Source: Patescibacteria group bacterium (GTDB taxonomy: Bacteria > Patescibacteriota > Microgenomatia > UBA1400 > PJMF01). Taken from it: a stretch of DNA of 64,000 bases. Both the position numbers and the translations under genes were made by a program. Below the pieces are notes generated by a model. The model had not been told where the DNA came from. It saw only the letters and a list, made by a program, of their open reading frames with translations, and made no database searches. Within the stretch, counting starts at the first letter, position 1, and every line of letters starts with the position of its first letter. This document shows positions 1-64,000 of this stretch, piece by piece. The stretch lies in the NCBI GenBank assembly GCA_045541795.1, contig JAZQJV010000018.1, forward strand, positions 118,236 to 182,235, in the 5' to 3' direction.

Positions 1-28
1 CTCAAATGTAGTGGCGGTAAACAACCCC

Positions 29-57
29 TTGACAAAACAAATATTTCTGGTATAATC
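29..57 (+). promoter_or_regulatory. Consensus sigma70 promoter: TTGACA, 17-nt spacer, TATAAT (TG-extended)
   Basis: Sequence ttgacaaaacaaatatttctggtataat is read directly. No annotated gene follows before the terminator at about 326-354. Confidence 0.55.
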
Positions 58-152
58 AGAGTTGTTCTTTGATATTGATTGCCGCTGCCGATTGCATGGC
101 GGTTTGGCGATCCGATAAAGACAAAATCTGGTTTTGCAGGAGGTGGCGGCCA

Positions 153-203
153 ATGATTGTGCGTTTGATGACGACTATGATTACAGATTGGGCGAACATC
201 TAG
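153..203 (+). CDS. Micro-ORF of 16 aa (MIVRLMTTMITDWANI) with a strong Shine-Dalgarno sequence (gcaggaggtgg) 6-7 nt upstream
   Basis: Read directly. It lies inside a promoter-to-terminator unit of about 300 nt. Function unknown (small peptide or sRNA). Confidence 0.2.
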   Translation: MIVRLMTTMITDWANI

Positions 204-325
204 CTCTCAAAAGAAGTGGGACGACAGATAGGAAAAATGCGCTTTTGGGCAGACTGATGGGCTCTACACTGTCAGTCTAGGAAGCAAAGCTGTACCATTG
301 CAAATTCGGAAATAAGGTTCAATTA

Positions 326-354
326 GCCCCGGAAATAATCCCGGGGCTTTTTTT
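326..354 (+). terminator. Rho-independent terminator: gccccgg, loop aaataat, ccggggc, then T7
   Basis: A perfect 7-bp GC stem followed by seven T residues. Confidence 0.7.
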
Positions 355-388
355 ACACAGATACAGGCAGGTAAAACACACAGGTTAA

Positions 389-565
389 GTGGGTAAAGAA
401 TTATCTAGTAATCGCACTGAACACGTAATTTATTTGCTTGACGAGCCAACCACTGGTTTGCATTTTGAGGATGTACAGCGATTGCTTTCGATTTTAAGTT
501 CGCTGGTAGGACAAAACTCCAAGTCATGGACAGGTAAGTTTTTGGTCACTGAATTGGCGCGTTAG
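389..565 (+). pseudogene. uvrA: UvrA C-terminal fragment, roughly a 58-codon remnant
   Basis: Translation ...[37 protein letters not shown]... carries the UvrA-specific [10 protein letters not shown] Walker-B region. The frame is closed by stops on both sides with no upstream part of the gene. Confidence 0.5.
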
Positions 566-834
566 TCGCAGAGAGTAATGTTTAGTTTTTGTGATGAATT
601 ACCCCGACCTTACGGTCGGGGTTATGGACAAATGTGATATGAATTATTTTGAACAATTATGTCTACTCAAAATTATAGTGACTACGCCCAGATTAACCTG
701 ATAACACCTATTGAATATGATCACTATTCAATTAGTTTGTTTAGGTTTTATCAATGTGAAAATTAATAAGTTGCCCAGCACGAGTTTGTTATAATCGGCT
801 TTAGGTTAATAATTTGTCTGGTCACCAGGCATAA

Positions 835-1374
835 GTGCCAACATTATTAACTGGAGGTTATATCACTTTTGCCTGGAAATCCATATGCGACCATCATGAC
901 TATAATCGTATTGATTTGCATGCCTTTAGACTGGACAATAGCTTTACTTATACAGTTTCACTTACAGTCAATTATGACAAGGTTAATCTTTTAGAGAAAC
1001 TGCCAGTCTTACCAAAGTTCGAACAATTATTTATAACTTTCAATCAACCACAAATGCTACTGACCGATACTTTATTGTGGCACGCTGATCGTTGTTACCA
1101 ATTTCAGGGACAAACATTCAATTATGTCCTCATCAGAGCACTGGTAAAAGCCAATGGAGAAATTCCCTGGAACGATCAGCTGCTGCTGATGTATGATCCT
1201 GGTCCTCTTCATCTAAGTAGCTCGAAAATAGATGATAGAAGTACTTTAATTTGTCGTGCTATAGATGACCTTAACTTGGAGCTCAAACAAAAACTTAAAA
1301 TGAATTTTACACCGATACACAGACGTAAAAATAAATTTATTAAATTTGATAAACAAATTATACTATCGACATAG
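835..1374 (+). CDS. Hypothetical protein in the AT-rich region
   Basis: ORF of 179 aa with no recognisable motif. Its low GC matches the surrounding island. Confidence 0.35.
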   Translation: MPTLLTGGYITFAWKSICDHHDYNRIDLHAFRLDNSFTYTVSLTVNYDKVNLLEKLPVLPKFEQLFITFNQPQMLLTDTLLWHADRCYQFQGQTFNYVLIRALVKANGEIPWNDQLLLMYDPGPLHLSSSKIDDRSTLICRAIDDLNLELKQKLKMNFTPIHRRKNKFIKFDKQIILST

Positions 1375-1469
1375 ACTCACTTAGCTGGAGTTACTCTAGG
1401 CTCAGTTTTTGCTTCTCTGGTAGTTTAATATCCCTGTCTAGAAATTAGTCGAGGCTATTAAACGACCGC

Positions 1470-1679
1470 ATGAGACAGAGCACAATAGTAGTACCAGCTC
1501 GCACCGACATCGGGAAAAAATATCGTACTAGCTACGACCCTATATCAGAGCAGGACGTTCACGATTTTATTGCTGCCGTTAAGGCAGATAGTGGATGGGT
1601 ATTGAAGTTTGATGAGGCAAAACAAACAGCCAATGATTTAATAGAGTTGGCCAAATTAGTCAATAAATATCAGGAATAA
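1470..1679 (+). CDS. Hypothetical small protein (69 aa)
   Basis: ORF only. It sits just upstream of the YhcG-like gene. Confidence 0.3.
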   Translation: MRQSTIVVPARTDIGKKYRTSYDPISEQDVHDFIAAVKADSGWVLKFDEAKQTANDLIELAKLVNKYQE

Positions 1680-1735
1680 CTGTCTTAAAAGTCTTGCATT
1701 TTTAATCAATTTGTGATATAAAGACCACATTAATT

Positions 1736-2824
1736 ATGACAAACACAAAAAAGATCCAGACAGTTACTAGTAACGATATGTCGATGTCTAATGATCAAGA
1801 GTATCGGGAATGGTTAGTCGACTTAAAAACAAGATATCAACATAGTCGCATTAAAGCATCTATAAAAATTAATTATGAGGTCATTTTTTATTACTGGTCT
1901 GTTGGTCGTGACATTGTGATTAAAAAAGCCGAATCAAAATGGGGTAGTGGTTTTTATGATAATTTGAGTCGCGATCTACGACGAGAATTACCTGGTATAC
2001 AGGGATTATCAAAAACAAATCTCAAATACATGAAGTACTTTTATGATCTTTTTCCAGATGTGTTTACTGATAAGTCAATTCGTCCACAAGTTGTGGACGA
2101 ATTGGAGCAAATACCTTGGGGACATATCCGATATATTATAGATAAGTGTCGCGGTGATCAACAAAAGGTGATATTTTTCATCAATAAGACCGTGGAAAAC
2201 AACTGGTCGAGAGCAATGCTGCTAAATTTCCTGGATACAGATCTTTACGAGAGGCAAGGGAAGGCGATTACGAATTTTACCAATAAGTTAGCTTCGCCTC
2301 AAGGAGAATTAGCTCAACAGCTTACCAAAGATCCTTACAGTTTTGACTTTCTTACTATGAGAGAAAACTATCAAGAAAAAGAGCTTAAGGATGCCCTGAT
2401 TGCTAATATTGAAAGATTTCTGCTGGAACTTGGCAAAGGTTTTGCTTATATGGGACGGGAATACCGCTTACAAATCGGTGAAACTGAAAAATTTATAGAT
2501 ATGCTCTTTTACAACACTGTCCTGCGTTGTTACGTGGTAGTAGAAGTCAAAGTGGAGAAATTTGAATCCGGACATTTAGGGCAATTGGGATTGTATGTGA
2601 CCGCGGTTAATCATCAGCTCAAAAACGAAACTGACAATCCCACTATCGGTCTGTTGATTTGCAAGAGCAAAGAGAATGTGGTGGCGAAATACTCGCTAGA
2701 AAGCATGGCGGTGCCGATCGGAATATCAGAATATGAGTTGCAAAAAATCTATCCCGCTGATTTCAAGAGTAGTTTGCCAACGATAGAGGAGATAGAGAAT
2801 GAGCTGGCTGATAATAACGATTAG
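1736..2824 (+). CDS. YhcG/DUF1016-family PD-(D/E)xK nuclease-like protein (copy 1)
   Basis: The N-terminal DUF1016-like region (YYWSVGRDIV...KAESKWGSGF...DLSRDL) and the C-terminal PD-ExK motif (FIDMLFYN...CYVVVEVK) are typical of the YhcG family. A paralog lies at 5609-6736. Confidence 0.65.
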   Translation: MTNTKKIQTVTSNDMSMSNDQEYREWLVDLKTRYQHSRIKASIKINYEVIFYYWSVGRDIVIKKAESKWGSGFYDNLSRDLRRELPGIQGLSKTNLKYMKYFYDLFPDVFTDKSIRPQVVDELEQIPWGHIRYIIDKCRGDQQKVIFFINKTVENNWSRAMLLNFLDTDLYERQGKAITNFTNKLASPQGELAQQLTKDPYSFDFLTMRENYQEKELKDALIANIERFLLELGKGFAYMGREYRLQIGETEKFIDMLFYNTVLRCYVVVEVKVEKFESGHLGQLGLYVTAVNHQLKNETDNPTIGLLICKSKENVVAKYSLESMAVPIGISEYELQKIYPADFKSSLPTIEEIENELADNND

Positions 2825-2845
2825 TAAAAATTAAGGTAATAACAT

Positions 2846-4273
2846 ATGTTCACACCTTTTGGCAAGAATCTCGACAATCTAAGTTTTGAAGACATTCAAA
2901 AATTTTGCGATAAAGGTGTTGCTGAAAATATTTATATTGATTACAAGAAAGAAATTAATCAGAAGAATGATCATCTTGCCAAAACTATTGCGTCCTTTGC
3001 TAATACACATGGCGGCTGGATAATAATTGGAGTAGAAGATAAGAATGATCGTCCAAACTCTCCATTTAACGGGATTGACTATACAGATGGAATAGAGTCT
3101 AGTATAACTACTATAATTGTTGACAATATTTATCCATATGTCGAAGTTACATCAAAGGTTATTGTCAACCATGATAATAAAAGAGCTTTTGTTGTAGTGT
3201 ATGTCCCAGAAAGTCATAAAACACCACATTGGATTAACAGCAGAAGGGATCTTTATATTAGAGCTAATACTAGAACAAAAACTGGCAGAGATGATATTAA
3301 GAATAAAAACGAAGACTTGGATATTTACGCCACTTCTGAAAATTGGGAATTCTTAAGAAATAAAAGGGAAAGGTCTCAACAACTGGCAATAGAATTGGAA
3401 ACAGCTTTAAATCGTTTGTTTCTATCATATAAAGATAAAGAAGAACGTTTGTGGTATCAAAATAACGAAAAAGTTAAAAATAATCCGTCGCTGCAAAGTA
3501 TAATATCTGAAGATATGGATACACTCGACTGTGCAGATCCAAGTATCACAACAATTAAAAATAGGCGAGAGTTCAGAAGCGAATGTTATCATGATAACAT
3601 TAGTATTATTGTCCAGCCAGTTTTCCCATCATACGCTATTTCTTCACCGCGTGATTTGAGAGAACACTATTCGTCTAACAGCGGTGCAAACCTCACTAAC
3701 GTTGGTTCACTTGACGAAAACTACAAACTTGATTATTTTCAAAACGGGATAGTAACTTTTTTTACTCCCGACAATAAGACAGGCAACCATTGCGCATTTT
3801 TTGCTCAAGACATCTTTGGTTCGTGCATGGTAAAACACAAGATAGTTCAACACAATCGAAAGAAGATTGATAACTACCAGGGTTATGAAGTGCCGCCAAA
3901 TAGTAACATTATTGACTTTGAATACTTGATAGTTTATATTGAACAATTTTTAAAATATGCATCAGTTTTTTATAAACAAATTGGTTATTTAGGCGAACTT
4001 AGACTTAAGGTGGTCATGAATGTGCCAGAATGGTCATATATGATAATTCATGATTCAACCAAGAATTTTCCGCTTGCATATAGTAATTCTGATAAATATT
4101 TTCTTTGGGAGAAAGTTTTTATTAATGCTGATTTTGTTAACGATCAAGAACGAAATAAAATACTAAATACTATGTATGAAAGTATTGGATTCTTTTTTAA
4201 TTGTGACGAAATTCCTAAACAAATAATTAATAATCTGAGAAAGAATCCAAATAATGCTAATGAGCAACTTTAA
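2846..4273 (+). CDS. AlbA_2 (Schlafen-like, divergent AAA-4) domain protein with an uncharacterised C-terminal region of about 350 aa
   Basis: The N-terminal motif TIASFANTHGGWIIIGVED matches the AlbA_2 DNA-binding domain signature. It lies 21 nt after the YhcG-like gene with an SD (aaggt), so a two-gene operon is likely. Confidence 0.6.
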   Translation: MFTPFGKNLDNLSFEDIQKFCDKGVAENIYIDYKKEINQKNDHLAKTIASFANTHGGWIIIGVEDKNDRPNSPFNGIDYTDGIESSITTIIVDNIYPYVEVTSKVIVNHDNKRAFVVVYVPESHKTPHWINSRRDLYIRANTRTKTGRDDIKNKNEDLDIYATSENWEFLRNKRERSQQLAIELETALNRLFLSYKDKEERLWYQNNEKVKNNPSLQSIISEDMDTLDCADPSITTIKNRREFRSECYHDNISIIVQPVFPSYAISSPRDLREHYSSNSGANLTNVGSLDENYKLDYFQNGIVTFFTPDNKTGNHCAFFAQDIFGSCMVKHKIVQHNRKKIDNYQGYEVPPNSNIIDFEYLIVYIEQFLKYASVFYKQIGYLGELRLKVVMNVPEWSYMIIHDSTKNFPLAYSNSDKYFLWEKVFINADFVNDQERNKILNTMYESIGFFFNCDEIPKQIINNLRKNPNNANEQL

Positions 4274-4299
4274 CTTCCCGTCTCAAAAACTCCCCAATC

Positions 4300-4365
4300 A
4301 TGCTATAATCAACCTCAAGTAACTGGGTTCGGATTTCCCGCCAGAAACCACCAAAAAATAGGATA
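4300..4365. repeat. Direct repeat copy 1: TATAAT box, 15 nt, then conserved 30-mer gggttcggatttcccgccagaaaccacc
   Basis: Aligns over about 65 bp with 6835-6902. The 30-mer (4325-4352) is identical apart from one base. Confidence 0.7.
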
Positions 4366-4423
4366 TTGAAGTACGCAAATTATATCCATATAAAAACGAT
4401 ATTTTAAGCAAATTATTTGGTAT

Positions 4424-5602
4424 TTAATCATTATTGTTAATGTTTAAAAGTAATTGTAATCTTTTCATGATTTCATCGAATGTTATTATTATATTTCTGG
4501 AAACACTCTTTCTGAATAAGTTGAACGATCTTTCTTGTTCTTCAAGAAGTCCTGATTTGTTACCGATAATAATTATTCCTAATGGATCAAGAGCATTCAA
4601 GCGGTTATCTTCATAATCTTTTCCAATAAGAGTTGAAAAATTATCACTCGCAATTCTAATTTGATTTTCTAGTTGAACTATCGCACCACTCAATTCGTCA
4701 GACATGGAATAGCACACATTCTCTCCAACGGCATCTGAATTGCCTCTATATTGATGTCCAATAATGGCACTTTGCGGTGTTTTAATTTCAATAACTGCAA
4801 AGCTTTTATTTGAAAGATTTTGCAAAAGAAAATCAGCGGCGACTCCTCCTTGGCCGTTTCTTCCACGACTGTTCTTTCCTCCTAGATATGTTTCGCCATT
4901 CAAATAACAGACTGGACAATAAAACAAACTCTCAAAAATCCACTGATTTTCTGTGAAGAATGCTTGCCAAAAGTTTTCTTTTTGGTTATTATTCATATTT
5001 TTCGCAATTGTATTAATTGCATTCTGCAATTTGGCTAGTAATATAATATTTTCTAATACTCTGATGTTTCCTTTTCCTAAATCTCTTAACTTGGTAATAA
5101 CCATTTCCTTATTTTTAATATCGCCAATTTGCAATAAAACACTTTCTATATTTCCTTCTCCAATAGATATTGTTGTGGTTCCAAATTTAATACCGTTTTC
5201 ATTTAGAGTCTCTCTAATTAACGGTAAATGCTCAAAGAGATTTTTCATGGCTTCACCATCAAGGTTGAGATCATAAAATTCTCCTTTTCTTAACTTAGTA
5301 ACAGATAGGCCTTTATAACTTTGCCAGTTGTCATTAATTCCTTTTCTTTCCCATCTGAAACCTCCTCGCAATGGTTTGTCAGTTTGAGATGGGTCTACCC
5401 ACTTTGGGTAAAAAAGTAATCTTGTGCTTTCAGTTTCTTTTAGTATAATTGGGGAAATATCAGCGGTTTTATTGGAAGTAGATTTTATTGTTATATCTTT
5501 TGATTCTTTCTGTTTGTCTGTAAATCCCTTGCGAGGTAGCGTGAAATCTATTTCTCCTGAAATATTGCTAAAATCATATTTTGGAGTCATGGTGGCTTTC
5601 AA
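4424..5602 (-). CDS. Shedu-like (DUF4263) PD-(D/E)xK nuclease
   Basis: Of 392 aa. The C-terminal half carries WQAFFTENQWIFESLF, ADFLL and VIEIKTP (a D...ExK motif), and ends in NIIITFDEI, as DUF4263/SduA-type proteins do. It lies 6 nt downstream of YhcG-like copy 2 in the same orientation. Confidence 0.5.
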   Translation of the reverse strand: MKATMTPKYDFSNISGEIDFTLPRKGFTDKQKESKDITIKSTSNKTADISPIILKETESTRLLFYPKWVDPSQTDKPLRGGFRWERKGINDNWQSYKGLSVTKLRKGEFYDLNLDGEAMKNLFEHLPLIRETLNENGIKFGTTTISIGEGNIESVLLQIGDIKNKEMVITKLRDLGKGNIRVLENIILLAKLQNAINTIAKNMNNNQKENFWQAFFTENQWIFESLFYCPVCYLNGETYLGGKNSRGRNGQGGVAADFLLQNLSNKSFAVIEIKTPQSAIIGHQYRGNSDAVGENVCYSMSDELSGAIVQLENQIRIASDNFSTLIGKDYEDNRLNALDPLGIIIIGNKSGLLEEQERSFNLFRKSVSRNIIITFDEIMKRLQLLLNINNND

Positions 5603-5608
5603 TCAAAA

Positions 5609-6736
5609 TTACCTATTTGCTTCTAGCAACTTTTTCTCTATCTCCTCTATCGTCGGCATCGTTCCTTCCACCTTTTGCGGATACAACTTCTCCAGTTCGT
5701 ACTCCGAAATTCCCAATGGTTGATTGCTAGATTCCAAAGCATACTGAGCGATTAAATTATCTTTTTGCTTGCAAATGAGCAAACCGATAGTCGGATTATC
5801 TCGTCCTTCTTTTTGTAAAAGGTGATTGCAAGAAACCACGTAACCGCCAAGTTGCCCCAAATCGGCAAAATCAAATTCGCCAATTTTCACTTCAACCACA
5901 ACGTAACAAGACAACTGTAAATTATAGAAAAGCAAATCAATAAATTTTTCTTTCTCGCCGATTTGCAGTCGATACTCTTTTCCCACATACGCGAAGCCCG
6001 TGCCAAGTTCTAATAAAAATTTGGTTATATTTTCTAGCAGGGCATCTTTTAATTTACGTTCATTGTATTTATCGGTAATACCAGTAAAAGCAAAATTATA
6101 TGGATCTTTTGTTAATTCCTGAGCTAAATCGCTAGTAACATTGGGTAAGGTTTTGCCAAAATTCGTCAATGCTTTTCCTCGTCGATCATAAAGATCGGTT
6201 TCAATAAAATTGAGTAGCATATCTCGGCTCCAACCATTTTCTATTGTTTGGTGAACAAAAAAGAGTGCTTTTTGTGGTTCTGTTTTGAATTTATCAATTA
6301 ACAGCTTATGATGGCCCCACGGAACAGAAAAAATGTCGCTTTCAATTTTCTCAATGACTTGCTGAGTAATTACATTACTTTCTATTTGCTCCCCAACTTG
6401 GGGAGCAATTTCGAAATATTGATGGTAAAGTATATAAAAGTTTTTCATGTACAACAAATTTGTCGGCGAAAAACACGTTGCGTCAGGATTGAGAGTTTTA
6501 AGGTCTCGGCTGAGATTTTTCATGAAACCACTGCTCCATTTACTTTCGGCTTTCATTACCACAATGTCTCTGCCCAAATCATAGTAAAAACGAAGCATTT
6601 CCCGATTAACTTTTACTGCTGCTCTAACTTGGCTCAAGCGATAACGAGAAGAAAGCTTCCCAATCCACGAGGCATAATTTTCATCTAGAATTGTTAGTGA
6701 CTGAACTTGTTTTGCAACCTGTTTTTTCTCTGTCAT
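5609..6736 (-). CDS. YhcG/DUF1016-family PD-(D/E)xK nuclease-like protein (copy 2)
   Basis: Clearly paralogous to 1736-2824 (RFYYDLGRDIVVMKAESKWSSGF; FIDLLFYN...CYVVVEVK). It is the first gene of the minus-strand two-gene operon. Confidence 0.65.
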   Translation of the reverse strand: MTEKKQVAKQVQSLTILDENYASWIGKLSSRYRLSQVRAAVKVNREMLRFYYDLGRDIVVMKAESKWSSGFMKNLSRDLKTLNPDATCFSPTNLLYMKNFYILYHQYFEIAPQVGEQIESNVITQQVIEKIESDIFSVPWGHHKLLIDKFKTEPQKALFFVHQTIENGWSRDMLLNFIETDLYDRRGKALTNFGKTLPNVTSDLAQELTKDPYNFAFTGITDKYNERKLKDALLENITKFLLELGTGFAYVGKEYRLQIGEKEKFIDLLFYNLQLSCYVVVEVKIGEFDFADLGQLGGYVVSCNHLLQKEGRDNPTIGLLICKQKDNLIAQYALESSNQPLGISEYELEKLYPQKVEGTMPTIEEIEKKLLEANR

Positions 6737-6834
6737 AGTGGCTATTACTTATAGCACAATAACGCTATTTTGTCAATACTGATAATTAATTATTATTGGC
6801 ATTTATTTTCAATTCTTGCAAAAACAACTTCATA

Positions 6835-6902
6835 CTGTTATAATCAGTTTCAAATAATTGGGTGCGGATTTCCCGCCAGAAACCACCCCAAAAAGATGGG
6901 AT
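6835..6902. repeat. Direct repeat copy 2: TATAAT box, 15 nt, then conserved 30-mer (6860-6887)
   Basis: Same spacing and sequence as copy 1. Here it serves as promoter and leader of the zinc-ribbon/TM2 gene. Confidence 0.7.
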
Positions 6903-6922
6903 TACTGCGATGAAAGTGAAAC

Positions 6923-7256
6923 ATGACAGATGAAAAAACAAAATACTGTAAACATTGCGGTTCGCTTATTGATGTAGAATTGCATAATATGCCCGAAGTG
7001 TGGCAAGCAGGTCGAACAAGTAAAAGCCGAGCTTCCAAATGTAGTGATCAATAACAATAACACCAATTCGAATATAAACTATGCTGGTGCTGTGGGGAGC
7101 GGGCGGCCTATCAATAAGTGGATAGCTTTGGGTTTATGTCTTTTTCTGGGCATATTCGGTGCTCATAAGTTTTATGAAGGAAAGATTGGCATGGGAATAT
7201 TGTATTTGTTTACATTTGGTTTGTTTAGTCTTGGTTGGTTTTTAGATATTTTTTAA
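6923..7256 (+). pseudogene. Zinc-ribbon plus TM2-domain membrane protein split by an apparent +1 frameshift
   Basis: Frame A reads MTDEKTKYCKHCGSLIDVELHN.... The TM2 frame reads ...CPKCGKQVEQVKAELPNVV then INNNN...GAHKFYEGKIGMGILYLF (TM2 domain). The two CxxC halves of one zinc ribbon sit in different frames around position 6989. Confidence 0.5.
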
Positions 7257-7355
7257 TCCTAACAAAGCCTAATCCTTATTACATATAATACTTTTACATT
7301 TGCGTTTTTATTATAACTACGTTATAATAACACAAACTTTAAGGAAAATATAAAC

Positions 7356-8429
7356 ATGAAAAATCATCGAAAATTCCATCCTCGCATTATTGTCAATATC
7401 ATCTGTCTTTTTTCATTGGCATTATCTCACATTATTTTTTCGCTACCGATTAAAATAATTGATACAGTTTATGCCGTCGAGCGTGAAACTGTCACTGTGA
7501 GCCGTGTGATTGATGGTGATACAATCGTTTTGAATGATGGGCGAAAGGTTAGATATATTGGAATTGATACACCAGAAACAGTTCATCCAACAAAAAATGT
7601 GCAGTGTTTTGGGAAACAAGCCAGTAACAAAAATAGAGAATTAGTCCTTGGTAAAACTGTGGAACTGGAAAAAGATATCAGTGAAACTGATCGCTATGGA
7701 CGTTTACTCAGATATGTATATTTGGATGGCGTCATGATTAATCATAAATTAGTCGCTGAAGGTTATGCCACAACCGTAACCTATCCTCCAGATGTTAAGT
7801 ATAAAGAAGAATTCTCCAAAGCTCAGGCGCAGGCAAGACAAGCAAGACTTGGGCTATGGGGTAATGAATGCAACGAAAGCAGCAGCACTCACGCATCCTC
7901 AAACAACAATGCTAGCTCAAATACAAATAAAATGGATTCGTCAAGCACATCGTCATCATCTCAAAACAACAAAACTCAAAATGACCATGAAGGCAACCAA
8001 GCTTCTACTCAACCAACTAACACTAGCGCACAAAAATGTCCATCAAATTGTAGTGAGGCCAAAAGCATGGGAATGGTTAACATTACACCGTCGCATCCAT
8101 GCTGGCAAGAAAAATTTGATGGCGATAAAGATGGCGTGGGTTGTGAAAGTGACAACCGGTCTACCAATACAAAAACAACTAACAAATCCAATAATGTCAA
8201 TAAACAGACCAGTGCTACGCCGGCACCCACGCCAGTGCCAAGTCGCGCCCCAACGCCAGAACCAACCCCACCGCCTACGTCAGTGCCAGCTCCAGCTGCG
8301 CCAACCCAATCTTGTCCAAATAACTGTACCCAAGCAAAGGCAATGGGAATGGCCAATATGACACCTTCTCATCCTTGTTGGCAATCTAAATTTGACCGAG
8401 ATAAAGACGGTATTGGTTGCGAAGACTAG
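7356..8429 (+). CDS. Secreted thermonuclease (SNase-like) with two C-terminal Excalibur calcium-binding domains
   Basis: SNase motifs are RYIGIDTPE and DRYGRLLRYVY. Two repeats of C..C...MG..N.TPSHPCW..KFD.DKDG.GCE follow. An N-terminal TM or signal segment is present. Confidence 0.75.
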   Translation: MKNHRKFHPRIIVNIICLFSLALSHIIFSLPIKIIDTVYAVERETVTVSRVIDGDTIVLNDGRKVRYIGIDTPETVHPTKNVQCFGKQASNKNRELVLGKTVELEKDISETDRYGRLLRYVYLDGVMINHKLVAEGYATTVTYPPDVKYKEEFSKAQAQARQARLGLWGNECNESSSTHASSNNNASSNTNKMDSSSTSSSSQNNKTQNDHEGNQASTQPTNTSAQKCPSNCSEAKSMGMVNITPSHPCWQEKFDGDKDGVGCESDNRSTNTKTTNKSNNVNKQTSATPAPTPVPSRAPTPEPTPPPTSVPAPAAPTQSCPNNCTQAKAMGMANMTPSHPCWQSKFDRDKDGIGCED

Positions 8430-8438
8430 AAAGTAAAA

Positions 8439-9119
8439 ATGTCACAAAAAGATAATAGCAAACATTCTTGCAGAATAATCATGGCCGCATTGCTAGTGCT
8501 TCTAAGCATTGCATTGCTGCATAAATCTTTTTTTGCTGCCGCCTTCACTATCTGCTACGCATATCTCATCTCGCCACTATCAATTCAATTGGTAAGTAAA
8601 ATATGTAAGAAAGAAAATGAGAAATGGCTATATTCAACCATGACTTTTATTTTTGCTCTTTGCTGGATGACCACAATTCAAACTGGTCAGCCACAAATGG
8701 ATAATGTGTTAACGCAAAATAGTGAAAAAAACGCATCGCTAGAGAATGCGTCAACACAAAATAATGAAAAAATCGCTTCACTAGAAAAAGAGCTCCAATC
8801 AGTTAAGAACGAAAGAGATGAAATTCAAGCAAACAACCAAAAAAGAGCCATTTCAGCTGCCAAATCATATTTGGAATACAGTCCAATGTCGAGCCGAGAG
8901 TTGATTAAGCAACTCGAGTTAGAAGAATTTTCTCATGAAGACGCAGCATACGGTGTAGAGCATGCTGATATCAATTGGAACGATCAAGCATCACGGTCAG
9001 CAGTCCTCTTTATTGAGTTTGCTAATCCGTCAACCGAAGAATTAAAAAAACAACTTGAGTACGAAGGTTTCACAAGCAACGAAATAAAATTCGCCATTGA
9101 GCATAATAGTAATGGGTAA
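8439..9119 (+). CDS. Membrane-anchored protein with two C-terminal Ltp-type repeats (phage superinfection-exclusion lipoprotein family)
   Basis: The repeats AKSYLEYSPMSSRELIKQLELEEFSHEDAAYGV and ...STEELKKQLEYEGFTSNEIKFAIEH match the Ltp repeat pattern (YL..S...LI.QLEYEGF...A.YAV). An N-terminal TM segment and a coiled-coil repeat region are present. Confidence 0.55.
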   Translation: MSQKDNSKHSCRIIMAALLVLLSIALLHKSFFAAAFTICYAYLISPLSIQLVSKICKKENEKWLYSTMTFIFALCWMTTIQTGQPQMDNVLTQNSEKNASLENASTQNNEKIASLEKELQSVKNERDEIQANNQKRAISAAKSYLEYSPMSSRELIKQLELEEFSHEDAAYGVEHADINWNDQASRSAVLFIEFANPSTEELKKQLEYEGFTSNEIKFAIEHNSNG

Positions 9120-9148
9120 ATGACTCTATTGCTTCCAGTAAGGAAAGT

Positions 9149-9490
9149 ATGCCATCTACCAAAAGTTACCTTAATCACCTTCTAACTCAATTCTCGCAGT
9201 TGGATGATATTTCTTACCGCTCGATGATGGGGGAGTATATCATTTATTTCAAAGGCAAAGTAGTAGGTGGAATTTATGATGATCGATTTTTGGTCAAGAC
9301 AACAAAATCTGCACTCGCGTTGATGCCAAACACAAGCAAAGAATTACCATATCCCGGTGCGAAAGAAATGTTGTTGGTAGACGATACGGGAGACAAAGTA
9401 TTTTTACGCGAGCTGCTGACCGCGATATATGAGGAGCTGTCAGTGGTAAAGAAAAAAGAAAGCACATTAAAACGTTTATTAACGAATTGA
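9149..9490 (+). CDS. TfoX N-terminal domain protein
   Basis: MMGEYIIYFKGKVVGGIYDDRFLVK matches the TfoX_N motif (MFGGYGLY..G..FALV.DD.LYLK). Confidence 0.55.
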   Translation: MPSTKSYLNHLLTQFSQLDDISYRSMMGEYIIYFKGKVVGGIYDDRFLVKTTKSALALMPNTSKELPYPGAKEMLLVDDTGDKVFLRELLTAIYEELSVVKKKESTLKRLLTN

Positions 9491-9502
9491 CATTCATTGT
9501 CC

Positions 9503-10204
9503 TCATCTTTGACGTCTCGCTCTCTCCATATACTCTCTTTGCACCCGCATAAATAATTCCTTATCTGCCAAAAGCGTCCGGATCTCATTTAAAAAACGCT
9601 CGTACTCCGGATCAGAAAAAAAGTATTTCGCATAGCCGCCCTCACCAAATTTTTCTTTCAGGTGTTGCCAACTTCTCACAAACAATTGCTCGTCACTAAA
9701 ATCCGGATGTAAATTTTTACCATACACAAAACTTCGATACAAACAATCTTCTACGCTCGTATTTCTGTCCGCCGTGGACACAATTTTCCCGTACACGCTC
9801 CGGGGCTCGTGATTGCTTGAAGCACGATGATCTTCGATTGCCTCTTTAATCAGTTTTAATTGTTTACCGCTAAAAAAATCAGGCAAATGCTTATCCTCAC
9901 TCATCATCCGCGCAGAAATAATCTCATGCTTGGCTGGATCAATGTGATGTCCCAGATCATGATAAGCAGCCACAGTGTAGACAATGTCTAAGTTAACGTC
10001 GGTCAGTTTTTGCGCCAAGTTAATACTTCTTTCAATGACATATTTAATGTGTTTTAAATTATGAGCTGGCTCATTTTGAGCGTACTGCGGGAAAACATTT
10101 TGCTGGATGTATGTTTGTAATTTTCTATTGACGGTAGGATAAAAATTATTTTCTAACATAAACATTACTATATTATAACACGAGCAGACATTTTGAAAGC
10201 TCAA
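9503..10204 (-). CDS. HD-domain phosphohydrolase
   Basis: HD motif (TVAAYHDLGHH). Confidence 0.6.
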   Translation of the reverse strand: MSFQNVCSCYNIVMFMLENNFYPTVNRKLQTYIQQNVFPQYAQNEPAHNLKHIKYVIERSINLAQKLTDVNLDIVYTVAAYHDLGHHIDPAKHEIISARMMSEDKHLPDFFSGKQLKLIKEAIEDHRASSNHEPRSVYGKIVSTADRNTSVEDCLYRSFVYGKNLHPDFSDEQLFVRSWQHLKEKFGEGGYAKYFFSDPEYERFLNEIRTLLADKELFMRVQREYMERARRQR

Positions 10205-10269
10205 AAATATAGCGTCCAGTTTTTACAACTTTCGCTCATTTCACCTTACCGGTATGGTATAATACCCCT

Positions 10270-10695
10270 ATGCAAAAATCAAATAATCTTATTTCAATTA
10301 TTTTGTGTGTGATCGCGGTGGTGAGTCTCGCTCTCAATGTCTACTGTGTCAATCAAAAACACACTCAGCCGGCGCCATCAAGTCAACTTGCCGAGGCACA
10401 GGCGGCCTACAAACTTTACATCGTCATCCCAGATAGTGTCACTGATACAGATAATTACATCCGTGAGCTGGAAACAATACTTGCCAATCGTGTCCCCGGC
10501 TACACGATGTATCCCACTCGTGGCGGCTCGCATGAAGACGACGGCAGCATGAGTTATCAGACCACTTTGGTCTGCGAGCTTTACGGCACTGATAAACAAA
10601 CTGTCACCCAAATTGCCCATCAAGTGATGACCAGTTTTAATGTGAACAGTGTGCCGGTGGCAACTCTTAGTTCACAGTGGGAAATAATTCGTTGA
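10270..10695 (+). CDS. Hypothetical secreted or membrane-anchored protein
   Basis: N-terminal hydrophobic segment. A TGnTATAAT box ends 6 nt before the ATG, so the mRNA looks leaderless. Confidence 0.4.
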   Translation: MQKSNNLISIILCVIAVVSLALNVYCVNQKHTQPAPSSQLAEAQAAYKLYIVIPDSVTDTDNYIRELETILANRVPGYTMYPTRGGSHEDDGSMSYQTTLVCELYGTDKQTVTQIAHQVMTSFNVNSVPVATLSSQWEIIR

Positions 10696-10735
10696 CGATC
10701 ATTACTGTGTAAAACTGGTACAAAACGCTACAGGT

Positions 10736-11833
10736 ATGGTGCAAACATTGATTAGGCGCTATTGGCAAACTGCATTCGCTGTTGTCCTCGTGTGTCTGTC
10801 ACTGTGGCAGCTGAGGTCTTTGTGGACTCTTCACCAATTAGATTTTCACGTTTATTATCAAGCTGGTAAAGCTTGGCGAGATGGCGGTGATCCTTATGGC
10901 GATCTAGGTCTTGGTGAAAGTTTGACCTTCCTTTATCCCGCCCCTGCTTTGCTTATCTTTTGGCCGCTTTCATTTTTGGATCTGGAGACAGCACAAAAAG
11001 TGTGGTTGCTCATCAATCTGAGTTTGATTTTTGCCAGTGTTTATTTGTGTCTCACGCTCCATCGCACGAAAATTGCCTTAGCATCAGTAATGCTGTTTTA
11101 TGCTTTTGTCCTGCAAACATTTAGCGTCAAGTATAATCTTGGCATGGGGCAGATTAATGTTTTAGTGTTATTTTTGGTTTTATCCACCTGTCACTTGCTT
11201 TCTCGCCAGCATACAAGGTTAGCGGGTTTCTTTTTAGGGCTGGCGGGCGTCGTTAAAATCTGGCCTTTGGCCTTGTTGCCGTTTTTGTTATCTAAAAAAC
11301 AGTGGACAGTGTCTATAGTCGCCATTCTCACATTTTTGCTGCTTCAATTGCCTTGGTGGCAGACGACGGCGCGCAGTTTTGCCGCTGTCAGCGCGCACTT
11401 ACATACGGCAGGGTCAATCAGCGATGACGTCTACGACCAGTCGTTTATTGTTGCCCTTAATCGTCTGATGAATTGGTCGGGATGGAAAATAGTAGTGCCG
11501 GCCGCGATGATCGCCATTTACGCCTTTGTAAGCTATCGCTTTGGCCAATGCTTACCAATTGATGAAGTTTGCTTGTTTCTAATCATTCCCATCATTTTTG
11601 CGGCGTCGCCGGTGTACGCTCACTATCTGATTTATCTTTATCCGTGCTTATATCTATTACTCCGGCGCCATTGGCTGGCTTTGCTGTGTGCTTGGTTGTC
11701 GGTGCAAATTAAAATTGGTACGGATACAGTGTGGTATTTACGCTCGTATTATGCATGGTGGGCAGCATTGCTTTGTATTATAGCATTGGTTTATGGCGGC
11801 AGCAAAAAGAATTGGCATCGACTTCCCGTATAA
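10736..11833 (+). CDS. Polytopic membrane protein, DUF2029/GT87-like glycosyltransferase
   Basis: N-terminal DFHVYYQAG....PYGD....FLYPAPALL motif and more than 9 TM helices. Confidence 0.45.
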   Translation: MVQTLIRRYWQTAFAVVLVCLSLWQLRSLWTLHQLDFHVYYQAGKAWRDGGDPYGDLGLGESLTFLYPAPALLIFWPLSFLDLETAQKVWLLINLSLIFASVYLCLTLHRTKIALASVMLFYAFVLQTFSVKYNLGMGQINVLVLFLVLSTCHLLSRQHTRLAGFFLGLAGVVKIWPLALLPFLLSKKQWTVSIVAILTFLLLQLPWWQTTARSFAAVSAHLHTAGSISDDVYDQSFIVALNRLMNWSGWKIVVPAAMIAIYAFVSYRFGQCLPIDEVCLFLIIPIIFAASPVYAHYLIYLYPCLYLLLRRHWLALLCAWLSVQIKIGTDTVWYLRSYYAWWAALLCIIALVYGGSKKNWHRLPV

Positions 11834-12024
11834 ATTTTCTCCTGGTGTCGCGTTTCGGGTTTGTACCTAGGTAATTCCAATTTCCTTTTCGCATTTTTTA
11901 TGGTATAATCACGCATCTTACTCACTTTCACGGTCAGATCATCACGGTTTTGCTCGTGGAGGCGGGTGAAATCAGATCTTTGACAAGTGAAGTGAAATCA
12001 TACATCCTTAAAGGAGGAATTTCC

Positions 12025-14049
12025 ATGAAGTTGAAGTTTTGGGTTTTGAGTTTGGCAGCAGTGTTGTGTTTCCCCGCTCTTGCGTCTGGTGCGAGCATCG
12101 AACAGATCTTGGCTAGCATGAGTACTAGCGATAAGATCTGTCAGCTCCTGATCCCAGCCTACCGCAAGACGGCCAGTAATGACGCCACTGTCTTAAGCAG
12201 CGACGCGGCGGCACTCATCAGTCAGTATCCTTTTGGTGGTTTTATCGTTTACGGCGAAAATCTTGTCGACAATGACGCCGGCGTCCGGTTCATCCATGAC
12301 GTCCAACGTGCTAATATCAGCGCTGATACCGGCCGGCCGCAATTGCTCGTAATGACCGATCAGGAAGGAGGCCTAGTCTATAGGCTTACTCACGGCACAA
12401 GCGGCATCTCGCCGATGGCTATGGGTGCGGCTAGAGACAGCACTGCCACTCAGACGATCGCCAAAATCCTAGGCACTGAAGTGTCGGCCCTCGGCATTAA
12501 TTGTAACCTCGCTCCAGTACTCGACGTCGTCACCAATCCGCGCGGTTATATCGGCCTGCGGGGTTTCGGCATTGATCCGCAGCTGGTAGCCGATCAAGCC
12601 AGTAGCTATCTGCGCGGCCTGCGGGAGGCGGGTGTCCTAGGGGCAGTCAAACATTTCCCCGGCACAGGCAGCGCTCAGGAAAACACAGATGGGGCCAATT
12701 TGCCCGTCGTCATTAGTAAGACCCTTGAAGAGCTAGAGTCTTGCGATCTCATTCCTTTCCGCCAGGTGATCAAGCAGGGCCTGGTAGACATCGTGATGGT
12801 TTGCAATGACAGTTTTTCAAGTATAGAAACGCGCCAATTTACCGGCTCTGACGGCCAGCAATATGCCCTCCCTGCTTCAGTTTCCCCGGCGATTATCAAT
12901 GACCTGCTGCGCTGTGGGCTCGGCTTTGACGGCCTGGTGCTCACTGATGCACTCTTGGGCACAGTCATGGCCGCACAGTTTAGTGCCGTGCAAGTCTTAG
13001 AGTTGGCTTTGCAGGCAGGCGCCGACATGATGCCGTACGCTTTAGACCTCAACTCAGTCGCGAGTGTGGCGGCATTCCAGCAGGCCCTGGAGACTTTCAC
13101 TGCACGGGTGGACGCGGATCAACAATTGCAAGGTCTACTAGACACTGCTGTCAGGAGGATTTTGACGTTTAAAAGTCGCCATGAACTCCTGACTCCGTAT
13201 GCTCGCTCAGATTCTTGGGCGGCTAGTCAGGCACAGACGGTACTCCAGAATGTCAGCAACCAGGCTCATCACGACCTCCAGTGGCCGGTTGCTTTGAGTG
13301 CGGTCACGCTGGTGGAAAACCGTAATCAGGCTTTGCCGCTTAGCGGTGATGAGAGAGTGGCCATCCTCTATTATTACGCTAGTCAGGAAGCATCAGTGCA
13401 ACTTGCTCTTGACCGGCTTGTAGCTGACGGTCAGCTGACAAGCAGCCAGGCGGCAGACGTCCTTAATCTAGACGTCCACGACGAAAACTTAAGCGAACTG
13501 CTCACCGGCGTGGACACCGTAGTCATTTTAAGCTCTGTCTATTATGAATCGGAGTTGAGCCCAGATTCTCCCTCTCCTTACAGCGACGAAATCAGTATCG
13601 TGCTGCCACTCCTGTCAGAACTCGCTGGTCGTGGAGTCAAAATCATTCACGCCAGTTGTCATCTTCCTTACGACATCGGGCTGTATCTGGGGCGAGTGGA
13701 TGCCATCCTGGCTTGCTATTTGGCCAACGGGATCTCCCTTCCTATCACCACACCAGATAATCAGCCTCGTTACGGCGTTATGGTACCGGCACTCGTTTAC
13801 AAGCTTTTTGATCAGCGGGGAGATTTTTCCGCCCGACTGCCCGTAGACATTTACACTATTAATGGCGGGCAGTATCAGCTAGACGATGTCCTTTTGTCTC
13901 GCGGCTGGGGTCTGACACTGGCTGGTGACGTCATCACTGATCCGGTAGCGACTCACCAGAGCTCTAGCGGCGGCTGTAATGCTTTGTCGGGATTGTGGCT
14001 GTGGACGGGCATTCTTGTTTTCGCCTCTAGCAAAAAGTACCACTGCTGA
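12025..14049 (+). CDS. Glycoside hydrolase family 3 (beta-N-acetylhexosaminidase/beta-glucosidase-like), secreted
   Basis: KHFPGTGSAQENTDG is a GH3 motif. Signal peptide MKLKFWVLSLAAVLCFPALASGAS. A strong SD (aaggagg) sits before the ATG at about 12025. The track ORF 11950 start is probably an upstream extension. Confidence 0.7.
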   Translation: MKLKFWVLSLAAVLCFPALASGASIEQILASMSTSDKICQLLIPAYRKTASNDATVLSSDAAALISQYPFGGFIVYGENLVDNDAGVRFIHDVQRANISADTGRPQLLVMTDQEGGLVYRLTHGTSGISPMAMGAARDSTATQTIAKILGTEVSALGINCNLAPVLDVVTNPRGYIGLRGFGIDPQLVADQASSYLRGLREAGVLGAVKHFPGTGSAQENTDGANLPVVISKTLEELESCDLIPFRQVIKQGLVDIVMVCNDSFSSIETRQFTGSDGQQYALPASVSPAIINDLLRCGLGFDGLVLTDALLGTVMAAQFSAVQVLELALQAGADMMPYALDLNSVASVAAFQQALETFTARVDADQQLQGLLDTAVRRILTFKSRHELLTPYARSDSWAASQAQTVLQNVSNQAHHDLQWPVALSAVTLVENRNQALPLSGDERVAILYYYASQEASVQLALDRLVADGQLTSSQAADVLNLDVHDENLSELLTGVDTVVILSSVYYESELSPDSPSPYSDEISIVLPLLSELAGRGVKIIHASCHLPYDIGLYLGRVDAILACYLANGISLPITTPDNQPRYGVMVPALVYKLFDQRGDFSARLPVDIYTINGGQYQLDDVLLSRGWGLTLAGDVITDPVATHQSSSGGCNALSGLWLWTGILVFASSKKYHC

Positions 14050-14088
14050 TTTCACCAGTCTAGCCAAACTAGACATCTTGTCAATCGC

Positions 14089-14112
14089 GCCGCCCTGTAT
14101 AGGGCGGCTTTT
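14089..14112. terminator. Bidirectional hairpin terminator between convergent genes
   Basis: gccgccct, loop gtat, agggcggc, followed by tttt. Confidence 0.55.
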
Positions 14113-14125
14113 ACGGTGTTAATTA

Positions 14126-15766
14126 CTATTTGGCCCCAAGTTTAGCTTCACTAGTGGCTGGTTTTTGCTCCCACAAAATAAACTCTTCTCCCCGCTGCAG
14201 GATTTGATAATTACTCAGCAATGCTGCCGGGAAAAAATAACCTTCATCATCTATCGTATAAGCAGCATACTCATATTCGGGAGCGTATTCATGCTGCATC
14301 TCACTGCTACCGTAGCGTGTTACTATCAGGTCTGGTGTCCGCTTGGCTATCATTTCGATGATCTCACTAAATACTTCTGGCGCCCCGGCGCGTGATAGTG
14401 TTGGCACCATGTAGTAACGCCCAGCATTGACAGCATTTGTCCCGTGGAAAAACGTATACCAACTATACGGATACAAAGCCAAAAGTTTTGGCGCGGGCGC
14501 ATAGCTCATGATGGCCGTCATGACATCTTGTTTTTCGGCGTAGATAAAATCCCTCGTGCTCTGGTAATTACGACTCAAAACAGCTGCTGTCGCCAGCACG
14601 CAGATCACACTATAAGCGGCAAATTCTGGCAAGTGAGGTTGCAAAATTTTCTCGTCCAATACCAATATTAGCATCAGCGCCAAAATCCCCATCACCCAAA
14701 ACCAATCATAAAAATGCCCGAAAACACCGTTAAAAACGATCCCGCCAACCAACAATGAGATCAGCAACACTTTAAACTGTACCGGGCACTTTTTCAAAGT
14801 TAAAAATAGCACGCTCACGAGTAAGTACACGAGCGACCAGGTGTGATTGGCTGGCAAATTCCACATCAAAGCCAATTGCTCCATGATTTTGAGGATTTTA
14901 GCCACCAAACTACCACCGGCTTGATTACCATAAGCACGAAAGGGAAGAAGAAAATAATGATAAATCAAATCAGCCCAAGCTCCATGAACGGTATACCAGG
15001 CAGCAACCAACAAACACACGCCCAAAAAACCGCCACCAAAGCCGGCCCAGAGCCTTATTTGGTCGCCCGCGCGCCGCTTAGAAATCCAGCCTAGGTAACC
15101 CAGTGTCACCAAAAAAATCCCAATATCTGTGTACTTACACCAAAAAACAACTCCAGCTAGCAAGCCCAAAATGACACTAGCTACCAATTTAGACTTGCTA
15201 GGCAATTTGGTCCAGTTTTGCGCCAGGAGCACACATCCCAAAGTGCATGTTAAAAGCAAACTCCCGATCGAACCCAAAGCGGGTGCAATCGGCTGTGGCG
15301 GTAGACCTAGATATACCAATACTGTGGCTAAAAGCGCCAGAACCAGCCGATATTTTTCTTGTACCCGCACTGACACTAAAATTTGGTGCAGCAAAAAGAA
15401 ATTGACTAAAGCGAGACTGCATTGCACCAAAAACATCCCCCGGAAGACATCACCAGGGTAAAGCAGACCTATAAGACCCCACCAATACATCCATATCGGG
15501 CCTTTCATGTCAAAAAAGTCCCGGTGTGGGAGCTCTCCACGCCGGATAAAATCACTATAAGTAGCGTAAATGCCAAAATCATCACCCAGACCAAAAACTG
15601 ACTGCAACGGCGAGAAAGGACTGGCAAGCGTCACCACGCCTAAAATAGCAAAGCAAGTAATGAAAATACCGAAACACAGCCGAAATTTTGTGTTTTCTTG
15701 CCAATAAGTAATTAGTTTGTGCATATTTGCTATTATATCATACCAAGTATTCTTCACGCTTAGCAA
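14126..15766 (-). CDS. GT-C fold membrane glycosyltransferase-like protein
   Basis: Of 546 aa with many TM helices. The first loop contains HRDFFDMKGPIWMYWW. Confidence 0.4.
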   Translation of the reverse strand: MLSVKNTWYDIIANMHKLITYWQENTKFRLCFGIFITCFAILGVVTLASPFSPLQSVFGLGDDFGIYATYSDFIRRGELPHRDFFDMKGPIWMYWWGLIGLLYPGDVFRGMFLVQCSLALVNFFLLHQILVSVRVQEKYRLVLALLATVLVYLGLPPQPIAPALGSIGSLLLTCTLGCVLLAQNWTKLPSKSKLVASVILGLLAGVVFWCKYTDIGIFLVTLGYLGWISKRRAGDQIRLWAGFGGGFLGVCLLVAAWYTVHGAWADLIYHYFLLPFRAYGNQAGGSLVAKILKIMEQLALMWNLPANHTWSLVYLLVSVLFLTLKKCPVQFKVLLISLLVGGIVFNGVFGHFYDWFWVMGILALMLILVLDEKILQPHLPEFAAYSVICVLATAAVLSRNYQSTRDFIYAEKQDVMTAIMSYAPAPKLLALYPYSWYTFFHGTNAVNAGRYYMVPTLSRAGAPEVFSEIIEMIAKRTPDLIVTRYGSSEMQHEYAPEYEYAAYTIDDEGYFFPAALLSNYQILQRGEEFILWEQKPATSEAKLGAK

Positions 15767-15851
15767 TTAGCGCTCGCTTCAAACTACCCAAGATAGTCGC
15801 TTTCGCCCGGTTGGGTCTTGACAAATAGCGATTTTATGGTATAATAAGAAT

Positions 15852-16175
15852 ATGGGTAAGGTACAAGCACATAAAAGAGCAGAAAAAGCCAAAAGACAGG
15901 TGAATTTTCAGCTGGATAAAGTCAAGAATCCAGACATGTTTGAATTTGAAGGCATTGTGGAGGACTGTCTGCCCAATACCAGTTTCCGCCTTAGCGTCAC
16001 CAGTTCCTCGCTCGAACCGCTTGTAGGTAAAAAACTGCTGGCGACACTAGCCGGCAAAATGCGCCTCTACCGCATCCGGGTGATGCCCGGTGATCAGGTC
16101 AAAGGATATGTGTCAAAATATGATCTAACTAAGGCAAAAATCACCTATAGATCCACAAAAAAGACTTCGGCGTAA
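15852..16175 (+). CDS. infA: Translation initiation factor IF-1 with a basic N-terminal extension of about 30 aa
   Basis: ...LPNTSFRLSV...GKMRLYRIRVMPGDQVKGYVSKYDLTKAKITYR matches IF-1. A TGgTATAAT box lies immediately upstream. Confidence 0.85.
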   Translation: MGKVQAHKRAEKAKRQVNFQLDKVKNPDMFEFEGIVEDCLPNTSFRLSVTSSSLEPLVGKKLLATLAGKMRLYRIRVMPGDQVKGYVSKYDLTKAKITYRSTKKTSA

Positions 16176-16245
16176 ATTGGATGTACATTCTTGATAAATT
16201 GTGATATAATAGCGATTCTTAACAGGGAAAAAATGAGAAAGAAAA

Positions 16246-16359
16246 ATGAAAGTCAGATCGTCAGTTAAACCACTCTGCAATAAGTGTAAAGTAGTCAAGC
16301 GTCGTGGCGTCGTGCGTGTAGTCTGCACGAATCCAAAACACAAACAAAGACAAGGTTAA
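16246..16359 (+). CDS. rpmJ: Ribosomal protein L36
   Basis: Translates to [37 protein letters not shown]. It is not in the ORF track because it is shorter than 60 aa. Confidence 0.9.
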
Positions 16360-16367
16360 AGGTCAAT

Positions 16368-16778
16368 ATGTTGCGCATTTCAGGTGTTGATATCCCAGAA
16401 CAAAAGAAAGTGGCGTTTGCCCTCAGATACATTCATGGTGTCGGTCCTAAAGTGGCCGCAGACGTGATTCATCGCTCTAATATTGATGAAAACAAGCGCG
16501 CTCGTGATCTGACCTCAGAAGAGATCGGCCGTATCCAGACTGTATTAGAACAATATGTAATCGAGGGTGACCTCAAGCGCAAAGTAGCTGACGACATCGA
16601 CCGGCTCAAACGTATCCGTTCTTATCGCGGTTTACGGCATATCGCTGGCTTGCCGGTACGCGGACAACGTACCCGCACCAATTCTCGCTCAGTGCGCGGC
16701 AATAAGCGGACTACTATCGGTTCCATGACTAAGGAAATGGCGGCTAAACTGGAGGAAGCCAAAAATAAAAAAGGCTAA
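16368..16778 (+). CDS. rpsM: Ribosomal protein S13
   Basis: MLRISGVDIPEQKKV...IHGVG matches S13. Confidence 0.9.
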   Translation: MLRISGVDIPEQKKVAFALRYIHGVGPKVAADVIHRSNIDENKRARDLTSEEIGRIQTVLEQYVIEGDLKRKVADDIDRLKRIRSYRGLRHIAGLPVRGQRTRTNSRSVRGNKRTTIGSMTKEMAAKLEEAKNKKG

Positions 16779-16784
16779 TAGACT

Positions 16785-17186
16785 ATGAGAAAAAACCACA
16801 ATAATCGTCGTAATTTTAAGAAGAAAAGCAACAGAGTCGTTTCTAAAGGCCGGTTGTATGTGAGCGCTACCTTTAATAGTACCTTGGCCACCGTCACCGA
16901 CGAAAAAGGCAATGCGCTTTGCTGGTCATCCACTGGTGAATCTGGATTTTCTGGCGGTCGCAAATCTACACCTTTTGCCGCCACTGTCGCCGTGGAAAAC
17001 GCGCTCAATAAATCTAAGGCTTTTGGCATGAATGAAATTGATGTCTACATCAAAGGCATCGGCCCGGGGCGTGATGTCGTGCTCAATGTGCTGCGCGCCT
17101 CCAAAATGAAAGTAGGCATGATCGTGGACCGCACTCCTATTCCGCACAACGGTACTCGTTCACGCAAGGCAAAACATAATCGCTAA
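16785..17186 (+). CDS. rpsK: Ribosomal protein S11
   Basis: The C-terminal motif DRTPIPHNGTRSRKAKH and conserved operon position. Confidence 0.9.
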   Translation: MRKNHNNRRNFKKKSNRVVSKGRLYVSATFNSTLATVTDEKGNALCWSSTGESGFSGGRKSTPFAATVAVENALNKSKAFGMNEIDVYIKGIGPGRDVVLNVLRASKMKVGMIVDRTPIPHNGTRSRKAKHNR

Positions 17187-17197
17187 GGAATACTAAT

Positions 17198-17806
17198 ATG
17201 TCAAGATATACCGGACCAAAAACAAGAATTTCTCGCAAATTTAATGAAGACTTGTCGCTCAAGACAAATGCAGCTAAGACGGCACGCCGTCTCATGCAAG
17301 CTCCTGGTCAGCATGGTGCCAAAATGCGCCGCAAGCTCTCCCAGTACGGCATGCAGCTCAAAGAAAAGCAAAAAGTCAAAGCCATTTATGGTGTCAGCGA
17401 GAAGCAACTCGTACGTCTTTATAAGGAAGCTGCCAGCAAGCAGACCAATACGGGTATGACTTTGCTTTCATACTTAGAGCGCCGTCTCGATAATGTGATT
17501 TATCGCGCTGGTTTCGCTCCTACTCGTGCTGCCGCCAGACAGATAGTCAATCATGCTCACATCTGTGTCAATGGTCGTAAGCTAGATATTCCTTCATATA
17601 GAGTACAGGTGGGTGACGTGGTGACTATTGCTCCACGCTCCAATAAAATCAAAATTATCGCTGAAGCGATCAAAAATAGTGAAGTTCCTGAAATGGAATG
17701 GCTACAGGTCAAGGCTGGAGCAATCAAGATTGCTAGCTTGCCCAAGCGCGAAAACACCATGGAAAATATTGAAGAGCAGCTAATTGTGGAGTTCTATTCT
17801 CGATAG
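17198..17806 (+). CDS. rpsD: Ribosomal protein S4
   Basis: MSRYTGPKTRISRKF is the S4 N-terminus. Confidence 0.9.
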   Translation: MSRYTGPKTRISRKFNEDLSLKTNAAKTARRLMQAPGQHGAKMRRKLSQYGMQLKEKQKVKAIYGVSEKQLVRLYKEAASKQTNTGMTLLSYLERRLDNVIYRAGFAPTRAAARQIVNHAHICVNGRKLDIPSYRVQVGDVVTIAPRSNKIKIIAEAIKNSEVPEMEWLQVKAGAIKIASLPKRENTMENIEEQLIVEFYSR

Positions 17807-17812
17807 AGGGGA

Positions 17813-18772
17813 GTGTGTATGAGAGATTTAAGTCAATATGAAGTATTAAATCCAGGTTTTGAGACGAAAGTTCTTGAAGAGTTAGAACCCAATCAAGCAG
17901 TGATTGAGATCTCGCCGCTGATGAATGGCTACGGTCACACCATCGGTAATGCTCTCCGCCGTGTTTTGCTGACCTCCTTAGTGGGCAGTGCGATCACGAG
18001 CGTGAAATTTGCTGATTCTGACCATCCCTATACTGGTGTGGATGGCTTGAGCGATGATTTGCTCAACATTATCCTTAATCTCAAGCAAGTAGTCATCCGT
18101 GGTGATTCTGACGAACGAGTCAATATCAGTCTAGATGTAGTCGGTCCCAAAGTCGTCACTGCTGGCGATATTCAAGTGCCGGCTGGCTTTGAGATCATCA
18201 ATAAAGATCTGGTGATTACCGAAATTGTCACTGATAAAGCTTTCAATGTCGAAATGGAAGTAGAAAGTGGCTTCGGCTATCGTATGGCTCCGGAAAAAGC
18301 CAAATCCTTGATCGGCCAGATAGATATTGATGCGCTCTTTTCTCCTGTCGCGACTGTGTCTTACAAAGTGGAAGAAACTCGTGTCGGCCGTCAGACTGAC
18401 TATGATCGTCTACTTTTAACTGTCAAGACCAAAGGTACGCTCACACCCTTAGAAGCGGTACAGCAGGGCGCACAGATCTTGGCGAAGCAATTCACTCAGA
18501 TCTTTGACCCAGTGGCCTTAGATCCAAGCAAACAAGATTTCTCGCAACGCAAATTTGATCCTAAGGAGGCTAAGATTATGCTCTTGACGGTGGAAGAGTT
18601 GGAACTGCCCACTAGATTGAGTAATGCCTTGCGGCGTGCTGGCTTTAAGACAGTCTATGATTTACTAAGTACCCAAAAGAGCGTTATTGCTAAGGTTAAA
18701 AACCTCGGTGCCAAGAGTATTGGCATCATTGAAGAAGCCTTAGCTGCTCACGGAGTGAAGCTGGAGGATTAA
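17813..18772 (+). CDS. rpoA: DNA-directed RNA polymerase alpha subunit
   Basis: RpoA N-terminal domain motifs (GYGHTIGNALRRVLL) and a C-terminal domain. Confidence 0.9.
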   Translation: MCMRDLSQYEVLNPGFETKVLEELEPNQAVIEISPLMNGYGHTIGNALRRVLLTSLVGSAITSVKFADSDHPYTGVDGLSDDLLNIILNLKQVVIRGDSDERVNISLDVVGPKVVTAGDIQVPAGFEIINKDLVITEIVTDKAFNVEMEVESGFGYRMAPEKAKSLIGQIDIDALFSPVATVSYKVEETRVGRQTDYDRLLLTVKTKGTLTPLEAVQQGAQILAKQFTQIFDPVALDPSKQDFSQRKFDPKEAKIMLLTVEELELPTRLSNALRRAGFKTVYDLLSTQKSVIAKVKNLGAKSIGIIEEALAAHGVKLED

Positions 18773-18774
18773 TT

Positions 18775-19353
18775 ATGAGACACCGCCTAAATAAAAAATC
18801 ATTCAATCGTGACACCAAATCCAGAAGAGCACTTTTGCACGGCGTTGCTGTCGCTGTCTTAGAACATGGCGAAATTATCACCACCAAACCCAAGGGTAAG
18901 GAGGCAAGTAAACTGATTGACAAGGTCATTTCTAAAGCCAAAAAAGGCGATCTGGCCTCCCGCCGACAACTACACCGCATTTTCGGCAGCCGTCAAGTGG
19001 TCAATAATCTGTGCGATCGGGTAGCTCCTGTGTTTGCCAATCGGCAATCTGGCTTTTCTCGCTTGGTATTTTACGGCAATCGTCGCGGTGATAACACGCC
19101 GATGTACCGTTTGAGCCTGGTGGAAGTATTACCCGCTCCCAAGAAAAGTGAAAAGCAAACTTCGCCGGTAAAAACAGCTAAGGCAACTAGTAAGTCAACC
19201 GCGAGCGCTCATGTCCATGACGACCAGGCAAAAAAGGCAGTTAAGACTGACCAAGGCAAGGCAGAAAAAGTGACCAATAAAATCGGTAATCTAGTGCGCC
19301 GTTCTACCAATCGGAATCGGTCTACAGCTAGCGGCGGTGGCAGAGGGAAATAA
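18775..19353 (+). CDS. rplQ: Ribosomal protein L17 with a Lys/Ala-rich C-terminal extension
   Basis: MRHRLNKKSFNR...SRQLHRIFG matches L17. The roughly 60-aa basic tail is unusual. Confidence 0.9.
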   Translation: MRHRLNKKSFNRDTKSRRALLHGVAVAVLEHGEIITTKPKGKEASKLIDKVISKAKKGDLASRRQLHRIFGSRQVVNNLCDRVAPVFANRQSGFSRLVFYGNRRGDNTPMYRLSLVEVLPAPKKSEKQTSPVKTAKATSKSTASAHVHDDQAKKAVKTDQGKAEKVTNKIGNLVRRSTNRNRSTASGGGRGK

Positions 19354-19355
19354 CT

Positions 19356-19787
19356 ATGCAAATCAGACATCAAAAAACGACAACGCTTAAACAAAAACAA
19401 GTGAAAAGAAATTGGCACTTGCTTGACGGCGATAATAAAGTCTTAGGACAGTTAGCCACTCAAATTGTGGAGTTACTTATGGGTAAACAAAAACCCACTT
19501 ATACTCCTAATATTGACGATGGCGACTACGTGGTGGTGGTGAATGCCTCAAACGTGGTCGTTACCGGCAACAAAGCTGATAAGAAAATCTACACTCACCA
19601 CTCCAATTATCCTGGGGGGCTAGTTAGCGAGAGCTTCCGCTCTTTGCAATCTCGTGACCCGGAGGCGGTTATCCGCTTGGCTGTCAAACGGATGCTACCA
19701 GATAACAAATTGCGCGACGTCCGCTTGGGACGGCTCAAGGTTTTTCCGGGATCGGAGCATTCTTATCAGAATTTTATAAAGGAATAA
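19356..19787 (+). CDS. rplM: Ribosomal protein L13
   Basis: KRNWHLLDGDNKVLGQLAT... matches L13. Confidence 0.9.
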   Translation: MQIRHQKTTTLKQKQVKRNWHLLDGDNKVLGQLATQIVELLMGKQKPTYTPNIDDGDYVVVVNASNVVVTGNKADKKIYTHHSNYPGGLVSESFRSLQSRDPEAVIRLAVKRMLPDNKLRDVRLGRLKVFPGSEHSYQNFIKE

Positions 19788-19793
19788 AAGCGT

Positions 19794-20297
19794 ATGGCGA
19801 TCAAGAAAAACAAAAAATCAGTAGCGCAAAAAGTGGTCAAGAAAGAAAAACCAAAAATCATGACTAAATCTGGTCGTGGCGCGGTAGCTATGGCTTCGCC
19901 CAAGGGCGAATACGTGGCTGCGGTGGGTCGCAGACGTACCTCTACAGCTCGCATCCGCCTCTATCCTCGTCCTGGTGATTTTGTCGTTAACGGCGTGCCC
20001 GCAGGCAAGTATTTTGAGAATATTCCCAATGCGGCCACATATTACAATCGCCCGTTTGCAATCACCAATTGTCTGGGACGTTTTGCGGTGACAGTCAAAG
20101 TCACTGGCGGCGGTAAAAACGGCCAACTGGGCGCGCTTGCTCACGGCTTGGCTCGAGCTTTGGTAAAAATGAATCCAGATTATCATGAATTATTTAAAGA
20201 TTCTTCCTTGCTTACACGTGATGACCGGATGAAAGAAAGCCGCAAGATCGGCACTGGCGGTAAGGCTCGCCGCAAACGGCAATCTCCAAAGCGCTAA
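19794..20297 (+). CDS. rpsI: Ribosomal protein S9 with a basic N-terminal extension
   Basis: The C-terminal motif GGGKNGQ...GTGGKARRKRQSPKR matches S9. Confidence 0.9.
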   Translation: MAIKKNKKSVAQKVVKKEKPKIMTKSGRGAVAMASPKGEYVAAVGRRRTSTARIRLYPRPGDFVVNGVPAGKYFENIPNAATYYNRPFAITNCLGRFAVTVKVTGGGKNGQLGALAHGLARALVKMNPDYHELFKDSSLLTRDDRMKESRKIGTGGKARRKRQSPKR

Positions 20298-20322
20298 TAC
20301 ATTGCAAAAGCCAACATCAAAA

Positions 20323-20345
20323 CCCACCAGATACGGTGGGTTTTT
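20323..20345 (+). terminator. Rho-independent terminator after rpsI
   Basis: cccacc, loop agatac, ggtggg, then ttttt. Confidence 0.65.
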
Positions 20346-20389
20346 AAATTGCCTGCCCACAGCCCGCTTTTTGTGGTACAATCAGGAGT

Positions 20390-22195
20390 ATGCAGTTTAG
20401 TAAATTAAGCCAGACGCTACTTGACATCGAAGCAATCAACGCGCGCTTGCAAATCACTCAGATTTTATCAAAACTCTGGCCGCAGCTGGACGAGCGTGAA
20501 TTATGGCAAGCTGCCAACCTTATCCAGGGACAATTACAACCGCCCTATGAACAGCTTGTTTTTAGTCTGTCCGTGAAAATGATCGCCCGCGCTCTGGTGC
20601 AGCTGGCGCTCGCCAATGGTGGCTTGGCTGGCGGCGTAAGTGTGGATTTATTTGGGCAAGCTGATGAACAGTCACTTACTGATCAAATTAAAGCGATACA
20701 TCGCCGTTTTGGTGACTGGGGCGAGACGGCAGCGTCAGTGCACACCGAGCTTTTTGGTGCAAAAGGCTCTAATTTGAGCATTAATGATGTGTATACCAGA
20801 CTGACCGCGATTGCCAAGATCAGTGGCGACGGTTCACAACAGGCTAAGCTTGATGCCTTGGTCTCTTTACTGTCTGCAATTGATGCCTCGAGTGCTAAAT
20901 TTGTGATCAGGATGGTGATCGGCAAACTGCGTTTGGGTTTTTCTACGATGACGATTTTAGACAGCCTTTCGTGGGCGGTTTGCGGTGATAAATCCGAAAG
21001 CAAACTGCTAGAAAGCGCCTGGCAAAAAAAAGCTGATGTTGGCTTACTGGCGGCCGCCTACTTGCCACTGCAAAACCTCACGCCGCTCAAGCGCCGGGAA
21101 AAATTAGCTGCAGACTATCACGCGAGCGTGGGCGTACCTTTAGTGCCGGCTTTGTGCCAACGGCTCAATTCTACCACTGACATCATCGAAAAGGTGGGCG
21201 CTACCATCGCTGAGCCTAAATATGATGGCATGCGCATCCAAATTCACGTCCGCCGTCAGGGTGGGCTGCAAGTTTTTGCTTTCACCAGGAGTTTGGAAAA
21301 TGTTTCTCACATGTTTCCAGAGCTACAAGAATTTGCCAGTAGCCTCGATGTGGATGCCGCCATTTTTGACTCAGAAGCTGTGGGCTTTAATGCTCACACC
21401 GGGCAGATGTTGCCTTTCCAAGAGACCATTAGTCGGCGTCGGCTTCACGACGTCGATCAAAAAGCTCAGTCCATCAAAATGAAATTTTTCATTTTTGACG
21501 TTTTACTTTTAAATGAGCAGGAACTCATCACGACGCCCTTGGCTGAGCGCAAAAAACTACTGCGCCAAACAGTTGCCGATAGCGACGTCGCGCAGGTGAC
21601 GAGTTTTATCGTCACTAGTGATCCCGGACAGCTGCGCCAGTTCCATGAACGCCAGCTCCAGCTTGGTCTGGAGGGGATGGTGGCCAAAGGGGAGAGCAGT
21701 GATTATCAAAGCGGCCGCAAAGGCTGGCACTGGGTCAAGATTAAAGAAGCAGAAGGTACTCGTGGCAAGCTCAATGACACCCTTGATTTAGTAGTCATGG
21801 GTTATTATTATGGTCAGGGCCGGCGGCATGATATGGGCGTGGGAGCGATTCTTACAGGCGTGTTGGCAGATAATGGTGATATTGTCACGATCAGCAAAAT
21901 CGGCACCGGCTTTACTGATGAAAATCTTTCTTCCTTCCACTCTCAAGCAGAAAATTACCGTACAGATACCAAGCCCACCGACTACCAAGTAGGCAAGCAG
22001 CTGATACCGGATGTGTGGTTGAGGCCGCACCTAGTAGCCGAAATTGCTGCTGACGAGCTTACTCGCTCTACCATGCATACAAGCGGCTACGGCCTCCGTT
22101 TCCCCCGCATTATCCGGTGGCGAGACGATAAAACCGCTGCTCAAGCTACCACCCGCAGCGAGCTGGCATCCATTACTATAGATAAAGGAGATTAA
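20390..22195 (+). CDS. ATP-dependent DNA ligase
   Basis: Adenylation motif I is KYDGMR (KxDG), within a 601-aa eukaryotic/archaeal-type ligase architecture. Confidence 0.75.
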   Translation: MQFSKLSQTLLDIEAINARLQITQILSKLWPQLDERELWQAANLIQGQLQPPYEQLVFSLSVKMIARALVQLALANGGLAGGVSVDLFGQADEQSLTDQIKAIHRRFGDWGETAASVHTELFGAKGSNLSINDVYTRLTAIAKISGDGSQQAKLDALVSLLSAIDASSAKFVIRMVIGKLRLGFSTMTILDSLSWAVCGDKSESKLLESAWQKKADVGLLAAAYLPLQNLTPLKRREKLAADYHASVGVPLVPALCQRLNSTTDIIEKVGATIAEPKYDGMRIQIHVRRQGGLQVFAFTRSLENVSHMFPELQEFASSLDVDAAIFDSEAVGFNAHTGQMLPFQETISRRRLHDVDQKAQSIKMKFFIFDVLLLNEQELITTPLAERKKLLRQTVADSDVAQVTSFIVTSDPGQLRQFHERQLQLGLEGMVAKGESSDYQSGRKGWHWVKIKEAEGTRGKLNDTLDLVVMGYYYGQGRRHDMGVGAILTGVLADNGDIVTISKIGTGFTDENLSSFHSQAENYRTDTKPTDYQVGKQLIPDVWLRPHLVAEIAADELTRSTMHTSGYGLRFPRIIRWRDDKTAAQATTRSELASITIDKGD

Positions 22196-22196
22196 A

Positions 22197-23384
22197 ATGC
22201 GCATTGCGATGTTTACTGATACCTTTTACCCCAAAAATGATGGCATGTCTACCAGTACGCAGCATCTGGCCGTCAGTTTAGCTGCCTCTGGTCATCAGGT
22301 CTTGATTGTCGCTCCCAAAGTTCACCGTTCTTCCCTCGATTTTACTCTTCCTGGCGTGCAAATCGTCTGGCTTACTTCCATTCCCGCGGGATTATATCCT
22401 GATCTACGCCTTGCTTCCTGGTCACCGCGCCTCCACAAAAAGCTCCACGACTTCGCGCCAGAAGTTATCCACGTCATGTCACCGATGCCAGTTAGTCTGA
22501 CGGGCATGGCTTACGCCAAAGTACAGCGCCTACCTATCGTCATGACTTTTCACACTTATTTTATGGATCCCGAATACCTCAAAGTCATTCATATAGATAA
22601 ATCCAGTCGGTCAAAATTTGTGGAAGAACTGGGCTGGGATTTGGCCAAAACTGTCCACGCTCGCGCCGATGTCACTATTGCTCCCACAGACTTTGTCGCC
22701 GCCGACCTCAAAAAGCGCAATTTCAAGCAGCCCATCCTCACTATCCCCAGCGGCGTGCAGATCAAAAAAAAACCTCTCTCACGAGAAAAAATCGCCAACC
22801 TGCGTCAATCACTAGGGATTAGTGATGATAAACGGGTGATAGTTAGTATTGGGCGTGTCAGTCAAGAAAAAAACCTGCGCGGTCTGCTGCGGGTGTTTCA
22901 AGCAGCACACCGTGAAGTCCCAGAAGCTTGCCTGCTGGTAGTCGGCGGCGGGCCTGATCTCGAAGCTGTCAAAAAGTACGCCGCTAAACTCGATCTTGCA
23001 GATAGTGTCATTTTCACCGGCGATGTCCCTCACGAAAAAGTTTTGAGCGCTGGTTATTACGCACTGGGTGAATTTTTCACCACCGCCAGCATGAGCGAAA
23101 CTCAAGGCATGACGAGCGTCGAAGCTCAGATATACGGTTTACCAGTAGTGGCTTATCACTCTAAAGGCTTACCTTTTGTCATCGGTCAAGCGGGCGTCAT
23201 GGTGACGGAAAATGACGAGTCAGCTTTGGCGAGGGCAATGATAGATTTGCTGTGTCAGCCGCATCAACTGGAAGCGTTGCGTGAAAAAGTCACTGCCAAC
23301 TTAGCTCGCTTTGACATTAACCATACTACTAAACAAATTGTAGAAGGCTACGAGCTGGCGCTGACAATTAATCATTCCCAATAA
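22197..23384 (+). CDS. Glycosyltransferase family 4
   Basis: GT-B fold with the GT4 signature E..G...E (ETQGMTSVEAQIYGLPVV). Confidence 0.7.
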   Translation: MRIAMFTDTFYPKNDGMSTSTQHLAVSLAASGHQVLIVAPKVHRSSLDFTLPGVQIVWLTSIPAGLYPDLRLASWSPRLHKKLHDFAPEVIHVMSPMPVSLTGMAYAKVQRLPIVMTFHTYFMDPEYLKVIHIDKSSRSKFVEELGWDLAKTVHARADVTIAPTDFVAADLKKRNFKQPILTIPSGVQIKKKPLSREKIANLRQSLGISDDKRVIVSIGRVSQEKNLRGLLRVFQAAHREVPEACLLVVGGGPDLEAVKKYAAKLDLADSVIFTGDVPHEKVLSAGYYALGEFFTTASMSETQGMTSVEAQIYGLPVVAYHSKGLPFVIGQAGVMVTENDESALARAMIDLLCQPHQLEALREKVTANLARFDINHTTKQIVEGYELALTINHSQ

Positions 23385-23781
23385 GATCGGCAAGACTGTC
23401 AACTTTTTTCGGCATAGTCTTGCTCATCACTGTCCACATCCGGATTTGTTTGGGATCTTCGCTAAAGTCAGCGTCAGTGACCTCACTGGTGGCGACTGCA
23501 AGACTATCGCTGCTGTCCTGCACTGCTACTTCTACCCGGCACATCCCCAGCGGGTGCAAATCACTGGCAAAAGTTCGCAAGAAAATCAGTTTACCACCTT
23601 TTTTCTGATAAGCAAAACGTTCCGGCTTAGTGACGGTACTAGCTATTCTTTCAATGAACTCATCAGGATCTTGATTGGCGTTAATGGCGATCATTTTGTC
23701 CTTTTTGTGCGCAATTTGTAAAATTATGTTCACTTTTTCCAGATGTAGGTGTTTAACATTTGTTAAACATTTGTTTAACAA
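23368..23781 (-). CDS. Hypothetical protein of uncertain reality
   Basis: ORF only. It overlaps the GT4 3' end by 17 nt and has no motif. Confidence 0.2.
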   Translation of the reverse strand: MLNKCLTNVKHLHLEKVNIILQIAHKKDKMIAINANQDPDEFIERIASTVTKPERFAYQKKGGKLIFLRTFASDLHPLGMCRVEVAVQDSSDSLAVATSEVTDADFSEDPKQIRMWTVMSKTMPKKVDSLADLIGND

Positions 23782-23816
23782 ACTGCCAAACGCATTGATA
23801 AATTTTACCTACCAAT

Positions 23817-23893
23817 TGGTGACTCCAGAGGGATTCGAACCCTCGATCTTTTGGATGAAAACCAAATATCCTGGACCGCTAGACGATGGAGCC
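23817..23893 (-). tRNA. tRNA-Glu(UUC), CCA encoded
   Basis: The reverse complement reads GGCTCCATCGTCTAGCGGTCCAGGAT..TTTGG-TTTTCAT-CCAAA..GAGGGTTCGAATCCCTCTGGAGTCACCA. It has a 7-bp acceptor stem with one G-U pair, a TCGTCTAG D-arm typical of tRNA-Glu, anticodon TTC and a GGTTCGAATCC T-arm. Confidence 0.85.
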
Positions 23894-23956
23894 AGCTTTC
23901 AAAGAACTCACATATTATATCACATTTCCTGCCAAAAGCAAGAGGAAAAACGAAGA

Positions 23957-26050
23957 TTATGGCTTATTTTTGGTTTTGACCGCTGATTTGCTTTTTAGCG
24001 CAAATAGTAAACTGAGCACGCACTCCTTAATGCTTGGCCGATGATAGGCACGAGCACACACATTTTTTTTATCAAATGTCAGCCGTCGAAACGTAAAATG
24101 ACGTTCGCGTTCCAATAAAAAACGTAAAATTTTCTCGCTGGCCACTCCGGCGGCCACATATGCAGTACTGCCGAGCTGCGGCATCGCGACGCCAAAAGGA
24201 GTAATTTTTTGTCCTCGCACATACAAACCCATTTCATCACGCACGGCATTTTCTAGTCCCACCATCCGTGCTGCCACTTGCAAAAAATCACCTGAGAGCA
24301 TAGCTTGGAGTTTATCGTCACCAAGCCCAAACACCAGCGACTCACCACGCTTAGCGGCATCACTATTTTGGAAGGTAAGCTGAGCGATAGAGCCTACGTC
24401 AGATACCGCCACCACCGCCACGTTTTCTTTCCGGGCAATTTCGAGAATCGCCAATTTATCTTTGAGCGTATCTATCGCTTCTACCACTACGTCCACTTTT
24501 TGACCGGTAATGCCACCGGTCAGCCAGACAGTAAGGTTTTCTCGGTGAAAGCCATCGGCAGATAAATAAATGATTTGCGTGGGGTCTTGACGATGCAGAC
24601 GTCTGGCAAAATCCACACTTTTGGTGTCATGACTGGCGGCATCCAAAACGTCATAATTGGTGCGGTTAAAATTGGTAACATTTGGTCCTTTGGGATCACC
24701 GATACTTAGGTATCCGATCCGGCCGTCGCGGATCAAGTTTTCTGCCGTGGCGCTAGCCACACTTGCTCCGGCCACCAGTACGTGGGCCCGTGCAAAAATC
24801 AAACGAGCCTCCAGCCAAGAAATCGAGTAGGCACGGTCTTGTAGCAGCTGACCTGGGCTGGAGTTGAGTGCCAATTTCCAGGCCGGCAAAGGAGGGAATT
24901 GTACAACTGCTTCCAGTTGTCCGGTACGCGTAAAATAAAAGCCAAAAAACCCGTAATTCATTTTGTCGGTCAAATGCTCCCAAGCACTAAATTGCTCCGC
25001 TAAATATCGTGCCACCGGACCTTTGTCTGTAGAGAGGTTCTCTTTGAGTTTAGCGTAAGTACTCTCGACTAAAGTATAAAACTTGCCGCCTACATTTTCA
25101 AAAGTTTGCCCGGCAAAATTGACACTTAAATGCTGATCGCTCAGATCAAAAATCCGCGCGCTGGCTACTTCTTCCCATGACATCAAAATCGGACGTCCGG
25201 GATAAAAAGTGGCTGGATGAGCGAGTTTGTCTCGTACAAAGCTCAAATTCCATTCGTTGGTAATCAGCTCCTGCCAGATGTACTCGTCGCCAGCTGACGG
25301 CATATTAGTTGTATTTTCGCCTTGATTTTCGGTTTTATTTATACGGTCACTGCGTAAAGCAATTTCGTATGGTCTGCAGTTGTGGAAGTATCGCGGCCAA
25401 TGTGCCAGCATAAATCTCGTCTGCTCGTTGTCTGCAAGTTTGGCCTGCGCCATTTCCCGAGCCTCAATCCCGCACCGATCCATAAATGCTTTCACATTGG
25501 TGCTCATCGTGCAAGCCAACCATGATTTGGGCATATCTAAGTCTGCTGTTAAAGTCTGCACGAGACCATGTAAAATCTGGATTCTTAGCTCGTCATCATG
25601 AGTGAGGTCAAAATAAGGATGAAAGGCCAGTCGTTCAAATTCATAAGGTACTTGCCCGGTTTTTTGGTACGGCCAGCCGTCAGGCATTGTAAAAAACTGG
25701 AAGAGTTCAAGCCTCTCGTGCACTAGTCGTAGTGTCCCCAAAATTACACCTTGGCTGCAAGCAACTGCCGTTTTGATGTGGGCGTCACTGCCTGTTTCGT
25801 TAAAAGTCATGCGTTTGGGATCACTATTTGTCGCATAGCGGCCATTGTAAGCGACGCTTATAAGCGGTTGCAATAAAATGTAATCTGCGGGTTGGGCCAA
25901 ACGGTAAGAAATTCCCGCTTGCGCAAACGAGTTTTTTAAATTGCCCAAATTGCTAATTAAAGCCGCCGCATCCGCTAAAACTGCCTCGTCACTAGTGTGC
26001 TGTTTTAGCTTATTTAGATATAGTTGAGTGGTAGTTGGTGCAAAATTCAT
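23957..26050 (-). CDS. Large protein: an unknown N-terminal region of about 440 aa fused to a C-terminal E1/ThiF-like Rossmann domain with a degenerate Gly loop
   Basis: The C-terminal VLVAGASVASATAENLIRDGRIGYLSIGDPKGPNVTNFNRTNY aligns to the ThiF/MoeB pattern VLVVGAGGLGS...VD.D.V..SNLNRQ but lacks the glycines. The likely start is MNFAPTT at about 26050. Confidence 0.4.
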   Translation of the reverse strand: MNFAPTTTQLYLNKLKQHTSDEAVLADAAALISNLGNLKNSFAQAGISYRLAQPADYILLQPLISVAYNGRYATNSDPKRMTFNETGSDAHIKTAVACSQGVILGTLRLVHERLELFQFFTMPDGWPYQKTGQVPYEFERLAFHPYFDLTHDDELRIQILHGLVQTLTADLDMPKSWLACTMSTNVKAFMDRCGIEAREMAQAKLADNEQTRFMLAHWPRYFHNCRPYEIALRSDRINKTENQGENTTNMPSAGDEYIWQELITNEWNLSFVRDKLAHPATFYPGRPILMSWEEVASARIFDLSDQHLSVNFAGQTFENVGGKFYTLVESTYAKLKENLSTDKGPVARYLAEQFSAWEHLTDKMNYGFFGFYFTRTGQLEAVVQFPPLPAWKLALNSSPGQLLQDRAYSISWLEARLIFARAHVLVAGASVASATAENLIRDGRIGYLSIGDPKGPNVTNFNRTNYDVLDAASHDTKSVDFARRLHRQDPTQIIYLSADGFHRENLTVWLTGGITGQKVDVVVEAIDTLKDKLAILEIARKENVAVVAVSDVGSIAQLTFQNSDAAKRGESLVFGLGDDKLQAMLSGDFLQVAARMVGLENAVRDEMGLYVRGQKITPFGVAMPQLGSTAYVAAGVASEKILRFLLERERHFTFRRLTFDKKNVCARAYHRPSIKECVLSLLFALKSKSAVKTKNKP

Positions 26051-26126
26051 ATTTGACTTTCTGTAAAATTTGTAGTACAACATTAACAATCATAAATTAG
26101 TGATGATTATAAACGAGGAACGTTAT

Positions 26127-27791
26127 ATGTCAAGGACTAAATATGAATTTGAATTATATCAGGCTGAGCCGATGGCCGACCTGAGAGAAGTTATTAATTA
26201 TGCCGCCCAAAGTTACGCCGATAAACCGGCGTTTATTTTTCAGCAGCACCTTGAGGATGAGCCAGAAAAGATCACTTTTGCTCAGTATCGGCAAGATATT
26301 AAAGAAGTCGCCTGCGGGTTGATTAGCGCGCTCCGGATTGACGTTAGTCGTCGTGACAGCAAAAAAATCGCACTGCTTGCGCCTAATAGTTACTGGTGGT
26401 CAGTCTGCTACCTGGCCGTCACTACCATCGGTCATGTCATCGTGCCTCTAGATCCTAATTTGCCTAGTGATGATTTACTATCATTTATGAAGCGCGCGGG
26501 AGTAAGTTCGGTCATTTTCACGCCTACTATCAATGATAAAATTGCCAGCCTTAAAAATTCTTTGGTCAAAATGAAGCATTACATCGCCATGGGCGAAGCC
26601 AGTGAGGCCACAATTACACTAGAAAAAGTGCGCGCTGCCGGCATCAAGCAACTGCAAAAAAATCCGGGTCTTTATGATGAGATCACTATTTTCCCAGATA
26701 GCCTGTCGACTTTGCTTTTTACCTCTGGTACCACTTCTACACCCAAAGCAGTAATGCTCACTCACAAAAACCTCGCCTCAGAGTTGGCTGGTATGCGCCA
26801 GTTTAACGACTTCCAAAACGAACGCCTACTTTCGGTACTTCCACTTTACCACTCGTATGAGTTTATGGTAGGGTTACTTTTCCCGATCTACTGCGGCTGC
26901 ACTATTTACTATTTGCCGGGCGGCTTGCGCGCTTTCACCGATCAACTCGAGCGTGTTCGGCCGACAGTGATGGTCTTAGTACCTTTGGTGATCGAGGAAG
27001 CCTACCGCCGGGTACGAGCAAGTTTGGATGATCCCGAAGATCACGAGGCCTTGGCGGCAGCCCTAAAAAATTACTACGGCGGACAACTGACGAGAATCAT
27101 TGATGGCGGCGCGCCTATCAATAGTGACATCGCCGAGATTTACGACCGCTCCGGCATCAAGCTCCTGCAAGGCTACGGCATCACGGAATGCTCACCAGTA
27201 GTTTCCATGAATCCAGACCGCTATTACAAACCACGCAGTATCGGTATGCCGTTGCCCAATATCCGGGTGAAGATTTTTGAGCCCGATAGTGAGGGAGTGG
27301 GGGAAGTCATCGTGCGCGGGCTCACAGTCATGCTTGGCTACTATAAAGATGAGCGCAAAACTGATCAAGCCATCATTGACAATTGGTTGCACACGGGTGA
27401 TTATGGCCGCTTCGATGAAGATGGTTTTCTCTATGTGGTGGGGCGCAAAAAAAACGTTATCATCGGTAAAAACGCCAAGAAAATCTACCCGGAAGAAGTA
27501 GAATATCATCTCACCTGCTGCCCGGAAATTCGTGAGGCGATGGTTTACGGTCAGGCAGTAGATGATGATACCAAAGTCGCGGCTTTACTGGTGATTGACG
27601 AGGATAATTTCCGCCGTTACCACAGCGAACTCGGCTCTAAGCCGACACCTGAACAAATCCAAAAAGTGATGGCGGGAGTAATTGAAGCTGTCAACCAGGC
27701 GAATGTCAAATACAAGCGCATCTATAATTGGCAGATTGTCACCGCCTTACCGCGGACAGCAACAGGTAAAATAAAAAGGAATCAAGTTTGA
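26127..27791 (+). CDS. Acyl-adenylate-forming enzyme (ANL superfamily; long-chain fatty-acid CoA ligase / FAAL-like)
   Basis: Core motifs TSGTTSTPKAV, GYGITE, TGDYGRFDEDGFLYVVGRKK and a C-terminal GKIKR. An SD (acgaggaa) lies upstream. The gene is divergent from the E1-like gene across a 76-bp gap. Confidence 0.75.
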   Translation: MSRTKYEFELYQAEPMADLREVINYAAQSYADKPAFIFQQHLEDEPEKITFAQYRQDIKEVACGLISALRIDVSRRDSKKIALLAPNSYWWSVCYLAVTTIGHVIVPLDPNLPSDDLLSFMKRAGVSSVIFTPTINDKIASLKNSLVKMKHYIAMGEASEATITLEKVRAAGIKQLQKNPGLYDEITIFPDSLSTLLFTSGTTSTPKAVMLTHKNLASELAGMRQFNDFQNERLLSVLPLYHSYEFMVGLLFPIYCGCTIYYLPGGLRAFTDQLERVRPTVMVLVPLVIEEAYRRVRASLDDPEDHEALAAALKNYYGGQLTRIIDGGAPINSDIAEIYDRSGIKLLQGYGITECSPVVSMNPDRYYKPRSIGMPLPNIRVKIFEPDSEGVGEVIVRGLTVMLGYYKDERKTDQAIIDNWLHTGDYGRFDEDGFLYVVGRKKNVIIGKNAKKIYPEEVEYHLTCCPEIREAMVYGQAVDDDTKVAALLVIDEDNFRRYHSELGSKPTPEQIQKVMAGVIEAVNQANVKYKRIYNWQIVTALPRTATGKIKRNQV

Positions 27792-27847
27792 GCTTGCATT
27801 TTGCGCGCAAACGTTATATAATATTAAAAAGTTGTCTGAAAGGGGTT

Positions 27848-28243
27848 ATGTCAGATAATGCAAAAAAAATCTTACTCGTAGAAGATGAAACAGAACTGCG
27901 AGAGCTATACAAAATCCTCTTACAAGGGGAGAATTATCAGGTAGATGCTGTCGGTGACGGCAAAGCCGGACTGGAAGCAATGAGTCGCGGCGGCTATGAT
28001 TTGGTCCTTTTGGATATCATGCTGCCATTCATTGACGGACTAGATGTGCTTGAGCGCAATGCTAAATCGGATATTGCTACCAAGCAGCCCAATAAATCCG
28101 TGGTTTTGCTTACCAATTTGGCTCAAGACCAGACCATTGCCAAGGGGCTGGAGTACGGCGTGCGTGGTTACATGATCAAAAGTGACTACAACCCAGAACA
28201 GCTATTGGAAGCGGTCGCTGATTTCATCGCCAATCCGGCTTAG
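27848..28243 (+). CDS. Stand-alone response-regulator receiver (CheY-like) domain protein
   Basis: KILLVEDE, the phospho-acceptor Asp in LVLLDIMLP, and the conserved Lys in GYMIKS. No output domain. It overlaps or abuts the ANL gene, so the two are likely co-transcribed. Confidence 0.7.
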   Translation: MSDNAKKILLVEDETELRELYKILLQGENYQVDAVGDGKAGLEAMSRGGYDLVLLDIMLPFIDGLDVLERNAKSDIATKQPNKSVVLLTNLAQDQTIAKGLEYGVRGYMIKSDYNPEQLLEAVADFIANPA

Positions 28244-28250
28244 GTGCCGT

Positions 28251-28631
28251 TTACATCCCATCTACCAATGTGGGGACACTGATGCCACTAGCATCTGTGC
28301 CGAAGGCCACCGTCAGGACGAGCTGGAAAACGGCCCAGGTGCATGCCAACACTAAAATACCGATAATGGCGGCTAAAATCTGATTACGGGCGTCTTCGAC
28401 TTTACCCTTATCGCCGCCAGAAGCGATCCAGTGAATGGCGCCCATGATGAGGTGATAAAGAGTTAGTAAAGCCGCTACCATGATAGTGAGCGTAAACACG
28501 TTATGCAAAAGCGAGCCAGCACTGGGGTTGATTTTCAGACCGCCGACGCCATTGGGATCGAGATCGTTGAGATTAAAAACCCCCGCCGAAAACAGCGGAA
28601 TACTTGCCAGTTGACCGTACTTTTTATTCAT
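28251..28631 (-). CDS. TrbC/VirB2-like pilin family protein (paralog 1)
   Basis: Of 126 aa, with two hydrophobic helices separated by WIASGGDKGKVEDARNQ. Same architecture as 40090-40563 (MISGGNPSGFETAKNT). Confidence 0.45.
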   Translation of the reverse strand: MNKKYGQLASIPLFSAGVFNLNDLDPNGVGGLKINPSAGSLLHNVFTLTIMVAALLTLYHLIMGAIHWIASGGDKGKVEDARNQILAAIIGILVLACTWAVFQLVLTVAFGTDASGISVPTLVDGM

Positions 28632-28880
28632 TTACACTTTCTAACAATAAGTACTATTATATACCCATTTGATCATTTTGTCAAGAGGGGAAACGCATTC
28701 CGCTGTCACCAAGATTATCGGAACTGTATCCCATCTAGTAAATACGGATTGGCTGGCGCCGTGGCTTCATCAGCCGTCAGATTAAAACGTTTCACCGTAT
28801 TCCATAAAAGATATAGTTTGTCAAAGGTGAATGCAACTGCCACCCACATTGTCATCCAAGCGTGATATAATAAGATGTAG

Positions 28881-29546
28881 ATGCAAAAAATTTGGCAAGC
28901 AATTGGTGATTTTTTGGTAGGGTTGATCTATCCACCTTTTTGCGTACGTTGCGGGCAAATCGGCACTCTTTTTTGCGATCGCTGCTATACTCATCTCAAT
29001 TTCATCACCACCAAAAACCTAGTGCCATCACTTTTTCGTGACGAAAAAAACCCGGTGTATCTGGAAAATGTGACAGCCCTGTGCGTCTACGACGCTGTAC
29101 TGAAAAAAGTTTTACATCAATACAAATACGGCGGCGTGCGCGATCTTTTCCGGTCATTGGCTTACTGGCTTTATGAATTTACATCCTGGGACGCAGACAT
29201 TATCACTTACATTCCCATTCATAAAAAAAGGAAAGTGGAGCGCGGCTATAATCAAGCCCAACTTCTAGCACAGGAATTGTCGCGCTTGTCCGGCATTCCT
29301 TGCGTCAGCCTGCTCGCTCGTCCCGTCTACAAACAAAAGCAAGCCTTAAGCAAAAATAAAGCCGAGCGTCTTGCCAAAACTAAAAACATTTTTGCCGCCC
29401 GCGAAAATGACCTCGATCGTCGTCTTAGAGTTCTAATAATTGATGACGTAGTCACTTCTGGCGCTACTCTCAATGAAGCGGCGCGGATTCTGCATGATGC
29501 CGGTTTCCAGCACATCCAAGCCTTGGCAGTAGCGCATGGAGATTGA
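28881..29546 (+). CDS. comFC: ComF family protein (ComFC-type phosphoribosyltransferase)
   Basis: N-terminal 4-Cys zinc finger (CVRCG...CDRCY) and a C-terminal PRTase motif LIIDDVVTSGATL. Confidence 0.7.
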   Translation: MQKIWQAIGDFLVGLIYPPFCVRCGQIGTLFCDRCYTHLNFITTKNLVPSLFRDEKNPVYLENVTALCVYDAVLKKVLHQYKYGGVRDLFRSLAYWLYEFTSWDADIITYIPIHKKRKVERGYNQAQLLAQELSRLSGIPCVSLLARPVYKQKQALSKNKAERLAKTKNIFAARENDLDRRLRVLIIDDVVTSGATLNEAARILHDAGFQHIQALAVAHGD

Positions 29547-31344
29547 TATGTCAGAGATTCAAGACATCAAAGATCGGGTGGTTTTAAGTGAAATTATAGG
29601 CCGTCACGTCAAGCTTACTCCGGCTGGCACTTACCTCAAGGGCCTTTGCCCTTTTCACCATGAAAAATCTCCTAGCTTCCACGTCAACGACCAGCTCGGC
29701 TTTTATAAGTGTTTTGGTTGCGGTGAGGGAGGGGATGTCTTTAATTTCCTGGAAAAATACGAAGGTATGACTTTCCGCGAAGCACTAGAGTATTTGGCAG
29801 AAATGACCGGCGTCCAGCTTGTCAACCGTCAAAGCTCGCCCGAAGACAAACTGCGCGAACGCGTCCTTAAATGCCTAGAGGAAGCCGCTAACTGGTATCA
29901 AAAAAACCTCTCTGAGCCGGTAGGTGAGCAAGCCCGAAAATATCTGCAAACGCGCGGTACTAGTAGCACACTGATCAAAGATTTCAAACTCGGTGCCGCT
30001 CCTGATGATTGGCAAGCACTCTGTACTTTCTTGCGCCGTCAAAAATTTAGTGATGAAGAAATTGTCGCCGCCGGCCTTGCTAGGAAAAAAGATACTGGCC
30101 GGATTTACGATGCTTTCCGTGGTCGGCTGATGTTTCCACTGCGCAACCATCGTGGTCAGGTAGTTGGTTTTTCCGGTCGTCAGCTCGTCACCAATCCCAA
30201 CGAAGGTAAATACATCAATACCCCAGAAACTATGGTCTATCACAAAGGCAAAATGTTATACGGTCTTTATGAACATGCGGGGCCGATCCGCAAAAATAAG
30301 ACCATGCTGATCGTGGAGGGCGAGTTTGACATGCTGTCTAGTACTCAGGCTGGAGTGGACTTTGTCTGCGCGATCAAAGGCTCAGCGCTTACGGCCGATC
30401 ATGCCACACTAATATCCCGGTACACCAATAAAGTTTTGCTCTCGCTTGACAGCGATAATGCCGGCATTAATGCCACCAAAAAAGCCATCAAAGCGCTGCG
30501 TCCGCAAGGAGTAGAACTGCGCGTAGTAATGATAGAAGGCGGCAAAGACCCAGATGAGCTTGCCCGGAGTAATCCTGCCTCATGGCGTGAACAGGTCAAA
30601 AAAGCAGTGAGTGTTTATGAATTTTTCATTCAAGTCATCACGACCCAAAACGATATTCGTACGATCGACGGCCAAAAACACGTCCTCCAGGAACTCGGGC
30701 AAATTTTCCCGCTGATAGACAACCGCCTGGAGTACGAATTCTACCTCAAAAAAGTCGCCTCCATCCTCAATCAAGACCTCGAAGTGGTGCGCGCTGACAT
30801 CCAGCAATACGGCCAACTCTTGCCAAAAGATCCGCCATCATCTCCTAAGCTCCAGGCTCATCCCCCCAAAAAATCCTCTGGCACTCCCAAGCTCAAGCGT
30901 CAGGAGGCCTATGTCTGGTTTCTTTTCTTGCAATGTCTGGCTCGGAGCGAGCAAATTGCCGATGCTAGTACTTACGTCATTCATGCTGACTGGCAGACGC
31001 CGTTTTTGCGCCAACTTGCCAGTGCCTATCAGGATTATTATCAAAAAAATCCTCAAGCCACGCTCAAGGGTTTTCATCAATCACTACCAGAGGATTTCCA
31101 GGATAAAGTCGCACTTTTGAGCCTTAATCAAAATTTCCTCACGCTGGCGGGCAAAACCAATCTCCAGACAGAATGGCTCAAGCAATCAAAAGCTCATGAA
31201 CGCCTGGTGGCGACCCAAAAAATTGCCGTACTTGCGGCGGAAATCGCTGCCTTGGATAAAATTGATGACCCCACTCTGGAGCAAGAAAAACACAAAAATG
31301 AGCTCCTCCAACAGGTGGTCGAGCTGCGCAGATTTAAACTCTAA
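29536..31344 (+). CDS. dnaG: DNA primase
   Basis: CHC2 zinc finger (CPFHHEKSPSFHV), RNA polymerase domain and Toprim (LIVEGEFDMLS...DSDNAG). Confidence 0.85.
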   Translation: MEIDMSEIQDIKDRVVLSEIIGRHVKLTPAGTYLKGLCPFHHEKSPSFHVNDQLGFYKCFGCGEGGDVFNFLEKYEGMTFREALEYLAEMTGVQLVNRQSSPEDKLRERVLKCLEEAANWYQKNLSEPVGEQARKYLQTRGTSSTLIKDFKLGAAPDDWQALCTFLRRQKFSDEEIVAAGLARKKDTGRIYDAFRGRLMFPLRNHRGQVVGFSGRQLVTNPNEGKYINTPETMVYHKGKMLYGLYEHAGPIRKNKTMLIVEGEFDMLSSTQAGVDFVCAIKGSALTADHATLISRYTNKVLLSLDSDNAGINATKKAIKALRPQGVELRVVMIEGGKDPDELARSNPASWREQVKKAVSVYEFFIQVITTQNDIRTIDGQKHVLQELGQIFPLIDNRLEYEFYLKKVASILNQDLEVVRADIQQYGQLLPKDPPSSPKLQAHPPKKSSGTPKLKRQEAYVWFLFLQCLARSEQIADASTYVIHADWQTPFLRQLASAYQDYYQKNPQATLKGFHQSLPEDFQDKVALLSLNQNFLTLAGKTNLQTEWLKQSKAHERLVATQKIAVLAAEIAALDKIDDPTLEQEKHKNELLQQVVELRRFKL

Positions 31345-31389
31345 AAAATTGCCAGCCAAACTGCCCAAAAGTGTGATATAATATAGCAT

Positions 31390-31632
31390 ATGCCAATTTT
31401 GAAAAACGCAAAAAAAGCTTTACGTAGTAGTGAACGCAAACGGGTCATCAACCGCCGCGTCAAAACCCAAGTGAAGACTTTCATGGACAAAGTCAAAAAA
31501 TCTGGTTTGGCCGCTGATGGCAATGCTGCTTATTCCGCTATTGATAAAGCCGTCAAGAAAAACTTGATCCATCACAATAAAGCTGCCAGGCTTAAAGCCC
31601 ACGTCGCCAAGGCCATCAAAGCCAGCAAGTGA
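31390..31632 (+). CDS. rpsT: Ribosomal protein S20
   Basis: MPILKNAKKALRSSERKRVINRRVK matches S20. A TGaTATAAT box ends about 8 nt before the ATG. Confidence 0.85.
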   Translation: MPILKNAKKALRSSERKRVINRRVKTQVKTFMDKVKKSGLAADGNAAYSAIDKAVKKNLIHHNKAARLKAHVAKAIKASK

Positions 31633-31672
31633 GCCCTGTCCTGCTTGCCTGATACAGCCAGAAAGGTGTGGT

Positions 31673-33496
31673 ATGAACTCTGATACTTTACCAGTGTCTA
31701 GTGATAAGATCCGCAACTTTTCTATAATTGCTCATATTGATCACGGCAAGACCACGCTGACCGATCGTCTTTTGGAGCTCACGGGCAACGTCACTCGGGG
31801 ACAGGCGGAGCGAGTCATGGATTCCAATCCCATCGAAAAGGAGCGCGGCATCACCATTAAATTAGCTCCGGTCAGGCTTAATTACCGCGGCTTTCAGCTC
31901 AATTTGATTGATACACCAGGGCATGTAGACTTTAATTACGAGGTTTCCCGGTCTCTGGCAGCCTGCGAAGGCGCGCTCCTCGTGGTGGACGCTACTCAGG
32001 GAGTGCAGGCTCAGACTCTTTCAAATTATTACAAAGCCGCCCGGCTCGGCCTCAAAATCATCCCCGTCATTAATAAAATCGATCTACCAGTGGCCGATGT
32101 GGAAAAAACCACGCTCGAACTGATGGAAGCCTTTGATTTTGCTCCCGAAGATGTGATCGCTGTCTCGGCCAAATCTGGCGTCGGCGTCGAGAAAATCTTA
32201 GACGCCATCATCCGGCAAATCCCGCCACCCTCAAGTAGTCAATACGCCGGAGCGCCGGATGATCCCGCTTGCGGCTCTATCATCACTGCCACTTTTGACC
32301 GCCATCGTGGTGCTGTCGCTTATGTCCGCATGTACCAAGGACAAATCCATCATGATGACAAACTCATCTTCTTGGCCAACGGTCAGACCTGCCATCCGCT
32401 GGAAATTGGCTGCTTTTCGCCGTCAATGACGCCACTGTCGACACTAAGCGCCGGTGAGGTCGGCTATATTTGTACTGGTCTCAAAGACATCCGTCAGCTA
32501 GCCATCGGCGATAGTTTTACCACTTTTCCCGCTGATCCCGCCGTCCAGCCACTGCCGGGATTTAAAAAAGTCCAGCCAGTAGTCTTCATGGAAGTTTATC
32601 CTATTGATGCCGATCTTTTCCCGTCGCTCCAGGATGCCGTCATTAAACTTTCTTATCACGATGCCGCCCTCACTTATTCCACCACTCATTCCAACGCTTT
32701 GGGATCGGGGATCAAAGTGGGTTTTTTGGGAATTTTACATGCTGAGATCGTCCTTGAGCGCCTTAGTCAAGAATTTAATCTCGATCTGATCGCTACCGCG
32801 CCCACCGTGGATTATAAAGTAACTCTCACCACGGGTGAGCAGTTGCACGTCTTCACGCCTTCGGATCTACCGGATCCGTCGCAAATCGCCCAGATCGAAG
32901 AACCGATCGTCCGCCTCGAAATTTTCACGCCTGAGCTTTACGGCAGCGACATTATCCAATTTGTCCGTTCTCGGCGCGGCGAGCTGACCAGTAGCGAGTT
33001 TACCGCTGGCAACCTCAAAATTATTTTTAAGCTCCCCCTAAGCGAACTCATCACCGATTTTCACGATCAGCTCAAATCATTAAGTTCTGGTTTTGCTTCT
33101 CTTGAGTACGAACAAATTGGTTACCGGGCAGTAGACGCTGTCAAAGTCAGTATCCTTTTGGCCGGTGAGCCAGTGGAAGCCCTCAGTTTTATTGCCCTCG
33201 AGTCACAAGCAGAAGCCAAAGGTCGAGCAATGGTGGAAAAACTCAAAAAAGTTGTCCCGCGCCAGATGTTTGAAATCCCCATCCAAGCCGCCATCGGGGC
33301 CAAAGTTATCGCTCGCGAGACAATCAAAGCCTACCGCAAAGACGTGACAGCTAAACTTTACGGCGGCGACGTCACTAGGCGTCAAAAACTCCTCAAAAAG
33401 CAAGCTCGCGGCAAAAAACGGATGAAGCAATTTGGCAAAGTCAATCTCGATCAGGATGTATTTTTAAGCCTTTTGCGCCAAAACACGAATGAGTAG
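31673..33496 (+). CDS. lepA: Elongation factor 4
   Basis: The G-domain IRNFSIIAHIDHGKTTL with LepA-specific C-terminal domain length (607 aa). Confidence 0.85.
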   Translation: MNSDTLPVSSDKIRNFSIIAHIDHGKTTLTDRLLELTGNVTRGQAERVMDSNPIEKERGITIKLAPVRLNYRGFQLNLIDTPGHVDFNYEVSRSLAACEGALLVVDATQGVQAQTLSNYYKAARLGLKIIPVINKIDLPVADVEKTTLELMEAFDFAPEDVIAVSAKSGVGVEKILDAIIRQIPPPSSSQYAGAPDDPACGSIITATFDRHRGAVAYVRMYQGQIHHDDKLIFLANGQTCHPLEIGCFSPSMTPLSTLSAGEVGYICTGLKDIRQLAIGDSFTTFPADPAVQPLPGFKKVQPVVFMEVYPIDADLFPSLQDAVIKLSYHDAALTYSTTHSNALGSGIKVGFLGILHAEIVLERLSQEFNLDLIATAPTVDYKVTLTTGEQLHVFTPSDLPDPSQIAQIEEPIVRLEIFTPELYGSDIIQFVRSRRGELTSSEFTAGNLKIIFKLPLSELITDFHDQLKSLSSGFASLEYEQIGYRAVDAVKVSILLAGEPVEALSFIALESQAEAKGRAMVEKLKKVVPRQMFEIPIQAAIGAKVIARETIKAYRKDVTAKLYGGDVTRRQKLLKKQARGKKRMKQFGKVNLDQDVFLSLLRQNTNE

Positions 33497-33512
33497 ATGA
33501 TATAATAGTACC

Positions 33513-34127
33513 ATGCAAGATAAAGATGGACGCCAACTTGATCAAAAAACTATTGCCGCTAAAGTGAGCCGCCGGTTGCAGGCGTATTGGCTAGAATTTG
33601 TCACTGGTTTTTTATGGTGGTTCGTCGGTCATATCCCGTTTCACACCGTCCGCAAACTTTTTTACCGTCTTTCTGGCATACGTATCGGCCGTCATTCCAC
33701 CATTCATATGCGCGCGCGCATTTTTGATCCCCGTTTTATCACTATCGGCGATGACACGATTATTGGCGAACGCGCGACGCTTGATGGTCGCCGTCAACTG
33801 CCGGGCTCTGACAGCTATCTGTGCATCGGCAATCATGTGGATATTGCCTCGGAAGTGATGATTTGGAATAGTGAACATGATCTAAAAAGCCCTACTTGGG
33901 CGGCTCGTGAAGAGCCGGTAATCATTGATGATTATGTTTTTATCGGCCCGCGCGCCATCATCTTGCCGGGGGTCAGGCTGGGGCGGGGGAGTGTGGTCGC
34001 CGCGGGGGCGGTGGTCACCAAAGACGTGCCAGCCATGACCATTGTCGCTGGCGTCCCCGCCAAAAAAATCGGCGAACGTCAGGGAGCGCTTGATTATCAG
34101 CTCGGCCGGTATCGGCTGTGGCAATAG
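33513..34127 (+). CDS. Hexapeptide-repeat acetyltransferase (WcaF / sugar O-acetyltransferase-like)
   Basis: Left-handed beta-helix repeats (VFIGPRAIILPGVRLGRGSVVAAGAVVTKDVPAMTIVAGVPAKKI). Confidence 0.6.
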   Translation: MQDKDGRQLDQKTIAAKVSRRLQAYWLEFVTGFLWWFVGHIPFHTVRKLFYRLSGIRIGRHSTIHMRARIFDPRFITIGDDTIIGERATLDGRRQLPGSDSYLCIGNHVDIASEVMIWNSEHDLKSPTWAAREEPVIIDDYVFIGPRAIILPGVRLGRGSVVAAGAVVTKDVPAMTIVAGVPAKKIGERQGALDYQLGRYRLWQ

Positions 34128-34472
34128 TCATTCCCAATCAGTGACAGATTGGCAGGAATTTGGAATGGGAGAGCCAGCAAAATTGCGTCCCCTCATTTCC
34201 CTTTCTTGTGTTATAATAGCGACAGCACAAGTACAAATTATTGCTGAAGGGAGACGTGAAGAGTTAACAGAAGAAAAATGAACCGCACCAACACGAAATT
34301 ACGATGGATGGCAATCGAAAGCGGAAAGAAGCGAGTGACGTATTCTGGCTTAAGTATAGGTTTTCGATTGAGGAAGCTGTTATAGCGACTCCTGAGATAA
34401 TTTGTGCTTGTGCGGGTCGGAGAGTCGCTCGTTTCTTTGCGTCAGCATACCTTTTGCAGCTAGAAAGCACGT

Positions 34473-35684
34473 ATGAACGGGAAAATAGTGCCGGTGTTTT
34501 TGGCGGCAGTTTTACTTCTCCCCTTATGGAGGGGAGATAGGCATACCACAGGTACAGCCAGAGGGGAGGTGCAAGCAGCCAGTAGTGCCACCACCAAAAA
34601 ACTCAAAGACGTGGCGCTTGGTGAGGTTATCCAAATTGGTGTTACTAAGTACGTCAAGATCGCTGCCAATAGCTATCAGGCGGTAAAGCCGTATACCTGT
34701 GCTGACCCAGTACTCACTTATGCCGGTGCTAGCAAAAGTTTCACTTATACGGGGAACTATCAGACATTTACGGCATATGCTGGGTGCCAGTACCAGGTGG
34801 AGCTGTGGGGTGCACAGGGCAATGACAACGGTTCAGTACTTGGCGGCAGAGGCAGTTACACTGCCGGATTATTTACGCCAGACGGCACAAGCTCACTTTA
34901 CGTTTATGTCGGCCAACATCAACAGTCAGTGCTAGCAGCTTCCTTTAATTGCGGTTCTACCGGCCCCTTAAATCACGGCGGCGATGCTGTTGGCTACGGG
35001 GGCGGCGGTGCTACAGATATTCGCACCGTAAGCGGAACTTGGGATAATGAAAACTCACTGCGTTCCCGGATCATTGTCGCCGCCGGCGGTGGTGGCAGTA
35101 AAATCTGGGGCGGTTGTAATTCAGTCGGATCTCAAGAAGGGATTTTTGCTGGCGGTATTAGCGGCTATACTGGTCCAGGCTCTGGTTACGCACCCAATGC
35201 TTGCGTCGCCGGGACTGGCGGTACTCAAGTGGCTGGTGGCAGTGCCTCTACGTGTACTGGTAATGGTGGCACCAGAGCGAGTGCGGGCAGCTTTGGTAAA
35301 GGCGGCAATCCTGGCAGTACATATAGCGCCGGTGGTGGCGGCGGCTGGTATGGTGGGGGCGGCGGCACTGCTAGTCACTGTTATATTGCCTGCGGCGGTT
35401 CTGGTTCCTCTTACATCTCCGGCCACACTGGCTGCGTCGGCGTCACTTCACTAAGCGACACTACTCCCAAATCCGGCTGCACCACCGGTACGACTAATAA
35501 TGCCTGTTCGCTTAGCCCTACTGGTCTGAGCTTCACTGACACCGTGATGATTGACGGTGCTGGTTATTCCTGGACAAATGTAAAAGGATCACTTCAACAA
35601 ATGCCCAATCCTGCCGGCGGTTACTACGCGAGCGGCGTGGGTCATACCGGCAATGGTGCCGCCCGTATCACCCGCCTTAATTAA
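34473..35684 (+). CDS. Secreted glycine-rich protein
   Basis: Signal peptide, then poly-Gly tracts (GGGGSKIWGG, GGGGGWYGGGGGTASHCY) and a Cys-containing C-terminal region. Function unknown. Confidence 0.45.
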   Translation: MNGKIVPVFLAAVLLLPLWRGDRHTTGTARGEVQAASSATTKKLKDVALGEVIQIGVTKYVKIAANSYQAVKPYTCADPVLTYAGASKSFTYTGNYQTFTAYAGCQYQVELWGAQGNDNGSVLGGRGSYTAGLFTPDGTSSLYVYVGQHQQSVLAASFNCGSTGPLNHGGDAVGYGGGGATDIRTVSGTWDNENSLRSRIIVAAGGGGSKIWGGCNSVGSQEGIFAGGISGYTGPGSGYAPNACVAGTGGTQVAGGSASTCTGNGGTRASAGSFGKGGNPGSTYSAGGGGGWYGGGGGTASHCYIACGGSGSSYISGHTGCVGVTSLSDTTPKSGCTTGTTNNACSLSPTGLSFTDTVMIDGAGYSWTNVKGSLQQMPNPAGGYYASGVGHTGNGAARITRLN

Positions 35685-35718
35685 TCACTTACCACTCTTT
35701 CTACCTTTTAGATGTGCT

Positions 35719-35748
35719 CACGCCCGCGAAAGCGGGCGCGGGTTTTTT
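35719..35748 (+). terminator. Rho-independent terminator
   Basis: gcccgc, loop gaaa, gcgggc, then gcggg and tttttt. Confidence 0.6.
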
Positions 35749-35841
35749 AATCTCGTATTTTGTACACAAAACATACCCATTTAACCCCTTGCAATGTGCA
35801 CCACACGATGATAAAATAAAAACGAGAAAGAAAGAATTTTT

Positions 35842-37059
35842 ATGCTCAACAACCGCAAACTGATTTACTTCATCTTAGTACTCGCCATTGCCATCGTGAG
35901 CGCCGGCATCGGCGCCTGGTTCGGCTACGGCCAAAAAGTAAGCACCGGCACCAAACTGCTAACTGCCAATCATGTTGCTCCCGCAGACTCATCACTTGCC
36001 GAAAGTCAAGAATACGAATCGCTGCTGGCCGATATCGAGGCTGGTAACTTTGCACAAACCGAGGCAGCTCCAACGACACCGGCCTCAATTGCTCCTGTCA
36101 TGTCTGGCAGCGTCGAGCCGTCAGGCACAGTTCCCAAAACCGTCTCCATCCCCACGCTGGGAGAAGCCAACGCCATCAGCTACACGAGCAGGGATCTCGG
36201 TGGCGGCAACTGGGAGAGTCACTTTTACATCTATACGGTGGATTTTGGCGGCGATGTCTTTAACTTTTTGGATCTGTCGCTTCCCGTCCATGCTGCCGCT
36301 TACGTGGGCGCCGTGCCAGGATTTAGTGACCACACCATGGTTTTCAGCTCTTCAGATGACGCTGGTATGCCGATCATTTATGCTGTCGACCTGGCAGAAA
36401 ATCCGGATCAATACGTCACTTTCGCCAGCGTCGCCGATCAGAAGGCCTTTTGTCAGTTGGTGCCTAACTGCGATCTTGGTTCCTCGATTTTTGCGCTGCA
36501 AAAAGTAAACGGCCGGCTCGCTTTTAACACCGGCGTAGATTGCTACGCTAATTCCTGTCCTACTTATTATATCGATTTGTTTAAAGGCGGTCACCTGGAA
36601 AACGCTACCAGTCAACCAGCAAACGCACCATTAGCTTATCCCAATAGCCTTTCTGCCAGTGACGGTTTCAGCGTCCAGCGGGAGGGCGGCAGCTTATATT
36701 TAACCGATCCTTCTGGTAAATCAAGCGAAGTTCTAAGCGGTGTCATTAGTTACTTTTTCTGGCGCAATCACATTTTTTACCTGCTCAATAACGACCGCAC
36801 CAACGTCTACCGTTTTGATATCCGCTCTGGCAAGTCGGACTCAATCTATACAGTCACTGGCGGCCGCTTGCTTGGTCTGTCCACCATGGGTCAAAATAAA
36901 ATCTTGCTCACCTTCCAACCCGATGGCTCCAATCAGTGGCAGTCCCGGATCATTGATCATGATGGTCAAGCGGCGAGCTTCACCTATTACCAAGCTGGCG
37001 CAGCTGTACCCGTAGATTTCAGCGACACTCACAGTATTACGGTGCAGTACTTTGAGTAG
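35842..37059 (+). CDS. Hypothetical membrane-anchored extracytoplasmic protein
   Basis: N-terminal TM (LIYFILVLAIAIVSAGIGAWF) and a Gly/Ser/Thr-rich body. No motif assigned. Confidence 0.4.
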   Translation: MLNNRKLIYFILVLAIAIVSAGIGAWFGYGQKVSTGTKLLTANHVAPADSSLAESQEYESLLADIEAGNFAQTEAAPTTPASIAPVMSGSVEPSGTVPKTVSIPTLGEANAISYTSRDLGGGNWESHFYIYTVDFGGDVFNFLDLSLPVHAAAYVGAVPGFSDHTMVFSSSDDAGMPIIYAVDLAENPDQYVTFASVADQKAFCQLVPNCDLGSSIFALQKVNGRLAFNTGVDCYANSCPTYYIDLFKGGHLENATSQPANAPLAYPNSLSASDGFSVQREGGSLYLTDPSGKSSEVLSGVISYFFWRNHIFYLLNNDRTNVYRFDIRSGKSDSIYTVTGGRLLGLSTMGQNKILLTFQPDGSNQWQSRIIDHDGQAASFTYYQAGAAVPVDFSDTHSITVQYFE

Positions 37060-37212
37060 TCACTAGCAAAATTGCAGAGTGCATCAACGCTCACAAAAAT
37101 GTCAGCGCAAAAATTAGCAGTCTCATGTCTACTCTGCTAATGATTTTAATGGTGTTAAAAAATACTGAAACACAAAGCAAAATTCATTTATTGTACACAA
37201 TAAATACTCAAT

Positions 37213-38655
37213 TTAATCTTCCACCACGTATGCCACCAGCTCATCACCAGCTTGGAAGTCGAGCTTTTTTTGCCGGAAAGTGATACCACCCTCAGTTGGC
37301 GCTTTAAAATGATCCACTTCGAGTTTACCGTGCATCATTGACGAGACAATGGGATCGGCGATGATCTGTCCGTCACGCTTGAGATGGTATTTATCATTTT
37401 TCTTGAGTTCACCACTGGTCACTTTCACGCCCGCAATCCGCAAGCCTTTCATCTCAAAAATTTCTTGGATCGTAGCCGTGCCCGTCACTACCTCATCAAT
37501 GGTTGGCTCCAAAAGCTTGAGCATCTTTTTTTGGATGTATTCAATCAACTCATAAATAATGTCATATGATTTAATCTTGACACCATGCGCTTTGGCCACT
37601 TGGGTGATATGTGGACTGACTTTCACTTGGAAACTTAAAATCTTTGCCCCGGCAGTGTGTGCTAATTCTACATCTGTATCCGTCACTTCGCCCACACCTT
37701 GGCTAATGATCTCGACACTGTCCGGATCGCAGTTGGCAGCAATTGCCTCCAGCGTTCCCTGGGTGTCAGCTTTGAGGATAAATTTGAGCTTGTTGCTATC
37801 GCCTAAAACAGAAAAATCAATTCCGGCATAAGGATCATTACTGACACTTTGCTTCTCCACTGCTGGGCTGTGGTCTTGAGGATGGCACGTGACGATCGAA
37901 CCGACGGCAGGCACATCTTTGAAACCAATTATTTGTCCCGGCTCACCAGGAAGAAGTTGCTGTACCGGTTTACCAAAATCATTGAGGATGTTTTTGACTT
38001 TACCACTCGTCTCTGCCGTGTAAATATCATCACGCACTTTGAGCGTGCCCGACTGGACGATAATATTAGCGACCGCTCCCCGGCGTGGATCTTTGGCCGA
38101 CTCAATCACTACAGCCTGGAAGTCATCATTTGGATCGGCTTGCAGCTCTAGCAAATCAGCCGTAATGACCAAAGTTTCCAATAGCTTGTCAATTCCTTTG
38201 CCGGTTTTGGCGGATATTTCTACTGCTTCGGTGTCGCCGCCAAAATCAGTCACCACTACATCATGCTCGGCCAGCTGTGACTTGACGTTGATCACATTAA
38301 TGTCTGGTAAATCAATTTTATTGATGGCTACCACCACCGGTACACCAGCCGTTTTGATGTGACGGATAGACTCGATGGTTTGCGGTTTGACGCCATCATT
38401 AGCGGCCACTACTAGTACTACAATATCCGTGATCGCTGCACCTCGCTCCCGCATCGCGCTAAAAGCAGCGTGGCCTGGTGTATCAATAAAAGTCAGCTGA
38501 GCATCGCCCACCTTTACCTGGTAAGCGCCGATATGCTGAGTGATCCCCCCTTGTTCTTTGGCCGTGAGCCGCGAGCGGCGCAAGAAGTCCAAAAGCGTCG
38601 TCTTACCGTGGTCTACATGGCCCATGATGGTGATGACTGGGGATCTTTTGCTCAT
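37213..38655 (-). CDS. infB: Translation initiation factor IF-2, short form (480 aa) lacking an N-terminal region
   Basis: The G domain begins at residue 8 ([14 protein letters not shown]) and IF-2 C-terminal domains follow. The gene sits downstream of nusA. Confidence 0.85.
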
Positions 38656-39959
38656 GCTTTCTTTGCTAAAGGATTCGGGGTCAGAAGCGACGGCGAATTC
38701 TGATAATCAGTTTCTACTTGCTTGGTCGCGCGCTCAATGATTGCTTGCTTGTCTTCGGCTGAAAGCACTTCATTATCCTGCAAGCGGTTTTGGAAACGCA
38801 CGATGTCGTTACTATTGGTCAGCTTAAGGTTGACGAGCTCTTCGCGGACTTGCGGGCTTAGTCCAAAACTATCAATTTCATATTCCTCGCTACCGCTCAC
38901 TTGCTTGGCCACGTCGCCAGCTTCATCCACGATCGTGATCGACATGCCCAAAAGTTTGCCGGCTAAACGCACGTTTTGCCCACTGCGACCGATCGCGAGA
39001 GAAATTTGATCCGCCGGTGCTTTTACCGTGGCGGTATTAGTCTTGGCATCATAGTTGATGGTTAAGTTTTCGGCTGGCGCCAAAGCCGCAGCAATTAGCT
39101 GTGTCTTATCATCATAAAAGGGGATAATGTCAATTTTTTCGTTATTTAGTTCCTTGATGATTTCTTGTACTCGGACACCACGCTGGCCGACACAAGAACC
39201 TACCGGATCTACGCCTTGAGGCTGGTTGCTGGAGACCGCCAACTTGGTGCGGATACCCGCTTCCCGGGCGATCATACGGATCTGGACGGCCCCACTGGCA
39301 ATTTCTGGGACTTCTCGCTCAAATAGTAACTCTACCAAGCGGGCATCGGCCCTGGAGACGATAATCGTCCGGTGACCAGCCACCTCACCAATCTCCTTGA
39401 TGAGTACGGCCAGCCGAGCGTTACTCTTGTAAAACTCACCGCGCATCTGCTCGCGTGGCGGCATCGCAGCATAACCACGTCCCACATCCATCCAGACCAC
39501 ACCCCGCTCCATCCGGACTACTTGCGCCGTAATCATCTGACCGATTTGATTTTGGTATTCACCAATGATCTGGTCACGCTCGGCATCACGCATCCGGGCA
39601 ATAATAATTTGCTTAGCCAACTGTGCTGCAATCCGCCCAAAACCAGACGGCGTAACGTCTTCGGCTTGCGTCTCATCATAGCTTTCGTCTTCGGGATCAT
39701 CAGGATGAAGCCGTGGCGCACGGAAAACATACATCTCGCCAGTAAGCCGGTCCACTTGACCCCAATAATAAAAAGCGGGATCTAGAGGGATGTCATTTTC
39801 TCCGCCTGCCTGCTTGCGGTAAGCACCGACAAGGCCCGCTTCAATCGCCAGATAAACTTGCTCTGGATCAATTTTGCGTTCGGCAGACACCTGGGCGATG
39901 GCCGCGGCAAATTCTGTTCTCTGGGATTTTTTTGCTTTTAGATCGTTTTTTCTTGCCAT
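38652..39959 (-). CDS. nusA: Transcription termination/antitermination factor NusA
   Basis: S1 and tandem KH domains (GQRGVRVQEIIKELNNEKIDII) in the conserved nusA-infB arrangement. Confidence 0.85.
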   Translation of the reverse strand: MARKNDLKAKKSQRTEFAAAIAQVSAERKIDPEQVYLAIEAGLVGAYRKQAGGENDIPLDPAFYYWGQVDRLTGEMYVFRAPRLHPDDPEDESYDETQAEDVTPSGFGRIAAQLAKQIIIARMRDAERDQIIGEYQNQIGQMITAQVVRMERGVVWMDVGRGYAAMPPREQMRGEFYKSNARLAVLIKEIGEVAGHRTIIVSRADARLVELLFEREVPEIASGAVQIRMIAREAGIRTKLAVSSNQPQGVDPVGSCVGQRGVRVQEIIKELNNEKIDIIPFYDDKTQLIAAALAPAENLTINYDAKTNTATVKAPADQISLAIGRSGQNVRLAGKLLGMSITIVDEAGDVAKQVSGSEEYEIDSFGLSPQVREELVNLKLTNSNDIVRFQNRLQDNEVLSAEDKQAIIERATKQVETDYQNSPSLLTPNPLAKKA

Positions 39960-40089
39960 GTTATCCTTGCTTGCTTACTAAAAATCGGCAACTGGGAGGA
40001 TGCCGAGCTTGGCTAAGGTCAATAACTACATTATATCACAAAAACTGCTTCTTGTCAAGGGCTAATTTTGGTGTATAATTGGGGAACTT

Positions 40090-40563
40090 ATGAAAAAATG
40101 GAGTGTGATCGCAGTTTTAATTTTGAGCCTGTTTGCGGGACGGCCAGCACATGCTGCCCCTTACGAAAGTTGGAAGAGTTCCAAAATGTGCACAGGCGCT
40201 AAAGACACGCTTTCTGAAGACGTTGCCACTATCGCTGGTATCGTTTGCCTGATCGCCAATGCCTTAAATGCCGTCCTGACGCTGTTTTCCTTCGTCGGCT
40301 TCCTCATGTTTGTGTATGCCAGTTTTATGCTCATGATCTCTGGCGGTAATCCCAGCGGCTTTGAAACAGCGAAAAATACCTTTACTTACGCAATTTTTGG
40401 CTTCGTGCTGGCTTTATCATCATTTGTGATCATCAATCTTATTTCTTATTACACTGGCCTCAATAGCTTCTTTGTCATCAAATTCTTGCCCAATACTATT
40501 TCTGGCAGCGCCAGCAGTGGCGGTACAGGCGGTAGCGGTACGGGAGGTACAAGCGGGCCATAA
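40090..40563 (+). CDS. TrbC/VirB2-like pilin family protein (paralog 2)
   Basis: Signal peptide followed by two hydrophobic helices flanking MISGGNPSGFETAKNT. Its stop and the next gene's ATG are 1 nt apart. Confidence 0.45.
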   Translation: MKKWSVIAVLILSLFAGRPAHAAPYESWKSSKMCTGAKDTLSEDVATIAGIVCLIANALNAVLTLFSFVGFLMFVYASFMLMISGGNPSGFETAKNTFTYAIFGFVLALSSFVIINLISYYTGLNSFFVIKFLPNTISGSASSGGTGGSGTGGTSGP

Positions 40564-40564
40564 T

Positions 40565-43500
40565 ATGCGCATTGATAAATTCTTACCGGCAAAACGTTGG
40601 CAAACTGTTATCATTGGGGTCAGTTTGGTTTTTGGCTGCATGATGTCGCTGCAAAATTTGCACCTAGACCTAGTTTCTGACGTCTGGAGTGCGCAGTATC
40701 AGGATGTTTATAGTCAAGTGATGAGTATTTTCCAGTCACGAGGTGAGACCATCCCTACTAATGTCGCCGCCGACATCATCGAGCGTTCTGGCGGTGATCA
40801 AAATCAAGCTATAGCTACTCTGGAAAAGTATCTCAACGTCTACAAAGCTTTGCAAGCGCGTAATCCTGATGTCTCTTCTCTAGTCATCAGTTTGATCGCC
40901 AAACAGTACCCAGATAATTACTCACAGGCCAGCACAGCTTTGTCGCAGACGGTCTCGACAGCTAAGCAGATCCAGGACTACCAAAATATAAATACTATTG
41001 CGGCGCAAATTGTGGCCGCTTTAGGGATTAATAATAGTTTCACGCAGACACTCTCAGACGCTTATGACGTCGTCAATAATGCCAGTAATATGGGCCAGCA
41101 GATGAACGTCAACAATATCGCCGCTCAAATTTTGTCTGCGCTCGATCTTACCGGAGAACTATCCTCGGGTTTTGGCAGCCAGGCTGATTTGCAAAATACG
41201 CTTCAAAGCATGACTAGATCGTCCCTCTTGCAAAGTCAAGACGCTAAGGATGTCCTCGGTGCCTTAGACATTTTCACGCCGGGTAATTTCTCGTCTGATG
41301 CCGGCAGCGTGAGTAAAATTGCCAGTGATCTTTTAGGCGGAAAACTTTCAGACACGGTCAAAAGTGTGGTAGATAAAGAAATTGCCGAAAGTTTGGGCGC
41401 GCTTAATCTAGGTAGTTTGTCTGGTCTTAGCGAAGGTAAAGGGAATTTTTCTGGCATTCTTGAGCAGGTGACATCTAAAACTGCCGGTGAAGCTGGCAAA
41501 TACAAGGATGTCTACGAAACCGTCACCAAAGGTATGAGCACTCAGGACATCGTCAAAATGGGCACCGACAAAATCAAAGACAGTATCTTAGATAATTCTA
41601 CCCTCGACCAGGAAAAAGCCGCTCAGGAAACCAAAAAAGAACTTGACCAAGAGGCAAAAAAAGCCGTAGACGAGGAAAAAAAACTACAGGATGAAGGATT
41701 GATTGATCCGTCGAGCGTACCAAGCAGTAGCCCTTCGCCTTCTTCAACTCCCGATCCTTCAGCCAGTCCTTCACCATCACCTTCCGCAAGTCCTTCTCCT
41801 GGTGCCAGCCCGTCGCCAGGGGCGAGCCCGAGTCCCTCTCCGTCTGCTAGTCCGTCACCGAGCGCTTCGCCGTCGCCGTCAGCGTCACCGAAAGCAACTG
41901 AATACATCAGAAGTGGTGCACAGGGATCCTTTATCACCGCTATCATAGATAAACTCAGAATGAGCGGCACGGCCGAAAATATTAAGGAAGGTTTTGCTGC
42001 TAAAATGATCGCCAAGAATTTATCGCTGGAGGGATATGAAGCCTATCATATCAAAACTGTCAGCCGTTTGCAGCCCTATATGAATTTTTCTCATCGCCGT
42101 AACAATGTAGATTTTAGCCAAGCCAAAGTACCCCTCATGCGCAATAGTAACTACAAACCTGAACGGCTTAATTCTGCCGAAAATTATTACGGCTATAATG
42201 CCCGGGTAGGAGTGAATGACACTGATATCCTTACTGAGTCAGCCTGGGTCGCCAAAATGTCGCAGCCTGTCAAATGCAGCCTCAAAGCCGCCAATCTTGC
42301 CTATATCGTGCGCACTTGCGACATTCTTCATGAAGACACATGCGAAGGTCTATACCTGACCGCTGATGGCAGTGAAACCATCAAAGATACTAAGATCAAA
42401 GTCCATGATTTGGCTCTTGCGGTGACAGCCATTCTCATCACTGATGGCAGCCAACGTGACGAGTTAATCAATGCGGTGGCGCTCGCTTTGGCGACGGGCA
42501 AAGGCGATCTTAGCGGCATCATGGGACAAGTAACCAATATTATTAATAGTATTGGCGGTGAGAATTCAGATGTACTGTCGCGTTTGCTGGCTATGGCTTC
42601 AGATAAAGTCATGGAACCTATCTATGATAACCGGATTCCTTTTTGTGAGACACTTTATAATACTCCAGCCACAGCGGCTACGGATGAGACGGGCTTACTG
42701 CTAGAAATGGCCAAAGGCAACATCCAAGCGGAGGATATGGGCAAAATTTATCTGCGCTGGGCGATGGAAAAATTGGACTTTTACCTGGCACGTGAATACC
42801 GCACTGCATACCTAGTGCAAACTACAAGAATCTGCCCGGTACGTCGGCAATTTATCTGCTCTAAATCCTCACCCGTATATAAGTATGCACCAGCACCCAC
42901 AGGCACCTGCTTAGTACAACTCCCCTGTATACCTGGTATCACCCCAGATCAGGTGCGTGTATATCCATTCAAAATCCCAGATCTTTTCACCAATAAGAAT
43001 TTTTGCAAAACGTCTGATCTAGAATATCCTGGGCTCTTGAATGACGTCAAATGTGAGCCCTCTGAGCAATTCCAATATGCAGACATGATACAAGAATATC
43101 ACGATCCGGCACTTTTACAAAAAAATTTCCTCATGAATATGGAGCAGATCCGCGCTGAACGTGAAGAGTTTTTAGCAAAACGCAAAACTCGCGCCCAGCA
43201 CTCTGCCGAAGCCTGTACGGCCAATAGTGCTACCACTCTTGCCAAAATGCAAGAGGCCGACTTAACATGCACCGACAAAAATGTGCTTAGCGGTGATCTG
43301 ATTGACTGTGAAAACTGCAATGGCGAAGCCAGACGAGTCAAAGCGGCTCTAGTGAAAGTCATCAACGGTGCCATCAAACATGGCGAACTTTACAAAATCG
43401 AAAATCCCAACGGCAACTCGCCGGGTACTGATGATGTCAGCGGCGGGCTTAGTAGTTCCGCCATTACCACTTCTGCCGTGAATCCGCTCGAACCAGCTAT

Positions 43501-44137
43501 CACTGATGTCAACTATTTTAATGATTTCTGCTTATGTCGGGAAAAAATGTTCCTTTGGGTCCCGTGGTTTGCCTACGCTAAACTTGATTACTTTGTCGTC
43601 GAGCCGATCAGTGATGAGGTGGAAAGTATTGAGGAGCACATTGTCTCGCCGTTTTTCCGCACTAGTCAATACCAGCAATTCCTCAAAAATGACAGCCGTC
43701 AAAATCGTAAAATCCAAGTCACTGGCGCCAAGAGTAACCTGAGTGACATCCCGATTTGGCTGCCTGCTGGCGGGCCGATCAGTAATGTCTTTTTGCAGCA
43801 GCAAGTTTTATACAATCAAGATCAAGACATTTATAAGAACTTTAAAAAATGCGTTTCCGCCGCCTCATATTTTGAGTCACAGTGCATGGGTGCGGATAGC
43901 GGCAAAGAGGATGAGGCTTTTGACGAGGCTAAAAGTCAGTGCATATTGCGTGCGGAAGCTGGCTGTACTCGTGGCTGTGGCGAGAACGGAGTGATTTCGC
44001 TTACCTATGGTAGCGAGGACGGTAAGACTATTATTGACTGTGAATGCGGCAATACTGGCGGTGAAGACAGTAGCGGGCCAAGAAATTATCATTATGAATG
44101 TGAAAATTCCACCGATACTGAATGGGATGACGTCTAA
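40565..44137 (+). CDS. Large (about 1190 aa) membrane-anchored surface protein with Ala/Gln-rich repeats, a Pro/Ser linker and a Cys-rich C-terminal region
   Basis: N-terminal TM (WQTVIIGVSLVFGCMM), the internal repeat INTIAAQIVAALGINNSF / VNNIAAQILSALDLTGEL, and (SPSPSA/SPSPGA)n. The likely start is MRIDKF at about 40565; the track start at 40472 overlaps the pilin gene. Confidence 0.5.
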   Translation: MRIDKFLPAKRWQTVIIGVSLVFGCMMSLQNLHLDLVSDVWSAQYQDVYSQVMSIFQSRGETIPTNVAADIIERSGGDQNQAIATLEKYLNVYKALQARNPDVSSLVISLIAKQYPDNYSQASTALSQTVSTAKQIQDYQNINTIAAQIVAALGINNSFTQTLSDAYDVVNNASNMGQQMNVNNIAAQILSALDLTGELSSGFGSQADLQNTLQSMTRSSLLQSQDAKDVLGALDIFTPGNFSSDAGSVSKIASDLLGGKLSDTVKSVVDKEIAESLGALNLGSLSGLSEGKGNFSGILEQVTSKTAGEAGKYKDVYETVTKGMSTQDIVKMGTDKIKDSILDNSTLDQEKAAQETKKELDQEAKKAVDEEKKLQDEGLIDPSSVPSSSPSPSSTPDPSASPSPSPSASPSPGASPSPGASPSPSPSASPSPSASPSPSASPKATEYIRSGAQGSFITAIIDKLRMSGTAENIKEGFAAKMIAKNLSLEGYEAYHIKTVSRLQPYMNFSHRRNNVDFSQAKVPLMRNSNYKPERLNSAENYYGYNARVGVNDTDILTESAWVAKMSQPVKCSLKAANLAYIVRTCDILHEDTCEGLYLTADGSETIKDTKIKVHDLALAVTAILITDGSQRDELINAVALALATGKGDLSGIMGQVTNIINSIGGENSDVLSRLLAMASDKVMEPIYDNRIPFCETLYNTPATAATDETGLLLEMAKGNIQAEDMGKIYLRWAMEKLDFYLAREYRTAYLVQTTRICPVRRQFICSKSSPVYKYAPAPTGTCLVQLPCIPGITPDQVRVYPFKIPDLFTNKNFCKTSDLEYPGLLNDVKCEPSEQFQYADMIQEYHDPALLQKNFLMNMEQIRAEREEFLAKRKTRAQHSAEACTANSATTLAKMQEADLTCTDKNVLSGDLIDCENCNGEARRVKAALVKVINGAIKHGELYKIENPNGNSPGTDDVSGGLSSSAITTSAVNPLEPAITDVNYFNDFCLCREKMFLWVPWFAYAKLDYFVVEPISDEVESIEEHIVSPFFRTSQYQQFLKNDSRQNRKIQVTGAKSNLSDIPIWLPAGGPISNVFLQQQVLYNQDQDIYKNFKKCVSAASYFESQCMGADSGKEDEAFDEAKSQCILRAEAGCTRGCGENGVISLTYGSEDGKTIIDCECGNTGGEDSSGPRNYHYECENSTDTEWDDV
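41700..41895 (+). repeat. Tandem Pro/Ser/Ala codon repeats encoding an SPSPSASPSPGA linker
   Basis: Read directly in the DNA and in the translated protein. Confidence 0.7.
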
Positions 44138-45725
44138 ATGGCGCCAACTTCAATCTTGGCGCTGCTGGCTGCCATACCTGGTTTTGGCACTAGCGATGGC
44201 GATCGCCATCGCCCTCAAAAAGGATTATTACATTGATGAAATTTACAGCTATGGTCTCGCCAATAGTCTGACGCCGCAAATAGATATTAGCAATCCTGGT
44301 ATTTTCCGGCCGGCTTGGTCAGTGTTTCGCCCGTACGTGACCGCTTCCTGGTGGCACGTGCTTGATTTACCTTCTGTGTGGCAAAATCAGGCCGCTGATG
44401 TCCATCCTCCATTTTACTATTTGTTGCTGCATGTGGTTTCCTCACTTGCGCCAGGTATTTTCTCGCGTGGCTTTGCGGGCTTGATTAATATCATTTCTGC
44501 TCTAGTGTGCCTTTATTTTGTGGGGAGTATCTTGCGTCGTCTGGAAGTCAGCCCAGCTGCTCGGCATTGGATCAGCCTGTGTCTCTCGCTCCATCCAGCC
44601 ATCATTGGCGCTGGTAGCTTTTTGCGGATGTACTTGTTGCTGTCAGCACTCCTTTTGGCCATTACTGATCAAACGCTTGCCCTCATCCAAAATCCTGTGT
44701 CAATCAAATCCTGGTATCGCACTCCGCTTACGTGGCTTGTCACCGCCGCTTGCCTTACCCATTACTATGCATACGTCTATCTGATTGGACTTGTCGGTGC
44801 CGCTCTCATTTTGTTTTGGCGGCGTGGTCAAAAACAAGCCTGTCGCCATTTGTTGGCTTGTGCCGTTGCTGGCGTCGCCAGCGCCTTAATACTATTCCCG
44901 TATGCGCTGCGCCATGTATTTTTTGCTGACCGCGGGACTCAGTCATGGAGCAACTTTTTGCAGCTGTCTGCCTTTCGCGCGCGTTTAGATCTTTATACGA
45001 ATTTGCTCAATAGACAGCTTTTTGGCGGTTTTGGCTGGTTGCTTATTGGTATGATCGGTATTGCTTTGGCGGTTTATCTTTGGCAAGGAAGACGCCGGCT
45101 CCAAGCGAGTGTAAATAAACTTGGTCTTTGGCTGGTGGTGACGGCGCCAGCGTGTGCTTACCTGATTCTTGTTGGTATTTCTTCAGTCTTTACTGTGGAC
45201 CGGTACATGCAGCCGCTGTATTTCCCCGTTATCACCATTGTGTACGGCAGTTTGGCACTACTAATTTGGCGCCATGCGCCTTCTCGTTGGCGATCAGGAC
45301 TATTAATAGCAGTACTCAGCGTGTGTACTGTTTTTTCTTGGCGCGTACAAGAATGGCCCTATCTTTATTGGGAGAGAGAGCAAGAAATTGCCAGAGCACG
45401 CGCTCACGAGGGCTTAGATTGCCTCTTCCTGTATCAAGATCGTTGGACCGCTCTTTACTATTTTGAGGAATTGCGTCATTACCGTTCTGTCACCTTTATC
45501 CCTGTAGAGGCCAATGACCGCATCCGTTATTATATGGAAGTCATCAAGCACGCCCATATAGATGAATTAGTAGTCGCTTTTGGTTTGGGTGATGACGATC
45601 CTCGTGAACCAGAAGCAGTTCTTAATAAATTCCTTGATATATCGGGATTTTTAGAGTACAAGCAAACAATTTGGCAGCATAGCCCCAAATCAGCAAGTTA
45701 TCTAGTGGGCAGTAAAGTCGACTGA
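44127..45725 (+). CDS. GT-C membrane glycosyltransferase (ArnT/PMT-like, GT39/GT83-type)
   Basis: VHPPFYYLLLH motif and many TM helices. The ATG at about 44127 overlaps the upstream stop. Confidence 0.5.
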   Translation: MTSKWRQLQSWRCWLPYLVLALAMAIAIALKKDYYIDEIYSYGLANSLTPQIDISNPGIFRPAWSVFRPYVTASWWHVLDLPSVWQNQAADVHPPFYYLLLHVVSSLAPGIFSRGFAGLINIISALVCLYFVGSILRRLEVSPAARHWISLCLSLHPAIIGAGSFLRMYLLLSALLLAITDQTLALIQNPVSIKSWYRTPLTWLVTAACLTHYYAYVYLIGLVGAALILFWRRGQKQACRHLLACAVAGVASALILFPYALRHVFFADRGTQSWSNFLQLSAFRARLDLYTNLLNRQLFGGFGWLLIGMIGIALAVYLWQGRRRLQASVNKLGLWLVVTAPACAYLILVGISSVFTVDRYMQPLYFPVITIVYGSLALLIWRHAPSRWRSGLLIAVLSVCTVFSWRVQEWPYLYWEREQEIARARAHEGLDCLFLYQDRWTALYYFEELRHYRSVTFIPVEANDRIRYYMEVIKHAHIDELVVAFGLGDDDPREPEAVLNKFLDISGFLEYKQTIWQHSPKSASYLVGSKVD

Positions 45726-47348
45726 TTATTTTAGCCGCCACACTTGTAGTGTTGGCGCATCTGCCTGTGGTCGCTCATACTCCTGTACCAATGCGACGGG
45801 CTTGATGTCCTCATCCAAATCCAGCCGGTGCGAATTAGCGACCAGTAAGACCTCGTCATATTCATCCCAGTTTGGCTGGGGAGAAAGTTTATCAAAATTG
45901 TGTATCGGCGGCGCACCCAAACCTAGGACTTTGATGTTGTCACGCACACTACTTTTCCATAAATATATCTGCAAACCGTCGGGTAATGTCCCCACAAAAC
46001 CTTCAGTAAGAACCAACAGCTTCTTACTCGCCGCCAACTCTTGTAAATATTCGGCCGTTTGCTTGATCCCATGTCCGGAAGACCAGTCCCAAAATAATTG
46101 CTGTCTGTCGGCTGGCAGTAGCGGCAGTTTAAATGGATTGGTATGAATCCGCCAGCTCCAATAATGGCCAGTAACTAATACAATTAAAATTAACGCGAGT
46201 TTAAAATTTATCAATTCAATCCGACGAATCAGGGATAAGCACACCACAAAGCTGACGATAATAAACGGTACCACCGGTAGAAAATAACGCGGGTAGACGA
46301 CTTTACCCAGCATGATGATAGGCAAAGCATAGGCGAATCCTGAGATTAAAATCAAAAGCGGTAACGCTGTCCGTGAACGCCGGCGACAAACATAAATCAA
46401 AGCCATACACAAAGTAGTGACAGTCATCGTGAGTCCAGTATAATTTGTAATTACGCGGGCAAAGTTGAGCACATTGTAAGTTAAAATCGCAAACGGTTGA
46501 CGCAAAAAGTCACCCACGCTATATAAAAAGTCACCACCGCGACTAAATAGCATCGGGAATGCGGGGCTGATTTTTAAGACAGCAAAAATTATCACTCCGA
46601 TCGCACTAATGACAAAAAGTGGCATTAACTGCGAGGCAAGCGAGCGCCAAAAACTTTCTCGGTTTTGTTTGTTTTTTATCTTTGACCACTGCGCGTGGTA
46701 AAACGGCACAGTGGCTAAAACTGGCGCCAACAAAAGACAGGAAAACTTTGTCCACATCGCCAGTCCCCACGAGGTGCCAGCAGCCAGCGTCCACCAGTAC
46801 CAACTGTTTTTGTCCTTGTCTCGGCTCAAATATGCGCCAGTCGCTTGATAAGTAAGGATGAACGTGAGACTGATGAAAAAAGACACGGCGCTGTCCATCA
46901 GTGCCAAACGATTAGTCAGCATTAATCCAGGCGAGAAAATTACCAGCAACCCTGCTAAAAGTTGATAACGCCTTTTATGGACGAAAACTTTGACCATATA
47001 AATCGTCACGAGCAATTGACCCAGACCAAAAAGAATCGCCGCCACCCGTCCTGCCACCAGCGGATCGGCAAAAATTTTGATCAAAGGTATCGCCGTCCAA
47101 ATGACCAGCGGCGTTTTACCATCATTGAGAGCAAAAAAACTATACTGCTGCCAATCAGAAATAGCCAGCTGCGACCAATAAATATAAATTGCTTCATCCA
47201 CAAAAACAGGGATGGATTGCAGTTTGGCCAGCCGCTGCCAACAAAAGATTACAATGATTATTCCTAAAAGATAATAGTACCAATACCGAGCTAAATGAAT
47301 GCTAGCCTTGAGCGTTTTTTTCAATTTTGTATACCAATCCCACCACAT
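45726..47348 (-). CDS. GT-C membrane glycosyltransferase (ArnT/PMT-like)
   Basis: VFVDEAIYIYW (the DE motif) and KTPLVIW, with at least 10 TM helices. Confidence 0.5.
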   Translation of the reverse strand: MWWDWYTKLKKTLKASIHLARYWYYYLLGIIIVIFCWQRLAKLQSIPVFVDEAIYIYWSQLAISDWQQYSFFALNDGKTPLVIWTAIPLIKIFADPLVAGRVAAILFGLGQLLVTIYMVKVFVHKRRYQLLAGLLVIFSPGLMLTNRLALMDSAVSFFISLTFILTYQATGAYLSRDKDKNSWYWWTLAAGTSWGLAMWTKFSCLLLAPVLATVPFYHAQWSKIKNKQNRESFWRSLASQLMPLFVISAIGVIIFAVLKISPAFPMLFSRGGDFLYSVGDFLRQPFAILTYNVLNFARVITNYTGLTMTVTTLCMALIYVCRRRSRTALPLLILISGFAYALPIIMLGKVVYPRYFLPVVPFIIVSFVVCLSLIRRIELINFKLALILIVLVTGHYWSWRIHTNPFKLPLLPADRQQLFWDWSSGHGIKQTAEYLQELAASKKLLVLTEGFVGTLPDGLQIYLWKSSVRDNIKVLGLGAPPIHNFDKLSPQPNWDEYDEVLLVANSHRLDLDEDIKPVALVQEYERPQADAPTLQVWRLK

Positions 47349-47419
47349 ATCACTTATTATACCCTAGATTTTGCAAAATTTCCCTGCGATTACACTTATA
47401 AGTGTGGTAAAATACAACC

Positions 47420-48238
47420 ATGTCAAAAAACGCCAAAAAATTACTTGTTATTGCAGTTTCGTTGTTTGTTTTGGCAGCTGTCTTTTACTGGACGAAAACC
47501 CAGCAGCCTGCTCCAGATCGCCTTTCACGACAAACTGCTATCACTCCGCAAACCCGCTATTTATCTACACTTGAAAGTCTCGATACATTTGTGGTCCGCC
47601 ACACAGCAATTTTTACCTCTCCCGACGAAACTTCTGACGGCACACCGTTTACCATTACCGAAACTGTCCGCCATGAATACTCACTCTCACCCAATCTGCG
47701 CGTCGAGACGAGCTTGCCCGCTTCTGTCAGTGCTAGTTTGAGCAGTAATCCTCAAGTGCAATCGCGCGTCGCCCAAATCTCCCAAGCTTACACTGACCAA
47801 GAGAATTTTCCACTTTATATCGTCACTGATCATCAAGCACAAACCATCACTTACTACGAAAACTTTGGCGGTGACTGGACGTATTCCACTAAACCCCTTT
47901 ATCAAGTGGACCGTCAGCATTTTTACGGCGGACTGTGGGAGACCAACCAGACGCCAAAGTTAATCAGTGATGGCGTCTTACAGGCTCGCGATAGTGCCGA
48001 CACTGGTACTTACAACTTTTATTTCAATGATCAAGATCAGCTCACAATGGTGGAATTCATTGAAGACGGCGACATGATGAGTGAAGAGTATCAGATTTTA
48101 GACGAACTTCCTATAGTCACGATCCCAGCCACAGTAATGGAAAGCGCTGTAGAATTCCAGCCGGAAATAATTTTTGAGGACACTAGTGAGTATTTGCCTA
48201 CAGTCGGTGAGAGTGTCTATGTTCCTGACATGGAGTAG
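47420..48238 (+). CDS. Hypothetical membrane-anchored secreted protein
   Basis: N-terminal TM. No motif. Confidence 0.4.
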   Translation: MSKNAKKLLVIAVSLFVLAAVFYWTKTQQPAPDRLSRQTAITPQTRYLSTLESLDTFVVRHTAIFTSPDETSDGTPFTITETVRHEYSLSPNLRVETSLPASVSASLSSNPQVQSRVAQISQAYTDQENFPLYIVTDHQAQTITYYENFGGDWTYSTKPLYQVDRQHFYGGLWETNQTPKLISDGVLQARDSADTGTYNFYFNDQDQLTMVEFIEDGDMMSEEYQILDELPIVTIPATVMESAVEFQPEIIFEDTSEYLPTVGESVYVPDME

Positions 48239-48253
48239 GGCAGACGCTATCGT

Positions 48254-50128
48254 TTATATCCACCGTTGCAGGTGTCCCACTATTGCGCTGGCGAGCTCGC
48301 TATCGAGTAATCCTCTCCGGGCAAAATCCAGACAGTATTCTCGCACTAAGTGATACTGCGATAGCTTGTAATAGCGATCCAGAAGTAAGCGTGCAAACTG
48401 CCAGCTCCAGCGTCTATCACGCATGAGTAATGTCCACTCATCTTCTTCATTCCAAGTCAAAAGTTGACTCTCACCGCTCGCTTCCCGATTATAACTAAAT
48501 GTCATGTTGACTCCTTCATTAATCCGCAGCGTCTCTTCATGATAAGTGGCTACCTCACCATGAGTATTGTAAGCAAAAAGACTAAAAGTCGCTCCCGGAT
48601 CGCCGCTCGAGAGTGCGAGTCGATATTTTTCATCCCTGGGCTTAGGTAGTAGATACTGATACCCCACCTGCTTGCCGGTGTCTTGATCATAAAAAGGTGC
48701 TTTGATACCACCAACTTCCACGCCGTTTGTATTATAGACACCGATTTCACTCTCGCCGATTACATTTACGATTAAGTAACTTTGGTCAGTAAATGATGGC
48801 ACAAAACGCCTTCGGGAAATAATTTTGCCAGCATATGTCTTTAAGCTTCGCTTGCCATAATAAGGATCATTGATTTGCGCCTCCAAATTATTTATCGCGA
48901 CACCGCTGCCTACTACAAAGTGCCCCGTTACTTCCTGGATGAATGGCTCATATTTGAGCAGTCCTATAGGCGCGCTTGCATAGAGAAAGTCACTTTTTTC
49001 AAAACGGTATTCAAATTTGGGGAAAGACATGTCCCAAGCTTGATAATAGTCATGTAGCCAATTTGACAGTCTCATGATTGCTGCCATATTGAGATAAGTT
49101 TTATTGACGTAACCATCTTTTTGCCCCTTAAGCCATTCATTTAAGTGTGGCACATCTAGTTGCTGACTATTAGGAAATTGCAAGTAACCGTACGAGTTGA
49201 GCAGCATTACGACACTGGTAAGTAAGCACCCATGACTGCCGATGGTGAGCGTATCTGAGTGACCCAACTTAATGTCGCGCCAGCGTTCATCTGTTTGGAA
49301 TAATTGAGGCACGTTTAAATTGAGCTGGTAATTATCTGGAGTGTAGGCTACCCAGTGTAAATTAAAGCTTGATGTATCGGGATGCGTCAGCATACTGCTG
49401 TCAATCAAAAAACTTGGGTGCGCAAGTGTTGGCTCTAAGTGCACCGTCTTTGACTCAATCACCTGACCGTGAGCGTAATACTCGCGGTGCGCCTCATCCG
49501 TAGGGTACATTTTAATCAGTCTGTTATCTGCAAACTCCTGGATCGTGACGATGAAATGTTCTCCTTCAGGCACGGCATACACAGTTAAGCGTTCATGACT
49601 GCTGACGGTTTCGAGTCCTTCGGCATCACGATTACCAGTCAGACAATAAAAAGCGGTATCCCGCCTGTCTTCGCCCAAATCTAGCCGACAACGCAAAAAA
49701 TCTACACTCCCGTCCTCATGAGTGCGCCAGTCGACCTCCCAGCGGTCGCCAAGCTGATAATCCGTCACAGAAAACTCAAACGTGAGCGCATACTCCACTG
49801 GCAAACCGATCGACTGACCATCGTAACCATGTATCTGCGATCGCGCCAAATCATTTTCACCAGGCCTTAGATGCAGTGTCCCGGTAGCCAAGGGATTGCG
49901 AGTTTTATCGGGCGGCTCTACCCAGACATCTCCAGTCTTACTCCAGTTAGTGTCACTTGCAAAAAAATCCAGCAAAAAAGCTCGTGGTGATTCCTGCGCT
50001 CCTGCGGACTGACTCGTGATCAGCAGCCAGACAAGTGCCGCCCACATTACTACTATATTTTGTATCATTTGTTTTAATTTGTTTTGCATATTGGCAAATA
50101 TACACACAATTCTTTCAAATTCTTTCAT
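48254..50128 (-). CDS. Secreted protein with a possible C39-like papain-fold peptidase domain
   Basis: Signal peptide. TIGSHGCLLTSVVMLLNSYGY resembles the Peptidase_C39_2 catalytic-Cys region. The call is tentative. Confidence 0.35.
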   Translation of the reverse strand: MKEFERIVCIFANMQNKLKQMIQNIVVMWAALVWLLITSQSAGAQESPRAFLLDFFASDTNWSKTGDVWVEPPDKTRNPLATGTLHLRPGENDLARSQIHGYDGQSIGLPVEYALTFEFSVTDYQLGDRWEVDWRTHEDGSVDFLRCRLDLGEDRRDTAFYCLTGNRDAEGLETVSSHERLTVYAVPEGEHFIVTIQEFADNRLIKMYPTDEAHREYYAHGQVIESKTVHLEPTLAHPSFLIDSSMLTHPDTSSFNLHWVAYTPDNYQLNLNVPQLFQTDERWRDIKLGHSDTLTIGSHGCLLTSVVMLLNSYGYLQFPNSQQLDVPHLNEWLKGQKDGYVNKTYLNMAAIMRLSNWLHDYYQAWDMSFPKFEYRFEKSDFLYASAPIGLLKYEPFIQEVTGHFVVGSGVAINNLEAQINDPYYGKRSLKTYAGKIISRRRFVPSFTDQSYLIVNVIGESEIGVYNTNGVEVGGIKAPFYDQDTGKQVGYQYLLPKPRDEKYRLALSSGDPGATFSLFAYNTHGEVATYHEETLRINEGVNMTFSYNREASGESQLLTWNEEDEWTLLMRDRRWSWQFARLLLDRYYKLSQYHLVREYCLDFARRGLLDSELASAIVGHLQRWI

Positions 50129-50280
50129 CTTTTTACCGCAAAATATGCGGTAATAACCAATTTACCTGCGTTCACCAGCAATATTCATCAGTCAAAATCT
50201 ATCATAATTTGCTACCACCACCTGCAAAAAATACCAATATAACAGCACATTTTTCTCTTATAATGACTAAAAGTGACGGC

Positions 50281-50314
50281 GGGAAAAATTTCGACCTTAG
50301 TCGAAATTTTTCCC
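50281..50314. promoter_or_regulatory. Perfect 15-bp inverted repeat (gggaaaaatttcgac, ctta, gtcgaaatttttccc) in a divergent intergenic region
   Basis: Read directly. It lies about 15 nt downstream of a TATAAT box (50259-50264) and about 55 nt upstream of the DUF360 gene, a position typical of an operator. Confidence 0.5.
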
Positions 50315-50370
50315 CAAACCCCTCACTAAATTGCCCCGCCAACTTCAAGAATTTGTGCTATAATAACCTC

Positions 50371-50781
50371 ATGATTACAAAATTCATTCGCAATTATATA
50401 ATTATTGTCCTGGCTTTATTTGTCACTGACTGGCTGATGAATAACATCTCTTTCGGCTATCCCACCGGCAAAAATTTTTCATTTGCTGTTTTTTGGGACG
50501 GCTTGCCCGTGCTTTTGGTCACCGCACTCGTGCTCACATTACTTTCATTGATCGCCAAGCCTATTCTCAAAATTCTTTCTGCGCCCATTAATTTTGTCAC
50601 TCTCGGCCTATTTAATGTCGTTATTGATGTCCTGATTTTTTGGCTGACGGCATATTTGGTGTCTGGCTTTAGCATTGGTGAGCTCTCACTCGGGCAGATT
50701 CACCTCGGCGCCTTCTTTTCGTATGCCGCAGTTTCTCTCGTTTTTGGCTTTTTACAGGGGCTTTTGGCTTTGATTTTGTGA
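50371..50781 (+). CDS. DUF360-type (phage holin family IV-like) small membrane protein
   Basis: Four hydrophobic helices; ...PILKILSAPINFVTLGLFNVVIDVLIFWL resembles DUF360. The likely start is MITKF at 50371, 7 nt after TGcTATAAT; the track start at 50035 is an upstream extension. Confidence 0.45.
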   Translation: MITKFIRNYIIIVLALFVTDWLMNNISFGYPTGKNFSFAVFWDGLPVLLVTALVLTLLSLIAKPILKILSAPINFVTLGLFNVVIDVLIFWLTAYLVSGFSIGELSLGQIHLGAFFSYAAVSLVFGFLQGLLALIL

Positions 50782-50846
50782 CATTGCCCATTTTGTACCT
50801 TTAAGATAGGGTTGATTTTTGTGGCGGCTTAGATTACAATGAAACT

Positions 50847-52145
50847 ATGGCAATACTTACAGCACAAAATAATAGCGTTACAATTAGTAGCTTGATTGCA
50901 AGGGAAATTCTTGACTCGCGTGGCATTCCCACCATCGAATGCTCCCTTACCCTCTCGAACGGAGTGATGGTCGTCACCAGCGTCTCTACTGCCAATCTGA
51001 CCGGCAATGTGGGCTATCATGAACTTCGTGATCATGATCCCAATCGCATGCTCGGCATGGGCGTCACCAAAGCTGTAGACATCATCAATACTCAAATTGC
51101 CGGACGGCTAATCGGCAAAAATCCTATTGACCAAGAAAGCATTGATGCTCTGCTCATTAGTCTTGATTCCTCCAAAAGTCTCGAAAACATCGGCGCTAAT
51201 ACAACTATGGTCGTTTCTCAAGCAGTGCTCAAAGCTGCGGCTTTATCCTACGGCTGGCCGCCATACTATTATATTTTCAAACGTTACGCTCTTTCGAGCG
51301 TGCTGGCTGTGCCTACCTGTATTTACGGCCTGATTGATGGCGGAAAACACGGCACTGATAATCTTGATTTCCAAGAATTTCAAGTCATCCCCGCCAATCA
51401 TCTCAATTTCCAGCGTTCACTGGAAATTGCTGTTTCTCTTTTTAAAGCACTAGGCGATCTGCTCAAATCCAAAGGTGCCATCCGCTCAGTCGGGCCAAAT
51501 GGCGGTTATACGCCAAATTTGTACAAAAACACTGATGCCTTCGATTTGATGTCTGAAGCCGCCCGTCAAATCAGTCTCATTATCGGCCGTGATATTTTCT
51601 TTGGTGCGGATTTCAACGCCGATAGCTTTTATTCTGCTGGCCGCTACAAGATCAAAGACAAAACCGAAGCCTTTAGCGCGAAACAATGGATGGATTATCT
51701 CAAAGATCTCAATAAACTTTACGCTCTGTACTCATTCGAGGATCCATTTGCCAGTGCAGATTTGGGCTCTTGGCGTGAATTTACCAATGAATTTGACAAA
51801 GCCGCACGCATTGTCTCGGATTCCATGACTCGCACTGATGCCAAGCTGACTGCGGGCGCCATCAAAGAGCGTATCGGCAACACTCTTATCGTCAAGACGG
51901 GTCAAGTGCCCACGATCACTGATCTGATCGAGGCCGTCAAAACCGCTCGTCAGGCCAACTGGCAGATCGTCGTCTCTAATCGCGAAGGTGAAACTATGGA
52001 TGACTTTATCGCTGATTTGGGCGTAGGTTTGGGTGCAGAATTTGTCAAATTTGGCCCGCCTAATCGTGGTGAGCGCATTATCAAGTACAACCGCTTGCTC
52101 CAGATCAATAACGAATTGCAGATGATCAATCAGGCAAGTAAATAG
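50847..52145 (+). CDS. eno: Enolase
   Basis: ILDSRGIPTIE N-terminus and enolase length and motifs. Confidence 0.85.
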   Translation: MAILTAQNNSVTISSLIAREILDSRGIPTIECSLTLSNGVMVVTSVSTANLTGNVGYHELRDHDPNRMLGMGVTKAVDIINTQIAGRLIGKNPIDQESIDALLISLDSSKSLENIGANTTMVVSQAVLKAAALSYGWPPYYYIFKRYALSSVLAVPTCIYGLIDGGKHGTDNLDFQEFQVIPANHLNFQRSLEIAVSLFKALGDLLKSKGAIRSVGPNGGYTPNLYKNTDAFDLMSEAARQISLIIGRDIFFGADFNADSFYSAGRYKIKDKTEAFSAKQWMDYLKDLNKLYALYSFEDPFASADLGSWREFTNEFDKAARIVSDSMTRTDAKLTAGAIKERIGNTLIVKTGQVPTITDLIEAVKTARQANWQIVVSNREGETMDDFIADLGVGLGAEFVKFGPPNRGERIIKYNRLLQINNELQMINQASK

Positions 52146-52147
52146 TT

Positions 52148-53842
52148 ATGCTCAAAGTTAACAAACACATCATCCAGCCAATGCTCTCCGGTAAAGATTT
52201 TACTGATGAGTTTCCGCGTAAACCGTACGGTCGCCCGCCCACTGTCCTCCTGATTCTTGATGGCTGGGGGATTGGCCCCAATAATGCCGGTAATGCAATT
52301 TCTTTGGGCAAAACACCCAACATGGATCTTTTTTGGTTATCATTTCCGCATACCCAACTAGCAGCTTCTGGTGAGGCCGTCGGCTTGCCTAAAGGTGAAG
52401 ACGGTAATAGTGAGACTGGGCACGTCAATATCGGTGCTGGCAATATCGTGTATCAGGATTTACCGCGGGTTAATATGTCGATTAATGATGGCAGTTTCCA
52501 GCGTAATACCGCTTTCCTAGGCGCTTTTGAGCACGTCAAAAAAAATAATTCTGCTCTCCACATTATGGGATTAGCCGGCAGCGGCGGAGTGCATGCCAAC
52601 CTCCAACACATGCTTACCTTAATCGAAATGGCGGCCGCTCACAATGTCCCACACGTGTACTTACATCTTTTTACTGACGGCCGTGATTCACCGCCCTATC
52701 AATCACCAGATATTATCCAGACTGTGCTCAATAAATGCCAGCAGGTAGGTAAAGGTGAAATTGTCTCGGTGATGGGTCGTTTTTACGCTATGGATCGTGA
52801 TTTACGCTGGGATCGGGTAGAAGCTGCATATGACTGCCTTACCTCTGGCATCGGCGAAAAGGCCAACGATCCTTTTGCCGCTATCAATCTCGAACATCAA
52901 AAAGGCAATACTGATGAGTTCGTCACTCCTACCAATATTCTTGACAGCGAGGGTAAGCTCATTACCATCACTGACAACGACGCCGTCATTTTCACCAATT
53001 ACCGTATTGACCGGCCGCGCGAACTCACACGTGCTTTTGTGTTGCAAGAATTTGGTGAGCAGACAGTGAGTTTTGATCCTTATGCTGAAAAGTACGAAAA
53101 AACCAATCTTCACCAAAACCAGGTCTCCGTCGCCTTCCCTCGCAAACGCTATCTGCAAAATCTGTATTTCGTCACGATGACGCGTTATGAGGATAACTTG
53201 CCAGTGGTAGAAGCATTTCCGCCTCAGCCCGTCAAAATGCCTATTGGTCGCATTTTTGCAGAAAACGGTCTCAAGCAATTACGCGTGAGTGAGACGGAAA
53301 AAGAACGTTTTGTCACTTACTACATGAATGGCCAGAAAGAATTCATTTACCCGGGTGAAGATCGCGTAATCCTGCCCTCCAAAGGTGAGCGATCTTATGA
53401 TCTCGTGCCAGAAATGAGCGCTTTTGAAATCACTGATGAAGTTTGCAGTCGTGTCACTCAGTCAGATTACGATGTGATCGTCATTAATATTGCTAATGGC
53501 GACATGGTCGGGCATACCGGCAATCTTCAAGCCGGCATTAAGGCCTGTGAATACGTGGATGAGTGCGTCGGGCGCATTGCCAAAGCAGTTTACCAAAAAG
53601 GCGGCAATCTCATCATCACTGCCGATCACGGCAACGTGGAAGAAATGATTGACATGAACACTGGCAACATGGATACCGAGCACTCCACTTTCCCAGTGCC
53701 TTTCATCGTGATCTCGCCGCAATTTTTTAATCAATCTCGCACCCTGCCCTCCGGCGTATTGGCCGATATTGCTCCCACTATGCTAGCGCTTATGGGCATT
53801 CCTCAACCCGTCTCTATGACCGGTCGCAATCTGCTGCAATAA
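52148..53842 (+). CDS. gpmI: 2,3-bisphosphoglycerate-independent phosphoglycerate mutase
   Basis: iPGM architecture (LILDGWG...; ITADHGN). Confidence 0.85.
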   Translation: MLKVNKHIIQPMLSGKDFTDEFPRKPYGRPPTVLLILDGWGIGPNNAGNAISLGKTPNMDLFWLSFPHTQLAASGEAVGLPKGEDGNSETGHVNIGAGNIVYQDLPRVNMSINDGSFQRNTAFLGAFEHVKKNNSALHIMGLAGSGGVHANLQHMLTLIEMAAAHNVPHVYLHLFTDGRDSPPYQSPDIIQTVLNKCQQVGKGEIVSVMGRFYAMDRDLRWDRVEAAYDCLTSGIGEKANDPFAAINLEHQKGNTDEFVTPTNILDSEGKLITITDNDAVIFTNYRIDRPRELTRAFVLQEFGEQTVSFDPYAEKYEKTNLHQNQVSVAFPRKRYLQNLYFVTMTRYEDNLPVVEAFPPQPVKMPIGRIFAENGLKQLRVSETEKERFVTYYMNGQKEFIYPGEDRVILPSKGERSYDLVPEMSAFEITDEVCSRVTQSDYDVIVINIANGDMVGHTGNLQAGIKACEYVDECVGRIAKAVYQKGGNLIITADHGNVEEMIDMNTGNMDTEHSTFPVPFIVISPQFFNQSRTLPSGVLADIAPTMLALMGIPQPVSMTGRNLLQ

Positions 53843-53916
53843 GTCCAGTGACTACAGCTGAGAAGGTTTCCGGTCACAAGCCACTGCTTACGACTGCATG
53901 ATCGTAATATCAGTGC

Positions 53917-55734
53917 TTATATTTTTTTGAGTAAAGCCACGCCTTCTATATTATCCAGCCGAAATTCCCCAGTGTCATTGTCACGCTCGCCGTGCCAGTG
54001 ACTGAGCAAAACGTGCGCCTCCCAGCCGTCGAGATTTACTTTCCAGCTGGCGCCCGCACCATCTTGGAAATGTTCCAGGCCGTGCGGCTTGAGCTTTGTA
54101 AGCACCGCGCCAAAGTTTTCGCTGTCGCCGCAACCGTAAACGTACTGACTACTTTCAGCATTTGTAAGCTCACACTGCGTATTCAACTCGGCCACCAGCG
54201 GCGTCACGTCCAAAGTTAACTGCGCACTCGGACTGGCCAAAAGTAATACACCCACCTTGTCGTCTAGCGGAGTTTCACTTTCACTCCAGCGCCACGTCCA
54301 CGTCTCACCATTCCAATTTACACTTTGCATTTCATTATTGACACTCACGAGCAGATCATAATCACTCACATCTGGGTAAAACCGCAACAGCGATGTCAAA
54401 TTGCCGTAAAAGTGGACCACTTGCGCCGCCGGCTTATCATTATCTTCGCGCGTCGGGCCAGTATAATAATGCCGGTGCGGATAAAGCTCGGCCAACCACG
54501 CGTCCGCATGCAGACTTTTTTGCGACCATGCTACCACGACGGGACTAAGTAAGCATATACTCAAGGCGATCAAAGCGGTGCTCAGTAAAATGCCTATAGT
54601 CTGGCGCCGCCACCACAAATACAAAGTTGTTAAGACCCAGATTACTCCTGCTACCACCAAAAACCGCGGCTGTGTCCAGCCAAAAGCACTTATCCGAGTC
54701 CCAATCCCCCAAATCACTAAAGCCATTAATGGCACTAAGCTTACAGCCAAAATTTTGGCAAAAGTATCAGCCAAGCTTTTGCTATTTTTGCGCATGCAAT
54801 CGGTCAATATCAGCCATAGACCAGCGCCAATAGCAAACCACAACGCTAGATGTGTCATCCCGTACTCCGGCCATTGCCGGATCAGAGCCTGCTTGATTAA
54901 GTATACATATAAAATCACGTCATACAAAGCCAAAAGCGGCCCGGCCAAATAAATCCCGCAAATCCGCCAAAATTTATTCACGCGCCAGGACTCTAAATCA
55001 AAATCTTTCTCCGGCCACACCAAAAGCAGTGCTAAGCTCGGCCAGATCAACTCGCATCCTGTCAGCCACATGAGTGTCCAGTCCCATACGTGCTTCACGT
55101 CAAATAATACTTCCAAAAGGCCCAAAGCCAAAAGCACACCGATAAAAACGATGCTGCCAAAAACATACGCCAACGCTGCCTGATGTATAAAATACAGCCC
55201 TAGTTTGCCTAGCAGGCGTGGCTTTTTTACAGCCAACAACAAGTGATACCAGGCAGCGCACGCGAGCATTATCAACATACATATCCCGCCTGTCACTACG
55301 ATTCCTTCCCACCAATCCATGAGGTCTGCCGGCGGGTTTAAATCGCGCAAGTATCTAAGCAGTCCACCGCTGGCACGCTCCAAGATTAGTCCGCCCGTTA
55401 GCGCTAGTGTCGTTACCAAGCACGCCGGTGGGATTCTTCCCAAAAACTTCGGCAAACGGCAATTATCCTGTTGCAAGTAAGTCCTCGCAGTCAAGGCCAA
55501 AAGCCAGCTCCAAGTTAAAAAGTTCAACCAGATTACCAATGTCTCCACGGCGGGTTCTACCCACTCTGGCTGCGGATAATTTAAGACCTCGGTCAAATAA
55601 ACAATCGCCAAAATCACACCACTCCAAGCCGCCCACAGCATCACGGTCTCTGGCATCCGCCGGAAAAGTCGCAGCCAAGCCTGCCGCACGCGAGCGGAAA
55701 AATCATGAATAAAACCAGCAACTCTATTTGTCAT
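53917..55734 (-). CDS. Polytopic membrane protein with a C-terminal extracytoplasmic domain; function unknown
   Basis: At least 12 TM helices. It is the last gene of the minus-strand surface-glycan operon. Confidence 0.4.
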   Translation of the reverse strand: MTNRVAGFIHDFSARVRQAWLRLFRRMPETVMLWAAWSGVILAIVYLTEVLNYPQPEWVEPAVETLVIWLNFLTWSWLLALTARTYLQQDNCRLPKFLGRIPPACLVTTLALTGGLILERASGGLLRYLRDLNPPADLMDWWEGIVVTGGICMLIMLACAAWYHLLLAVKKPRLLGKLGLYFIHQAALAYVFGSIVFIGVLLALGLLEVLFDVKHVWDWTLMWLTGCELIWPSLALLLVWPEKDFDLESWRVNKFWRICGIYLAGPLLALYDVILYVYLIKQALIRQWPEYGMTHLALWFAIGAGLWLILTDCMRKNSKSLADTFAKILAVSLVPLMALVIWGIGTRISAFGWTQPRFLVVAGVIWVLTTLYLWWRRQTIGILLSTALIALSICLLSPVVVAWSQKSLHADAWLAELYPHRHYYTGPTREDNDKPAAQVVHFYGNLTSLLRFYPDVSDYDLLVSVNNEMQSVNWNGETWTWRWSESETPLDDKVGVLLLASPSAQLTLDVTPLVAELNTQCELTNAESSQYVYGCGDSENFGAVLTKLKPHGLEHFQDGAGASWKVNLDGWEAHVLLSHWHGERDNDTGEFRLDNIEGVALLKKI

Positions 55735-56981
55735 CAGTTAATTATATCACTTATCACTGCCTTTGTGCTGCCCGATACCGGCGAGTTTTTACTTTTCGTC
55801 ATTTGGGCCACCAAGCAGACATTCATCAATACAAGCAGTCCCTCTCCGCCTACCATTGCCCACACGCCGCCCGAGATCCCCAAGCGCGGCACTAGCAAAT
55901 AATTAAGGCACAAATTAAAAACCGTCGAGCCTAACAAAAACGGTACGTAACGGGCGACCCCGTCACTGCTTTGCAGCACGGTATTTAGTGGAGCGTTAAA
56001 AAAGAACAAAATCACCACCACGCCAAACAGCCGCAAAATCTTGGCCGCTGGAGCGTATGCCTCACCCAAAAGTCCCGTCGTCAAAAAATTGGCGCCCAGC
56101 GCCATTCCTCCCGCCACCACAAAGCCCAGCCCACACATCACTGCGACCATTTTCGCAATTTGCAGCCTAGAAAGTCCTCCTTTTTTTGCCGCCAGCGGGA
56201 AAAGATTATGGAAAAGCGCCTGCGGGAGCAAGTTAAACGCATCCAAATATCGGTACGCCGCCGAATAAATTCCCAGACTGCTACTCGCCAAAAACCGGTT
56301 GATGATCAGCTGATCCGCCCGCGAGTAAATTACGCCCAAACTGTCAATTGCCGCATACGGCCAACTAGACCACCAGTTGATCCGTCCACTCTGCTTGTAA
56401 TGCTTGAGGCTGCGCCAACAAACCGTCACGGGGAAGTACCACGGTATCATGATCAGCCACGTCAGTAAATAAGCCAGATAAAACTTCCCGCTATCATCCG
56501 GTGTGCGGATAAAAAACAAACTCCCAAAAAGCAGCACGTTGCGGACAATCAGCTTGACACCCAGCATAAAACTGCGCTCATGACTCAAGTAATAAGCATC
56601 CGCCACCGTCACCAAGGCTTCAATTGCCAGACTGCCCAAAAAAAACGGCCAGACGCCAGCTTGCAGCCAGCCAAAATGCTGCTCAGCCACCATAAAAATC
56701 ACCGCCGAGCAGACCAGCAGCAGTCCCCGCCAAGCGGTCAGCCGCCCCAATAGTCCCGGCGTTTTGGCGAGGGCTGTTTGTTTGAGGTACCAGTTTTTGA
56801 CGCCCAAGTCCCCAATCGTCGTCACCAGCTGGATGAGCGTCACAAAAAGCATGATTTGTCCAAATTTTTCCGGCAAGACTGCCCGCGCAATGATCATAAA
56901 ATACACCGCCGAAAGCAGCTTGCCGCCCACCAAAAGTCCAAAATAAATGAGTGATTTTCCCAGTAGTCGGCGCAACATCAA
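55734..56981 (-). CDS. Oligosaccharide/polysaccharide flippase (Wzx-like, MOP superfamily)
   Basis: About 12 TM helices with Wzx-like topology and context. Confidence 0.55.
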   Translation of the reverse strand: MMLRRLLGKSLIYFGLLVGGKLLSAVYFMIIARAVLPEKFGQIMLFVTLIQLVTTIGDLGVKNWYLKQTALAKTPGLLGRLTAWRGLLLVCSAVIFMVAEQHFGWLQAGVWPFFLGSLAIEALVTVADAYYLSHERSFMLGVKLIVRNVLLFGSLFFIRTPDDSGKFYLAYLLTWLIMIPWYFPVTVCWRSLKHYKQSGRINWWSSWPYAAIDSLGVIYSRADQLIINRFLASSSLGIYSAAYRYLDAFNLLPQALFHNLFPLAAKKGGLSRLQIAKMVAVMCGLGFVVAGGMALGANFLTTGLLGEAYAPAAKILRLFGVVVILFFFNAPLNTVLQSSDGVARYVPFLLGSTVFNLCLNYLLVPRLGISGGVWAMVGGEGLLVLMNVCLVAQMTKSKNSPVSGSTKAVISDIIN

Positions 56982-57904
56982 GCCCTCCGGTACTCAGCCC
57001 ACAAATCCTCAGGATACACGCCGTCGGCGATCAGCTGCTTGATCGCACCCACCGTAGTCTGCTTATCGGCCGCATACGTCACGCCAAACCAGCGCTCATG
57101 AGTCGGTAACATCTGCATCTGCGCGATCCCAGCCTGGATCAAATCATTGACCACATTGGGAGTAAAAAATTCTCGGCTTTCATCGTGGCCGTACTGGGTC
57201 AAAAACGCCAGCAGCCCTTCATCTAAGTAGCTAAAAATATCCGGTGTAAAAGCGAAAAGTATCATGGATACCGGCCGATCAGGCGCGATCTCATGATCGA
57301 CGCCTTGCTTGTCTCGGCTCACGATTTTCCCGTCACACCAGCCGATCTTGGTGTGCTCGTGGATAGACGTCACCAGGCCCGCCTCATTGGTTTTTAGCAA
57401 TCCGCGCGCCACCCAACCGTTGGCAGAAAGCGTCTTGCTGATCTGGTAGCCGACGACTCCATATCGCTTGCGGCTATCCGCCGGTAAGCTGTCTATCCAC
57501 TCGGCCGCTTGGAGGAAAGCCCCCCGGCCGTAAAAATCGTCAGCGCTGATCACCGCAAACGGTTCCTGGATCGTTTTTCTGGCCGTCCAGACGGCATGAC
57601 CAGTACCCCAGGGCTTAGTCCGTCCCGGCGGAGCGCTAAAGCCCTCCGGCAAATCTGTCATTTCTTGATTTAAATATATAAGTTCTGCCTGCGCCTGTGC
57701 CCCAGTAGCGGCAAAATGCGCCTGAAAATCAGCGGCAAATTCCTGGCGGATCACAAACACCACGCGCTCAAATCCCGCCTGAAGCGCATCATACACCGAA
57801 TAATCTATCAGGTACTGTCCGCCCGGCCCCACACAGTCAATTTGCTTGAGCCCGCCATAGCGCGAACCCATCCCTGCTGCCATGATCAAAAGCGTTTTGC
57901 GCAT
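56978..57904 (-). CDS. Sugar-phosphate nucleotidyltransferase
   Basis: MRKTLLIMAAGMGSRYGGLKQ is the NTP_transferase G-x-G-x-R loop. The likely start is at 57904; the track ORF extends to 58093. Confidence 0.6.
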   Translation of the reverse strand: MRKTLLIMAAGMGSRYGGLKQIDCVGPGGQYLIDYSVYDALQAGFERVVFVIRQEFAADFQAHFAATGAQAQAELIYLNQEMTDLPEGFSAPPGRTKPWGTGHAVWTARKTIQEPFAVISADDFYGRGAFLQAAEWIDSLPADSRKRYGVVGYQISKTLSANGWVARGLLKTNEAGLVTSIHEHTKIGWCDGKIVSRDKQGVDHEIAPDRPVSMILFAFTPDIFSYLDEGLLAFLTQYGHDESREFFTPNVVNDLIQAGIAQMQMLPTHERWFGVTYAADKQTTVGAIKQLIADGVYPEDLWAEYRRA

Positions 57905-57959
57905 ATGCGTTATTATACCATACAAAAAGCTGTCTGCATCGGTAAAATTCACCCAGGCA

Positions 57960-58000
57960 AAAATTGCCTCTTGACAAATGACCCATAATGTGATATAATA
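57960..58000 (+). promoter_or_regulatory. Consensus sigma70 promoter, copy 1 (aaaattgcctcttgacaaatgacccataatgtgatataata)
   Basis: TTGACA, 17 nt, then tgaTATAAT. It matches 61687-61727 at 38 of 40 positions. It sits on the plus strand inside the minus-strand operon and is followed by a 31-codon K-rich ORF (MIEKRIKKNNYY...). Confidence 0.55.
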
Positions 58001-58049
58001 TAAGATATTATGATAGAAAAAAGAATAAAGAAAAATAATTATTATAGGT

Positions 58050-59090
58050 TTAGACAAAAACTGCCCACTGCTTGGGGTTTTGCCCGGCCACAATCTGACA
58101 GCTAATTTCCAGCGCTCCGTAAACTGGGGATTTTTCCGGGATGATGAGCACGGCTGGCAGTCCTGAGTCTGCTATCATTTTGGCAAATTCCTCCCGCCAG
58201 CAAAGCAAGAAACTCCCGCCCGCCACCAAGTCAAATTGCGTCTCCGCCAGCCCCAATTTGTAAGCCAACGCCTGCACATGAGTGAACAATTGCCCCAGAC
58301 AATAATTGACGATGTGGATGGCTACCTGGTCACCAGCTAGGGCCTGCGTACTGCATACCTTAGCCAAAGCCGCGATCTCATCTTTGCCCGGGACACGGCT
58401 ATATATGACGTCTTTAAGCTCTGCCAAATTGTCCACTTCAAAATGCCGTAAAACTGGTTTTGTCAGCGTTGTCTCCATGCCGCGCCCATCGAGTGCTCGT
58501 GCCACCGCGCGCAAAGTCAGTCTACCGGCGTCAAAGCCGCTGCCTTCGTCACTCAAAAGGTAATCCAGTCCGCCCATGCGCGACCATTGACCCTCACTGC
58601 TCACGCCGATACAATTACTGCCCGTCCCGCCGATAATTACCATTGCTGGCCGCTTGCTGGTCCCGGCTGTCAGCGCCGCCACCGCGTCATTAATGATCAC
58701 GATTTTTTTAATTGGCCACTCACGCAAGGTCTCGCCCAAAACTTGCTCTGCTCGCCGCAGATCCTGCTTGGTATCCAGCCCCGCAGTCGCGATCACCGCT
58801 AATTCTATTTCTTCATCCAGTGTCTGCTGGACAAACAACGCTGGTGGCACTTGATCGCTGTCGGTGTTTGTCGCTTCTTTTTGTAAAAGTTGACGCACGC
58901 CTTCGCGCGCATTATAGCCGGCCACGCCTACGCTTACCGCTGATACATTGACACTACCACCACTGACAATTTTTTCTATCCTGCCGCTGGCGTCTGCGAG
59001 TAAGTATTCCGATCGGCTCGCGCCGCCATCTATAGCAATGATCTTGCCGCTCACGCGCACCTTTCTTGCAGATCTGCCAGTACGATACAA
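58050..59090 (-). CDS. BadF/BadG/BcrA/BcrD-type ATPase (N-acetylglucosamine kinase-like)
   Basis: IAIDGGASRSEYLL is the N-terminal ASKHA phosphate-1 motif. Confidence 0.55.
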   Translation of the reverse strand: MYRTGRSARKVRVSGKIIAIDGGASRSEYLLADASGRIEKIVSGGSVNVSAVSVGVAGYNAREGVRQLLQKEATNTDSDQVPPALFVQQTLDEEIELAVIATAGLDTKQDLRRAEQVLGETLREWPIKKIVIINDAVAALTAGTSKRPAMVIIGGTGSNCIGVSSEGQWSRMGGLDYLLSDEGSGFDAGRLTLRAVARALDGRGMETTLTKPVLRHFEVDNLAELKDVIYSRVPGKDEIAALAKVCSTQALAGDQVAIHIVNYCLGQLFTHVQALAYKLGLAETQFDLVAGGSFLLCWREEFAKMIADSGLPAVLIIPEKSPVYGALEISCQIVAGQNPKQWAVFV

Positions 59091-60274
59091 TAGCGCCGGT
59101 AAGCCTCATACGGCGAATCATAAGCACTAAAGTAAGCGTGCACATCACCGTCAGCAAAGTATTTGGTGCACATATAATAAAAATGATCACTCGTCTGCAA
59201 ACGACGCCAGTCAGTCAGCAAACGCTCATCTTTTTTGCGCCACACCGCTTTTTCTAAGTCATAAATTTTCCGGAGGGTGTCCCATTGCAAATCATTTGAC
59301 CGCCACGCGGATAAGTCGCGGTCTTCATCTGCCCACGAGATCGGCTCATCCACATTATAAACTGGTAAAGTTTTCACCCACGCTGCCCAGTCTTTTTTGG
59401 TCCGGTATTTTTTGGGCGTCAGTTCATCGCGCGGATTGACGAAATTAATGTGCTCATCATTGCAGCCCAGCTCTACAAACTTTTCAAAAAAAGGAAAGAT
59501 ACCCGTGCTCGCCCACTGATGTTCGCCAAAAGTTTCAAAGTCCATGAAAAGATTAATAATTTCTTCATCGCGGTAGTCATGTAGCCAACGGCAATATTTG
59601 TCTGCGGTCAATGGCCACTCACTCCAGCTTTTTTGCGAAAAACGGAAAGCAATATCATCACTTAAAGGAGCATGCTTGAGCAACATCGGCAGTGCTGGGT
59701 CGCAATTTGCCCGGTAAACCTGTGTTTTTGGCCGGCCGGCCATTAGCCTGTCCACTCCTTCCACCAAAATCCCGCGGAAACCCAAATTAGCCACCTGCCA
59801 GCCGATATAATTACTGTAAATCATTTCGGTATTGCGGAAAACCACCGGTTTGACGTCAAAGAGTTCCCGCAGTAAATCCTTGTGCATTTTTACCTGACGT
59901 TTAAATTCCGTCTCTGAGTAAAGCGCTGACAAAGAGTGATAATAGTTTTCGCCCACAATTTCTACTTGACCGCGATGCTGGCTCAAGCGATAAAGCAAAT
60001 CCAAAACGTCCTGACCCCAAGCTTGACATTGCTCCAAAAATACTCCCGAGCACGAAAACGCAAATTTAAAATCCGGATATTTTTCCACTAGTTTTAAAAG
60101 TAAGCCCAGCATCGGCCGGTAGCTTTTTTCGGCCACCTTCAAAAAGACCTCATGATTTTGGTCGCGGCAATCATCACAAAAATAACGATGCCGCTCATCC
60201 CCGAGATCCGTCACCGCAAAATTTGTCAACCGGTAAGGCTGATGGAGCAAAAAATAAAAACAAACTTTCGGCAT
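59051..60274 (-). CDS. Glycoside hydrolase family 57 (alpha-glucan-active)
   Basis: N-terminal FYFLLHQPYR and the length typical of a GH57 catalytic domain. Confidence 0.5.
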   Translation of the reverse strand: MPKVCFYFLLHQPYRLTNFAVTDLGDERHRYFCDDCRDQNHEVFLKVAEKSYRPMLGLLLKLVEKYPDFKFAFSCSGVFLEQCQAWGQDVLDLLYRLSQHRGQVEIVGENYYHSLSALYSETEFKRQVKMHKDLLRELFDVKPVVFRNTEMIYSNYIGWQVANLGFRGILVEGVDRLMAGRPKTQVYRANCDPALPMLLKHAPLSDDIAFRFSQKSWSEWPLTADKYCRWLHDYRDEEIINLFMDFETFGEHQWASTGIFPFFEKFVELGCNDEHINFVNPRDELTPKKYRTKKDWAAWVKTLPVYNVDEPISWADEDRDLSAWRSNDLQWDTLRKIYDLEKAVWRKKDERLLTDWRRLQTSDHFYYMCTKYFADGDVHAYFSAYDSPYEAYRRYCIVLADLQERCA

Positions 60275-61557
60275 TAACTCGTTTTCCTTTTTTTGGTCGT
60301 CACCTTACGTTTACGGGATGTTTTTTTCTTAGCGTCACTGGCCACTTTTTGATATACTTTTTCAATTTTGGCCGCCGACTTTTTCCAGGTGTTTTGGTCT
60401 AGGTGCGCCAACTGATCGCTCACTACTTGTTCGCGGTAAGCGTGATCATTGATCAAATGTAACACTTCCGCCGCCATCGCGTCTACGTCCCAAAAATCAA
60501 ATTTCGGGCTGCCGGTCATCACTTCTACCACTCCAGAATTTTTGGAAGCAATCACCGGCGTGTGTGCCATGGCCGCCTCCGCCGCCGACAGCCCAAAAGG
60601 CTCACTTACACTCGGCATCACAAACACATCCGCTCGCCGCAAAATTGCTTGCTGCGCTCCGCCGCGCACAAATCCCGAAAACAGCAAATTGGCAGACAAA
60701 GATTTACTGGCGGTGCTCAAAAGTAAATGCTGGTACATGTCGCCCATGCCCGAAACAATAAACAAGATGTCTGGCCGCACCGTCATCAGTTTTTCGGCCA
60801 ACTGTACGAAGTAATCCGGGCCTTTTTGCATCGTCAGCCGCCCCATGAACACCACTACCGGCCGGCCGGTGGCAAATACTTTCTCGCCGCCGCTCATTTT
60901 TTGTAAGAAACGCACCACGCCGTTGTGCACTACGTCGATTTTGCAAGGATCAATCCCGTACTGCTCTACCAACACCCGTTTGGTGTAATAGCTCACGGCT
61001 AACACTCTGTCGGCCAGCCGCATTCCGGTCACCTCACACTGTCCGATATAAGTAGCTAAGTCTGCTCCACCACTGCGGTCATATTCGGTAGAATGGATAT
61101 GAGCAATGAAAGGCTTGCCGAGTTTTTGTTTGATCCGGATCGCCGCTGGCATACTCATCCAGTCGTGGGCATGCACCACATCAAACTCATCAATGTGGGC
61201 CAGGGCATAATCAAAAACTTTGGCCGCGTATTCTTCTACTCGGTCTTCCATCCATGATCCCGGGCGCGGGCAAAATTCAGTCTCAGCACTATCGGTATTT
61301 TTGCTATTGGCGTAAGCATTAAAAGGCGGGCGAGAATTTGAGTCTTCCGGCAAGAAATCAGCCCAACTACTATTATAACAGTCCACCACATCGATGTTTT
61401 CCGGCACATCCTGGGCGATGTAGGGCAGAGTAAACTTTACGCTCACACCATCAGCATGCAGCGCTTGTGCCATCTGCGCACAGGCAGTGCCCAAACCGCC
61501 ACTATTGTGTGGTGGTAACTCCCAGCCGATCATTAATACTCTTGGTTTTTCTTGCAC
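60274..61557 (-). CDS. Glycogen-synthase-like glycosyltransferase (GT4/GT5) with a Lys-rich C-terminal tail
   Basis: N-terminal WELPPHNSGGLGTA resembles the K-x-GGL nucleotide-sugar motif. GT-B fold. Confidence 0.5.
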   Translation of the reverse strand: MQEKPRVLMIGWELPPHNSGGLGTACAQMAQALHADGVSVKFTLPYIAQDVPENIDVVDCYNSSWADFLPEDSNSRPPFNAYANSKNTDSAETEFCPRPGSWMEDRVEEYAAKVFDYALAHIDEFDVVHAHDWMSMPAAIRIKQKLGKPFIAHIHSTEYDRSGGADLATYIGQCEVTGMRLADRVLAVSYYTKRVLVEQYGIDPCKIDVVHNGVVRFLQKMSGGEKVFATGRPVVVFMGRLTMQKGPDYFVQLAEKLMTVRPDILFIVSGMGDMYQHLLLSTASKSLSANLLFSGFVRGGAQQAILRRADVFVMPSVSEPFGLSAAEAAMAHTPVIASKNSGVVEVMTGSPKFDFWDVDAMAAEVLHLINDHAYREQVVSDQLAHLDQNTWKKSAAKIEKVYQKVASDAKKKTSRKRKVTTKKRKTS

Positions 61558-61686
61558 GGACTTATGTTATCACGAATTGGGATGTCCTGCAAGTAGATAT
61601 TTTATACTCATAAGGGGTCAGATTTTTATAGGTCCTAAACTTAAAATATTATAGGGTATGCAAATTTAGGCCTATAATATTAAATC

Positions 61687-61727
61687 AAAATTGACTCTTG
61701 ACAAATGACCCATAATGTGGTATAATA
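61687..61727 (+). promoter_or_regulatory. Consensus sigma70 promoter, copy 2 (aaaattgactcttgacaaatgacccataatgtggtataata)
   Basis: Near-identical to copy 1. It drives a 27-codon K-rich ORF (MKGKQVIKNSQKY...) and the gene at 61831. Confidence 0.6.
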
Positions 61728-61830
61728 GGTAATTATGAAAGGTAAACAGGTGATAAAAAACAGTCAAAAATACTCGCGAATGTGGTCGGCGTGGATTTTG
61801 GGGGTTGACAATATGTGAATTGATGGTAAA

Positions 61831-62334
61831 ATGCACACCATGGAAGAAAGATATACACCCATCATTACAATTAGCGTCGTGATTGCAGCTTTGTTTGCGA
61901 CTTTGGTCTTTGTCCGGCTACATCGTACCCCGCTCGCCACCCCAGAGACATATAATGAAGTTTCACCCAGTGCTGAGCTGGCATTAGATTTTAATGCTCA
62001 CCGTCATTATATCTTTAGTCGTGACGACTGCATCCACTGTCAAAACCTAGAAAGCTACCTTGATAGTCATGAAGGCAGCCGTTCTCGTCTCGACATCGAG
62101 ATAGCCAATCTCTCTCAAACGGCCACTGCCAACTACTTCTATAATAAAGCCGTGGAATTTAGTGAAGTTTGCGGCCAGGATTCCAGCCAGTTGGGTACAC
62201 CGTTCCTCTATATCAATGATGAGAGTGTGCCCATGAGTGAACGTTGCATCGCTGGCGATACGCCGATCATGGCTTACTTTGACGGTTTGCTCGCGCCAGA
62301 GACAGCCAGTATGCCTGCTGCCGATAATCAATGA
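61831..62334 (+). CDS. Membrane-anchored thioredoxin/glutaredoxin-fold protein
   Basis: N-terminal TM. CIHC (CxxC) and a downstream GTPFLYIND resemble the glutaredoxin fold. Confidence 0.35.
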   Translation: MHTMEERYTPIITISVVIAALFATLVFVRLHRTPLATPETYNEVSPSAELALDFNAHRHYIFSRDDCIHCQNLESYLDSHEGSRSRLDIEIANLSQTATANYFYNKAVEFSEVCGQDSSQLGTPFLYINDESVPMSERCIAGDTPIMAYFDGLLAPETASMPAADNQ

Positions 62335-62381
62335 CTATTAGTGAATTAGCCGTGGTAAGTAGTGAGTAGAAATGGGGTTTT

Positions 62382-63368
62382 GTGAAAAAAGTGATCTGGG
62401 CAGCATTGATTTTAGGTTTGGTCGTAGTTTTTGGCGGATTCTTTGGTCTGGTGTGGTATGTGCAAGCTCTATTTGCTCCCATCAATCCTGCCGACCAGAC
62501 AGAAATTCACTATGTGGTGGCAAAGGGTAGCTCACTGGGGGCGGTGGCCGCTGATCTGGAAGCTCAAGGCATTGTCAAGAGTGCGGAAGGCTTGCGGCTT
62601 TATGCCCGGATTTTCCATGTGGGCGATAGCGTCCAGGCTGGAGAGCATATCTTGCATCGCAGTGATGATGCCGCCGGGATTATCTCGAGCCTAGAAATGC
62701 CACCCGCTCAGGTGACGTTTACCATTTTGCCCGGGTGGCGGCGTGAAGAAATCGCTGCTTATCTGAGCACTGCTGGTTTGAGCGAATTTGATGACAAGCA
62801 GTTTTTGGCGCTCACTGCCGATCTGGAAGGTCAGCTCATGCCCGAAACCTACAAAATTGCTCCCTTGAGTGATACAGCGACCATCGTGGATGTGCTCCAT
62901 GGACAATTTGTACACGACATCCTAGAAAACCCCGAGCTGCAGCCACAGTTTGCCGCCTCCAGCTATAGTCAAAATGAAATCATTACTCTCGCCTCCTTGC
63001 TCCAGCGCGAGGGCAAATCTCTATCCGAAATGAAAATGATCGCCGGGATCTTGTATTCCCGTCTGGAAGACCATTATCCGCTTCAGCTGTGCGCTAGTGC
63101 GCAATACGCCACGGGTCAAGACAGTGAGAGTGGCAAATGGTGGGAACCGCCCACCCTGGCCGATACTCAGTTTGACTCACCATACAATACTTACGTCAAC
63201 AAGGGGCTGCCACCAGGGCCGATCAGTACTGTCAGCGTGGATGCCGTGCGCGCCGCTCTGGATCCCACGCCGAGTGACTATTATTACTATTTACATGATA
63301 GTGATGGGCAGATTCACTATGCCACCACGCTTGATGGTCACGAACGTAATAAAAGTTTATATTTATAG
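62382..63368 (+). CDS. mltG: Endolytic murein transglycosylase MltG (YceG family)
   Basis: N-terminal TM and YceG-like motifs (GLPPGPIST...). Confidence 0.7.
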   Translation: MKKVIWAALILGLVVVFGGFFGLVWYVQALFAPINPADQTEIHYVVAKGSSLGAVAADLEAQGIVKSAEGLRLYARIFHVGDSVQAGEHILHRSDDAAGIISSLEMPPAQVTFTILPGWRREEIAAYLSTAGLSEFDDKQFLALTADLEGQLMPETYKIAPLSDTATIVDVLHGQFVHDILENPELQPQFAASSYSQNEIITLASLLQREGKSLSEMKMIAGILYSRLEDHYPLQLCASAQYATGQDSESGKWWEPPTLADTQFDSPYNTYVNKGLPPGPISTVSVDAVRAALDPTPSDYYYYLHDSDGQIHYATTLDGHERNKSLYL

Positions 63369-63370
63369 TC

Positions 63371-64000
63371 ATGAAAAAAACCGTCTTGGCACTCGTTTTT
63401 TCGCTTACATGGGTAAGCAGCGTGCAGGCGGCCGAATTTGACGCGGATTTACAGGCGGAGTATAGTTTTGCACCCAGTAGTCCGGCTAAAGTTACCCTTG
63501 ATTATACCCTGACCAACACCAACGCTGCCGTCTTTGTCCAAAATTACCAGGTGATTTTGCCTGGCAGCGCGGCCAGTATTGTCGTCCAAAACAAAGACGA
63601 GGATATTACGAAAGAAGTGCATACCGATCACGATCGGCAGGTTTTAGACCTCGCTTTTCAAAATGATACCGTGGGTCAAGGCAAAAAAAGAAAGTTTGCC
63701 CTTGAATACATAGACAGCAAGCTCCTCGGGCGCCGGGGCGGCAGTCAGCTGATCCGGATCCCAGCTCTTGAAGGCTACGAAAACCTCACAACGTACAAAA
63801 CTATCGTCCGCTTGCCGCTAGGCTTTGGCAGCCCAGATCTACTCACCCCGCAGCCGAGTAAGGTGGGCACGGCTTCTGGGCAACTGGTATATACCTTTGA
63901 CCAAAAAGACGGCCAGACGATTAATATCGGTTTTGGGCAAAAACAAGTCCTCCAGTTTAATTACGAGCGGATCTTGACCAACCTCAGTAATTATCCGGCC
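63371..64000 (+). CDS. Secreted protein, partial (continues past the window end)
   Basis: Signal peptide MKKTVLALVFSLTWVSSVQA. Truncated at the window end. Confidence 0.4.
   Translation, partial: MKKTVLALVFSLTWVSSVQAAEFDADLQAEYSFAPSSPAKVTLDYTLTNTNAAVFVQNYQVILPGSAASIVVQNKDEDITKEVHTDHDRQVLDLAFQNDTVGQGKKRKFALEYIDSKLLGRRGGSQLIRIPALEGYENLTTYKTIVRLPLGFGSPDLLTPQPSKVGTASGQLVYTFDQKDGQTINIGFGQKQVLQFNYERILTNLSNYPA

What the first reader, a model, noticed from the sequence alone, without database searches (positions are those of the whole stretch)
600..9500. AT-rich accessory island packed with nucleases and anti-phage-type genes
Base composition drops to roughly 30-40% GC here, against about 50-55% in the housekeeping flanks. 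Three PD-(D/E)xK nucleases (two YhcG-like, one Shedu-like), an AlbA_2 protein, a secreted SNase with Excalibur domains, an Ltp-repeat protein, TfoX_N and an HD hydrolase are all concentrated in this stretch. It is bounded on the left by a uvrA remnant. The pattern points to horizontal acquisition of a defense and DNA-handling island.
Basis: partly seen in the sequence, partly recalled or inferred. Interest (0 to 1): 0.7.

Follow-up and report, generated by a model that had tools for sequence, protein, structure and literature searches.

The report
AT-rich anti-phage nuclease island
A 9-kb AT-rich stretch next to a broken uvrA gene is a mosaic defence island carrying a Shedu nuclease, a Schlafen-type RNase, two DUF1016 nucleases and a secreted nuclease with an Ltp-type surface protein; it is a clear but fairly ordinary example of a known kind of accessory region.

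Summary
Window 600-9528 has 36.2% GC against 47.9% for the rest, about 10 sd below same-size windows, and its tetranucleotide usage is about 14 sd off.

The right boundary is exact. A sibling contig (95.5% nt) loses homology at 9528, inside the last codons of the HD gene. The HD hydrolase is therefore core, not island.

A more distant relative (L086) has an intact uvrA 3' end and tRNA-His at the same locus, followed by the same YhcG1/Schlafen module. It lacks the Shedu/YhcG2 module and the SNase/Ltp/TfoX_N module.

The island is a patchwork of three tightly packed operons:
- YhcG1 then Schlafen (AlbA_2)
- YhcG2 then SduA (Shedu)
- a frameshifted TM2 gene, then SNase, Ltp and TfoX_N

All nucleases keep their catalytic motifs. 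A 75-nt direct repeat brackets the Shedu module.

No integrase, tRNA or restriction-modification genes occur in the window copy. Only Shedu is an experimentally validated defence family. DUF1016 (PDC-S02) is a candidate family, and the secreted nuclease part could serve DNA scavenging instead.

Verdict: a real, horizontally shaped defence hotspot and a new member of a known kind, of modest interest.

The parts
392..562 (+). uvrA 3' remnant: 57 codons with an internal deletion of about 46 codons. It marks the left edge of the island.
   Evidence: Translation. Aligns to the intact UvrA C-terminus of relative L086. No other uvrA-like sequence occurs in the window.
601..622 (+). GC-rich hairpin just after the uvrA remnant stop codon, probably the old uvrA terminator. 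The AT-rich DNA starts here.
   Evidence: Read from the sequence. GC drops from 42-44% to 35% here.
835..1374 (+). orf179, function unknown. The C-terminal ~118 residues are conserved in L086; the N-terminal part is unique to the window.
   Evidence: No Pfam, PADLOC or PHROG hit. Homology with L086 starts at window ~1017. dN/dS 0.16.
1470..1679 (+). 69-aa ORF of doubtful status.
   Evidence: No family hit. The L086 counterpart carries an internal stop.
1736..2824 (+). YhcG1: a DUF1016_N + YhcG_C PD-(D/E)xK nuclease of the PADLOC candidate family PDC-S02. Motif residues D255, E270, K272.
   Evidence: Pfam 7.6e-60 and 4.3e-34. PADLOC 3.3e-150. Motif positions. 89% aa identity to the L086 orthologue, dN/dS 0.09.
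2846..4273 (+). Schlafen/AlbA_2 protein: an N-terminal Schlafen-type nuclease domain with E27-D32-K34, plus a ~300-aa C-terminal domain of unknown fold family. It starts 21 nt after YhcG1.
4284..4358 (+). Junction repeat D2, copy a: a TGnTATAAT -10 box followed by the conserved core GGGTKCGGATTTCCCGCCAGAAACCACC.
   Evidence: the repeat finder family D2, 79% identity between copies. The core occurs twice in 64 kb against 0 expected. An orthologous copy ends the shared segment in L086.
4424..5602 (-). SduA (Shedu immune nuclease), made of SduA_N + SduA_C with D257, E272, K274. The likely start is the ATG at 5590, 18 nt after the YhcG2 stop codon.
   Evidence: Pfam 9.2e-22 and 7.4e-12. PADLOC SduA 1.3e-68. 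PDB 8TI8 (B. cereus SduA) 1.1e-36 over both domains. Motif positions. Gene junction.
5609..6736 (-). YhcG2: the second DUF1016/YhcG nuclease (PDC-S02), with D267, E282, K284. It lies directly upstream of SduA.
   Evidence: Pfam 7.5e-57. PADLOC 5.3e-150. 53% identical to YhcG1. Motif positions.
6819..6893 (+). Junction repeat D2, copy b. It carries a promoter-like site (TTGCAA-17-TGtTATAAT) that faces the TM2/SNase/Ltp/TfoX_N genes.
6923..7256 (+). Zinc-ribbon + TM2-domain gene broken by one frameshift near 6975-6985. It is either a pseudogene or a sequencing error.
   Evidence: Three-frame translation. After joining the frames, Pfam gives TM2 4.3e-17 and Zn_ribbon_3 1e-6.
7356..8429 (+). Secreted or anchored thermonuclease: an N-terminal hydrophobic signal/anchor, an SNase domain with catalytic residues kept, S/T/N/P-rich linkers, and two Excalibur Ca-binding motifs.
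   Evidence: Pfam SNase 2e-28 and Excalibur 3.8e-21. PDB staphylococcal nuclease 9e-24. NCBIfam NucI 2.4e-40, below its cut-off. Motif positions.
8439..9119 (+). Membrane-anchored protein with two Ltp repeats (superinfection-exclusion type). It starts 9 nt after SNase.
   Evidence: Pfam Lipoprotein_Ltp 6.5e-19, two stretches. PHROG 4980 'superinfection exclusion' 6.1e-28. Homologues in 107 phage records.
9149..9490 (+). Small TfoX_N-like protein (113 aa). It has the N-domain only and is the last gene of the variable segment.
   Evidence: Pfam 3.7e-7, 30.6 bits against a cut-off of 30.1.
9520..9530 (.). Right junction of the island. Homology with the sibling contig starts at 9528, inside the last codons of the HD gene.
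   Evidence: blastn of L081 382-3050 against window 9528-12187 gives 95.5% identity, with nothing to the left. Sequences.

Best explanation
Window ~575-9528 is a variable, horizontally shaped defence hotspot in an uncultured bacterium. It sits between a decayed uvrA gene and a core HD-hydrolase gene and is built from independent modules.

(1) YhcG1 then Schlafen/AlbA_2. This pairs a PD-(D/E)xK DNA nuclease of the candidate family PDC-S02 with a Schlafen-type RNase. The RNase's E-D-K site would cut tRNA when its uncharacterised C-terminal domain senses infection.

(2) YhcG2 then SduA. This is a Shedu nuclease of the B. cereus type. It is held inactive by its N-terminal domain and cuts invading DNA once activated.

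(3) A cell-surface operon comprising a broken TM2 gene, a secreted Ca-dependent SNase, an Ltp-type protein of the kind that blocks phage DNA injection, and a small TfoX_N-like protein.

Shown here: the compositional anomaly, the domain content, intact catalytic motifs, tight operon spacing, exact synteny breaks in two relatives, and purifying selection on the module shared with L086.

Inferred: anti-phage function, co-transcription, and module gain or loss by recombination at the 75-nt D2 repeat.
For: Composition: 36.2% against 47.9% GC, about 10 sd. Tetranucleotide distance 0.224 against 0.095 +/- 0.009.

Defence models: SduA 1.3e-68, PDC-S02 about 1e-150 twice. Pfam domains are all above gathering cut-offs.

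Catalytic motifs:
- SduA aligns over both domains to the solved B. cereus Shedu 8TI8 and keeps D257/E272/K274.
- The SNase catalytic and Ca-binding motifs are intact.
- Ltp matches the phage superinfection-exclusion PHROG at 6e-28.

Variability:
- Sibling L081 (95.5% nt) breaks at 9528.
- Relative L086 has uvrA, His_Phos, tRNA-His, then the same orf179C/YhcG1/AlbA_2/D2 segment at 82.4% nt. It lacks the SduA-YhcG2 and SNase-Ltp-TfoX parts.
- In L086 the module is also AT-rich: 35.5% against 49-53% in the neighbouring core genes.
- dN/dS is 0.09 for YhcG1 and 0.08-0.24 for Schlafen.

Context of relatives:
- The closest SduA relatives (at most 54% identity) sit inside type I R-M operons, and YhcG relatives sit next to hsdM on plasmids.
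- A Schlafen relative follows a TIR gene.

The rest of the window is housekeeping with no real defence hits.
Against: - The window copy has no integrase, transposase, tRNA or clean att/TSD boundaries.
- The left side cannot be seen beyond ~390 nt.
- Only two short relative contigs exist, so presence/absence statistics are impossible.
- The YhcG1/AlbA_2 module is shared with L086 at the same locus, so part of the island may be old and vertically inherited.
- DUF1016/PDC-S02 has no experimental defence evidence that I could find.
- The SNase/TfoX_N/TM2 part has an equally natural reading as DNA scavenging or uptake.
- The TM2 gene is frameshifted here and AlbA_2 is frameshifted in L086, which shows decay.
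- No function was tested.
Confidence: 0.75

Rival explanations
1. The right-hand third (TM2, SNase, Ltp, TfoX_N), and perhaps the whole region, serves extracellular DNA degradation, nucleotide scavenging and DNA uptake rather than phage defence. A secreted nuclease would feed a reduced-genome organism, and the TfoX-like protein would link it to competence.
For: SNase has a signal/anchor, intact catalytic residues and two Excalibur Ca-binding domains, as extracellular nucleases do. There is a TfoX_N hit. An HD phosphohydrolase lies next door. PADLOC gives no real defence assignment to Ltp or TfoX.
Against: TfoX_N is marginal (30.6 against 30.1 bits) and lacks the C-domain of true TfoX/Sxy. Ltp matches phage superinfection-exclusion families. 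HD is core and not part of the variable segment. The left two thirds are unambiguous intracellular immune-type nucleases. This reading does not explain Shedu or Schlafen.
Confidence: 0.25
2. The region is the decayed remnant of an integrated mobile element (prophage or integrative island) that entered at tRNA-His downstream of uvrA. It has since lost its integrase, its tRNA-proximal end and most of its genes.
For: In L086 a tRNA-His lies directly upstream of the shared module. Ltp, SNase and HD have PHROG relatives. YhcG homologues occur as passengers in six viral contigs and two phage records. The uvrA deletion and the frameshifted genes show ongoing decay. A Schlafen relative lies near a serine recombinase.
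Against: There are no integrase, structural, replication or excision genes in 1-12000. No tRNA or tRNA fragment repeat was found in the window. There is no DNA match to any phage or plasmid record beyond the YhcG genes.
Confidence: 0.12
3. The island is what is left of a type I restriction-modification locus whose hsdM/S/R genes were lost, leaving only the accessory 'passenger' nucleases that usually ride inside such operons.
For: The nearest SduA relatives are all embedded hsdM-SduA-hsdS-hsdR. YhcG relatives on plasmids overlap hsdM/hsdS annotations. The literature reports Shedu within R-M loci (602 of 5,499) and Schlafen proteins with unknown C-domains associated with R-M.
Against: No hsd fragment, methylase or helicase remnant was detected anywhere in 1-12000 by Pfam or PADLOC. 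L086 has no hsd genes at the locus either.
Confidence: 0.08
4. The AT-rich segment is native, vertically inherited DNA whose low GC reflects weak selection or gene-specific constraints, or it is an assembly chimera. In either case it is not horizontal acquisition.
For: Part of the region (YhcG1/AlbA_2) is at the same locus in a relative at divergence comparable with the adjacent uvrA fragment (79-82% nt). The source is a metagenome-type contig.
Against: The deviation is about 10 sd in GC and about 14 sd in tetranucleotide usage. Synteny breaks exactly at the compositional boundary in the sibling. The uvrA-module adjacency is reproduced in an independent assembly, which argues against a chimera. 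The module is AT-rich relative to neighbouring core genes in L086 too. Synonymous divergence of the module (dS 0.46-0.70; 1.28 on a 66-codon stretch) is mostly lower than that of the adjacent uvrA codons, which are saturated. The uvrA figure rests on only 40 codons.
Confidence: 0.05

Closest known systems
Shedu (SduA) single-gene anti-phage nuclease, B. cereus type (PDB 8TI8; Gu et al. bioRxiv 10.1101/2023.08.10.552793; Loeff et al. bioRxiv 10.1101/2023.08.10.552762)
   Same: Same two-domain layout (SduA_N + DUF4263/SduA_C). It aligns over both domains at E 1e-36 and keeps the D...ExK motif. It lies in a defence-gene cluster.
   Different: It is only about 30% identical to the studied protein. 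It sits directly behind a DUF1016 gene rather than alone or inside an R-M operon, as its closest relatives do. The host is an uncultured lineage. Activity is untested.
PADLOC candidate PDC-S02 / E. coli YhcG family (DUF1016_N + YhcG_C PD-(D/E)xK nucleases)
   Same: Full-length matches at about 1e-150, both domains present, D/E/K motif present. As in plasmids, the family appears among defence and R-M genes.
   Different: Two diverged paralogues (53% identity) are present in one island, each as the first gene of a two-gene operon with a different immune nuclease. No defence phenotype is known for the family.
[quoted passage not shown]
Ltp superinfection-exclusion lipoprotein of Streptococcus thermophilus phage TP-J34 (from my own knowledge) and PHROG 4980
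   Same: Two tandem Ltp repeats at the C-terminus of a surface-exposed protein. The PHROG 'superinfection exclusion' match is 6e-28.
   Different: It is anchored by hydrophobic helices without a canonical lipobox, has a coiled-coil-like spacer, is chromosomal without any prophage around it, and is coupled to a secreted nuclease gene.
Defence islands / integration hotspots next to tRNA and core genes (Makarova-type defence islands; from my own knowledge)
   Same: Clustered immune genes, atypical composition, different cargo in relatives, and a tRNA gene at the site in one relative.
   Different: It is small (9 kb) and lacks a recombinase and R-M or CRISPR genes. One flanking core gene (uvrA) has been destroyed.

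Membership tests
Shedu (SduA) | DUF4263/SduA_C nuclease domain above family threshold | tested here: met
   Pfam SduA_C 78.3 bits (cut-off 27). PADLOC SduA 1.3e-68.
Shedu (SduA) | PD-(D/E)xK catalytic residues (B. cereus motif II D249 and the ExK motif) | tested here: met
   D257, E272, K274 align with 'VDFL...IEIKTP' of 8TI8. The deposited mutant 8TI9 has this E changed to A.
Shedu (SduA) | N-terminal regulatory/sensor domain | tested here: met
   Pfam SduA_N 45.8 bits. Residues 34-156 align to 8TI8 residues 4-127.
Shedu (SduA) | Confers phage resistance as a single gene; oligomeric activation | not testable with these tools
   Needs expression and phage challenge.
PDC-S02 / YhcG (DUF1016) | DUF1016_N plus YhcG_C architecture with a D...ExK motif | tested here: met
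   Both domains are present in both paralogues. D255/E270/K272 and D267/E282/K284. PADLOC about 1e-150.
PDC-S02 / YhcG (DUF1016) | Demonstrated anti-phage activity | not testable with these tools
   The family is only a PADLOC candidate. No functional paper was found.
Prokaryotic Schlafen nucleases | AlbA_2/Schlafen fold | tested here: met
Prokaryotic Schlafen nucleases | E-D-K catalytic triad | tested here: met
   E27-x4-D32-x-K34 has the same spacing as CbCash E17/D22/K24. E27 and K34 are at least 90% conserved in 59 homologues, and D is the consensus at position 32.
Prokaryotic Schlafen nucleases | Recognisable sensor or partner (Csx15/CARF, NACHT, ATPase, pAgo, R-M) | tested here: not met
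   The C-terminal domain has no Pfam hit in 58 of 59 homologues and no convincing PDB fold match. No such partner gene is present in the island.
Genomic / defence island | Atypical composition relative to the host | tested here: met
Genomic / defence island | Variable presence in related genomes | tested here: met
   L081 breaks at 9528. L086 shares one module only. Only two relatives were available.
Genomic / defence island | Mobility signatures: integrase, flanking tRNA, direct repeats at the ends | tested here: not met
   There is no integrase or tRNA in 1-12000 and no end-to-end repeats. A tRNA-His is present at the locus only in L086. An internal 75-nt repeat brackets one module.
Ltp-type superinfection exclusion | Two Ltp repeats on a surface-exposed protein | tested here: met
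   Pfam shows two stretches. PHROG 4980 covers 20-178 of 181 positions. The N-terminal hydrophobic segments were read from the sequence.
Ltp-type superinfection exclusion | Lipoprotein signal (lipobox) and prophage location | tested here: not met
   No canonical L-[AS]-[GA]-C lipobox was seen by eye in residues 1-90. There are no phage genes around it.
TfoX/Sxy competence regulator | TfoX_N plus TfoX_C domains | tested here: not met
   Only TfoX_N is present, at 30.6 bits (cut-off 30.1). The protein is 113 aa with no C-domain.

The most novel reading that the evidence does not exclude
DUF1016/YhcG is not a stand-alone nuclease here. Instead it is a shared upstream partner, for example a DNA-damage or foreign-DNA sensor or a licensing factor, that forms two-gene systems with interchangeable effectors. 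These would be YhcG+Schlafen and YhcG+Shedu, analogous to the two-component KELShedu system. In this reading the 75-nt D2 repeat is the recombination site through which such cassettes are swapped.
Probability: 0.1. Interest if true: 0.55.

Novelty: new member of a known kind. Interest (0 to 1): 0.3.

Why it matters
The region is a clean, well-bounded example of a defence hotspot in a poorly sampled, uncultured lineage, for which the databases hold only two related contigs. It shows immune nucleases that usually ride inside type I R-M operons (Shedu, DUF1016, Schlafen with an unknown C-domain) assembled without any R-M genes.

It offers two natural test cases. One asks whether DUF1016 co-operates with a downstream effector. 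The other concerns a full-length Schlafen protein with a confident model and an unassigned putative sensor domain.

It also documents loss of uvrA at the insertion site. None of this changes current concepts, so the value is as a catalogue entry and a source of candidates for experiments.

Tried and rejected
- Genome-contig scan with the flanking GH3 protein gave only relatives at 38% identity or less in Actinomycetota and Chloroflexota.
- Exact look-ups of window proteins and of the 100%-identical P0006 failed. The source contig (NCBI, 288,690 bp) could not be fetched, so the DNA left of the window is unknown and the organism could not be named. The listing of cluster members gave no names.
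- The D2 core (22-mer with two degenerate positions) had 0 hits in metagenome contigs and viral contigs. There is therefore no evidence that it is a widespread recombination site.
- Viral scans with Ltp and SNase found no relatives.
- DNA search of the island against plasmids and phages matched only pieces of the YhcG genes.
- The first AF2 run of the Schlafen protein, with 5 sequences, failed (pLDDT 48.7). The second run, with 59 sequences, worked.
- The C-terminal domain got no convincing PDB match.
- Test of YhcG pairing: none of 6 viral loci with YhcG has SduA or Schlafen nearby. SduA relatives and remote Schlafen relatives are not next to YhcG.
- Rfam found nothing in 1-1800 beyond chance.
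- A second 'SduA' PADLOC hit elsewhere in the window (27788-28243) is just a response-regulator receiver domain.
- I suspected by eye that orf179 is a winged-helix regulator, but Pfam gave no support.

Full report
OBSERVATION

The base-composition drop is real and large. Window 600-9528 is 36.2% GC against 47.9% for the remaining 54 kb. Same-size windows elsewhere have mean 47.9%, sd 1.2% and minimum 45.6%. The composition-normalised tetranucleotide distance of the segment to the rest is 0.224, against 0.095 +/- 0.009 (maximum 0.120) for controls. GC3 of the island genes is 25-42% against 45-58% in flanking genes.

All domain calls were reproduced with Pfam:
- Two DUF1016_N+YhcG_C proteins (1736-2824 +, 5609-6736 -).
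- SduA_N+SduA_C (4424-5602 -).
- SLFN_AlbA_2 (2846-4273 +).
- SNase with two Excalibur domains (7356-8429 +).
- Two Ltp repeats (8439-9119 +).
- A marginal TfoX_N (9149-9490 +).
- HD (9503-10204 -).

PADLOC gives SduA 1.3e-68 and the candidate family PDC-S02 at about 1e-150 for both YhcG proteins.

The uvrA remnant at 392-562 encodes 57 residues of the UvrA C-terminus with an internal deletion of about 46 residues. The other 37 large ORFs of the window are housekeeping genes: rpsD, rpoA, rplQ, IF-2, NusA, DnaG, LepA, enolase, Pgm and others. Their few PADLOC hits are trivial domain sharing. The concentration of immune-type nucleases in this stretch is therefore genuine.

BOUNDARIES AND RELATIVES

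This lineage is very rare in public data. The flanking GT87 protein has only two close relatives among 5.8 billion proteins.

The first relative, L081, is a 3-kb JGI contig carrying the 92%-identical GT87. It aligns to window 9528-12187 at 95.5% nt identity and has no similarity to the left of 9528. The break lies in the last codons of the HD gene, which is 233 aa in the window and 271 aa in the sibling.

The second relative, L086, is a 6.5-kb contig of MAG GCA_017431295.1. It was found through the 82%-identical AlbA_2 protein. L086 carries, in order:
- an intact uvrA 3' end (79% nt to the window remnant);
- a histidine-phosphatase gene;
- tRNA-His;
- a 3.3-kb segment 82.4% identical to window 1017-4347, covering the orf179 C-part, YhcG1 and AlbA_2, and ending inside the D2 element;
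- unrelated genes.

L086 lacks SduA-YhcG2 and the SNase/Ltp/TfoX_N genes. In L086 the shared segment is also AT-rich: 35.5% against 49-53% for the adjacent uvrA and phosphatase genes.

The shared genes are under purifying selection. dN/dS is 0.09 for YhcG1, 0.08-0.24 for the Schlafen protein and 0.16 for the orf179 C-part. AlbA_2 carries a frameshift in L086.

The site downstream of uvrA is therefore a long-lived hotspot whose cargo differs between lineages. The independent assembly also rules out a chimeric join between uvrA and the module.

ANATOMY

The island consists of tightly packed operons.
- YhcG1 and the Schlafen gene are 21 nt apart, with an AAGG ribosome-binding site.
- YhcG2 and SduA, on the other strand, are 18 nt apart if SduA starts at the ATG at 5590.
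- These two operons converge on a shared terminator-like hairpin region at 4360-4420.
- SNase, Ltp and TfoX_N follow each other with gaps of 9 and 29 nt. They are preceded by a zinc-ribbon/TM2 gene broken by one frameshift.

A 75-nt direct repeat (D2; 4284-4358 and 6819-6893, 79% identical) contains a TGnTATAAT box and a 28-nt core that is nearly identical in the two copies. It brackets exactly the SduA-YhcG2 module. The core occurs nowhere else in the window. Its orthologue in L086 marks the end of the shared segment. This fits module gain or loss by recombination at D2, but the sequences beyond D2 in L086 and the window are unrelated, so a precise insertion event is not demonstrated. The core has no match in the metagenome or viral collections.

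There is no integrase, transposase or tRNA in window 1-12000.

COMPONENTS AND LIKELY MECHANISM

SduA. It aligns over both domains with the solved B. cereus Shedu (8TI8, E 1e-36) and keeps D257/E272/K274. The deposited mutant 8TI9 carries the E-to-A change at the equivalent position. By homology it should be an auto-inhibited oligomeric DNA nuclease released by its N-terminal domain on infection (bioRxiv 10.1101/2023.08.10.552793 and 10.1101/2023.08.10.552762).

Its closest relatives (at most 54% identity; some are labelled Parcubacteria or Saccharibacteria) are all embedded in hsdM-SduA-hsdS-hsdR operons. This association is already reported for 602 of 5,499 Shedu genes.

YhcG proteins. Both keep a D...ExK motif. 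Relatives are common on plasmids (524 records), often overlapping hsdM or hsdS annotations. No defence phenotype is published for this family.

Surface operon. SNase keeps its catalytic and Ca-binding residues and has a signal/anchor. Ltp matches the phage superinfection-exclusion family PHROG 4980 at 6e-28.

I infer three layers of function: DNA cleavage (Shedu, possibly YhcG), tRNA cleavage (Schlafen), and a cell-surface layer (SNase and Ltp). The surface layer may equally serve DNA scavenging.

COMPARISON AND NOVELTY

Each part is a member of a known family, and the whole is a defence island. Four features are less usual:
- There are no R-M genes, although three 'R-M passenger' families are present.
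- Two diverged DUF1016 paralogues each head a two-gene operon with a different immune nuclease.
- An internal repeat brackets one module.
- uvrA has been destroyed at the edge.

I tested the idea that DUF1016 is a functional partner. The YhcG1-Schlafen pair is conserved as a unit in L086. However, remote Schlafen and SduA relatives and six viral YhcG loci show no such pairing. I rate this reading at about 10%.

VERDICT

The region is a new member of a known kind, with interest 0.3.

Noticed in passing
window 29-352: A perfect sigma-70-type promoter (TTGACA, 16 nt, TGgTATAAT) is followed about 270 nt later by a strong intrinsic terminator (325-348). This forms an orphan transcription unit left of the uvrA remnant. 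It has no Rfam match and its fold z-score is -2.76. It could be an sRNA, a tiny ORF or another gene remnant.
   Followed up: partly
window 6923-7256: A zinc-ribbon + TM2-domain gene is interrupted by a single frameshift near 6975-6985. It is either a pseudogene or an assembly error.
   Followed up: partly
window 4284-4358 and 6819-6893; L086 4740-4792: A 75-nt direct repeat with a -10 box and a 28-nt conserved core brackets the Shedu/YhcG2 module and ends the segment shared with L086. Copy a would drive transcription antisense to SduA. There are no matches in the public metagenome or viral collections.
   Followed up: partly
L086 1323-1398 and 3290-4698: The relative has a tRNA-His directly upstream of the shared module, a classic island integration site. 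Its AlbA_2 gene is split by a frameshift into 76 + 412 aa.
   Followed up: partly
window 9503-9530; L081 204-381: The core HD gene has different C-termini in the two siblings (233 against 271 aa), because the synteny break falls in its last codons. Which version is ancestral is unknown. The 233-aa form matches the full length of PHROG 3921.
   Followed up: partly
window 392-562: uvrA is reduced to a 57-codon fragment, and no other uvrA-like sequence is present in the 64-kb window. Whether the genome has lost nucleotide excision repair could not be checked.
   Followed up: no
window 50035-50781: A 248-aa ORF of the Phage_holin_4_2 family coincides with the only other marked GC dip in the window (40.8% at 50-51 kb).
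   Followed up: no
window 27788-28243: A 151-aa response-regulator receiver protein hits a PADLOC SduA model (6e-8). The match is only to the receiver N-domain of a Shedu subtype, so this is a false defence hit.
   Followed up: yes
window 40472-45725: Two large overlapping ORFs (1221 and 572 aa) have no Pfam domain at all.
   Followed up: no
window 11950-14049: The GH3 glycosidase is the most GC-rich gene nearby (54%). Its best public relatives, at 38% identity or less, are in Actinomycetota and Chloroflexota. It may itself be an older acquisition.
   Followed up: no
L082-L085 (relatives of SduA): In several uncultured genomes SduA is inserted between hsdM and hsdS of type I R-M operons, together with variable extra genes (Fic, Bro-N, DUF3800, PhD/ParE). 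These operons act as carriers for accessory defence genes.
   Followed up: partly

Follow-up and report, generated by a model that had tools for sequence, protein, structure and literature searches.

The gene at positions 2846 to 4273 of the window (the whole 64,000-nucleotide stretch of DNA analyzed here) encodes a two-part protein in which an N-terminal Schlafen/AlbA_2 nuclease domain is followed by a C-terminal region that is a genuine, conserved and rare domain, always traveling with the Schlafen domain. The protein is a new member of a class of anti-phage proteins described in 2025-2026, rather than a new kind of system. It is probably a single-gene anti-phage prokaryotic Schlafen (pSlfn), with an N-terminal tRNase that is kept silent, and activated, by a non-catalytic C-terminal module. 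An earlier sequence-only reading had proposed the same architecture, an AlbA_2 N-terminus with an uncatalogued C-terminal region, which is borne out by Pfam and by the family profile; the roles it gave to the two parts are considered below.

A Schlafen gene in a low-GC defense island

The genes immediately around the Schlafen gene are:

1736..2824 (+): upstream YhcG/DUF1016 PD-(D/E)xK nuclease gene, PDC-S02 (Pfam YhcG_C 7.6e-60, PADLOC 3.3e-150)
2846..4273 (+): Schlafen-family gene, 475 aa, stop codon included (ORF list)
4424..5602 (-): Shedu gene sduA, convergent with the Schlafen gene (Pfam SduA_C, SduA_N; PADLOC SduA 1.3e-68)
5609..6736 (-): second YhcG/PDC-S02 paralog (Pfam, PADLOC), 53% identical to the first copy

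The Schlafen ORF runs from ATG to stop exactly as the sequence-only reading had placed it, and the peptide quoted there, TIASFANTHGGWIIIGVED, corresponds to residues 47-65 of the protein. The first part of the window (positions 1 to about 8000) has a GC content of 34-38%, vs ~47% across the remainder, which is chromosomal (dnaG, lepA, pgm, ATP-dependent ligase). The defense context suggested earlier is real: this low-GC island carries YhcG/PDC-S02 and Shedu genes recognized by both Pfam and PADLOC, with two YhcG/PDC-S02 copies and Shedu within 3 kb of the Schlafen gene. No cas genes are present among the annotated neighbors, either in the island or in 12 related loci. The protein had also been described as rich in Asn, Lys and Tyr; this holds for Asn (10.9%, against a family mean of 5.1%), but not for Lys (7.0 vs 5.8%) or Tyr (5.8 vs 5.2%), and the Asn excess reflects the AT-rich island rather than the domain family.

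The Schlafen gene starts 21 nt past the upstream YhcG gene (PADLOC candidate system PDC-S02), no terminator-like site was found between them, and the two are probably co-transcribed. In a promoter and terminator scan, the numbers of sites were indistinguishable from those in shuffled sequence. In the closest relative (L003) the YhcG-Schlafen pair recurs amid other genomic surroundings, with 82% DNA identity over window positions 1017-4347. The conserved segment includes, at 1017-1679, part of a 179-aa ORF (835-1374) and a 69-aa ORF (1470-1679), neither with a family match; both are co-conserved with the pair in the relative, and may belong to a YhcG-Schlafen mobile module or operon.

Several other features of the island were observed. 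The Schlafen and Shedu genes are flanked by the two YhcG paralogs, which point in opposite directions and whose 3' ends make up a 32-nt inverted repeat (2775-2806 and 5627-5658). Shedu and the second YhcG gene are bracketed by a direct repeat of 75 nt (4284-4358 and 6819-6893; 79% identity), which contains a TATAAT box and “GGGTKCGGATTTCCCGCCAGAAACCACC” and gave no match in an Rfam search. The closest relative has a single copy of this repeat right after its Schlafen gene (L003 4740-4792), so Shedu and the second YhcG look like a cassette that came to lie between copies of the repeat by insertion or recombination. Further along, positions 7356-8429 encode a secreted-looking staphylococcal-nuclease homolog. 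Its two Excalibur Ca-binding domains are joined by a low-complexity Ser/Asn/Thr/Pro linker with an internal repeat of 111 nt (8037-8147 and 8313-8423). Next comes an Ltp-type lipoprotein (8439-9119), a family known from phage superinfection exclusion. Elsewhere in the window, an ATP-dependent DNA ligase of 601 aa, belonging to the dnl1 (archaeal/eukaryotic-like) type, is encoded at positions 20390-22195, and many large ORFs of the window have no NCBIfam match. The LepA of this bacterial chromosome has its nearest named relatives, at 60-65% identity, in the Microgenomates/Patescibacteria group, which makes the uncultured host at best tentatively CPR-like.

The nuclease domain and the family-specific C-terminus

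Within the Schlafen gene, the following parts can be distinguished:

2924..3280 (+): Schlafen/AlbA_2 nuclease domain, aa 27-145 by Pfam; fold begins near aa 1
2924..2947 (+): catalytic motif E27-x4-D32-x-K34 (GAA AAT ATT TAT ATT GAT TAC AAA region)
2990..3040 (+): Schlafen box A49-S-F-A-N53, T-x-G56-G57, strand IIIGV, acidic pair E64-D65
3311..3463 (+): linker and long alpha-helix, aa 156-206 (conservation counts; helix 164-206 in the model)
3473..3565 (+): lineage-specific insertion, aa 210-240 (gap analysis; predicted disordered)
3593..4270 (+): family-specific C-terminal alpha+beta domain, aa 250-475, proposed as a sensor, regulatory or assembly module

The protein has every sequence and structural hallmark of a prokaryotic Schlafen nuclease: a PF04326 (SLFN_AlbA_2) match well above the gathering score (aa 27-145, E = 6.9e-17, 62.5 bits; Pfam cut-off 25.3), the Ex4(E/D)xK motif, a SAFAN box with its glycine and hydrophobic core, and the Schlafen three-dimensional fold. 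The AlbA_2 domain of the sequence-only reading is thus present, with its end at about aa 145 rather than 120, leaving a remainder of ~330 rather than 350 residues. Perez Taboada et al. 2026 (PMC13056530) describe Ex4(E/D)xK as a signature conserved across 5,930 prokaryotic Schlafens; in the family alignment E27 is retained in 76 of 78 members, and D/E32 and K34 in 77 of 78 each. In the profile alignment, E27, D32 and K34 fall exactly on E17, D22 and K24 of CbCash, which make up its Mg2+-binding center, and of which the substitutions E17Q, D22N or K24A abolish tRNA cleavage (Weickert et al., PMC13462974).

The Schlafen box reads A49-S-F-A-N53-T-H-G-G-W-I-I-I-G-V in the window protein, against a family consensus of A-S/A-F-A-N-T-x-G-G-x-I-x-I-G-V, with N53, G56, G57 and G62 invariant (78/78) and A52 in 75/78; it aligns to “SAFANTQGGYVLIGVDD” of SLFN14 and SLFN13. 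A SAFAN Schlafen box has been described in work on SLFN-pAgo, in which D32A kills both tRNA cleavage and phage protection (bioRxiv 10.64898/2026.05.29.728809).

In the three prokaryotic systems studied by experiment, the Schlafen domain acts as tRNase effector rather than as sensor, and the three 2026 studies present prokaryotic Schlafens as tRNase effectors joined to variable sensor domains (PMC13056530; PMC13462974; bioRxiv 10.64898/2026.05.29.728809). By analogy, tRNA would be the substrate here as well. The role of nucleic-acid sensor that the sequence-only reading gave to the AlbA_2 domain does not fit a domain in which nearly all members keep the nuclease motif and SAFAN box, and whose E27, D32 and K34 align to residues proven catalytic in CbCash.

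Searched exhaustively with HMMER among 1.84 billion proteins, the C-terminal profile alone recovers 107 representatives at E <= 1e-3 (31 at E <= 1e-10 and 8 at E <= 1e-30), nearly all 390-455 aa long, with the profile match starting near residue 140. A word-indexed search of 5.8 billion clusters gave only four relatives, a word-indexed profile search only 3 proteins, and a related-locus search with the four-sequence alignment only 3 loci; two of three relatives from the genome collection belong to candidate phyla radiation lineages. All 78 full-length members aligned have PF04326, and no other Pfam domain was found in them save one marginal gp32 match (E = 0.007) in a single member.

As noted from the letters alone, the C-terminal two-thirds has no known motif: as a single sequence, the ~330 residues have no match in Pfam, NCBIfam, PHROGs, PADLOC or PDB sequences. 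Nor did a per-member scan of the C-terminal regions at E <= 1, or a profile search of PDB sequences, return anything, and a permissive scan of 30 C-terminal regions gave no recurrent family. The regulatory C-terminus (HTH, HATPase or other) that the sequence-only reading had set against its own proposal was looked for and not found: there is no Pfam match to HATPase_c_4/GHKL or winged-helix HTH in the query or its 78 relatives, and no fold match to either. Two further possibilities, that the alpha+beta domain is internally duplicated and that the protein contains another, degenerate Schlafen lobe, were rejected at the sequence level (hhalign probabilities 1-2%).

Beyond aa 145, the only polar positions conserved in at least 80% of members are E156, R174 (78/78), S177 and R/K181, all in the linker and long helix after the Schlafen domain. 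A search for catalytic dyads or triads across the 78 homologs found only Pro, Gly, Tyr and hydrophobic positions to be conserved in the alpha+beta domain (P258, P261, G301, G325, Y376, G380, G383), which speaks against the C-terminal region being a new effector enzyme; such a pattern is typical of a structural or binding domain. Identity between members in the C-terminal domain is about 20-25%.

An AF2 model built from 78 sequences is confident (pLDDT 86.5, pTM 0.87); one built from four sequences was unusable (pLDDT 51). The structure prediction that had been put forward as a check on the C-terminal region thus gives a long helix and an alpha+beta domain: the model consists of the Schlafen domain (aa 1-140), a helix (aa 164-206), a low-confidence insertion, and the alpha+beta domain. 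The latter has a strand (251-258), helices (268-281 and 283-286) and five strands between 296 and 336, and then a strand (354-357), a helix (358-379), four strands between 384 and 426, and helices to 474. In a Foldseek search of the model against PDB and BFVD only the Schlafen domain was matched; fold matches to the C-terminal domain are only weak, and it is without a sequence relative in Pfam or PDB.

The window protein is the longest family member. Its 31-aa insertion is missing from >80% of members, with pLDDT <50 at aa 228-246, and a (F/Y)P motif that precedes a conserved Q-x-G in 73 of 78 members is missing from both the window protein and its close relative (around aa 292-296); together, these two departures mean that the window copy could be functionally altered. 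The insertion is likewise common to both proteins. In the relative, one nucleotide deleted from an A-run immediately past the Schlafen box breaks the Schlafen ortholog (L003 3290-4698) in two, leaving an AlbA_2 fragment of 76 aa and an ORF of 412 aa. This frameshift may point to a pseudogene, to phase variation or to an error of assembly.

Known systems and the neighborhoods of relatives

The nearest known systems are mostly other Schlafens. RorSlfn5 (pSlfn5) of Raoultella ornithinolytica is, like the window protein, a single gene in a defense island encoding an Ex4(E/D)xK Schlafen with a previously unknown domain; there the fused domain is the phage sensor and the Schlafen domain the tRNase effector (PMC13056530). 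The RorSlfn5 sensor is an immunoglobulin-like beta-sandwich recognizing the T5 tail assembly chaperone, whereas the window protein has a helix and an alpha+beta domain, with no Ig-like matches. Among PDB sequences, the family profile matches CbCash (9ylu) best (E = 1.6e-8). CbCash shares with the window protein the E-x4-D-x-K arrangement and the order of an N-terminal Schlafen and a C-terminal regulatory domain; the alignment ends where its Schlafen domain does (CbCash residue 147). Cash has a Csx15 Rossmann-like cA4 sensor and a link to type III CRISPR (PMC13462974); the window protein has neither, and no Rossmann-like, CARF or SAVED match was found in it.

SLFN-pAgo (RzAgo) and the mammalian SLFN11/13/14 have the same Schlafen fold, E(x)4(D/E)xK motif and SAFAN box, a tRNase licensed by a separate sensing module, and an active site built by oligomerization. 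They differ in using Argonaute and a GHKL ATPase, or a helicase domain, where the window protein is without an NTPase, and the mammalian proteins have two Schlafen lobes per chain rather than one. Shedu (SduA) follows a similar design in one gene, a shared nuclease core with variable sensors (PMC13056530), but its core is an unrelated PD-(D/E)xK DNase and its sensor is N-terminal.

Among classes already catalogued, Weickert “Cluster 4” (PMC13462974) fits by its description, which is the basis of the comparison: a Schlafen with an unknown C-terminal domain, associated with restriction-modification (R-M). The family may correspond to this cluster, although the window copy itself adjoins YhcG and Shedu. 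In the pSlfn catalogue of PMC13056530, which lists 55 named architectures and 558 unannotated clusters, its counterpart may be the “TBP-like” class (1.5%) or an unannotated cluster.

Thirteen genomic contexts were examined, seven with recognizable defense genes. R-M genes are adjacent in four of the 13. The Schlafen gene directly follows hsdR-hsdM-hsdS, and precedes an OLD-family nuclease, in L005; it directly follows a DpnII-type R-M operon in L015; and in L007 it is beside a type II REase and methylase. Others are 13 nt after a TIR protein gene (L001), near a Mrr-type restriction endonuclease gene (L011), or near recombinase or integrase genes (L002, L014). Four contexts (L006, L008, L010, L013) are without a recognizable defense or mobile-element gene; in L010 a phage small-terminase gene is adjacent. 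L007 also has tandem Schlafens: the family member (4291-5595) is followed after 5 nt by a 750-aa DUF262(GmrSD_N)-...-AlbA_2 fusion (5601-7853), the same architecture as the phage-protective EcoSlfn7 (PMC13056530).

YhcG is directly upstream only in the window and in the closest relative (19-nt gap), and is missing in the other 11 contexts; an obligate two-gene YhcG-Schlafen system was therefore discarded for the family as a whole. So was a small partner gene conserved downstream, since the 48-49-aa ORFs that follow the homologs in L001 and L002 are mutually unrelated and have no counterpart in the window before Shedu. With no conserved partner gene, the family is most simply an autonomous single-gene unit, often at the tail of defense operons.

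Proposed function, alternatives and significance

In the favored reading, the N-terminal domain would be a metal (divalent-cation)-dependent endoribonuclease that cuts tRNA, shutting down translation in the infected cell. The C-terminal helix and alpha+beta module, itself non-catalytic, would keep the nuclease silent until it detects an infection cue and then switch it on, probably via an altered oligomeric state. Both the nature of this trigger and phage protection itself are argued from the characterized relatives, and a sensing role for the C-terminus is suggested by the same analogy and by its lack of catalytic residues. Points against this reading are that some motif-intact Schlafens have other or unknown roles, that 30% of pSlfn genes are not near known defense genes (PMC13056530), and that the four contexts noted above are without a recognizable defense or mobile-element gene.

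The main alternative, attractive but unlikely, is that the Schlafen is a non-autonomous downstream partner of the preceding DNA-targeting gene (YhcG here, R-M elsewhere). Its C-terminal domain would respond to some product of that system, e.g., DNA ends or a nuclease that has stalled or been inhibited, with the tRNase serving as a back-up abortive-infection arm. The attraction lies in the tight placement at operon tails and in a speculation in PMC13462974: the short, terminator-free gap after YhcG and the recurrence of the pair between different flanks in the closest relative are as expected, as are the gaps of 4-13 nt to the upstream same-strand gene in L005 (hsdS), L015 (methylase), L001 (TIR) and L013. 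Against it, the upstream partner differs in nearly every context, YhcG pairs only in two close relatives, and several members have no such neighbor. YhcG does not seem to need the Schlafen either, since in the closest relative it is intact (89% identical) beside the frameshifted Schlafen gene, and tail-end operon placement is common for independently acting defense genes.

A variant of this idea, distinctly unlikely, is that the C-terminal module is an unrecognized class of sensor guarding the upstream nuclease, a portable 3' “guard” cassette for restriction-type operons. If true, signals such as DNA ends, cleavage products or inhibition of the nuclease by phage would set off the Schlafen tRNase, adding an abortive layer to the first defense.

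Alternatively, the C-terminal module could be an oligomerization scaffold only, with activation coming from something other than ligand or protein sensing by this domain, e.g., the disappearance of an unstable inhibitor or reduced transcription or translation in the host. The conserved positions are indeed structural ones (Pro, Gly, aromatic), and CbCash (dodecamer, filament) and RzAgo (tetramer) need higher-order assembly (PMC13462974; bioRxiv 10.64898/2026.05.29.728809). This is nonetheless quite improbable: there is no conserved small partner gene, and a fast-evolving domain of 225 aa, at the low identity noted above, fits a sensor shaped by arms-race selection better.

A non-defense role, as a housekeeping RNA-processing enzyme or transcription-factor-like AlbA_2 protein, is very improbable. 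It would suit the contexts without defense genes and the labels that relatives (P0019, accession MBN2414541.1, and P0113) carry in source databases, “ATP-binding protein” (NCBI) and “predicted HTH transcriptional regulator” (IMG); the 78 members have no HTH, HATPase or ATPase domain, so those labels look like legacy AlbA_2 annotations, and the patchy, rare distribution and the low-GC island with mobile-element neighbors also argue against it. The arrangement first proposed for this ORF, with AlbA_2 as nucleic-acid sensor and the C-terminal 330 aa as a new effector domain, is hardly credible given the retained nuclease motif and the conservation pattern described above.

Prokaryotic Schlafens have been shown to be tRNA-cutting antiviral effectors only in 2025-2026, and the main open question is how they are activated. 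Only three types of sensor have been worked out: Csx15 with cA4, an Ig-like domain recognizing the T5 chaperone, and Argonaute (PMC13462974; PMC13056530; bioRxiv 10.64898/2026.05.29.728809). The present family offers a compact two-domain protein of 400-475 aa, often at the end of R-M operons. Its trigger, once found, would extend the known ways of activating Schlafen nucleases, and might serve to test the published speculation that such Schlafens respond to restriction events (PMC13462974). For annotation, the lesson is that “AlbA_2” in a bacterial defense protein marks a probable nuclease effector rather than a sensor. The value of the family lies in its candidate sensor domain and in its recurrent attachment to restriction-type operons.

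What the first reader, a model, noticed from the sequence alone, without database searches (positions are those of the whole stretch)
4300..6902. Direct repeats of about 65 bp (promoter plus conserved 30-mer leader) bracket the Shedu-like/YhcG cassette
Both copies carry a TATAAT box, exactly 15 nt, and then gggt(t/g)cggatttcccgccagaaaccacc. They flank the 2.5-kb minus-strand operon precisely. Copy 2 is the native promoter and leader of the zinc-ribbon/TM2 gene. Copy 1 points into the convergent operon, where it could drive an antisense transcript.
This pattern fits the cassette having inserted into, or been captured together with, a duplicated promoter-leader. The 30-mer can form nested ggtg/cacc and gcgg/ccgc stems and may be a structured 5' RNA element.
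Basis: seen in the sequence. Interest (0 to 1): 0.6.

Follow-up and report, generated by a model that had tools for sequence, protein, structure and literature searches.

The report
Promoter-bearing junction repeat in a variable island
The two repeats are real: they belong to a small family of about 70-base elements (a promoter plus a short hairpin) that sit where gene cassettes, including this Shedu/YhcG defence cassette, have been swapped in related uncultured bacteria, and how that swapping happens is still unknown.

Summary
Two direct copies of a roughly 70-75 nt element lie at 4284-4358 and 6819-6893. They are 79% identical, and the 28-nt core differs at one base. They bracket the minus-strand sduA/yhcG-2 operon.

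The element is not a local duplication of the TM2 leader. It belongs to an island-specific repeat family. Two related metagenomic loci carry the same element after the same YhcG-1/Schlafen block: once in L003 and three times in L004. All copies have the same orientation and sit where gene content changes. Neither locus has Shedu or TM2.

Homology between genomes stops inside the element, at window 4345-4347. Copy 1 is a recombinant. Its promoter half matches the copy after the Schlafen gene in L004 (92%). Its hairpin half matches copy 2 (93%).

All six copies keep TGnTATAAT, a 14-15 nt spacer, and a bulged hairpin ending in (C)ACC. There is no Rfam match, no significant folding energy and no compensatory covariation.

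Best reading: this is a promoter-carrying cassette junction, possibly an att-like site. Whether recombination there is site-specific or homologous is unresolved, and no recombinase was found. Interest is moderate.

The parts
4284..4358 (+). Element copy 1. Its parts are the promoter half 4284-4322 (TGcTATAAT; -10 at 4304-4309; poor -35, TCTCAA), a predicted transcription start near 4316, a bulged hairpin at 4323-4344 (C4323-G4344, T-A, G-C, G4326-C4341, bulge GTT, C4330-G4340, G-C, G4332-C4338, loop ATTTC), and the CACC end at 4349-4352. It is an orphan: it faces the 3' end of sduA.
   Evidence: Homology to L003 ends at 4347 and to L004 at 4345.
6816..6893 (+). Element copy 2. Its parts are the -35 TTGCAA at 6816-6821, a 17-nt spacer, TGtTATAAT (-10 at 6839-6844), a predicted transcription start near 6851, the hairpin at 6858-6879, and CACCCC at 6884-6889. 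It lies upstream of the zinc-ribbon/TM2 gene.
   Evidence: Its promoter half is the most divergent of the six copies.
4424..5590 (-). sduA, the Shedu nuclease (388 aa from the ATG at 5590).
   Evidence: PADLOC SduA 1.3e-68. Pfam SduA_C and SduA_N. An identical 388-aa protein is on record (P0126); the next-best homologue is 54% identical.
5609..6736 (-). yhcG-2, a DUF1016/PDDEXK nuclease (PADLOC candidate family PDC-S02) and the first gene of the cassette operon.
   Evidence: It is 53% identical at the protein level to YhcG-1.
6748..6777 (-). The cassette's own promoter, read on the minus strand: TTGACA (6777-6772), 18-nt spacer, TATAAG (6753-6748), 11 nt before the yhcG-2 ATG. The mRNA would be nearly leaderless.
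   Evidence: Read directly from the sequence. The scan does not list it because that scan requires T at the last position of the -10.
1694..4322 (+). Conserved upstream block: its own promoter, yhcG-1 (1736-2824), a Schlafen/AlbA_2 gene (2846-4273), and the promoter half of copy 1. This block is shared with L004 (94%) and L003 (82%).
6923..7256 (+). The zinc-ribbon/TM2 gene downstream of copy 2. It is frameshifted near 6975-6985.
   Evidence: (TM2, PF05154). The best homologues are only 66% identical.

Best explanation
The two repeats are copies of an island-specific junction element about 70 nt long. It consists of an extended -10 promoter (TGnTATAAT, with a variable -35), a 14-15 nt spacer, a short bulged hairpin near the 5' end of the predicted transcript, and a (C)ACC end.

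In this lineage of uncultured bacteria the element marks the places in a low-GC accessory and defence island where blocks of genes are exchanged.

The sduA/yhcG-2 cassette, which has its own promoter, was recombined in through such an element, so one copy now lies on each side. Copy 1 pairs the resident promoter half, which belongs to the YhcG-1/Schlafen block, with a hairpin half like that of copy 2. Copy 2 pairs a foreign promoter half, brought in with the cassette, with the hairpin half linked to the TM2 gene.

Because every copy reads outward, whatever lies downstream keeps a promoter. Copy 2 now serves the TM2/nuclease/Ltp genes. Copy 1 is left as an orphan reading antisense into sduA.

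Shown: the repeat, the family, the synteny breakpoints inside the element, and the mosaic structure.

Inferred: promoter activity, the direction of the insertion, and the recombination mechanism. That mechanism could be site-specific, with a recombinase acting in trans, or homologous exchange between copies. I rate the two about equally likely.
For: - The repeat is real and not due to chance.
- L003, a MAG contig, carries one copy directly after the orthologous Schlafen gene, followed by unrelated genes.
- L004, a JGI contig, carries three copies in the same orientation. They separate the Schlafen block, a MazG-like/GIY-YIG/helicase/TfoX cassette, a membrane-protein/DNA-alkylation-repair/hydrolase cassette, and the outer flank.
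- Homology of the window to L003 stops at 4347 and to L004 at 4345, both inside the hairpin half.
- The mosaic pattern is reciprocal. For c1-c2 it is 69% versus 93% (p=0.016). For c1-L4_1 it is 92% versus 68% (p=0.013).
- TGnTATAAT and the spacing are kept in all six copies while neighbouring bases vary.
- In three of the six copies a plus-strand gene follows.
- The island is low in GC, 30-40% against 45-57% for the rest of the window.
- The third L004 copy is followed at once by sequence homologous to the last 7 nt of tRNA-His and its downstream flank in L003. The alignment score is 53, against 18.8 +/- 2.7 for shuffles. This fits an att-like role.
Against: - Only six copies from three genomes are available, and no single genome shows both ends of an array.
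- No integrase or recombinase was found among the island ORFs. L004 has only an IS-type rve_3 gene.
- The window island's right edge is not at an element. It lies inside a truncated HD gene.
- Promoter activity is only a consensus match.
- The p-values around 0.015 for the mosaic are modest and uncorrected for 15 comparisons. They matter because they are reciprocal and agree with the BLAST breakpoints.
- Gene conversion between copies could mimic the pattern.
Confidence: 0.6

Rival explanations
1. This is tRNA-His-linked tandem accretion. Under this reading the element is the attR-type junction of integrative islands that target the 3' end of tRNA-His. Successive integrations, followed by loss of the integration genes (CIME-like decay), left an array of cassettes separated by att repeats. 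This is a specific version of the best explanation rather than an alternative to it.
For: - L004 copy 3 ends ...CCAGAAG|TCACCCA and continues into a flank homologous to L003 1393-1455, which is the last 7 nt of tRNA-His plus the downstream sequence.
- All copies end in (C)ACC(C), like the tRNA 3' end.
- L004 copies 1 and 2 contain GGGTTGTGG, which is identical to the anticodon stem-loop of that tRNA-His.
- The layout resembles the Dehalococcoides ssrA islands. Those form tandem islands bounded by 20-bp repeats, with extra conservation around the repeats, and some lack integration genes (PMC3146451). It also resembles CIME accretion (PMC5704250).
Against: - Similarity of the hairpin halves to the tRNA-His body is not significant (p = 0.09-0.4).
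- Rfam tRNA does not match the element even at E<=10.
- In L003 the flank lies between tRNA-His and the island, not after the element.
- The window has no tRNA-His and no flank-like sequence in positions 1-12000.
- No integrase was seen.
Confidence: 0.25
2. Under it, insertion or capture of the Shedu cassette made a simple local duplication of the TM2 promoter-leader, and copy 2 is the native copy.
For: Two direct copies bracket the cassette, and the core is nearly identical.
Against: - The copy after the Schlafen gene exists in L003 and L004, where there is no Shedu cassette and no TM2 gene. It therefore predates this insertion and is independent of it.
- Identity is heterogeneous, 69% against 93%.
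- Copy 2's promoter half is the family outlier.
- L004 carries three copies in front of unrelated cassettes.
Confidence: 0.07
3. The conserved 30-mer is a structured cis-regulatory RNA that co-regulates the genes behind it. It could be a riboswitch-like or protein-binding leader, or a 5' stabilising hairpin. The repetition would then reflect shared regulation rather than recombination.
For: - A bulged hairpin starting about 7-8 nt after the predicted transcription start is compatible with 90.5% of cells across the six copies.
- Every change that keeps a pair intact is a C-to-U transition to a G-U wobble. Wobbles are tolerated only in the plus-strand RNA.
- The element always lies 14-15 nt after the -10.
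Against: - No Rfam family matches.
- Folding z-scores are -0.3 to -1.8.
- The RNAalifold consensus energy is -3.5 kcal/mol with a positive covariation term, and only one pair of its own differing consensus shows a double change.
- The named bulged hairpin shows no double change, and shuffle controls cannot separate it from chance.
- Three of the six copies have no plus-strand gene downstream.
- This model does not explain why synteny breaks inside the element.
Confidence: 0.15
4. The element is a miniature transposable or REP-like repeat (MITE, BOX or Correia type) that carries an outward promoter and has landed twice by chance around the cassette.
For: It is short, repeated, intergenic and promoter-bearing. 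Promoter-carrying repeats are known (general knowledge; compare the putative mobile promoters in PMC3488235).
Against: - There are no terminal inverted repeats and no whole-element hairpin.
- There are no target-site duplications.
- The window's two copies both lie in the island, and the copies seen in the two related loci lie in the same island.
- Copies are always in one orientation and always at synteny breaks.
- The exact core is absent from the public collections.
Confidence: 0.05

Closest known systems
Tandem att-bounded genomic islands and cis-mobilizable elements (CIMEs). Examples are the ICESt1/ICESt3-related elements of Streptococcus thermophilus and the ssrA islands of Dehalococcoides (PMC5704250, PMC3146451).
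   Same: - Cassettes of unrelated accessory genes are separated by short direct repeats, all in one orientation.
- The arrays differ between close relatives, and synteny breaks at the repeats.
- Some units lack integration genes.
- Conservation extends beyond the minimal repeat.
- There is a link to the 3' end of a small RNA gene (here tRNA-His, seen only through L003 and L004).
   Different: - The repeat here is not demonstrably a copy of the tRNA 3' end. Only about 4-7 nt (CACC(CA)) are shared.
- Its best-conserved part is a complete extended -10 promoter.
- No integrase was found in any of the three loci.
- The window has no tRNA-His next to the island.
Integron cassette arrays (attC sites).
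   Same: Direct, same-orientation recombination-site-like repeats of 57-141 nt separate exchangeable cassettes. Each junction would be a hybrid of two parental sites, as the mosaic of copy 1 suggests.
   Different: - The element is not an imperfect palindrome and does not fold as a whole.
- There is no IntI-like gene.
- Cassettes hold 2-4 genes with their own promoters and can be inverted.
- The repeat itself carries a promoter, whereas integron cassettes are mostly promoterless.
Putative mobile promoters (Matus-Garcia, Nijveen and van Passel, 'Promoter propagation in prokaryotes', PMC3488235).
   Same: Homologous promoter segments lie upstream of non-homologous genes: TM2, a MazG-like gene and a membrane protein.
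   Different: Here the copies are confined to one island, coincide with recombination breakpoints, and include a conserved transcribed hairpin. Half of them have no gene to drive.
Defence-island hotspots with conserved flanks (for example the P2/P4 satellite and prophage hotspots of E. coli). This comparison rests on my own knowledge and was not checked here.
   Same: Defence systems (Shedu; YhcG plus Schlafen) are swapped as self-contained cassettes between conserved anchor sequences.
   Different: The anchors here are 70-nt non-coding repeats within the island rather than conserved phage or core genes.

Membership tests
Integron attC site / cassette array | The site is an imperfect palindrome (R''-L''...L'-R') that folds as a single-stranded hairpin spanning the whole site. 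| tested here: not met
   No inverted repeat lies within either copy. DNA folds of whole elements on both strands give z = -0.25 to -1.9 and show only the small local hairpin.
Integron attC site / cassette array | An IntI tyrosine recombinase gene with attI and Pc lies next to the array. | tested here: not met
   Pfam, PHROGs and PADLOC scans of the main ORFs called in window 835-10695 and of most L004 genes find no recombinase. The rve_3 hit in L004 is a precomputed Pfam label. Sequence to the left of the window start was not available.
Integron attC site / cassette array | Cassettes are mostly single, promoterless ORFs in one orientation. | tested here: not met
   The Shedu cassette has two genes, its own TTGACA-N18-TATAAG promoter, and the opposite orientation to the repeats. 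The L004 cassettes hold 4 genes each.
tRNA-targeting integrative island / CIME accretion | Direct repeats bound each unit, all in the same orientation. | tested here: met
   There are two copies in the window and three in L004, all on the plus strand relative to the shared block.
tRNA-targeting integrative island / CIME accretion | The repeat is a copy of the 3' part of the target tRNA or tmRNA gene. | tested here: inconclusive
   L004 copy 3 joins the tRNA-His 3' end and flank at TCACCCA. However, the hairpin halves are not significantly similar to tRNA-His (p 0.09-0.4), and there is no Rfam tRNA hit.
tRNA-targeting integrative island / CIME accretion | The target tRNA gene lies at one end of the array. 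| tested here: inconclusive
   tRNA-His lies left of the island in L003. The window has only tRNA-Glu, at 23.8 kb. The L004 contig starts inside the island.
tRNA-targeting integrative island / CIME accretion | A cognate integrase lies in at least one unit or elsewhere in the genome, and circular excision products exist. | not testable with these tools
   None was seen in the available loci. The rest of the genome and the raw reads could not be examined.
Putative mobile promoter (PMP) | Highly similar promoter sequence lies upstream of non-homologous genes. | tested here: met
   Copy 2 precedes TM2. L4_1 precedes a MazG-like gene. L4_2 precedes a 226-aa membrane protein. Promoter halves are 62-92% identical.
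Putative mobile promoter (PMP) | The sequence is an active promoter. | not testable with these tools
   There are only consensus matches. TGnTATAAT is invariant in the six copies.
Known structured leader or riboswitch (any Rfam family) | A match to a curated covariance model. | tested here: not met
   There is no hit at gathering thresholds in the window, and none at E<=10 overlapping either copy.
Known structured leader or riboswitch (any Rfam family) | A conserved secondary structure supported by covariation. | tested here: inconclusive
   90.5% of cells are paired, with no two-sided changes, and the result cannot be distinguished from shuffles. The alifold energy is -3.5 kcal/mol.
MITE / REP-type dispersed repeat | Terminal inverted repeats or a palindromic body, target-site duplications, and dispersal around the genome. 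| tested here: not met
   There are no terminal inverted repeats. The window's only two copies in 64 kb both lie inside the island.

The most novel reading that the evidence does not exclude
The element is the attachment site of a cassette-exchange system not yet described. A recombinase encoded elsewhere would insert circularised multi-gene cassettes at a 70-nt site that itself carries a promoter. Arrays of defence and accessory cassettes would then build up next to tRNA-His without silencing downstream genes. In effect this would be an integron-like platform with promoter-bearing, non-palindromic sites in an uncultured lineage.
Probability: 0.2. Interest if true: 0.75.

Novelty: new variant of a known kind. 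Interest (0 to 1): 0.42.

Why it matters
If the element is a recombination junction, it shows how defence systems such as Shedu and YhcG-led pairs move as ready-to-express cassettes in a poorly known bacterial lineage. A promoter built into the junction would keep downstream genes transcribed after each insertion.

It also gives a practical handle. The 70-nt element could be used to find cassette arrays and cassette boundaries in metagenomes.

If it is only a reused promoter, the finding is a tidy but ordinary case of promoter propagation inside a mosaic island.

Tried and rejected
1. Exact 20-mer scans.
- The species-genome scan gave one hit (L001), in the glnA 5' UTR of an Acetivibrionales MAG. 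About one hit is expected by chance.
- The metagenome scan gave one hit (L002), inside a PrmC-like coding region, also chance.
- IMG/VR gave none.

2. A scan of IMG/VR with the promoter half (TGNTATAATCAACCTCAAG) gave one unrelated promoter in a 504-kb viral contig.

3. blastn of 4200-7300 against plasmids and phages matched only distant yhcG, apart from one 97-nt, 74% phage match within the TM2 gene.

4. Protein homologue searches.
- TM2 homologues reach only 66% identity.
- SduA homologues reach only 54%.
- No empty-site or cassette comparators could be found from that side.

5. Exact look-ups of window proteins mostly failed.

6. Cluster mates gave L006-L010. These are informative for the island edges but contain no element.

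7. tRNA origin of the hairpin was tested and is not significant.

8. The attC-like fold was rejected.

9. The tyrosine-recombinase-like palindrome GGATTTC-N6-GAAACCA is not conserved in L004 copies 1 and 2, judged by eye.

10. The flank next to tRNA-His is not present in window 1-12000.

12. The organism was not identified. NCBI labels the related MAG only as 'bacterium'.
Full report
**Observation**

The region was read directly. The repeat finder reports one 75-nt direct repeat, 4284-4358 versus 6819-6893, at 79% identity. The core GGGT(T/G)CGGATTTCCCGCCAGAAACCACC occurs exactly twice in the 64-kb window, with none expected in shuffles. TATAAT lies at 4304-4309 and 6839-6844, and the core starts exactly 15 nt later in both copies. 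With gaps allowed, similarity runs on to about 4364 and 6902.

The genes between the copies are sduA (4424-5590, minus strand) and a YhcG/DUF1016 PDDEXK nuclease (5609-6736, minus strand). The cassette has its own near-leaderless promoter in the 82 nt between yhcG-2 and copy 2. That promoter is TTGACA-N18-TATAAG on the minus strand at 6777-6748, read. The observation therefore stands, with minor corrections to the unit length and to the word 'precisely'.

**Surroundings**

Upstream on the plus strand lies a second two-gene unit. It holds yhcG-1 (1736-2824, 53% protein identity to yhcG-2) and a Schlafen/AlbA_2 gene (2846-4273). The Schlafen stop codon is 10 nt before copy 1.

Downstream of copy 2 lie four more genes:
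- a zinc-ribbon/TM2 gene that is frameshifted;
- an SNase-Excalibur nuclease;
- an Ltp-type lipoprotein;
- a TfoX_N-like gene.

Roughly the first 9.5-10 kb of the window have 30-40% GC, against 45-57% for the rest. The rest of the window carries housekeeping genes such as rpsD, rpoA, rplQ, dnaG and lepA. The repeats therefore sit inside a horizontally acquired, defence-rich island.

**Is it a known RNA or a stable structure?**

Rfam gives nothing at gathering thresholds and nothing overlapping either copy at E<=10. Single-sequence folds are not better than shuffles, with z from -0.3 to -1.8, and the two copies fold differently.

**Is the core a common leader?**

The exact 20-mer CGGATTTCCCGCCAGAAACC gives one hit in 185,579 species genomes. 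That hit is in the glnA 5' UTR of an Acetivibrionales MAG, and about one is expected by chance. It gives one hit in JGI metagenomes, inside a coding region, and none in IMG/VR. It is not a widespread motif.

**Relatives**

A search with the Schlafen protein found only four relatives.

The first is P0122, 82% identical, on a 6.5-kb MAG contig labelled 'bacterium' (L003).
- L003 1460-4786 aligns to window 1017-4347 at 82%.
- Right after the Schlafen gene it has a single copy of the element, with 3 mismatches in the core.
- The alignment ends inside the element.
- What follows in L003 is unrelated: an aldo-keto-reductase remnant and a cation-efflux gene on the other strand. There is no Shedu cassette and no TM2 gene.

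The second is a 90%-cluster mate, P0125, on a 25.9-kb JGI contig (L004).
- L004 91-2746 aligns to window 1694-4345 at 94%.
- It carries three copies of the element, at 2684-2752, 5400-5470 and 8973-9042, all in the same orientation.
- Between the copies lie two different four-gene cassettes: MazG-like/GIY-YIG/Schlafen-group-3 helicase/TfoX_N, and membrane protein/DNA-alkylation repair/hydrolase/cyclophilin-like. Only the first shows any defence-library hits, and those are weak.

An HMM built from the six copies finds no further copy in the window.

**Anatomy of the family**

All six copies keep TGnTATAAT. The best-conserved stretch is CAAAAACTCC..AATCaTGnTATAATCAACCTCAAG. A -35-like hexamer is present in four of the six copies: TTGCAA twice, plus CTGAAA and TTCAGA.

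After a 14-15 nt spacer comes a bulged hairpin (CUGG/CCAG plus CGG/CCG) and a (C)ACC(C) end. The hairpin half has two types:
- type A, TTCGGAyTTCCCGCCAGAA, in both window copies, L003 and L004 copy 3;
- type B, TTGTGrryTTCCwGyCAGA, in L004 copies 1 and 2.

The hairpin fits 90.5% of cells. Pairs that change but stay paired do so only through one-sided, wobble-preserving changes; four cells are unpaired. No pair shows a compensatory double change, and the shuffle control cannot separate it from chance. RNAalifold gives -3.5 kcal/mol. Whole-element DNA folds are unremarkable, so the element is not attC-like.

**Recombination signal**

Every comparison between genomes loses homology inside the element. 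The halves of the element have different relatives:
- copy 1 versus copy 2: 69% in the promoter half, 93% in the hairpin half (p=0.016);
- copy 1 versus L004 copy 1: 92% in the promoter half, 68% in the hairpin half (p=0.013).

Copy 1 is therefore a recombinant. Its left half belongs to the YhcG-1/Schlafen block, and its right half resembles copy 2. Copy 2's promoter half is the family outlier, 62-69% identical to all the others.

The simplest history starts from a site of the form Schlafen, [resident promoter half + hairpin], TM2. That site received a segment of the form [hairpin half ... sduA, yhcG-2 ... foreign promoter half].

**Link to tRNA-His**

In L003 a tRNA-His gene lies left of the island. 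In L004 the third copy ends ...CCAGAAG and runs straight into TCACCCA plus 56 nt. That stretch is homologous to the last 7 nt of the L003 tRNA-His and its downstream flank, with a score of 53 against 18.8 +/- 2.7 in shuffles.

This is what an attR junction of a tRNA-targeting island would look like. The overall layout also recalls the tandem ssrA islands of Dehalococcoides and CIME accretion (PMC3146451; PMC5704250).

Several results argue against it:
- the hairpin halves are not significantly similar to the tRNA body (p 0.09-0.4);
- the flank is absent from window 1-12000;
- in L003 the flank lies on the wrong side of the island for the simple model;
- no recombinase was found in any locus.

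I therefore keep site-specific and homologous exchange as roughly equal options.

**Island edges in the window**

On the left, a UvrA-like fragment (389-565) is shared with L003, L004 and L008. On the right, the HD gene is cut. It matches the intact 271-aa orthologue at 96% up to residue 217 and then diverges. The right edge is therefore an illegitimate junction near 9515, not an element.

**Verdict**

The repeat is real and functionally suggestive, but it is not a one-off duplication. It is a new, narrowly distributed family of promoter-bearing junction elements in a mosaic island. It is closest in kind to att-bounded tandem islands and CIMEs, and to 'mobile promoters' (PMC3488235). It differs from the former in carrying a conserved promoter and in lacking demonstrable tRNA identity or an integrase. 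The mechanism remains inferred.

Interest is moderate. It would be high only if a dedicated recombinase and circular cassette intermediates were shown.

Noticed in passing
window 6923-7256 (shift near 6975-6985): The zinc-ribbon/TM2 gene is frameshifted inside the zinc ribbon. MTDEKTKYCKHCGSLIDVE is in one frame and NCIICPKCGKQ...TM2 is in the next. At 111 aa repaired, it is also shorter than its homologues (115-168 aa). It is either a pseudogene or a sequencing error.
   Followed up: partly
window 1694-4273 and 4424-6777: There are two paralogous YhcG/DUF1016 nucleases (53% identical; PADLOC candidate PDC-S02). Each leads a two-gene operon with a different partner, Schlafen/AlbA_2 or SduA. 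Each has a near-leaderless promoter 11-13 nt before the ATG. YhcG may be a shared module of two-gene defence systems.
   Followed up: partly
window 27-355; L008 1-140: A strong promoter (TTGACA-N16-TGgTATAAT at 29-56) is followed by about 290 nt with no ORF of 50 aa or more, ending in a clean intrinsic terminator (GCCCCGGAAATAATCCCGGGGCTTTTTTT). The 3' part is conserved in L008. This may be an sRNA. There is no meaningful Rfam hit; only the terminator matches. The promoter resembles the promoter half of copy 2.
   Followed up: partly
window 389-565; L004 1-99; L008 170-520: A UvrA-like C-terminal fragment, probably a pseudogene, flanks the island on the left in all relatives. L004 lacks window 467-1693, apparently through a deletion between two TTGCATTTT microhomologies.
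   Followed up: partly
window 9503-10204 (minus strand); L006 2032-2847: The HD-domain gene has lost its last ~54 codons compared with the 271-aa orthologue in L006 and L007. It is 96% identical up to residue 217 and then diverges. This marks the right edge of the low-GC island near 9515.
   Followed up: yes
L001 1745-1790: The glnA 5' UTR of an Acetivibrionales MAG contains GCGGATTTCCCGCCAGAAACC, preceded by a half-repeat, CGCGATTTCCCGG. A chance 20-mer hit is expected about once at this database size, but the position just before a ribosome-binding site is curious. There is no Rfam hit.
   Followed up: partly
L004 5056-5373 versus window 9149-9490: A TfoX_N-like gene, 71% identical at the nucleotide level, ends a cassette just before an element in L004. 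In the window it abuts the truncated HD gene with no element after it.
   Followed up: no
L003 3290-4698; L008 465-1838; L010 1398-1985: The YhcG-1/Schlafen unit is decaying in relatives. The Schlafen gene is split in L003. yhcG-1 is split in L008 and L009. In L010, yhcG-1 has an internal deletion and the Schlafen gene is missing.
   Followed up: no
window 4390-4419 and 7282-7311: A 30-nt inverted repeat, 70% complementary, lies outside the two element copies. It is probably an AT-rich chance match.
   Followed up: no

Follow-up and report, generated by a model that had tools for sequence, protein, structure and literature searches.

A reading frame that resembles the Shedu nuclease SduA lies directly behind a gene of the YhcG family in the 64,000-nt stretch of DNA analysed here (the window), and this arrangement raises the question of whether the two genes form a new two-gene YhcG-Shedu system or whether an ordinary Shedu gene happens to share its surroundings with another nuclease gene. 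The evidence set out below makes the second reading very probable, namely that a canonical Type 1A SduA is encoded beside yhcG2, an independent single-gene nuclease, in a variable low-GC defence island (Table 1).

The product of this frame is a genuine Shedu nuclease and an ordinary member of its family. The earlier note had assigned it to DUF4263 (SduA) and had proposed a profile search as a check, with the lack of a DUF4263 match as the outcome that would speak against the assignment. The SduA_C profile (PF14082, formerly DUF4263) matches with an E-value of 9.2e-22 and 78.3 bits, against a cut-off of 27 bits, and over profile positions 2-158 of 159, and the profiles, the sequence matches, the motifs and the fold all bear out the assignment. 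The SduA_N profile (PF21407) matches over positions 1-101 of 102 (E 7.4e-12), both Pfam matches being well over their gathering scores, and 15 SduA models of PADLOC match the same protein, the best of them with E 1.3e-68. A search of NCBIfam returned no match for SduA, YhcG2, the AlbA_2 protein or two small ORFs, and the absence of such a match for SduA has to be listed against the preferred reading. In a sequence search of the PDB, the only real matches were the B. cereus Shedu 8TI8 and the nuclease-domain constructs 8TI9 and 8TIA. The match to 8TI8 (E 1.1e-36) is full-length and covers both domains, residues 34-156 of SduA being aligned to 4-127 of that chain (i-Evalue 1.6e-10) and residues 158-387 to 155-378, which belong to the nuclease domain.

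All four PD-(D/E)xK motifs (E, D, ExK and Q) are intact in SduA. Their counterparts in the B. cereus protein are given in Table 1 with the numbering of Gu et al., the matching of residues allowing for a two-residue offset of the deposited 8TI8 chain. Among 48 aligned relatives of SduA, four of these residues (E209, D257, K274, Q310) never vary, and E272 is conserved in 90% or more. The three stretches that had been singled out as characteristic of the family, WQ.FF..N.W, an ADFLL...VIEIKTP D/ExK core and NIIITFDEI, are all present; residues 211-221 read FWQAFFTENQW, residues 255-276 read AADFLLQNLSNKSFAVIEIKTP (AADFLL...FAVIEIKTP) and residues 370-378 read NIIITFDEI.

The predicted fold points in the same direction. 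An AlphaFold2 (AF2) model built on the alignment of the 48 relatives has a mean pLDDT of 79.9, reaching 90 or more at 185 residues, and shows residues 1-32 and 150-160 as disordered. The N-terminal domain is modelled with a pLDDT of 84-96 over residues 41-140, as a beta-sheet accompanied by a helix at 116-136. When the model was used as a query in Foldseek, all eight PDB matches at E <= 0.001 were Shedu proteins (8TI9, 8TI8 and 8PS4), and the TM-score against the 8TI9 nuclease domain, normalised to the target, was 0.79-0.80. The structural comparison with a solved SduA, also proposed as a check, is thus favourable as far as a model can tell, the significant PDB matches being Shedu structures only. 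Moreover, SduA carries the N-terminal domain of the B. cereus kind (PF21407) by which Type 1A is recognised in the classification of Gu et al., and judged by its sequence it is a Type 1A protein. This class is the largest among the Shedu proteins, with 1,684 of 7,687 members, and the N-terminal domain of B. cereus Shedu has been described as sPC4/Whirly-like (Gu et al., bioRxiv 10.1101/2023.08.10.552793). As a separate observation on the family, some distant relatives of SduA (P0061, P0063, P0068, P0083 and P0085) have an acidic C-terminal tail that ends in (D/E/L)(L/M/P)PF (DDLPF, DEPPF, NDMPF) and is reminiscent of a docking motif; the SduA of the window has no such tail.

Table 1. Position of the sduA locus and of its flanking features in the window.
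Feature	Position	Strand	Evidence or remark
yhcG1, second YhcG paralogue	1736..2824	+	Pfam, PADLOC; convergent with the sduA cassette
Schlafen/AlbA_2-domain protein, 475 aa	2846..4273	+	PF04326, E 6.9e-17; 21 nt after yhcG1
Left copy of ~70-nt promoter-like direct repeat	4285..4352	+	Between AlbA_2 gene and 3' end of sduA; nhmmer E 2.6e-20
sduA, Shedu immune nuclease, Type 1A by sequence	4424..5602	-	ORF, Pfam, PADLOC, 8TI8 match, AF2, Foldseek
SduA C-terminal DUF4263 PD-(D/E)xK nuclease domain, residues 207-378	4469..4984	-	PF14082
SduA motif IV, Q310	4673-4675	-	Counterpart of B. cereus Q295
SduA motif III, E272 and K274	4781-4789	-	Counterpart of B. cereus E264/K266
SduA motif II, D257	4832-4834	-	Counterpart of B. 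cereus D249
SduA motif I, E209	4976-4978	-	Counterpart of B. cereus E204
SduA N-terminal regulatory domain, residues 41-140	5183..5482	-	PF21407, 8TI8 alignment, AF2
yhcG2, YhcG/DUF1016-family PD-(D/E)xK nuclease	5609..6736	-	Pfam, PADLOC; directly upstream of sduA
Right copy of ~70-nt promoter-like direct repeat	6819..6887	+	Upstream of yhcG2, directly before zinc-ribbon/TM2 gene

The sduA reading frame is unbroken and would give a protein of 392 aa from a TTG start at 5602 or one of 388 aa from an in-frame ATG at 5590, the shorter form being 100% identical to a protein in an NCBI record. Since the frame holds no other ATG, GTG or TTG before residue 40, the start of sduA is one of these two codons. 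Residues 1-32, which are predicted to be disordered, form an extension that has no counterpart in the relatives, and this 32-residue extension has to be listed against the preferred reading. The GC content of the gene is 32.7%, against a mean of 48.0% (sd 2.7, minimum 41.6%) for windows of 1179 nt outside the island, so that the low-GC setting pointed out in the earlier note is real; the island itself (467-10204, ~10 kb) has a GC content of 36.4%. Two observations concern the host rather than the nuclease. Many genes have a TATAAT-like box, in many cases with a TG ahead of it, 6-14 nt before the start codon (for example those starting at 10270, 28881, 33513, 45726, 47420, 53917, 1736 and 6736), and only 14 of the 48 long ORFs of the window have a Shine-Dalgarno-like motif, which together suggest that leaderless mRNAs are widespread in this organism. 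In addition, the closest relatives of the LepA encoded in the window have 85-90% identity to it, and the LepA proteins of Microgenomates and Patescibacteria 64-65%.

The YhcG-family gene reported upstream of sduA is equally real. The product of yhcG2 matches PF06250 (E 7.5e-57) and PF17761 (E 1.6e-29), so that DUF1016_N and YhcG_C are both present and the protein is full-length, and it also matches PDC-S02 of PADLOC (PDLC04810; E 5.3e-150), which in that collection is a single-gene defence candidate. We regard the yhcG2 product as an independent PD-(D/E)xK nuclease, a separate single-gene defence candidate and not a Shedu subunit. A distant homology between SduA and YhcG was also considered and rejected, since hhalign of the two profiles gave a probability of 0.4%, which is not significant, with only the D...ExK core lining up.

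The stop codon of yhcG2 (TAA, 5609-5611) lies 6 nt ahead of the TTG of sduA and 18 nt ahead of its ATG. The two genes had been described as translationally coupled, and of this description the adjacency stands, the reading frames do not overlap, and coupling is a plausible reading of the spacing. The sole suitably placed Shine-Dalgarno candidate before the TTG, and a weak one, is AGG, the last sense codon of yhcG2. A scan of 4200-7100 revealed no terminator-like sites, including between the two genes, and 14 promoters where 10.5 were expected from shuffles, that is, no enrichment. Given the gap of 6 or 18 nt, and as sduA has neither a strong ribosome-binding site nor its own promoter, its expression would depend on the transcription of yhcG2; the two genes are likely co-transcribed, the yhcG2 promoter being the most likely source of the sduA transcript. 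Such a dependence is equally expected of a true two-gene system and, to that extent, counts against the reading of the two genes as independent neighbours.

A functional two-component defence made up of YhcG2 and SduA would be an analogue of KELShedu, in which YhcG could have a sensing or regulatory role or contribute a further nuclease; the neighbouring yhcG1-AlbA_2 pair could then be another form of this defence, with another effector. This proposal is consistent with the location of yhcG2 and sduA on one strand with a gap of 6-18 nt, with the lack of terminator-like sites between them, with the lack of a convincing separate promoter or Shine-Dalgarno motif for sduA and with the precedent that KELShedu provides for a two-gene Shedu (PMC12577705). 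It also draws on the mirrored yhcG1-AlbA_2 bicistron, which has a gap of 21 nt and is kept as a unit in the JGI contig L043; having the same 'YhcG first' layout, this pair counts against an independent role for each gene of the cassette. However, L043 belongs to the same lineage, with 94% DNA identity, and therefore its yhcG1-AlbA_2 unit is not independent evidence. The census of relatives is opposed to a conserved partnership. This census covered 50 SduA loci, 510 kb in all, which were taken from metagenome assemblies, genomes of GTDB and a single viral contig, and 96 YhcG loci, 80 of them metagenomic with 66-81% identity to YhcG2 and the remaining 16 viral contigs. With phmmer on the called ORFs and tblastn on the DNA, YhcG homologues were found in 0 of the 50 SduA loci and SduA in 0 of the 96 YhcG loci, and the scans of viral contigs yielded one distant SduA locus and no close relatives of YhcG1. 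Elsewhere, YhcG stands alone or in R-M operons with unrelated genes downstream; in the relatives of YhcG2 outside R-M operons, the tightly spaced downstream genes encode an M28 peptidase, a TPR protein or MnmG (housekeeping). Moreover, SduA has a complete N-terminal regulatory domain of its own and would thus not need a separate sensor, whereas in KELShedu the N-terminal region of KELB is short and binds the 12.6-kDa partner. Among the loci examined, the yhcG2-sduA pairing occurs in this lineage alone, and the YhcG-SduA association is not conserved. The earlier note had set this Shedu apart from the canonical stand-alone kind because of its coupling to YhcG, a distinction that, at 0 of 50 and 0 of 96 loci, finds no support as a feature of the system; the adjacency looks like a one-off juxtaposition and not like a new two-gene system, and a two-component defence at this locus is improbable.

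The island around this pair is variable. The contig L043 matches the window over 1694-4345 with 94% DNA identity and keeps the yhcG1-AlbA_2 unit (67-2673 in L043), but past the repeat listed in Table 1 it carries different cargo, with MazG-like, GIY-YIG and SLFN-g3 helicase genes in place of sduA-yhcG2 and, further on, a TfoX_N gene with 71% identity to the window copy at 9149-9490. YhcG1 is 53% identical to YhcG2 (BLASTP), and PADLOC gave no match for the Schlafen/AlbA_2 protein. Other features of the island were recorded in passing. At its edge, a short ORF with a UvrA-like ABC signature (389-565) lies in a frame-disrupted region that looks like the remnant of a uvrA-type gene, and the segment 467-1693, whose ORFs (179 aa and 69 aa) match no family, is absent from L043. 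On the other side of the cassette, the zinc-ribbon/TM2 gene (6923-7256) is apparently frameshifted, with MTDEKTKYCKHCGSLIDVE... in one frame and ...CIICPKCGKQVEQ... in another that continues into the TM2 ORF (7044-7256); the split reflects either a pseudogene or an error in the assembly. The low-GC island also encodes a staphylococcal-nuclease protein that is secreted and has two Excalibur domains (7356-8429; PADLOC C3a212, SNc+LTD, E 3e-39), which is followed by a gene for a protein with Ltp-like lipoprotein repeats (8439-9119).

The two copies of the ~70-nt repeat exactly bracket the yhcG2-sduA cassette. Their right halves share a 22-nt identical core, where 0 are expected by chance, and their left halves differ. 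The repeat has an extended -10 box, TGnTATAAT, with the conserved segment CAACCTCAAG...TGGGTTCGGATTTCCCGCCAGA downstream of it, and the right copy contains TTGCAA-17-TATAAT with a TG extension, within a promoter-like site at 6816-6844. Three copies lie at the cargo junctions of L043 (2684-2752, 5400-5469 and 8974-9041), and the 94% homology between the window and L043 stops inside the left copy, at 4345. These positions could be read as those of a cassette-exchange hotspot, at which recombination within the repeat would exchange defence modules, including 'YhcG-first' bicistrons of type I R-M passengers, in a Patescibacteria-like bacterium with a small genome, with YhcG perhaps serving as a reusable partner of SduA or AlbA_2. 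We consider this reading unlikely. Beyond the window and L043, the repeat was found in none of the other collected loci. Two further identities of the repeat were rejected. As an RNA, it has no Rfam family, and its consensus folds at -2.3 kcal/mol without compensatory pairs; as the 3' end of a tRNA or an att site, it ends in GCCAGAAACCA but the matching acceptor 5' strand is absent, the only tRNA found by ARAGORN being a tRNA-Glu at 23817-23893. Likewise, a 32-nt inverted repeat (2775-2806/5627-5658) was rejected as a recombination signal, as it corresponds to the C-terminal coding sequence MPTIEEIE of both yhcG genes.

The relatives of both proteins are found for the most part in type I R-M operons. 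The closest relatives of SduA (44-54% identity, ~350 aa, with the domains of the SduA described here) were found in metagenomes, freshwater ones among them, and in metagenome-assembled genomes of Saccharibacteria, Parcubacteria and Peregrinibacteria, and nearly all of their informative loci are hsdM-...-sduA-hsdS-hsdR operons, in which sduA directly precedes hsdS and the stop and start codons usually overlap. The relatives of YhcG2 (66-81% identity) are mostly located in an hsdM-yhcG-hsdS slot. Both SduA and YhcG2 belong to lineages that are usually passengers between hsdM and hsdS, and thus the yhcG2-sduA pair probably arrived as, or was assembled from, R-M passenger genes without the R-M genes themselves. 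Searches with HMMs made from the proteins of the relatives detected no hsdM, hsdS or hsdR among the ORFs of at least 60 aa in the 64-kb window, and the flanking hsd genes that mark an R-M-embedded Shedu are accordingly lacking around sduA. Since 602 of 5,499 Shedu genes have been counted inside R-M systems, type I included (Gu et al., bioRxiv 10.1101/2023.08.10.552793), the occurrence of Shedu genes in type I R-M operons was already known. As an observation on the slot itself, the interval between hsdM and hsdS in CPR and freshwater genomes (L001, L044, L045, L131 and others) holds changing passengers, among them Fic, RhuM, DUF3800, DUF4145, Bro-N and unknown proteins.

If the SduA clade functionally needs a type I R-M partner, sduA could be orphaned here, a point that also counts against the preferred reading. 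The cassette would then be a leftover block of type I R-M passengers, with an R-M-dependent or R-M-complementing SduA that acts, for example, on DNA ends made by HsdR and that now has a reduced function or none. Although the place of the closest SduA relatives directly upstream of hsdS, the similar place of the YhcG2 relatives and the lack of detectable hsd genes across the window would agree with such a history, we hold it to be quite improbable, as the sduA and yhcG2 ORFs are intact with all catalytic residues kept, B. cereus Shedu, which is also of Type 1A, confers protection on its own (Gu et al.), an R-M system could be encoded elsewhere in the 288-kb contig or in the rest of the genome, and R-M embedding is common for unrelated passengers (Fic, RhuM, DUF3800, DUF4145, Bro-N) in the same slots.

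With a canonical Type 1A SduA beside an independent YhcG2 as the preferred reading, a mechanism can be proposed by analogy with the known enzyme. By homology with B. cereus Shedu, SduA would assemble as a homotetramer through its DUF4263 PD-(D/E)xK domain, and its N-terminal domain would hold the enzyme inactive by keeping the motif II aspartate at a distance from the active site. This N-terminal domain might sense a signal linked to infection, which may be nucleic acid in single-stranded or some other abnormal form; the inhibition of SduA would then be released and phage DNA would be cut, giving SduA a putative anti-phage function. The locus adds one more Type 1A gene to a Shedu family of several thousand, in this case from an uncultured lineage that is probably related to Patescibacteria, and the idea of a new two-gene system made up of YhcG and Shedu can be dropped. 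It indicates that passengers of type I R-M systems, from the SduA clade and from the YhcG2 clade, can co-occur without R-M genes and that the cargo junctions of the island carry a promoter-like repeat specific to this lineage, and it leaves the current understanding of Shedu unchanged.

Among known systems, the YhcG/DUF1016 family (PDC-S02) accounts for yhcG2, which encodes a full-length member of that family and is not part of Shedu. KELShedu resembles the locus in that a DUF4263 nuclease gene lies a few bases from a second gene in a bicistron. However, its partner KELA is a 12.6-kDa dsDNA-binding protein and the neighbour here is a 375-aa YhcG nuclease, and KELB, unlike this SduA, has a short N-terminal region that binds KELA and no large sensor domain (PMC12577705); the conserved partnership typical of KELShedu is not seen for yhcG2-sduA, which co-occur in none of the other loci examined. 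The R-M-embedded Shedu proteins are the closest relatives in sequence, but their genes lie between hsdM and hsdS, whereas the window has no hsd genes and a yhcG gene upstream instead. The SduA of E. coli (8PS4), a DNA-nicking enzyme that recognises DNA ends (Loeff et al.), has the DUF4263 nuclease core in common with the SduA described here (Foldseek E 1.5e-9), but its N-terminal clamp is an unrelated domain and there is no match at the sequence level; thus, the end-sensing mechanism would not be simply transferable to this protein.

The nearest counterpart with a solved structure is the Shedu of B. cereus B4264 (8TI8, 8TI9, 8TIA). Differences between the two include the extra N-terminal extension of ~32 disordered residues, the position of sduA 6-18 nt behind a YhcG gene, whereas B. 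cereus Shedu is monocistronic, the uncultured Patescibacteria-like host and an identity of only ~25-30%. Nevertheless, both proteins have a similar length and the same order of SduA_N, helical linker and DUF4263, they can be aligned from end to end, and the predicted fold of the protein described here matches that of B. cereus Shedu with TM-scores of 0.64-0.80, normalised to the target.
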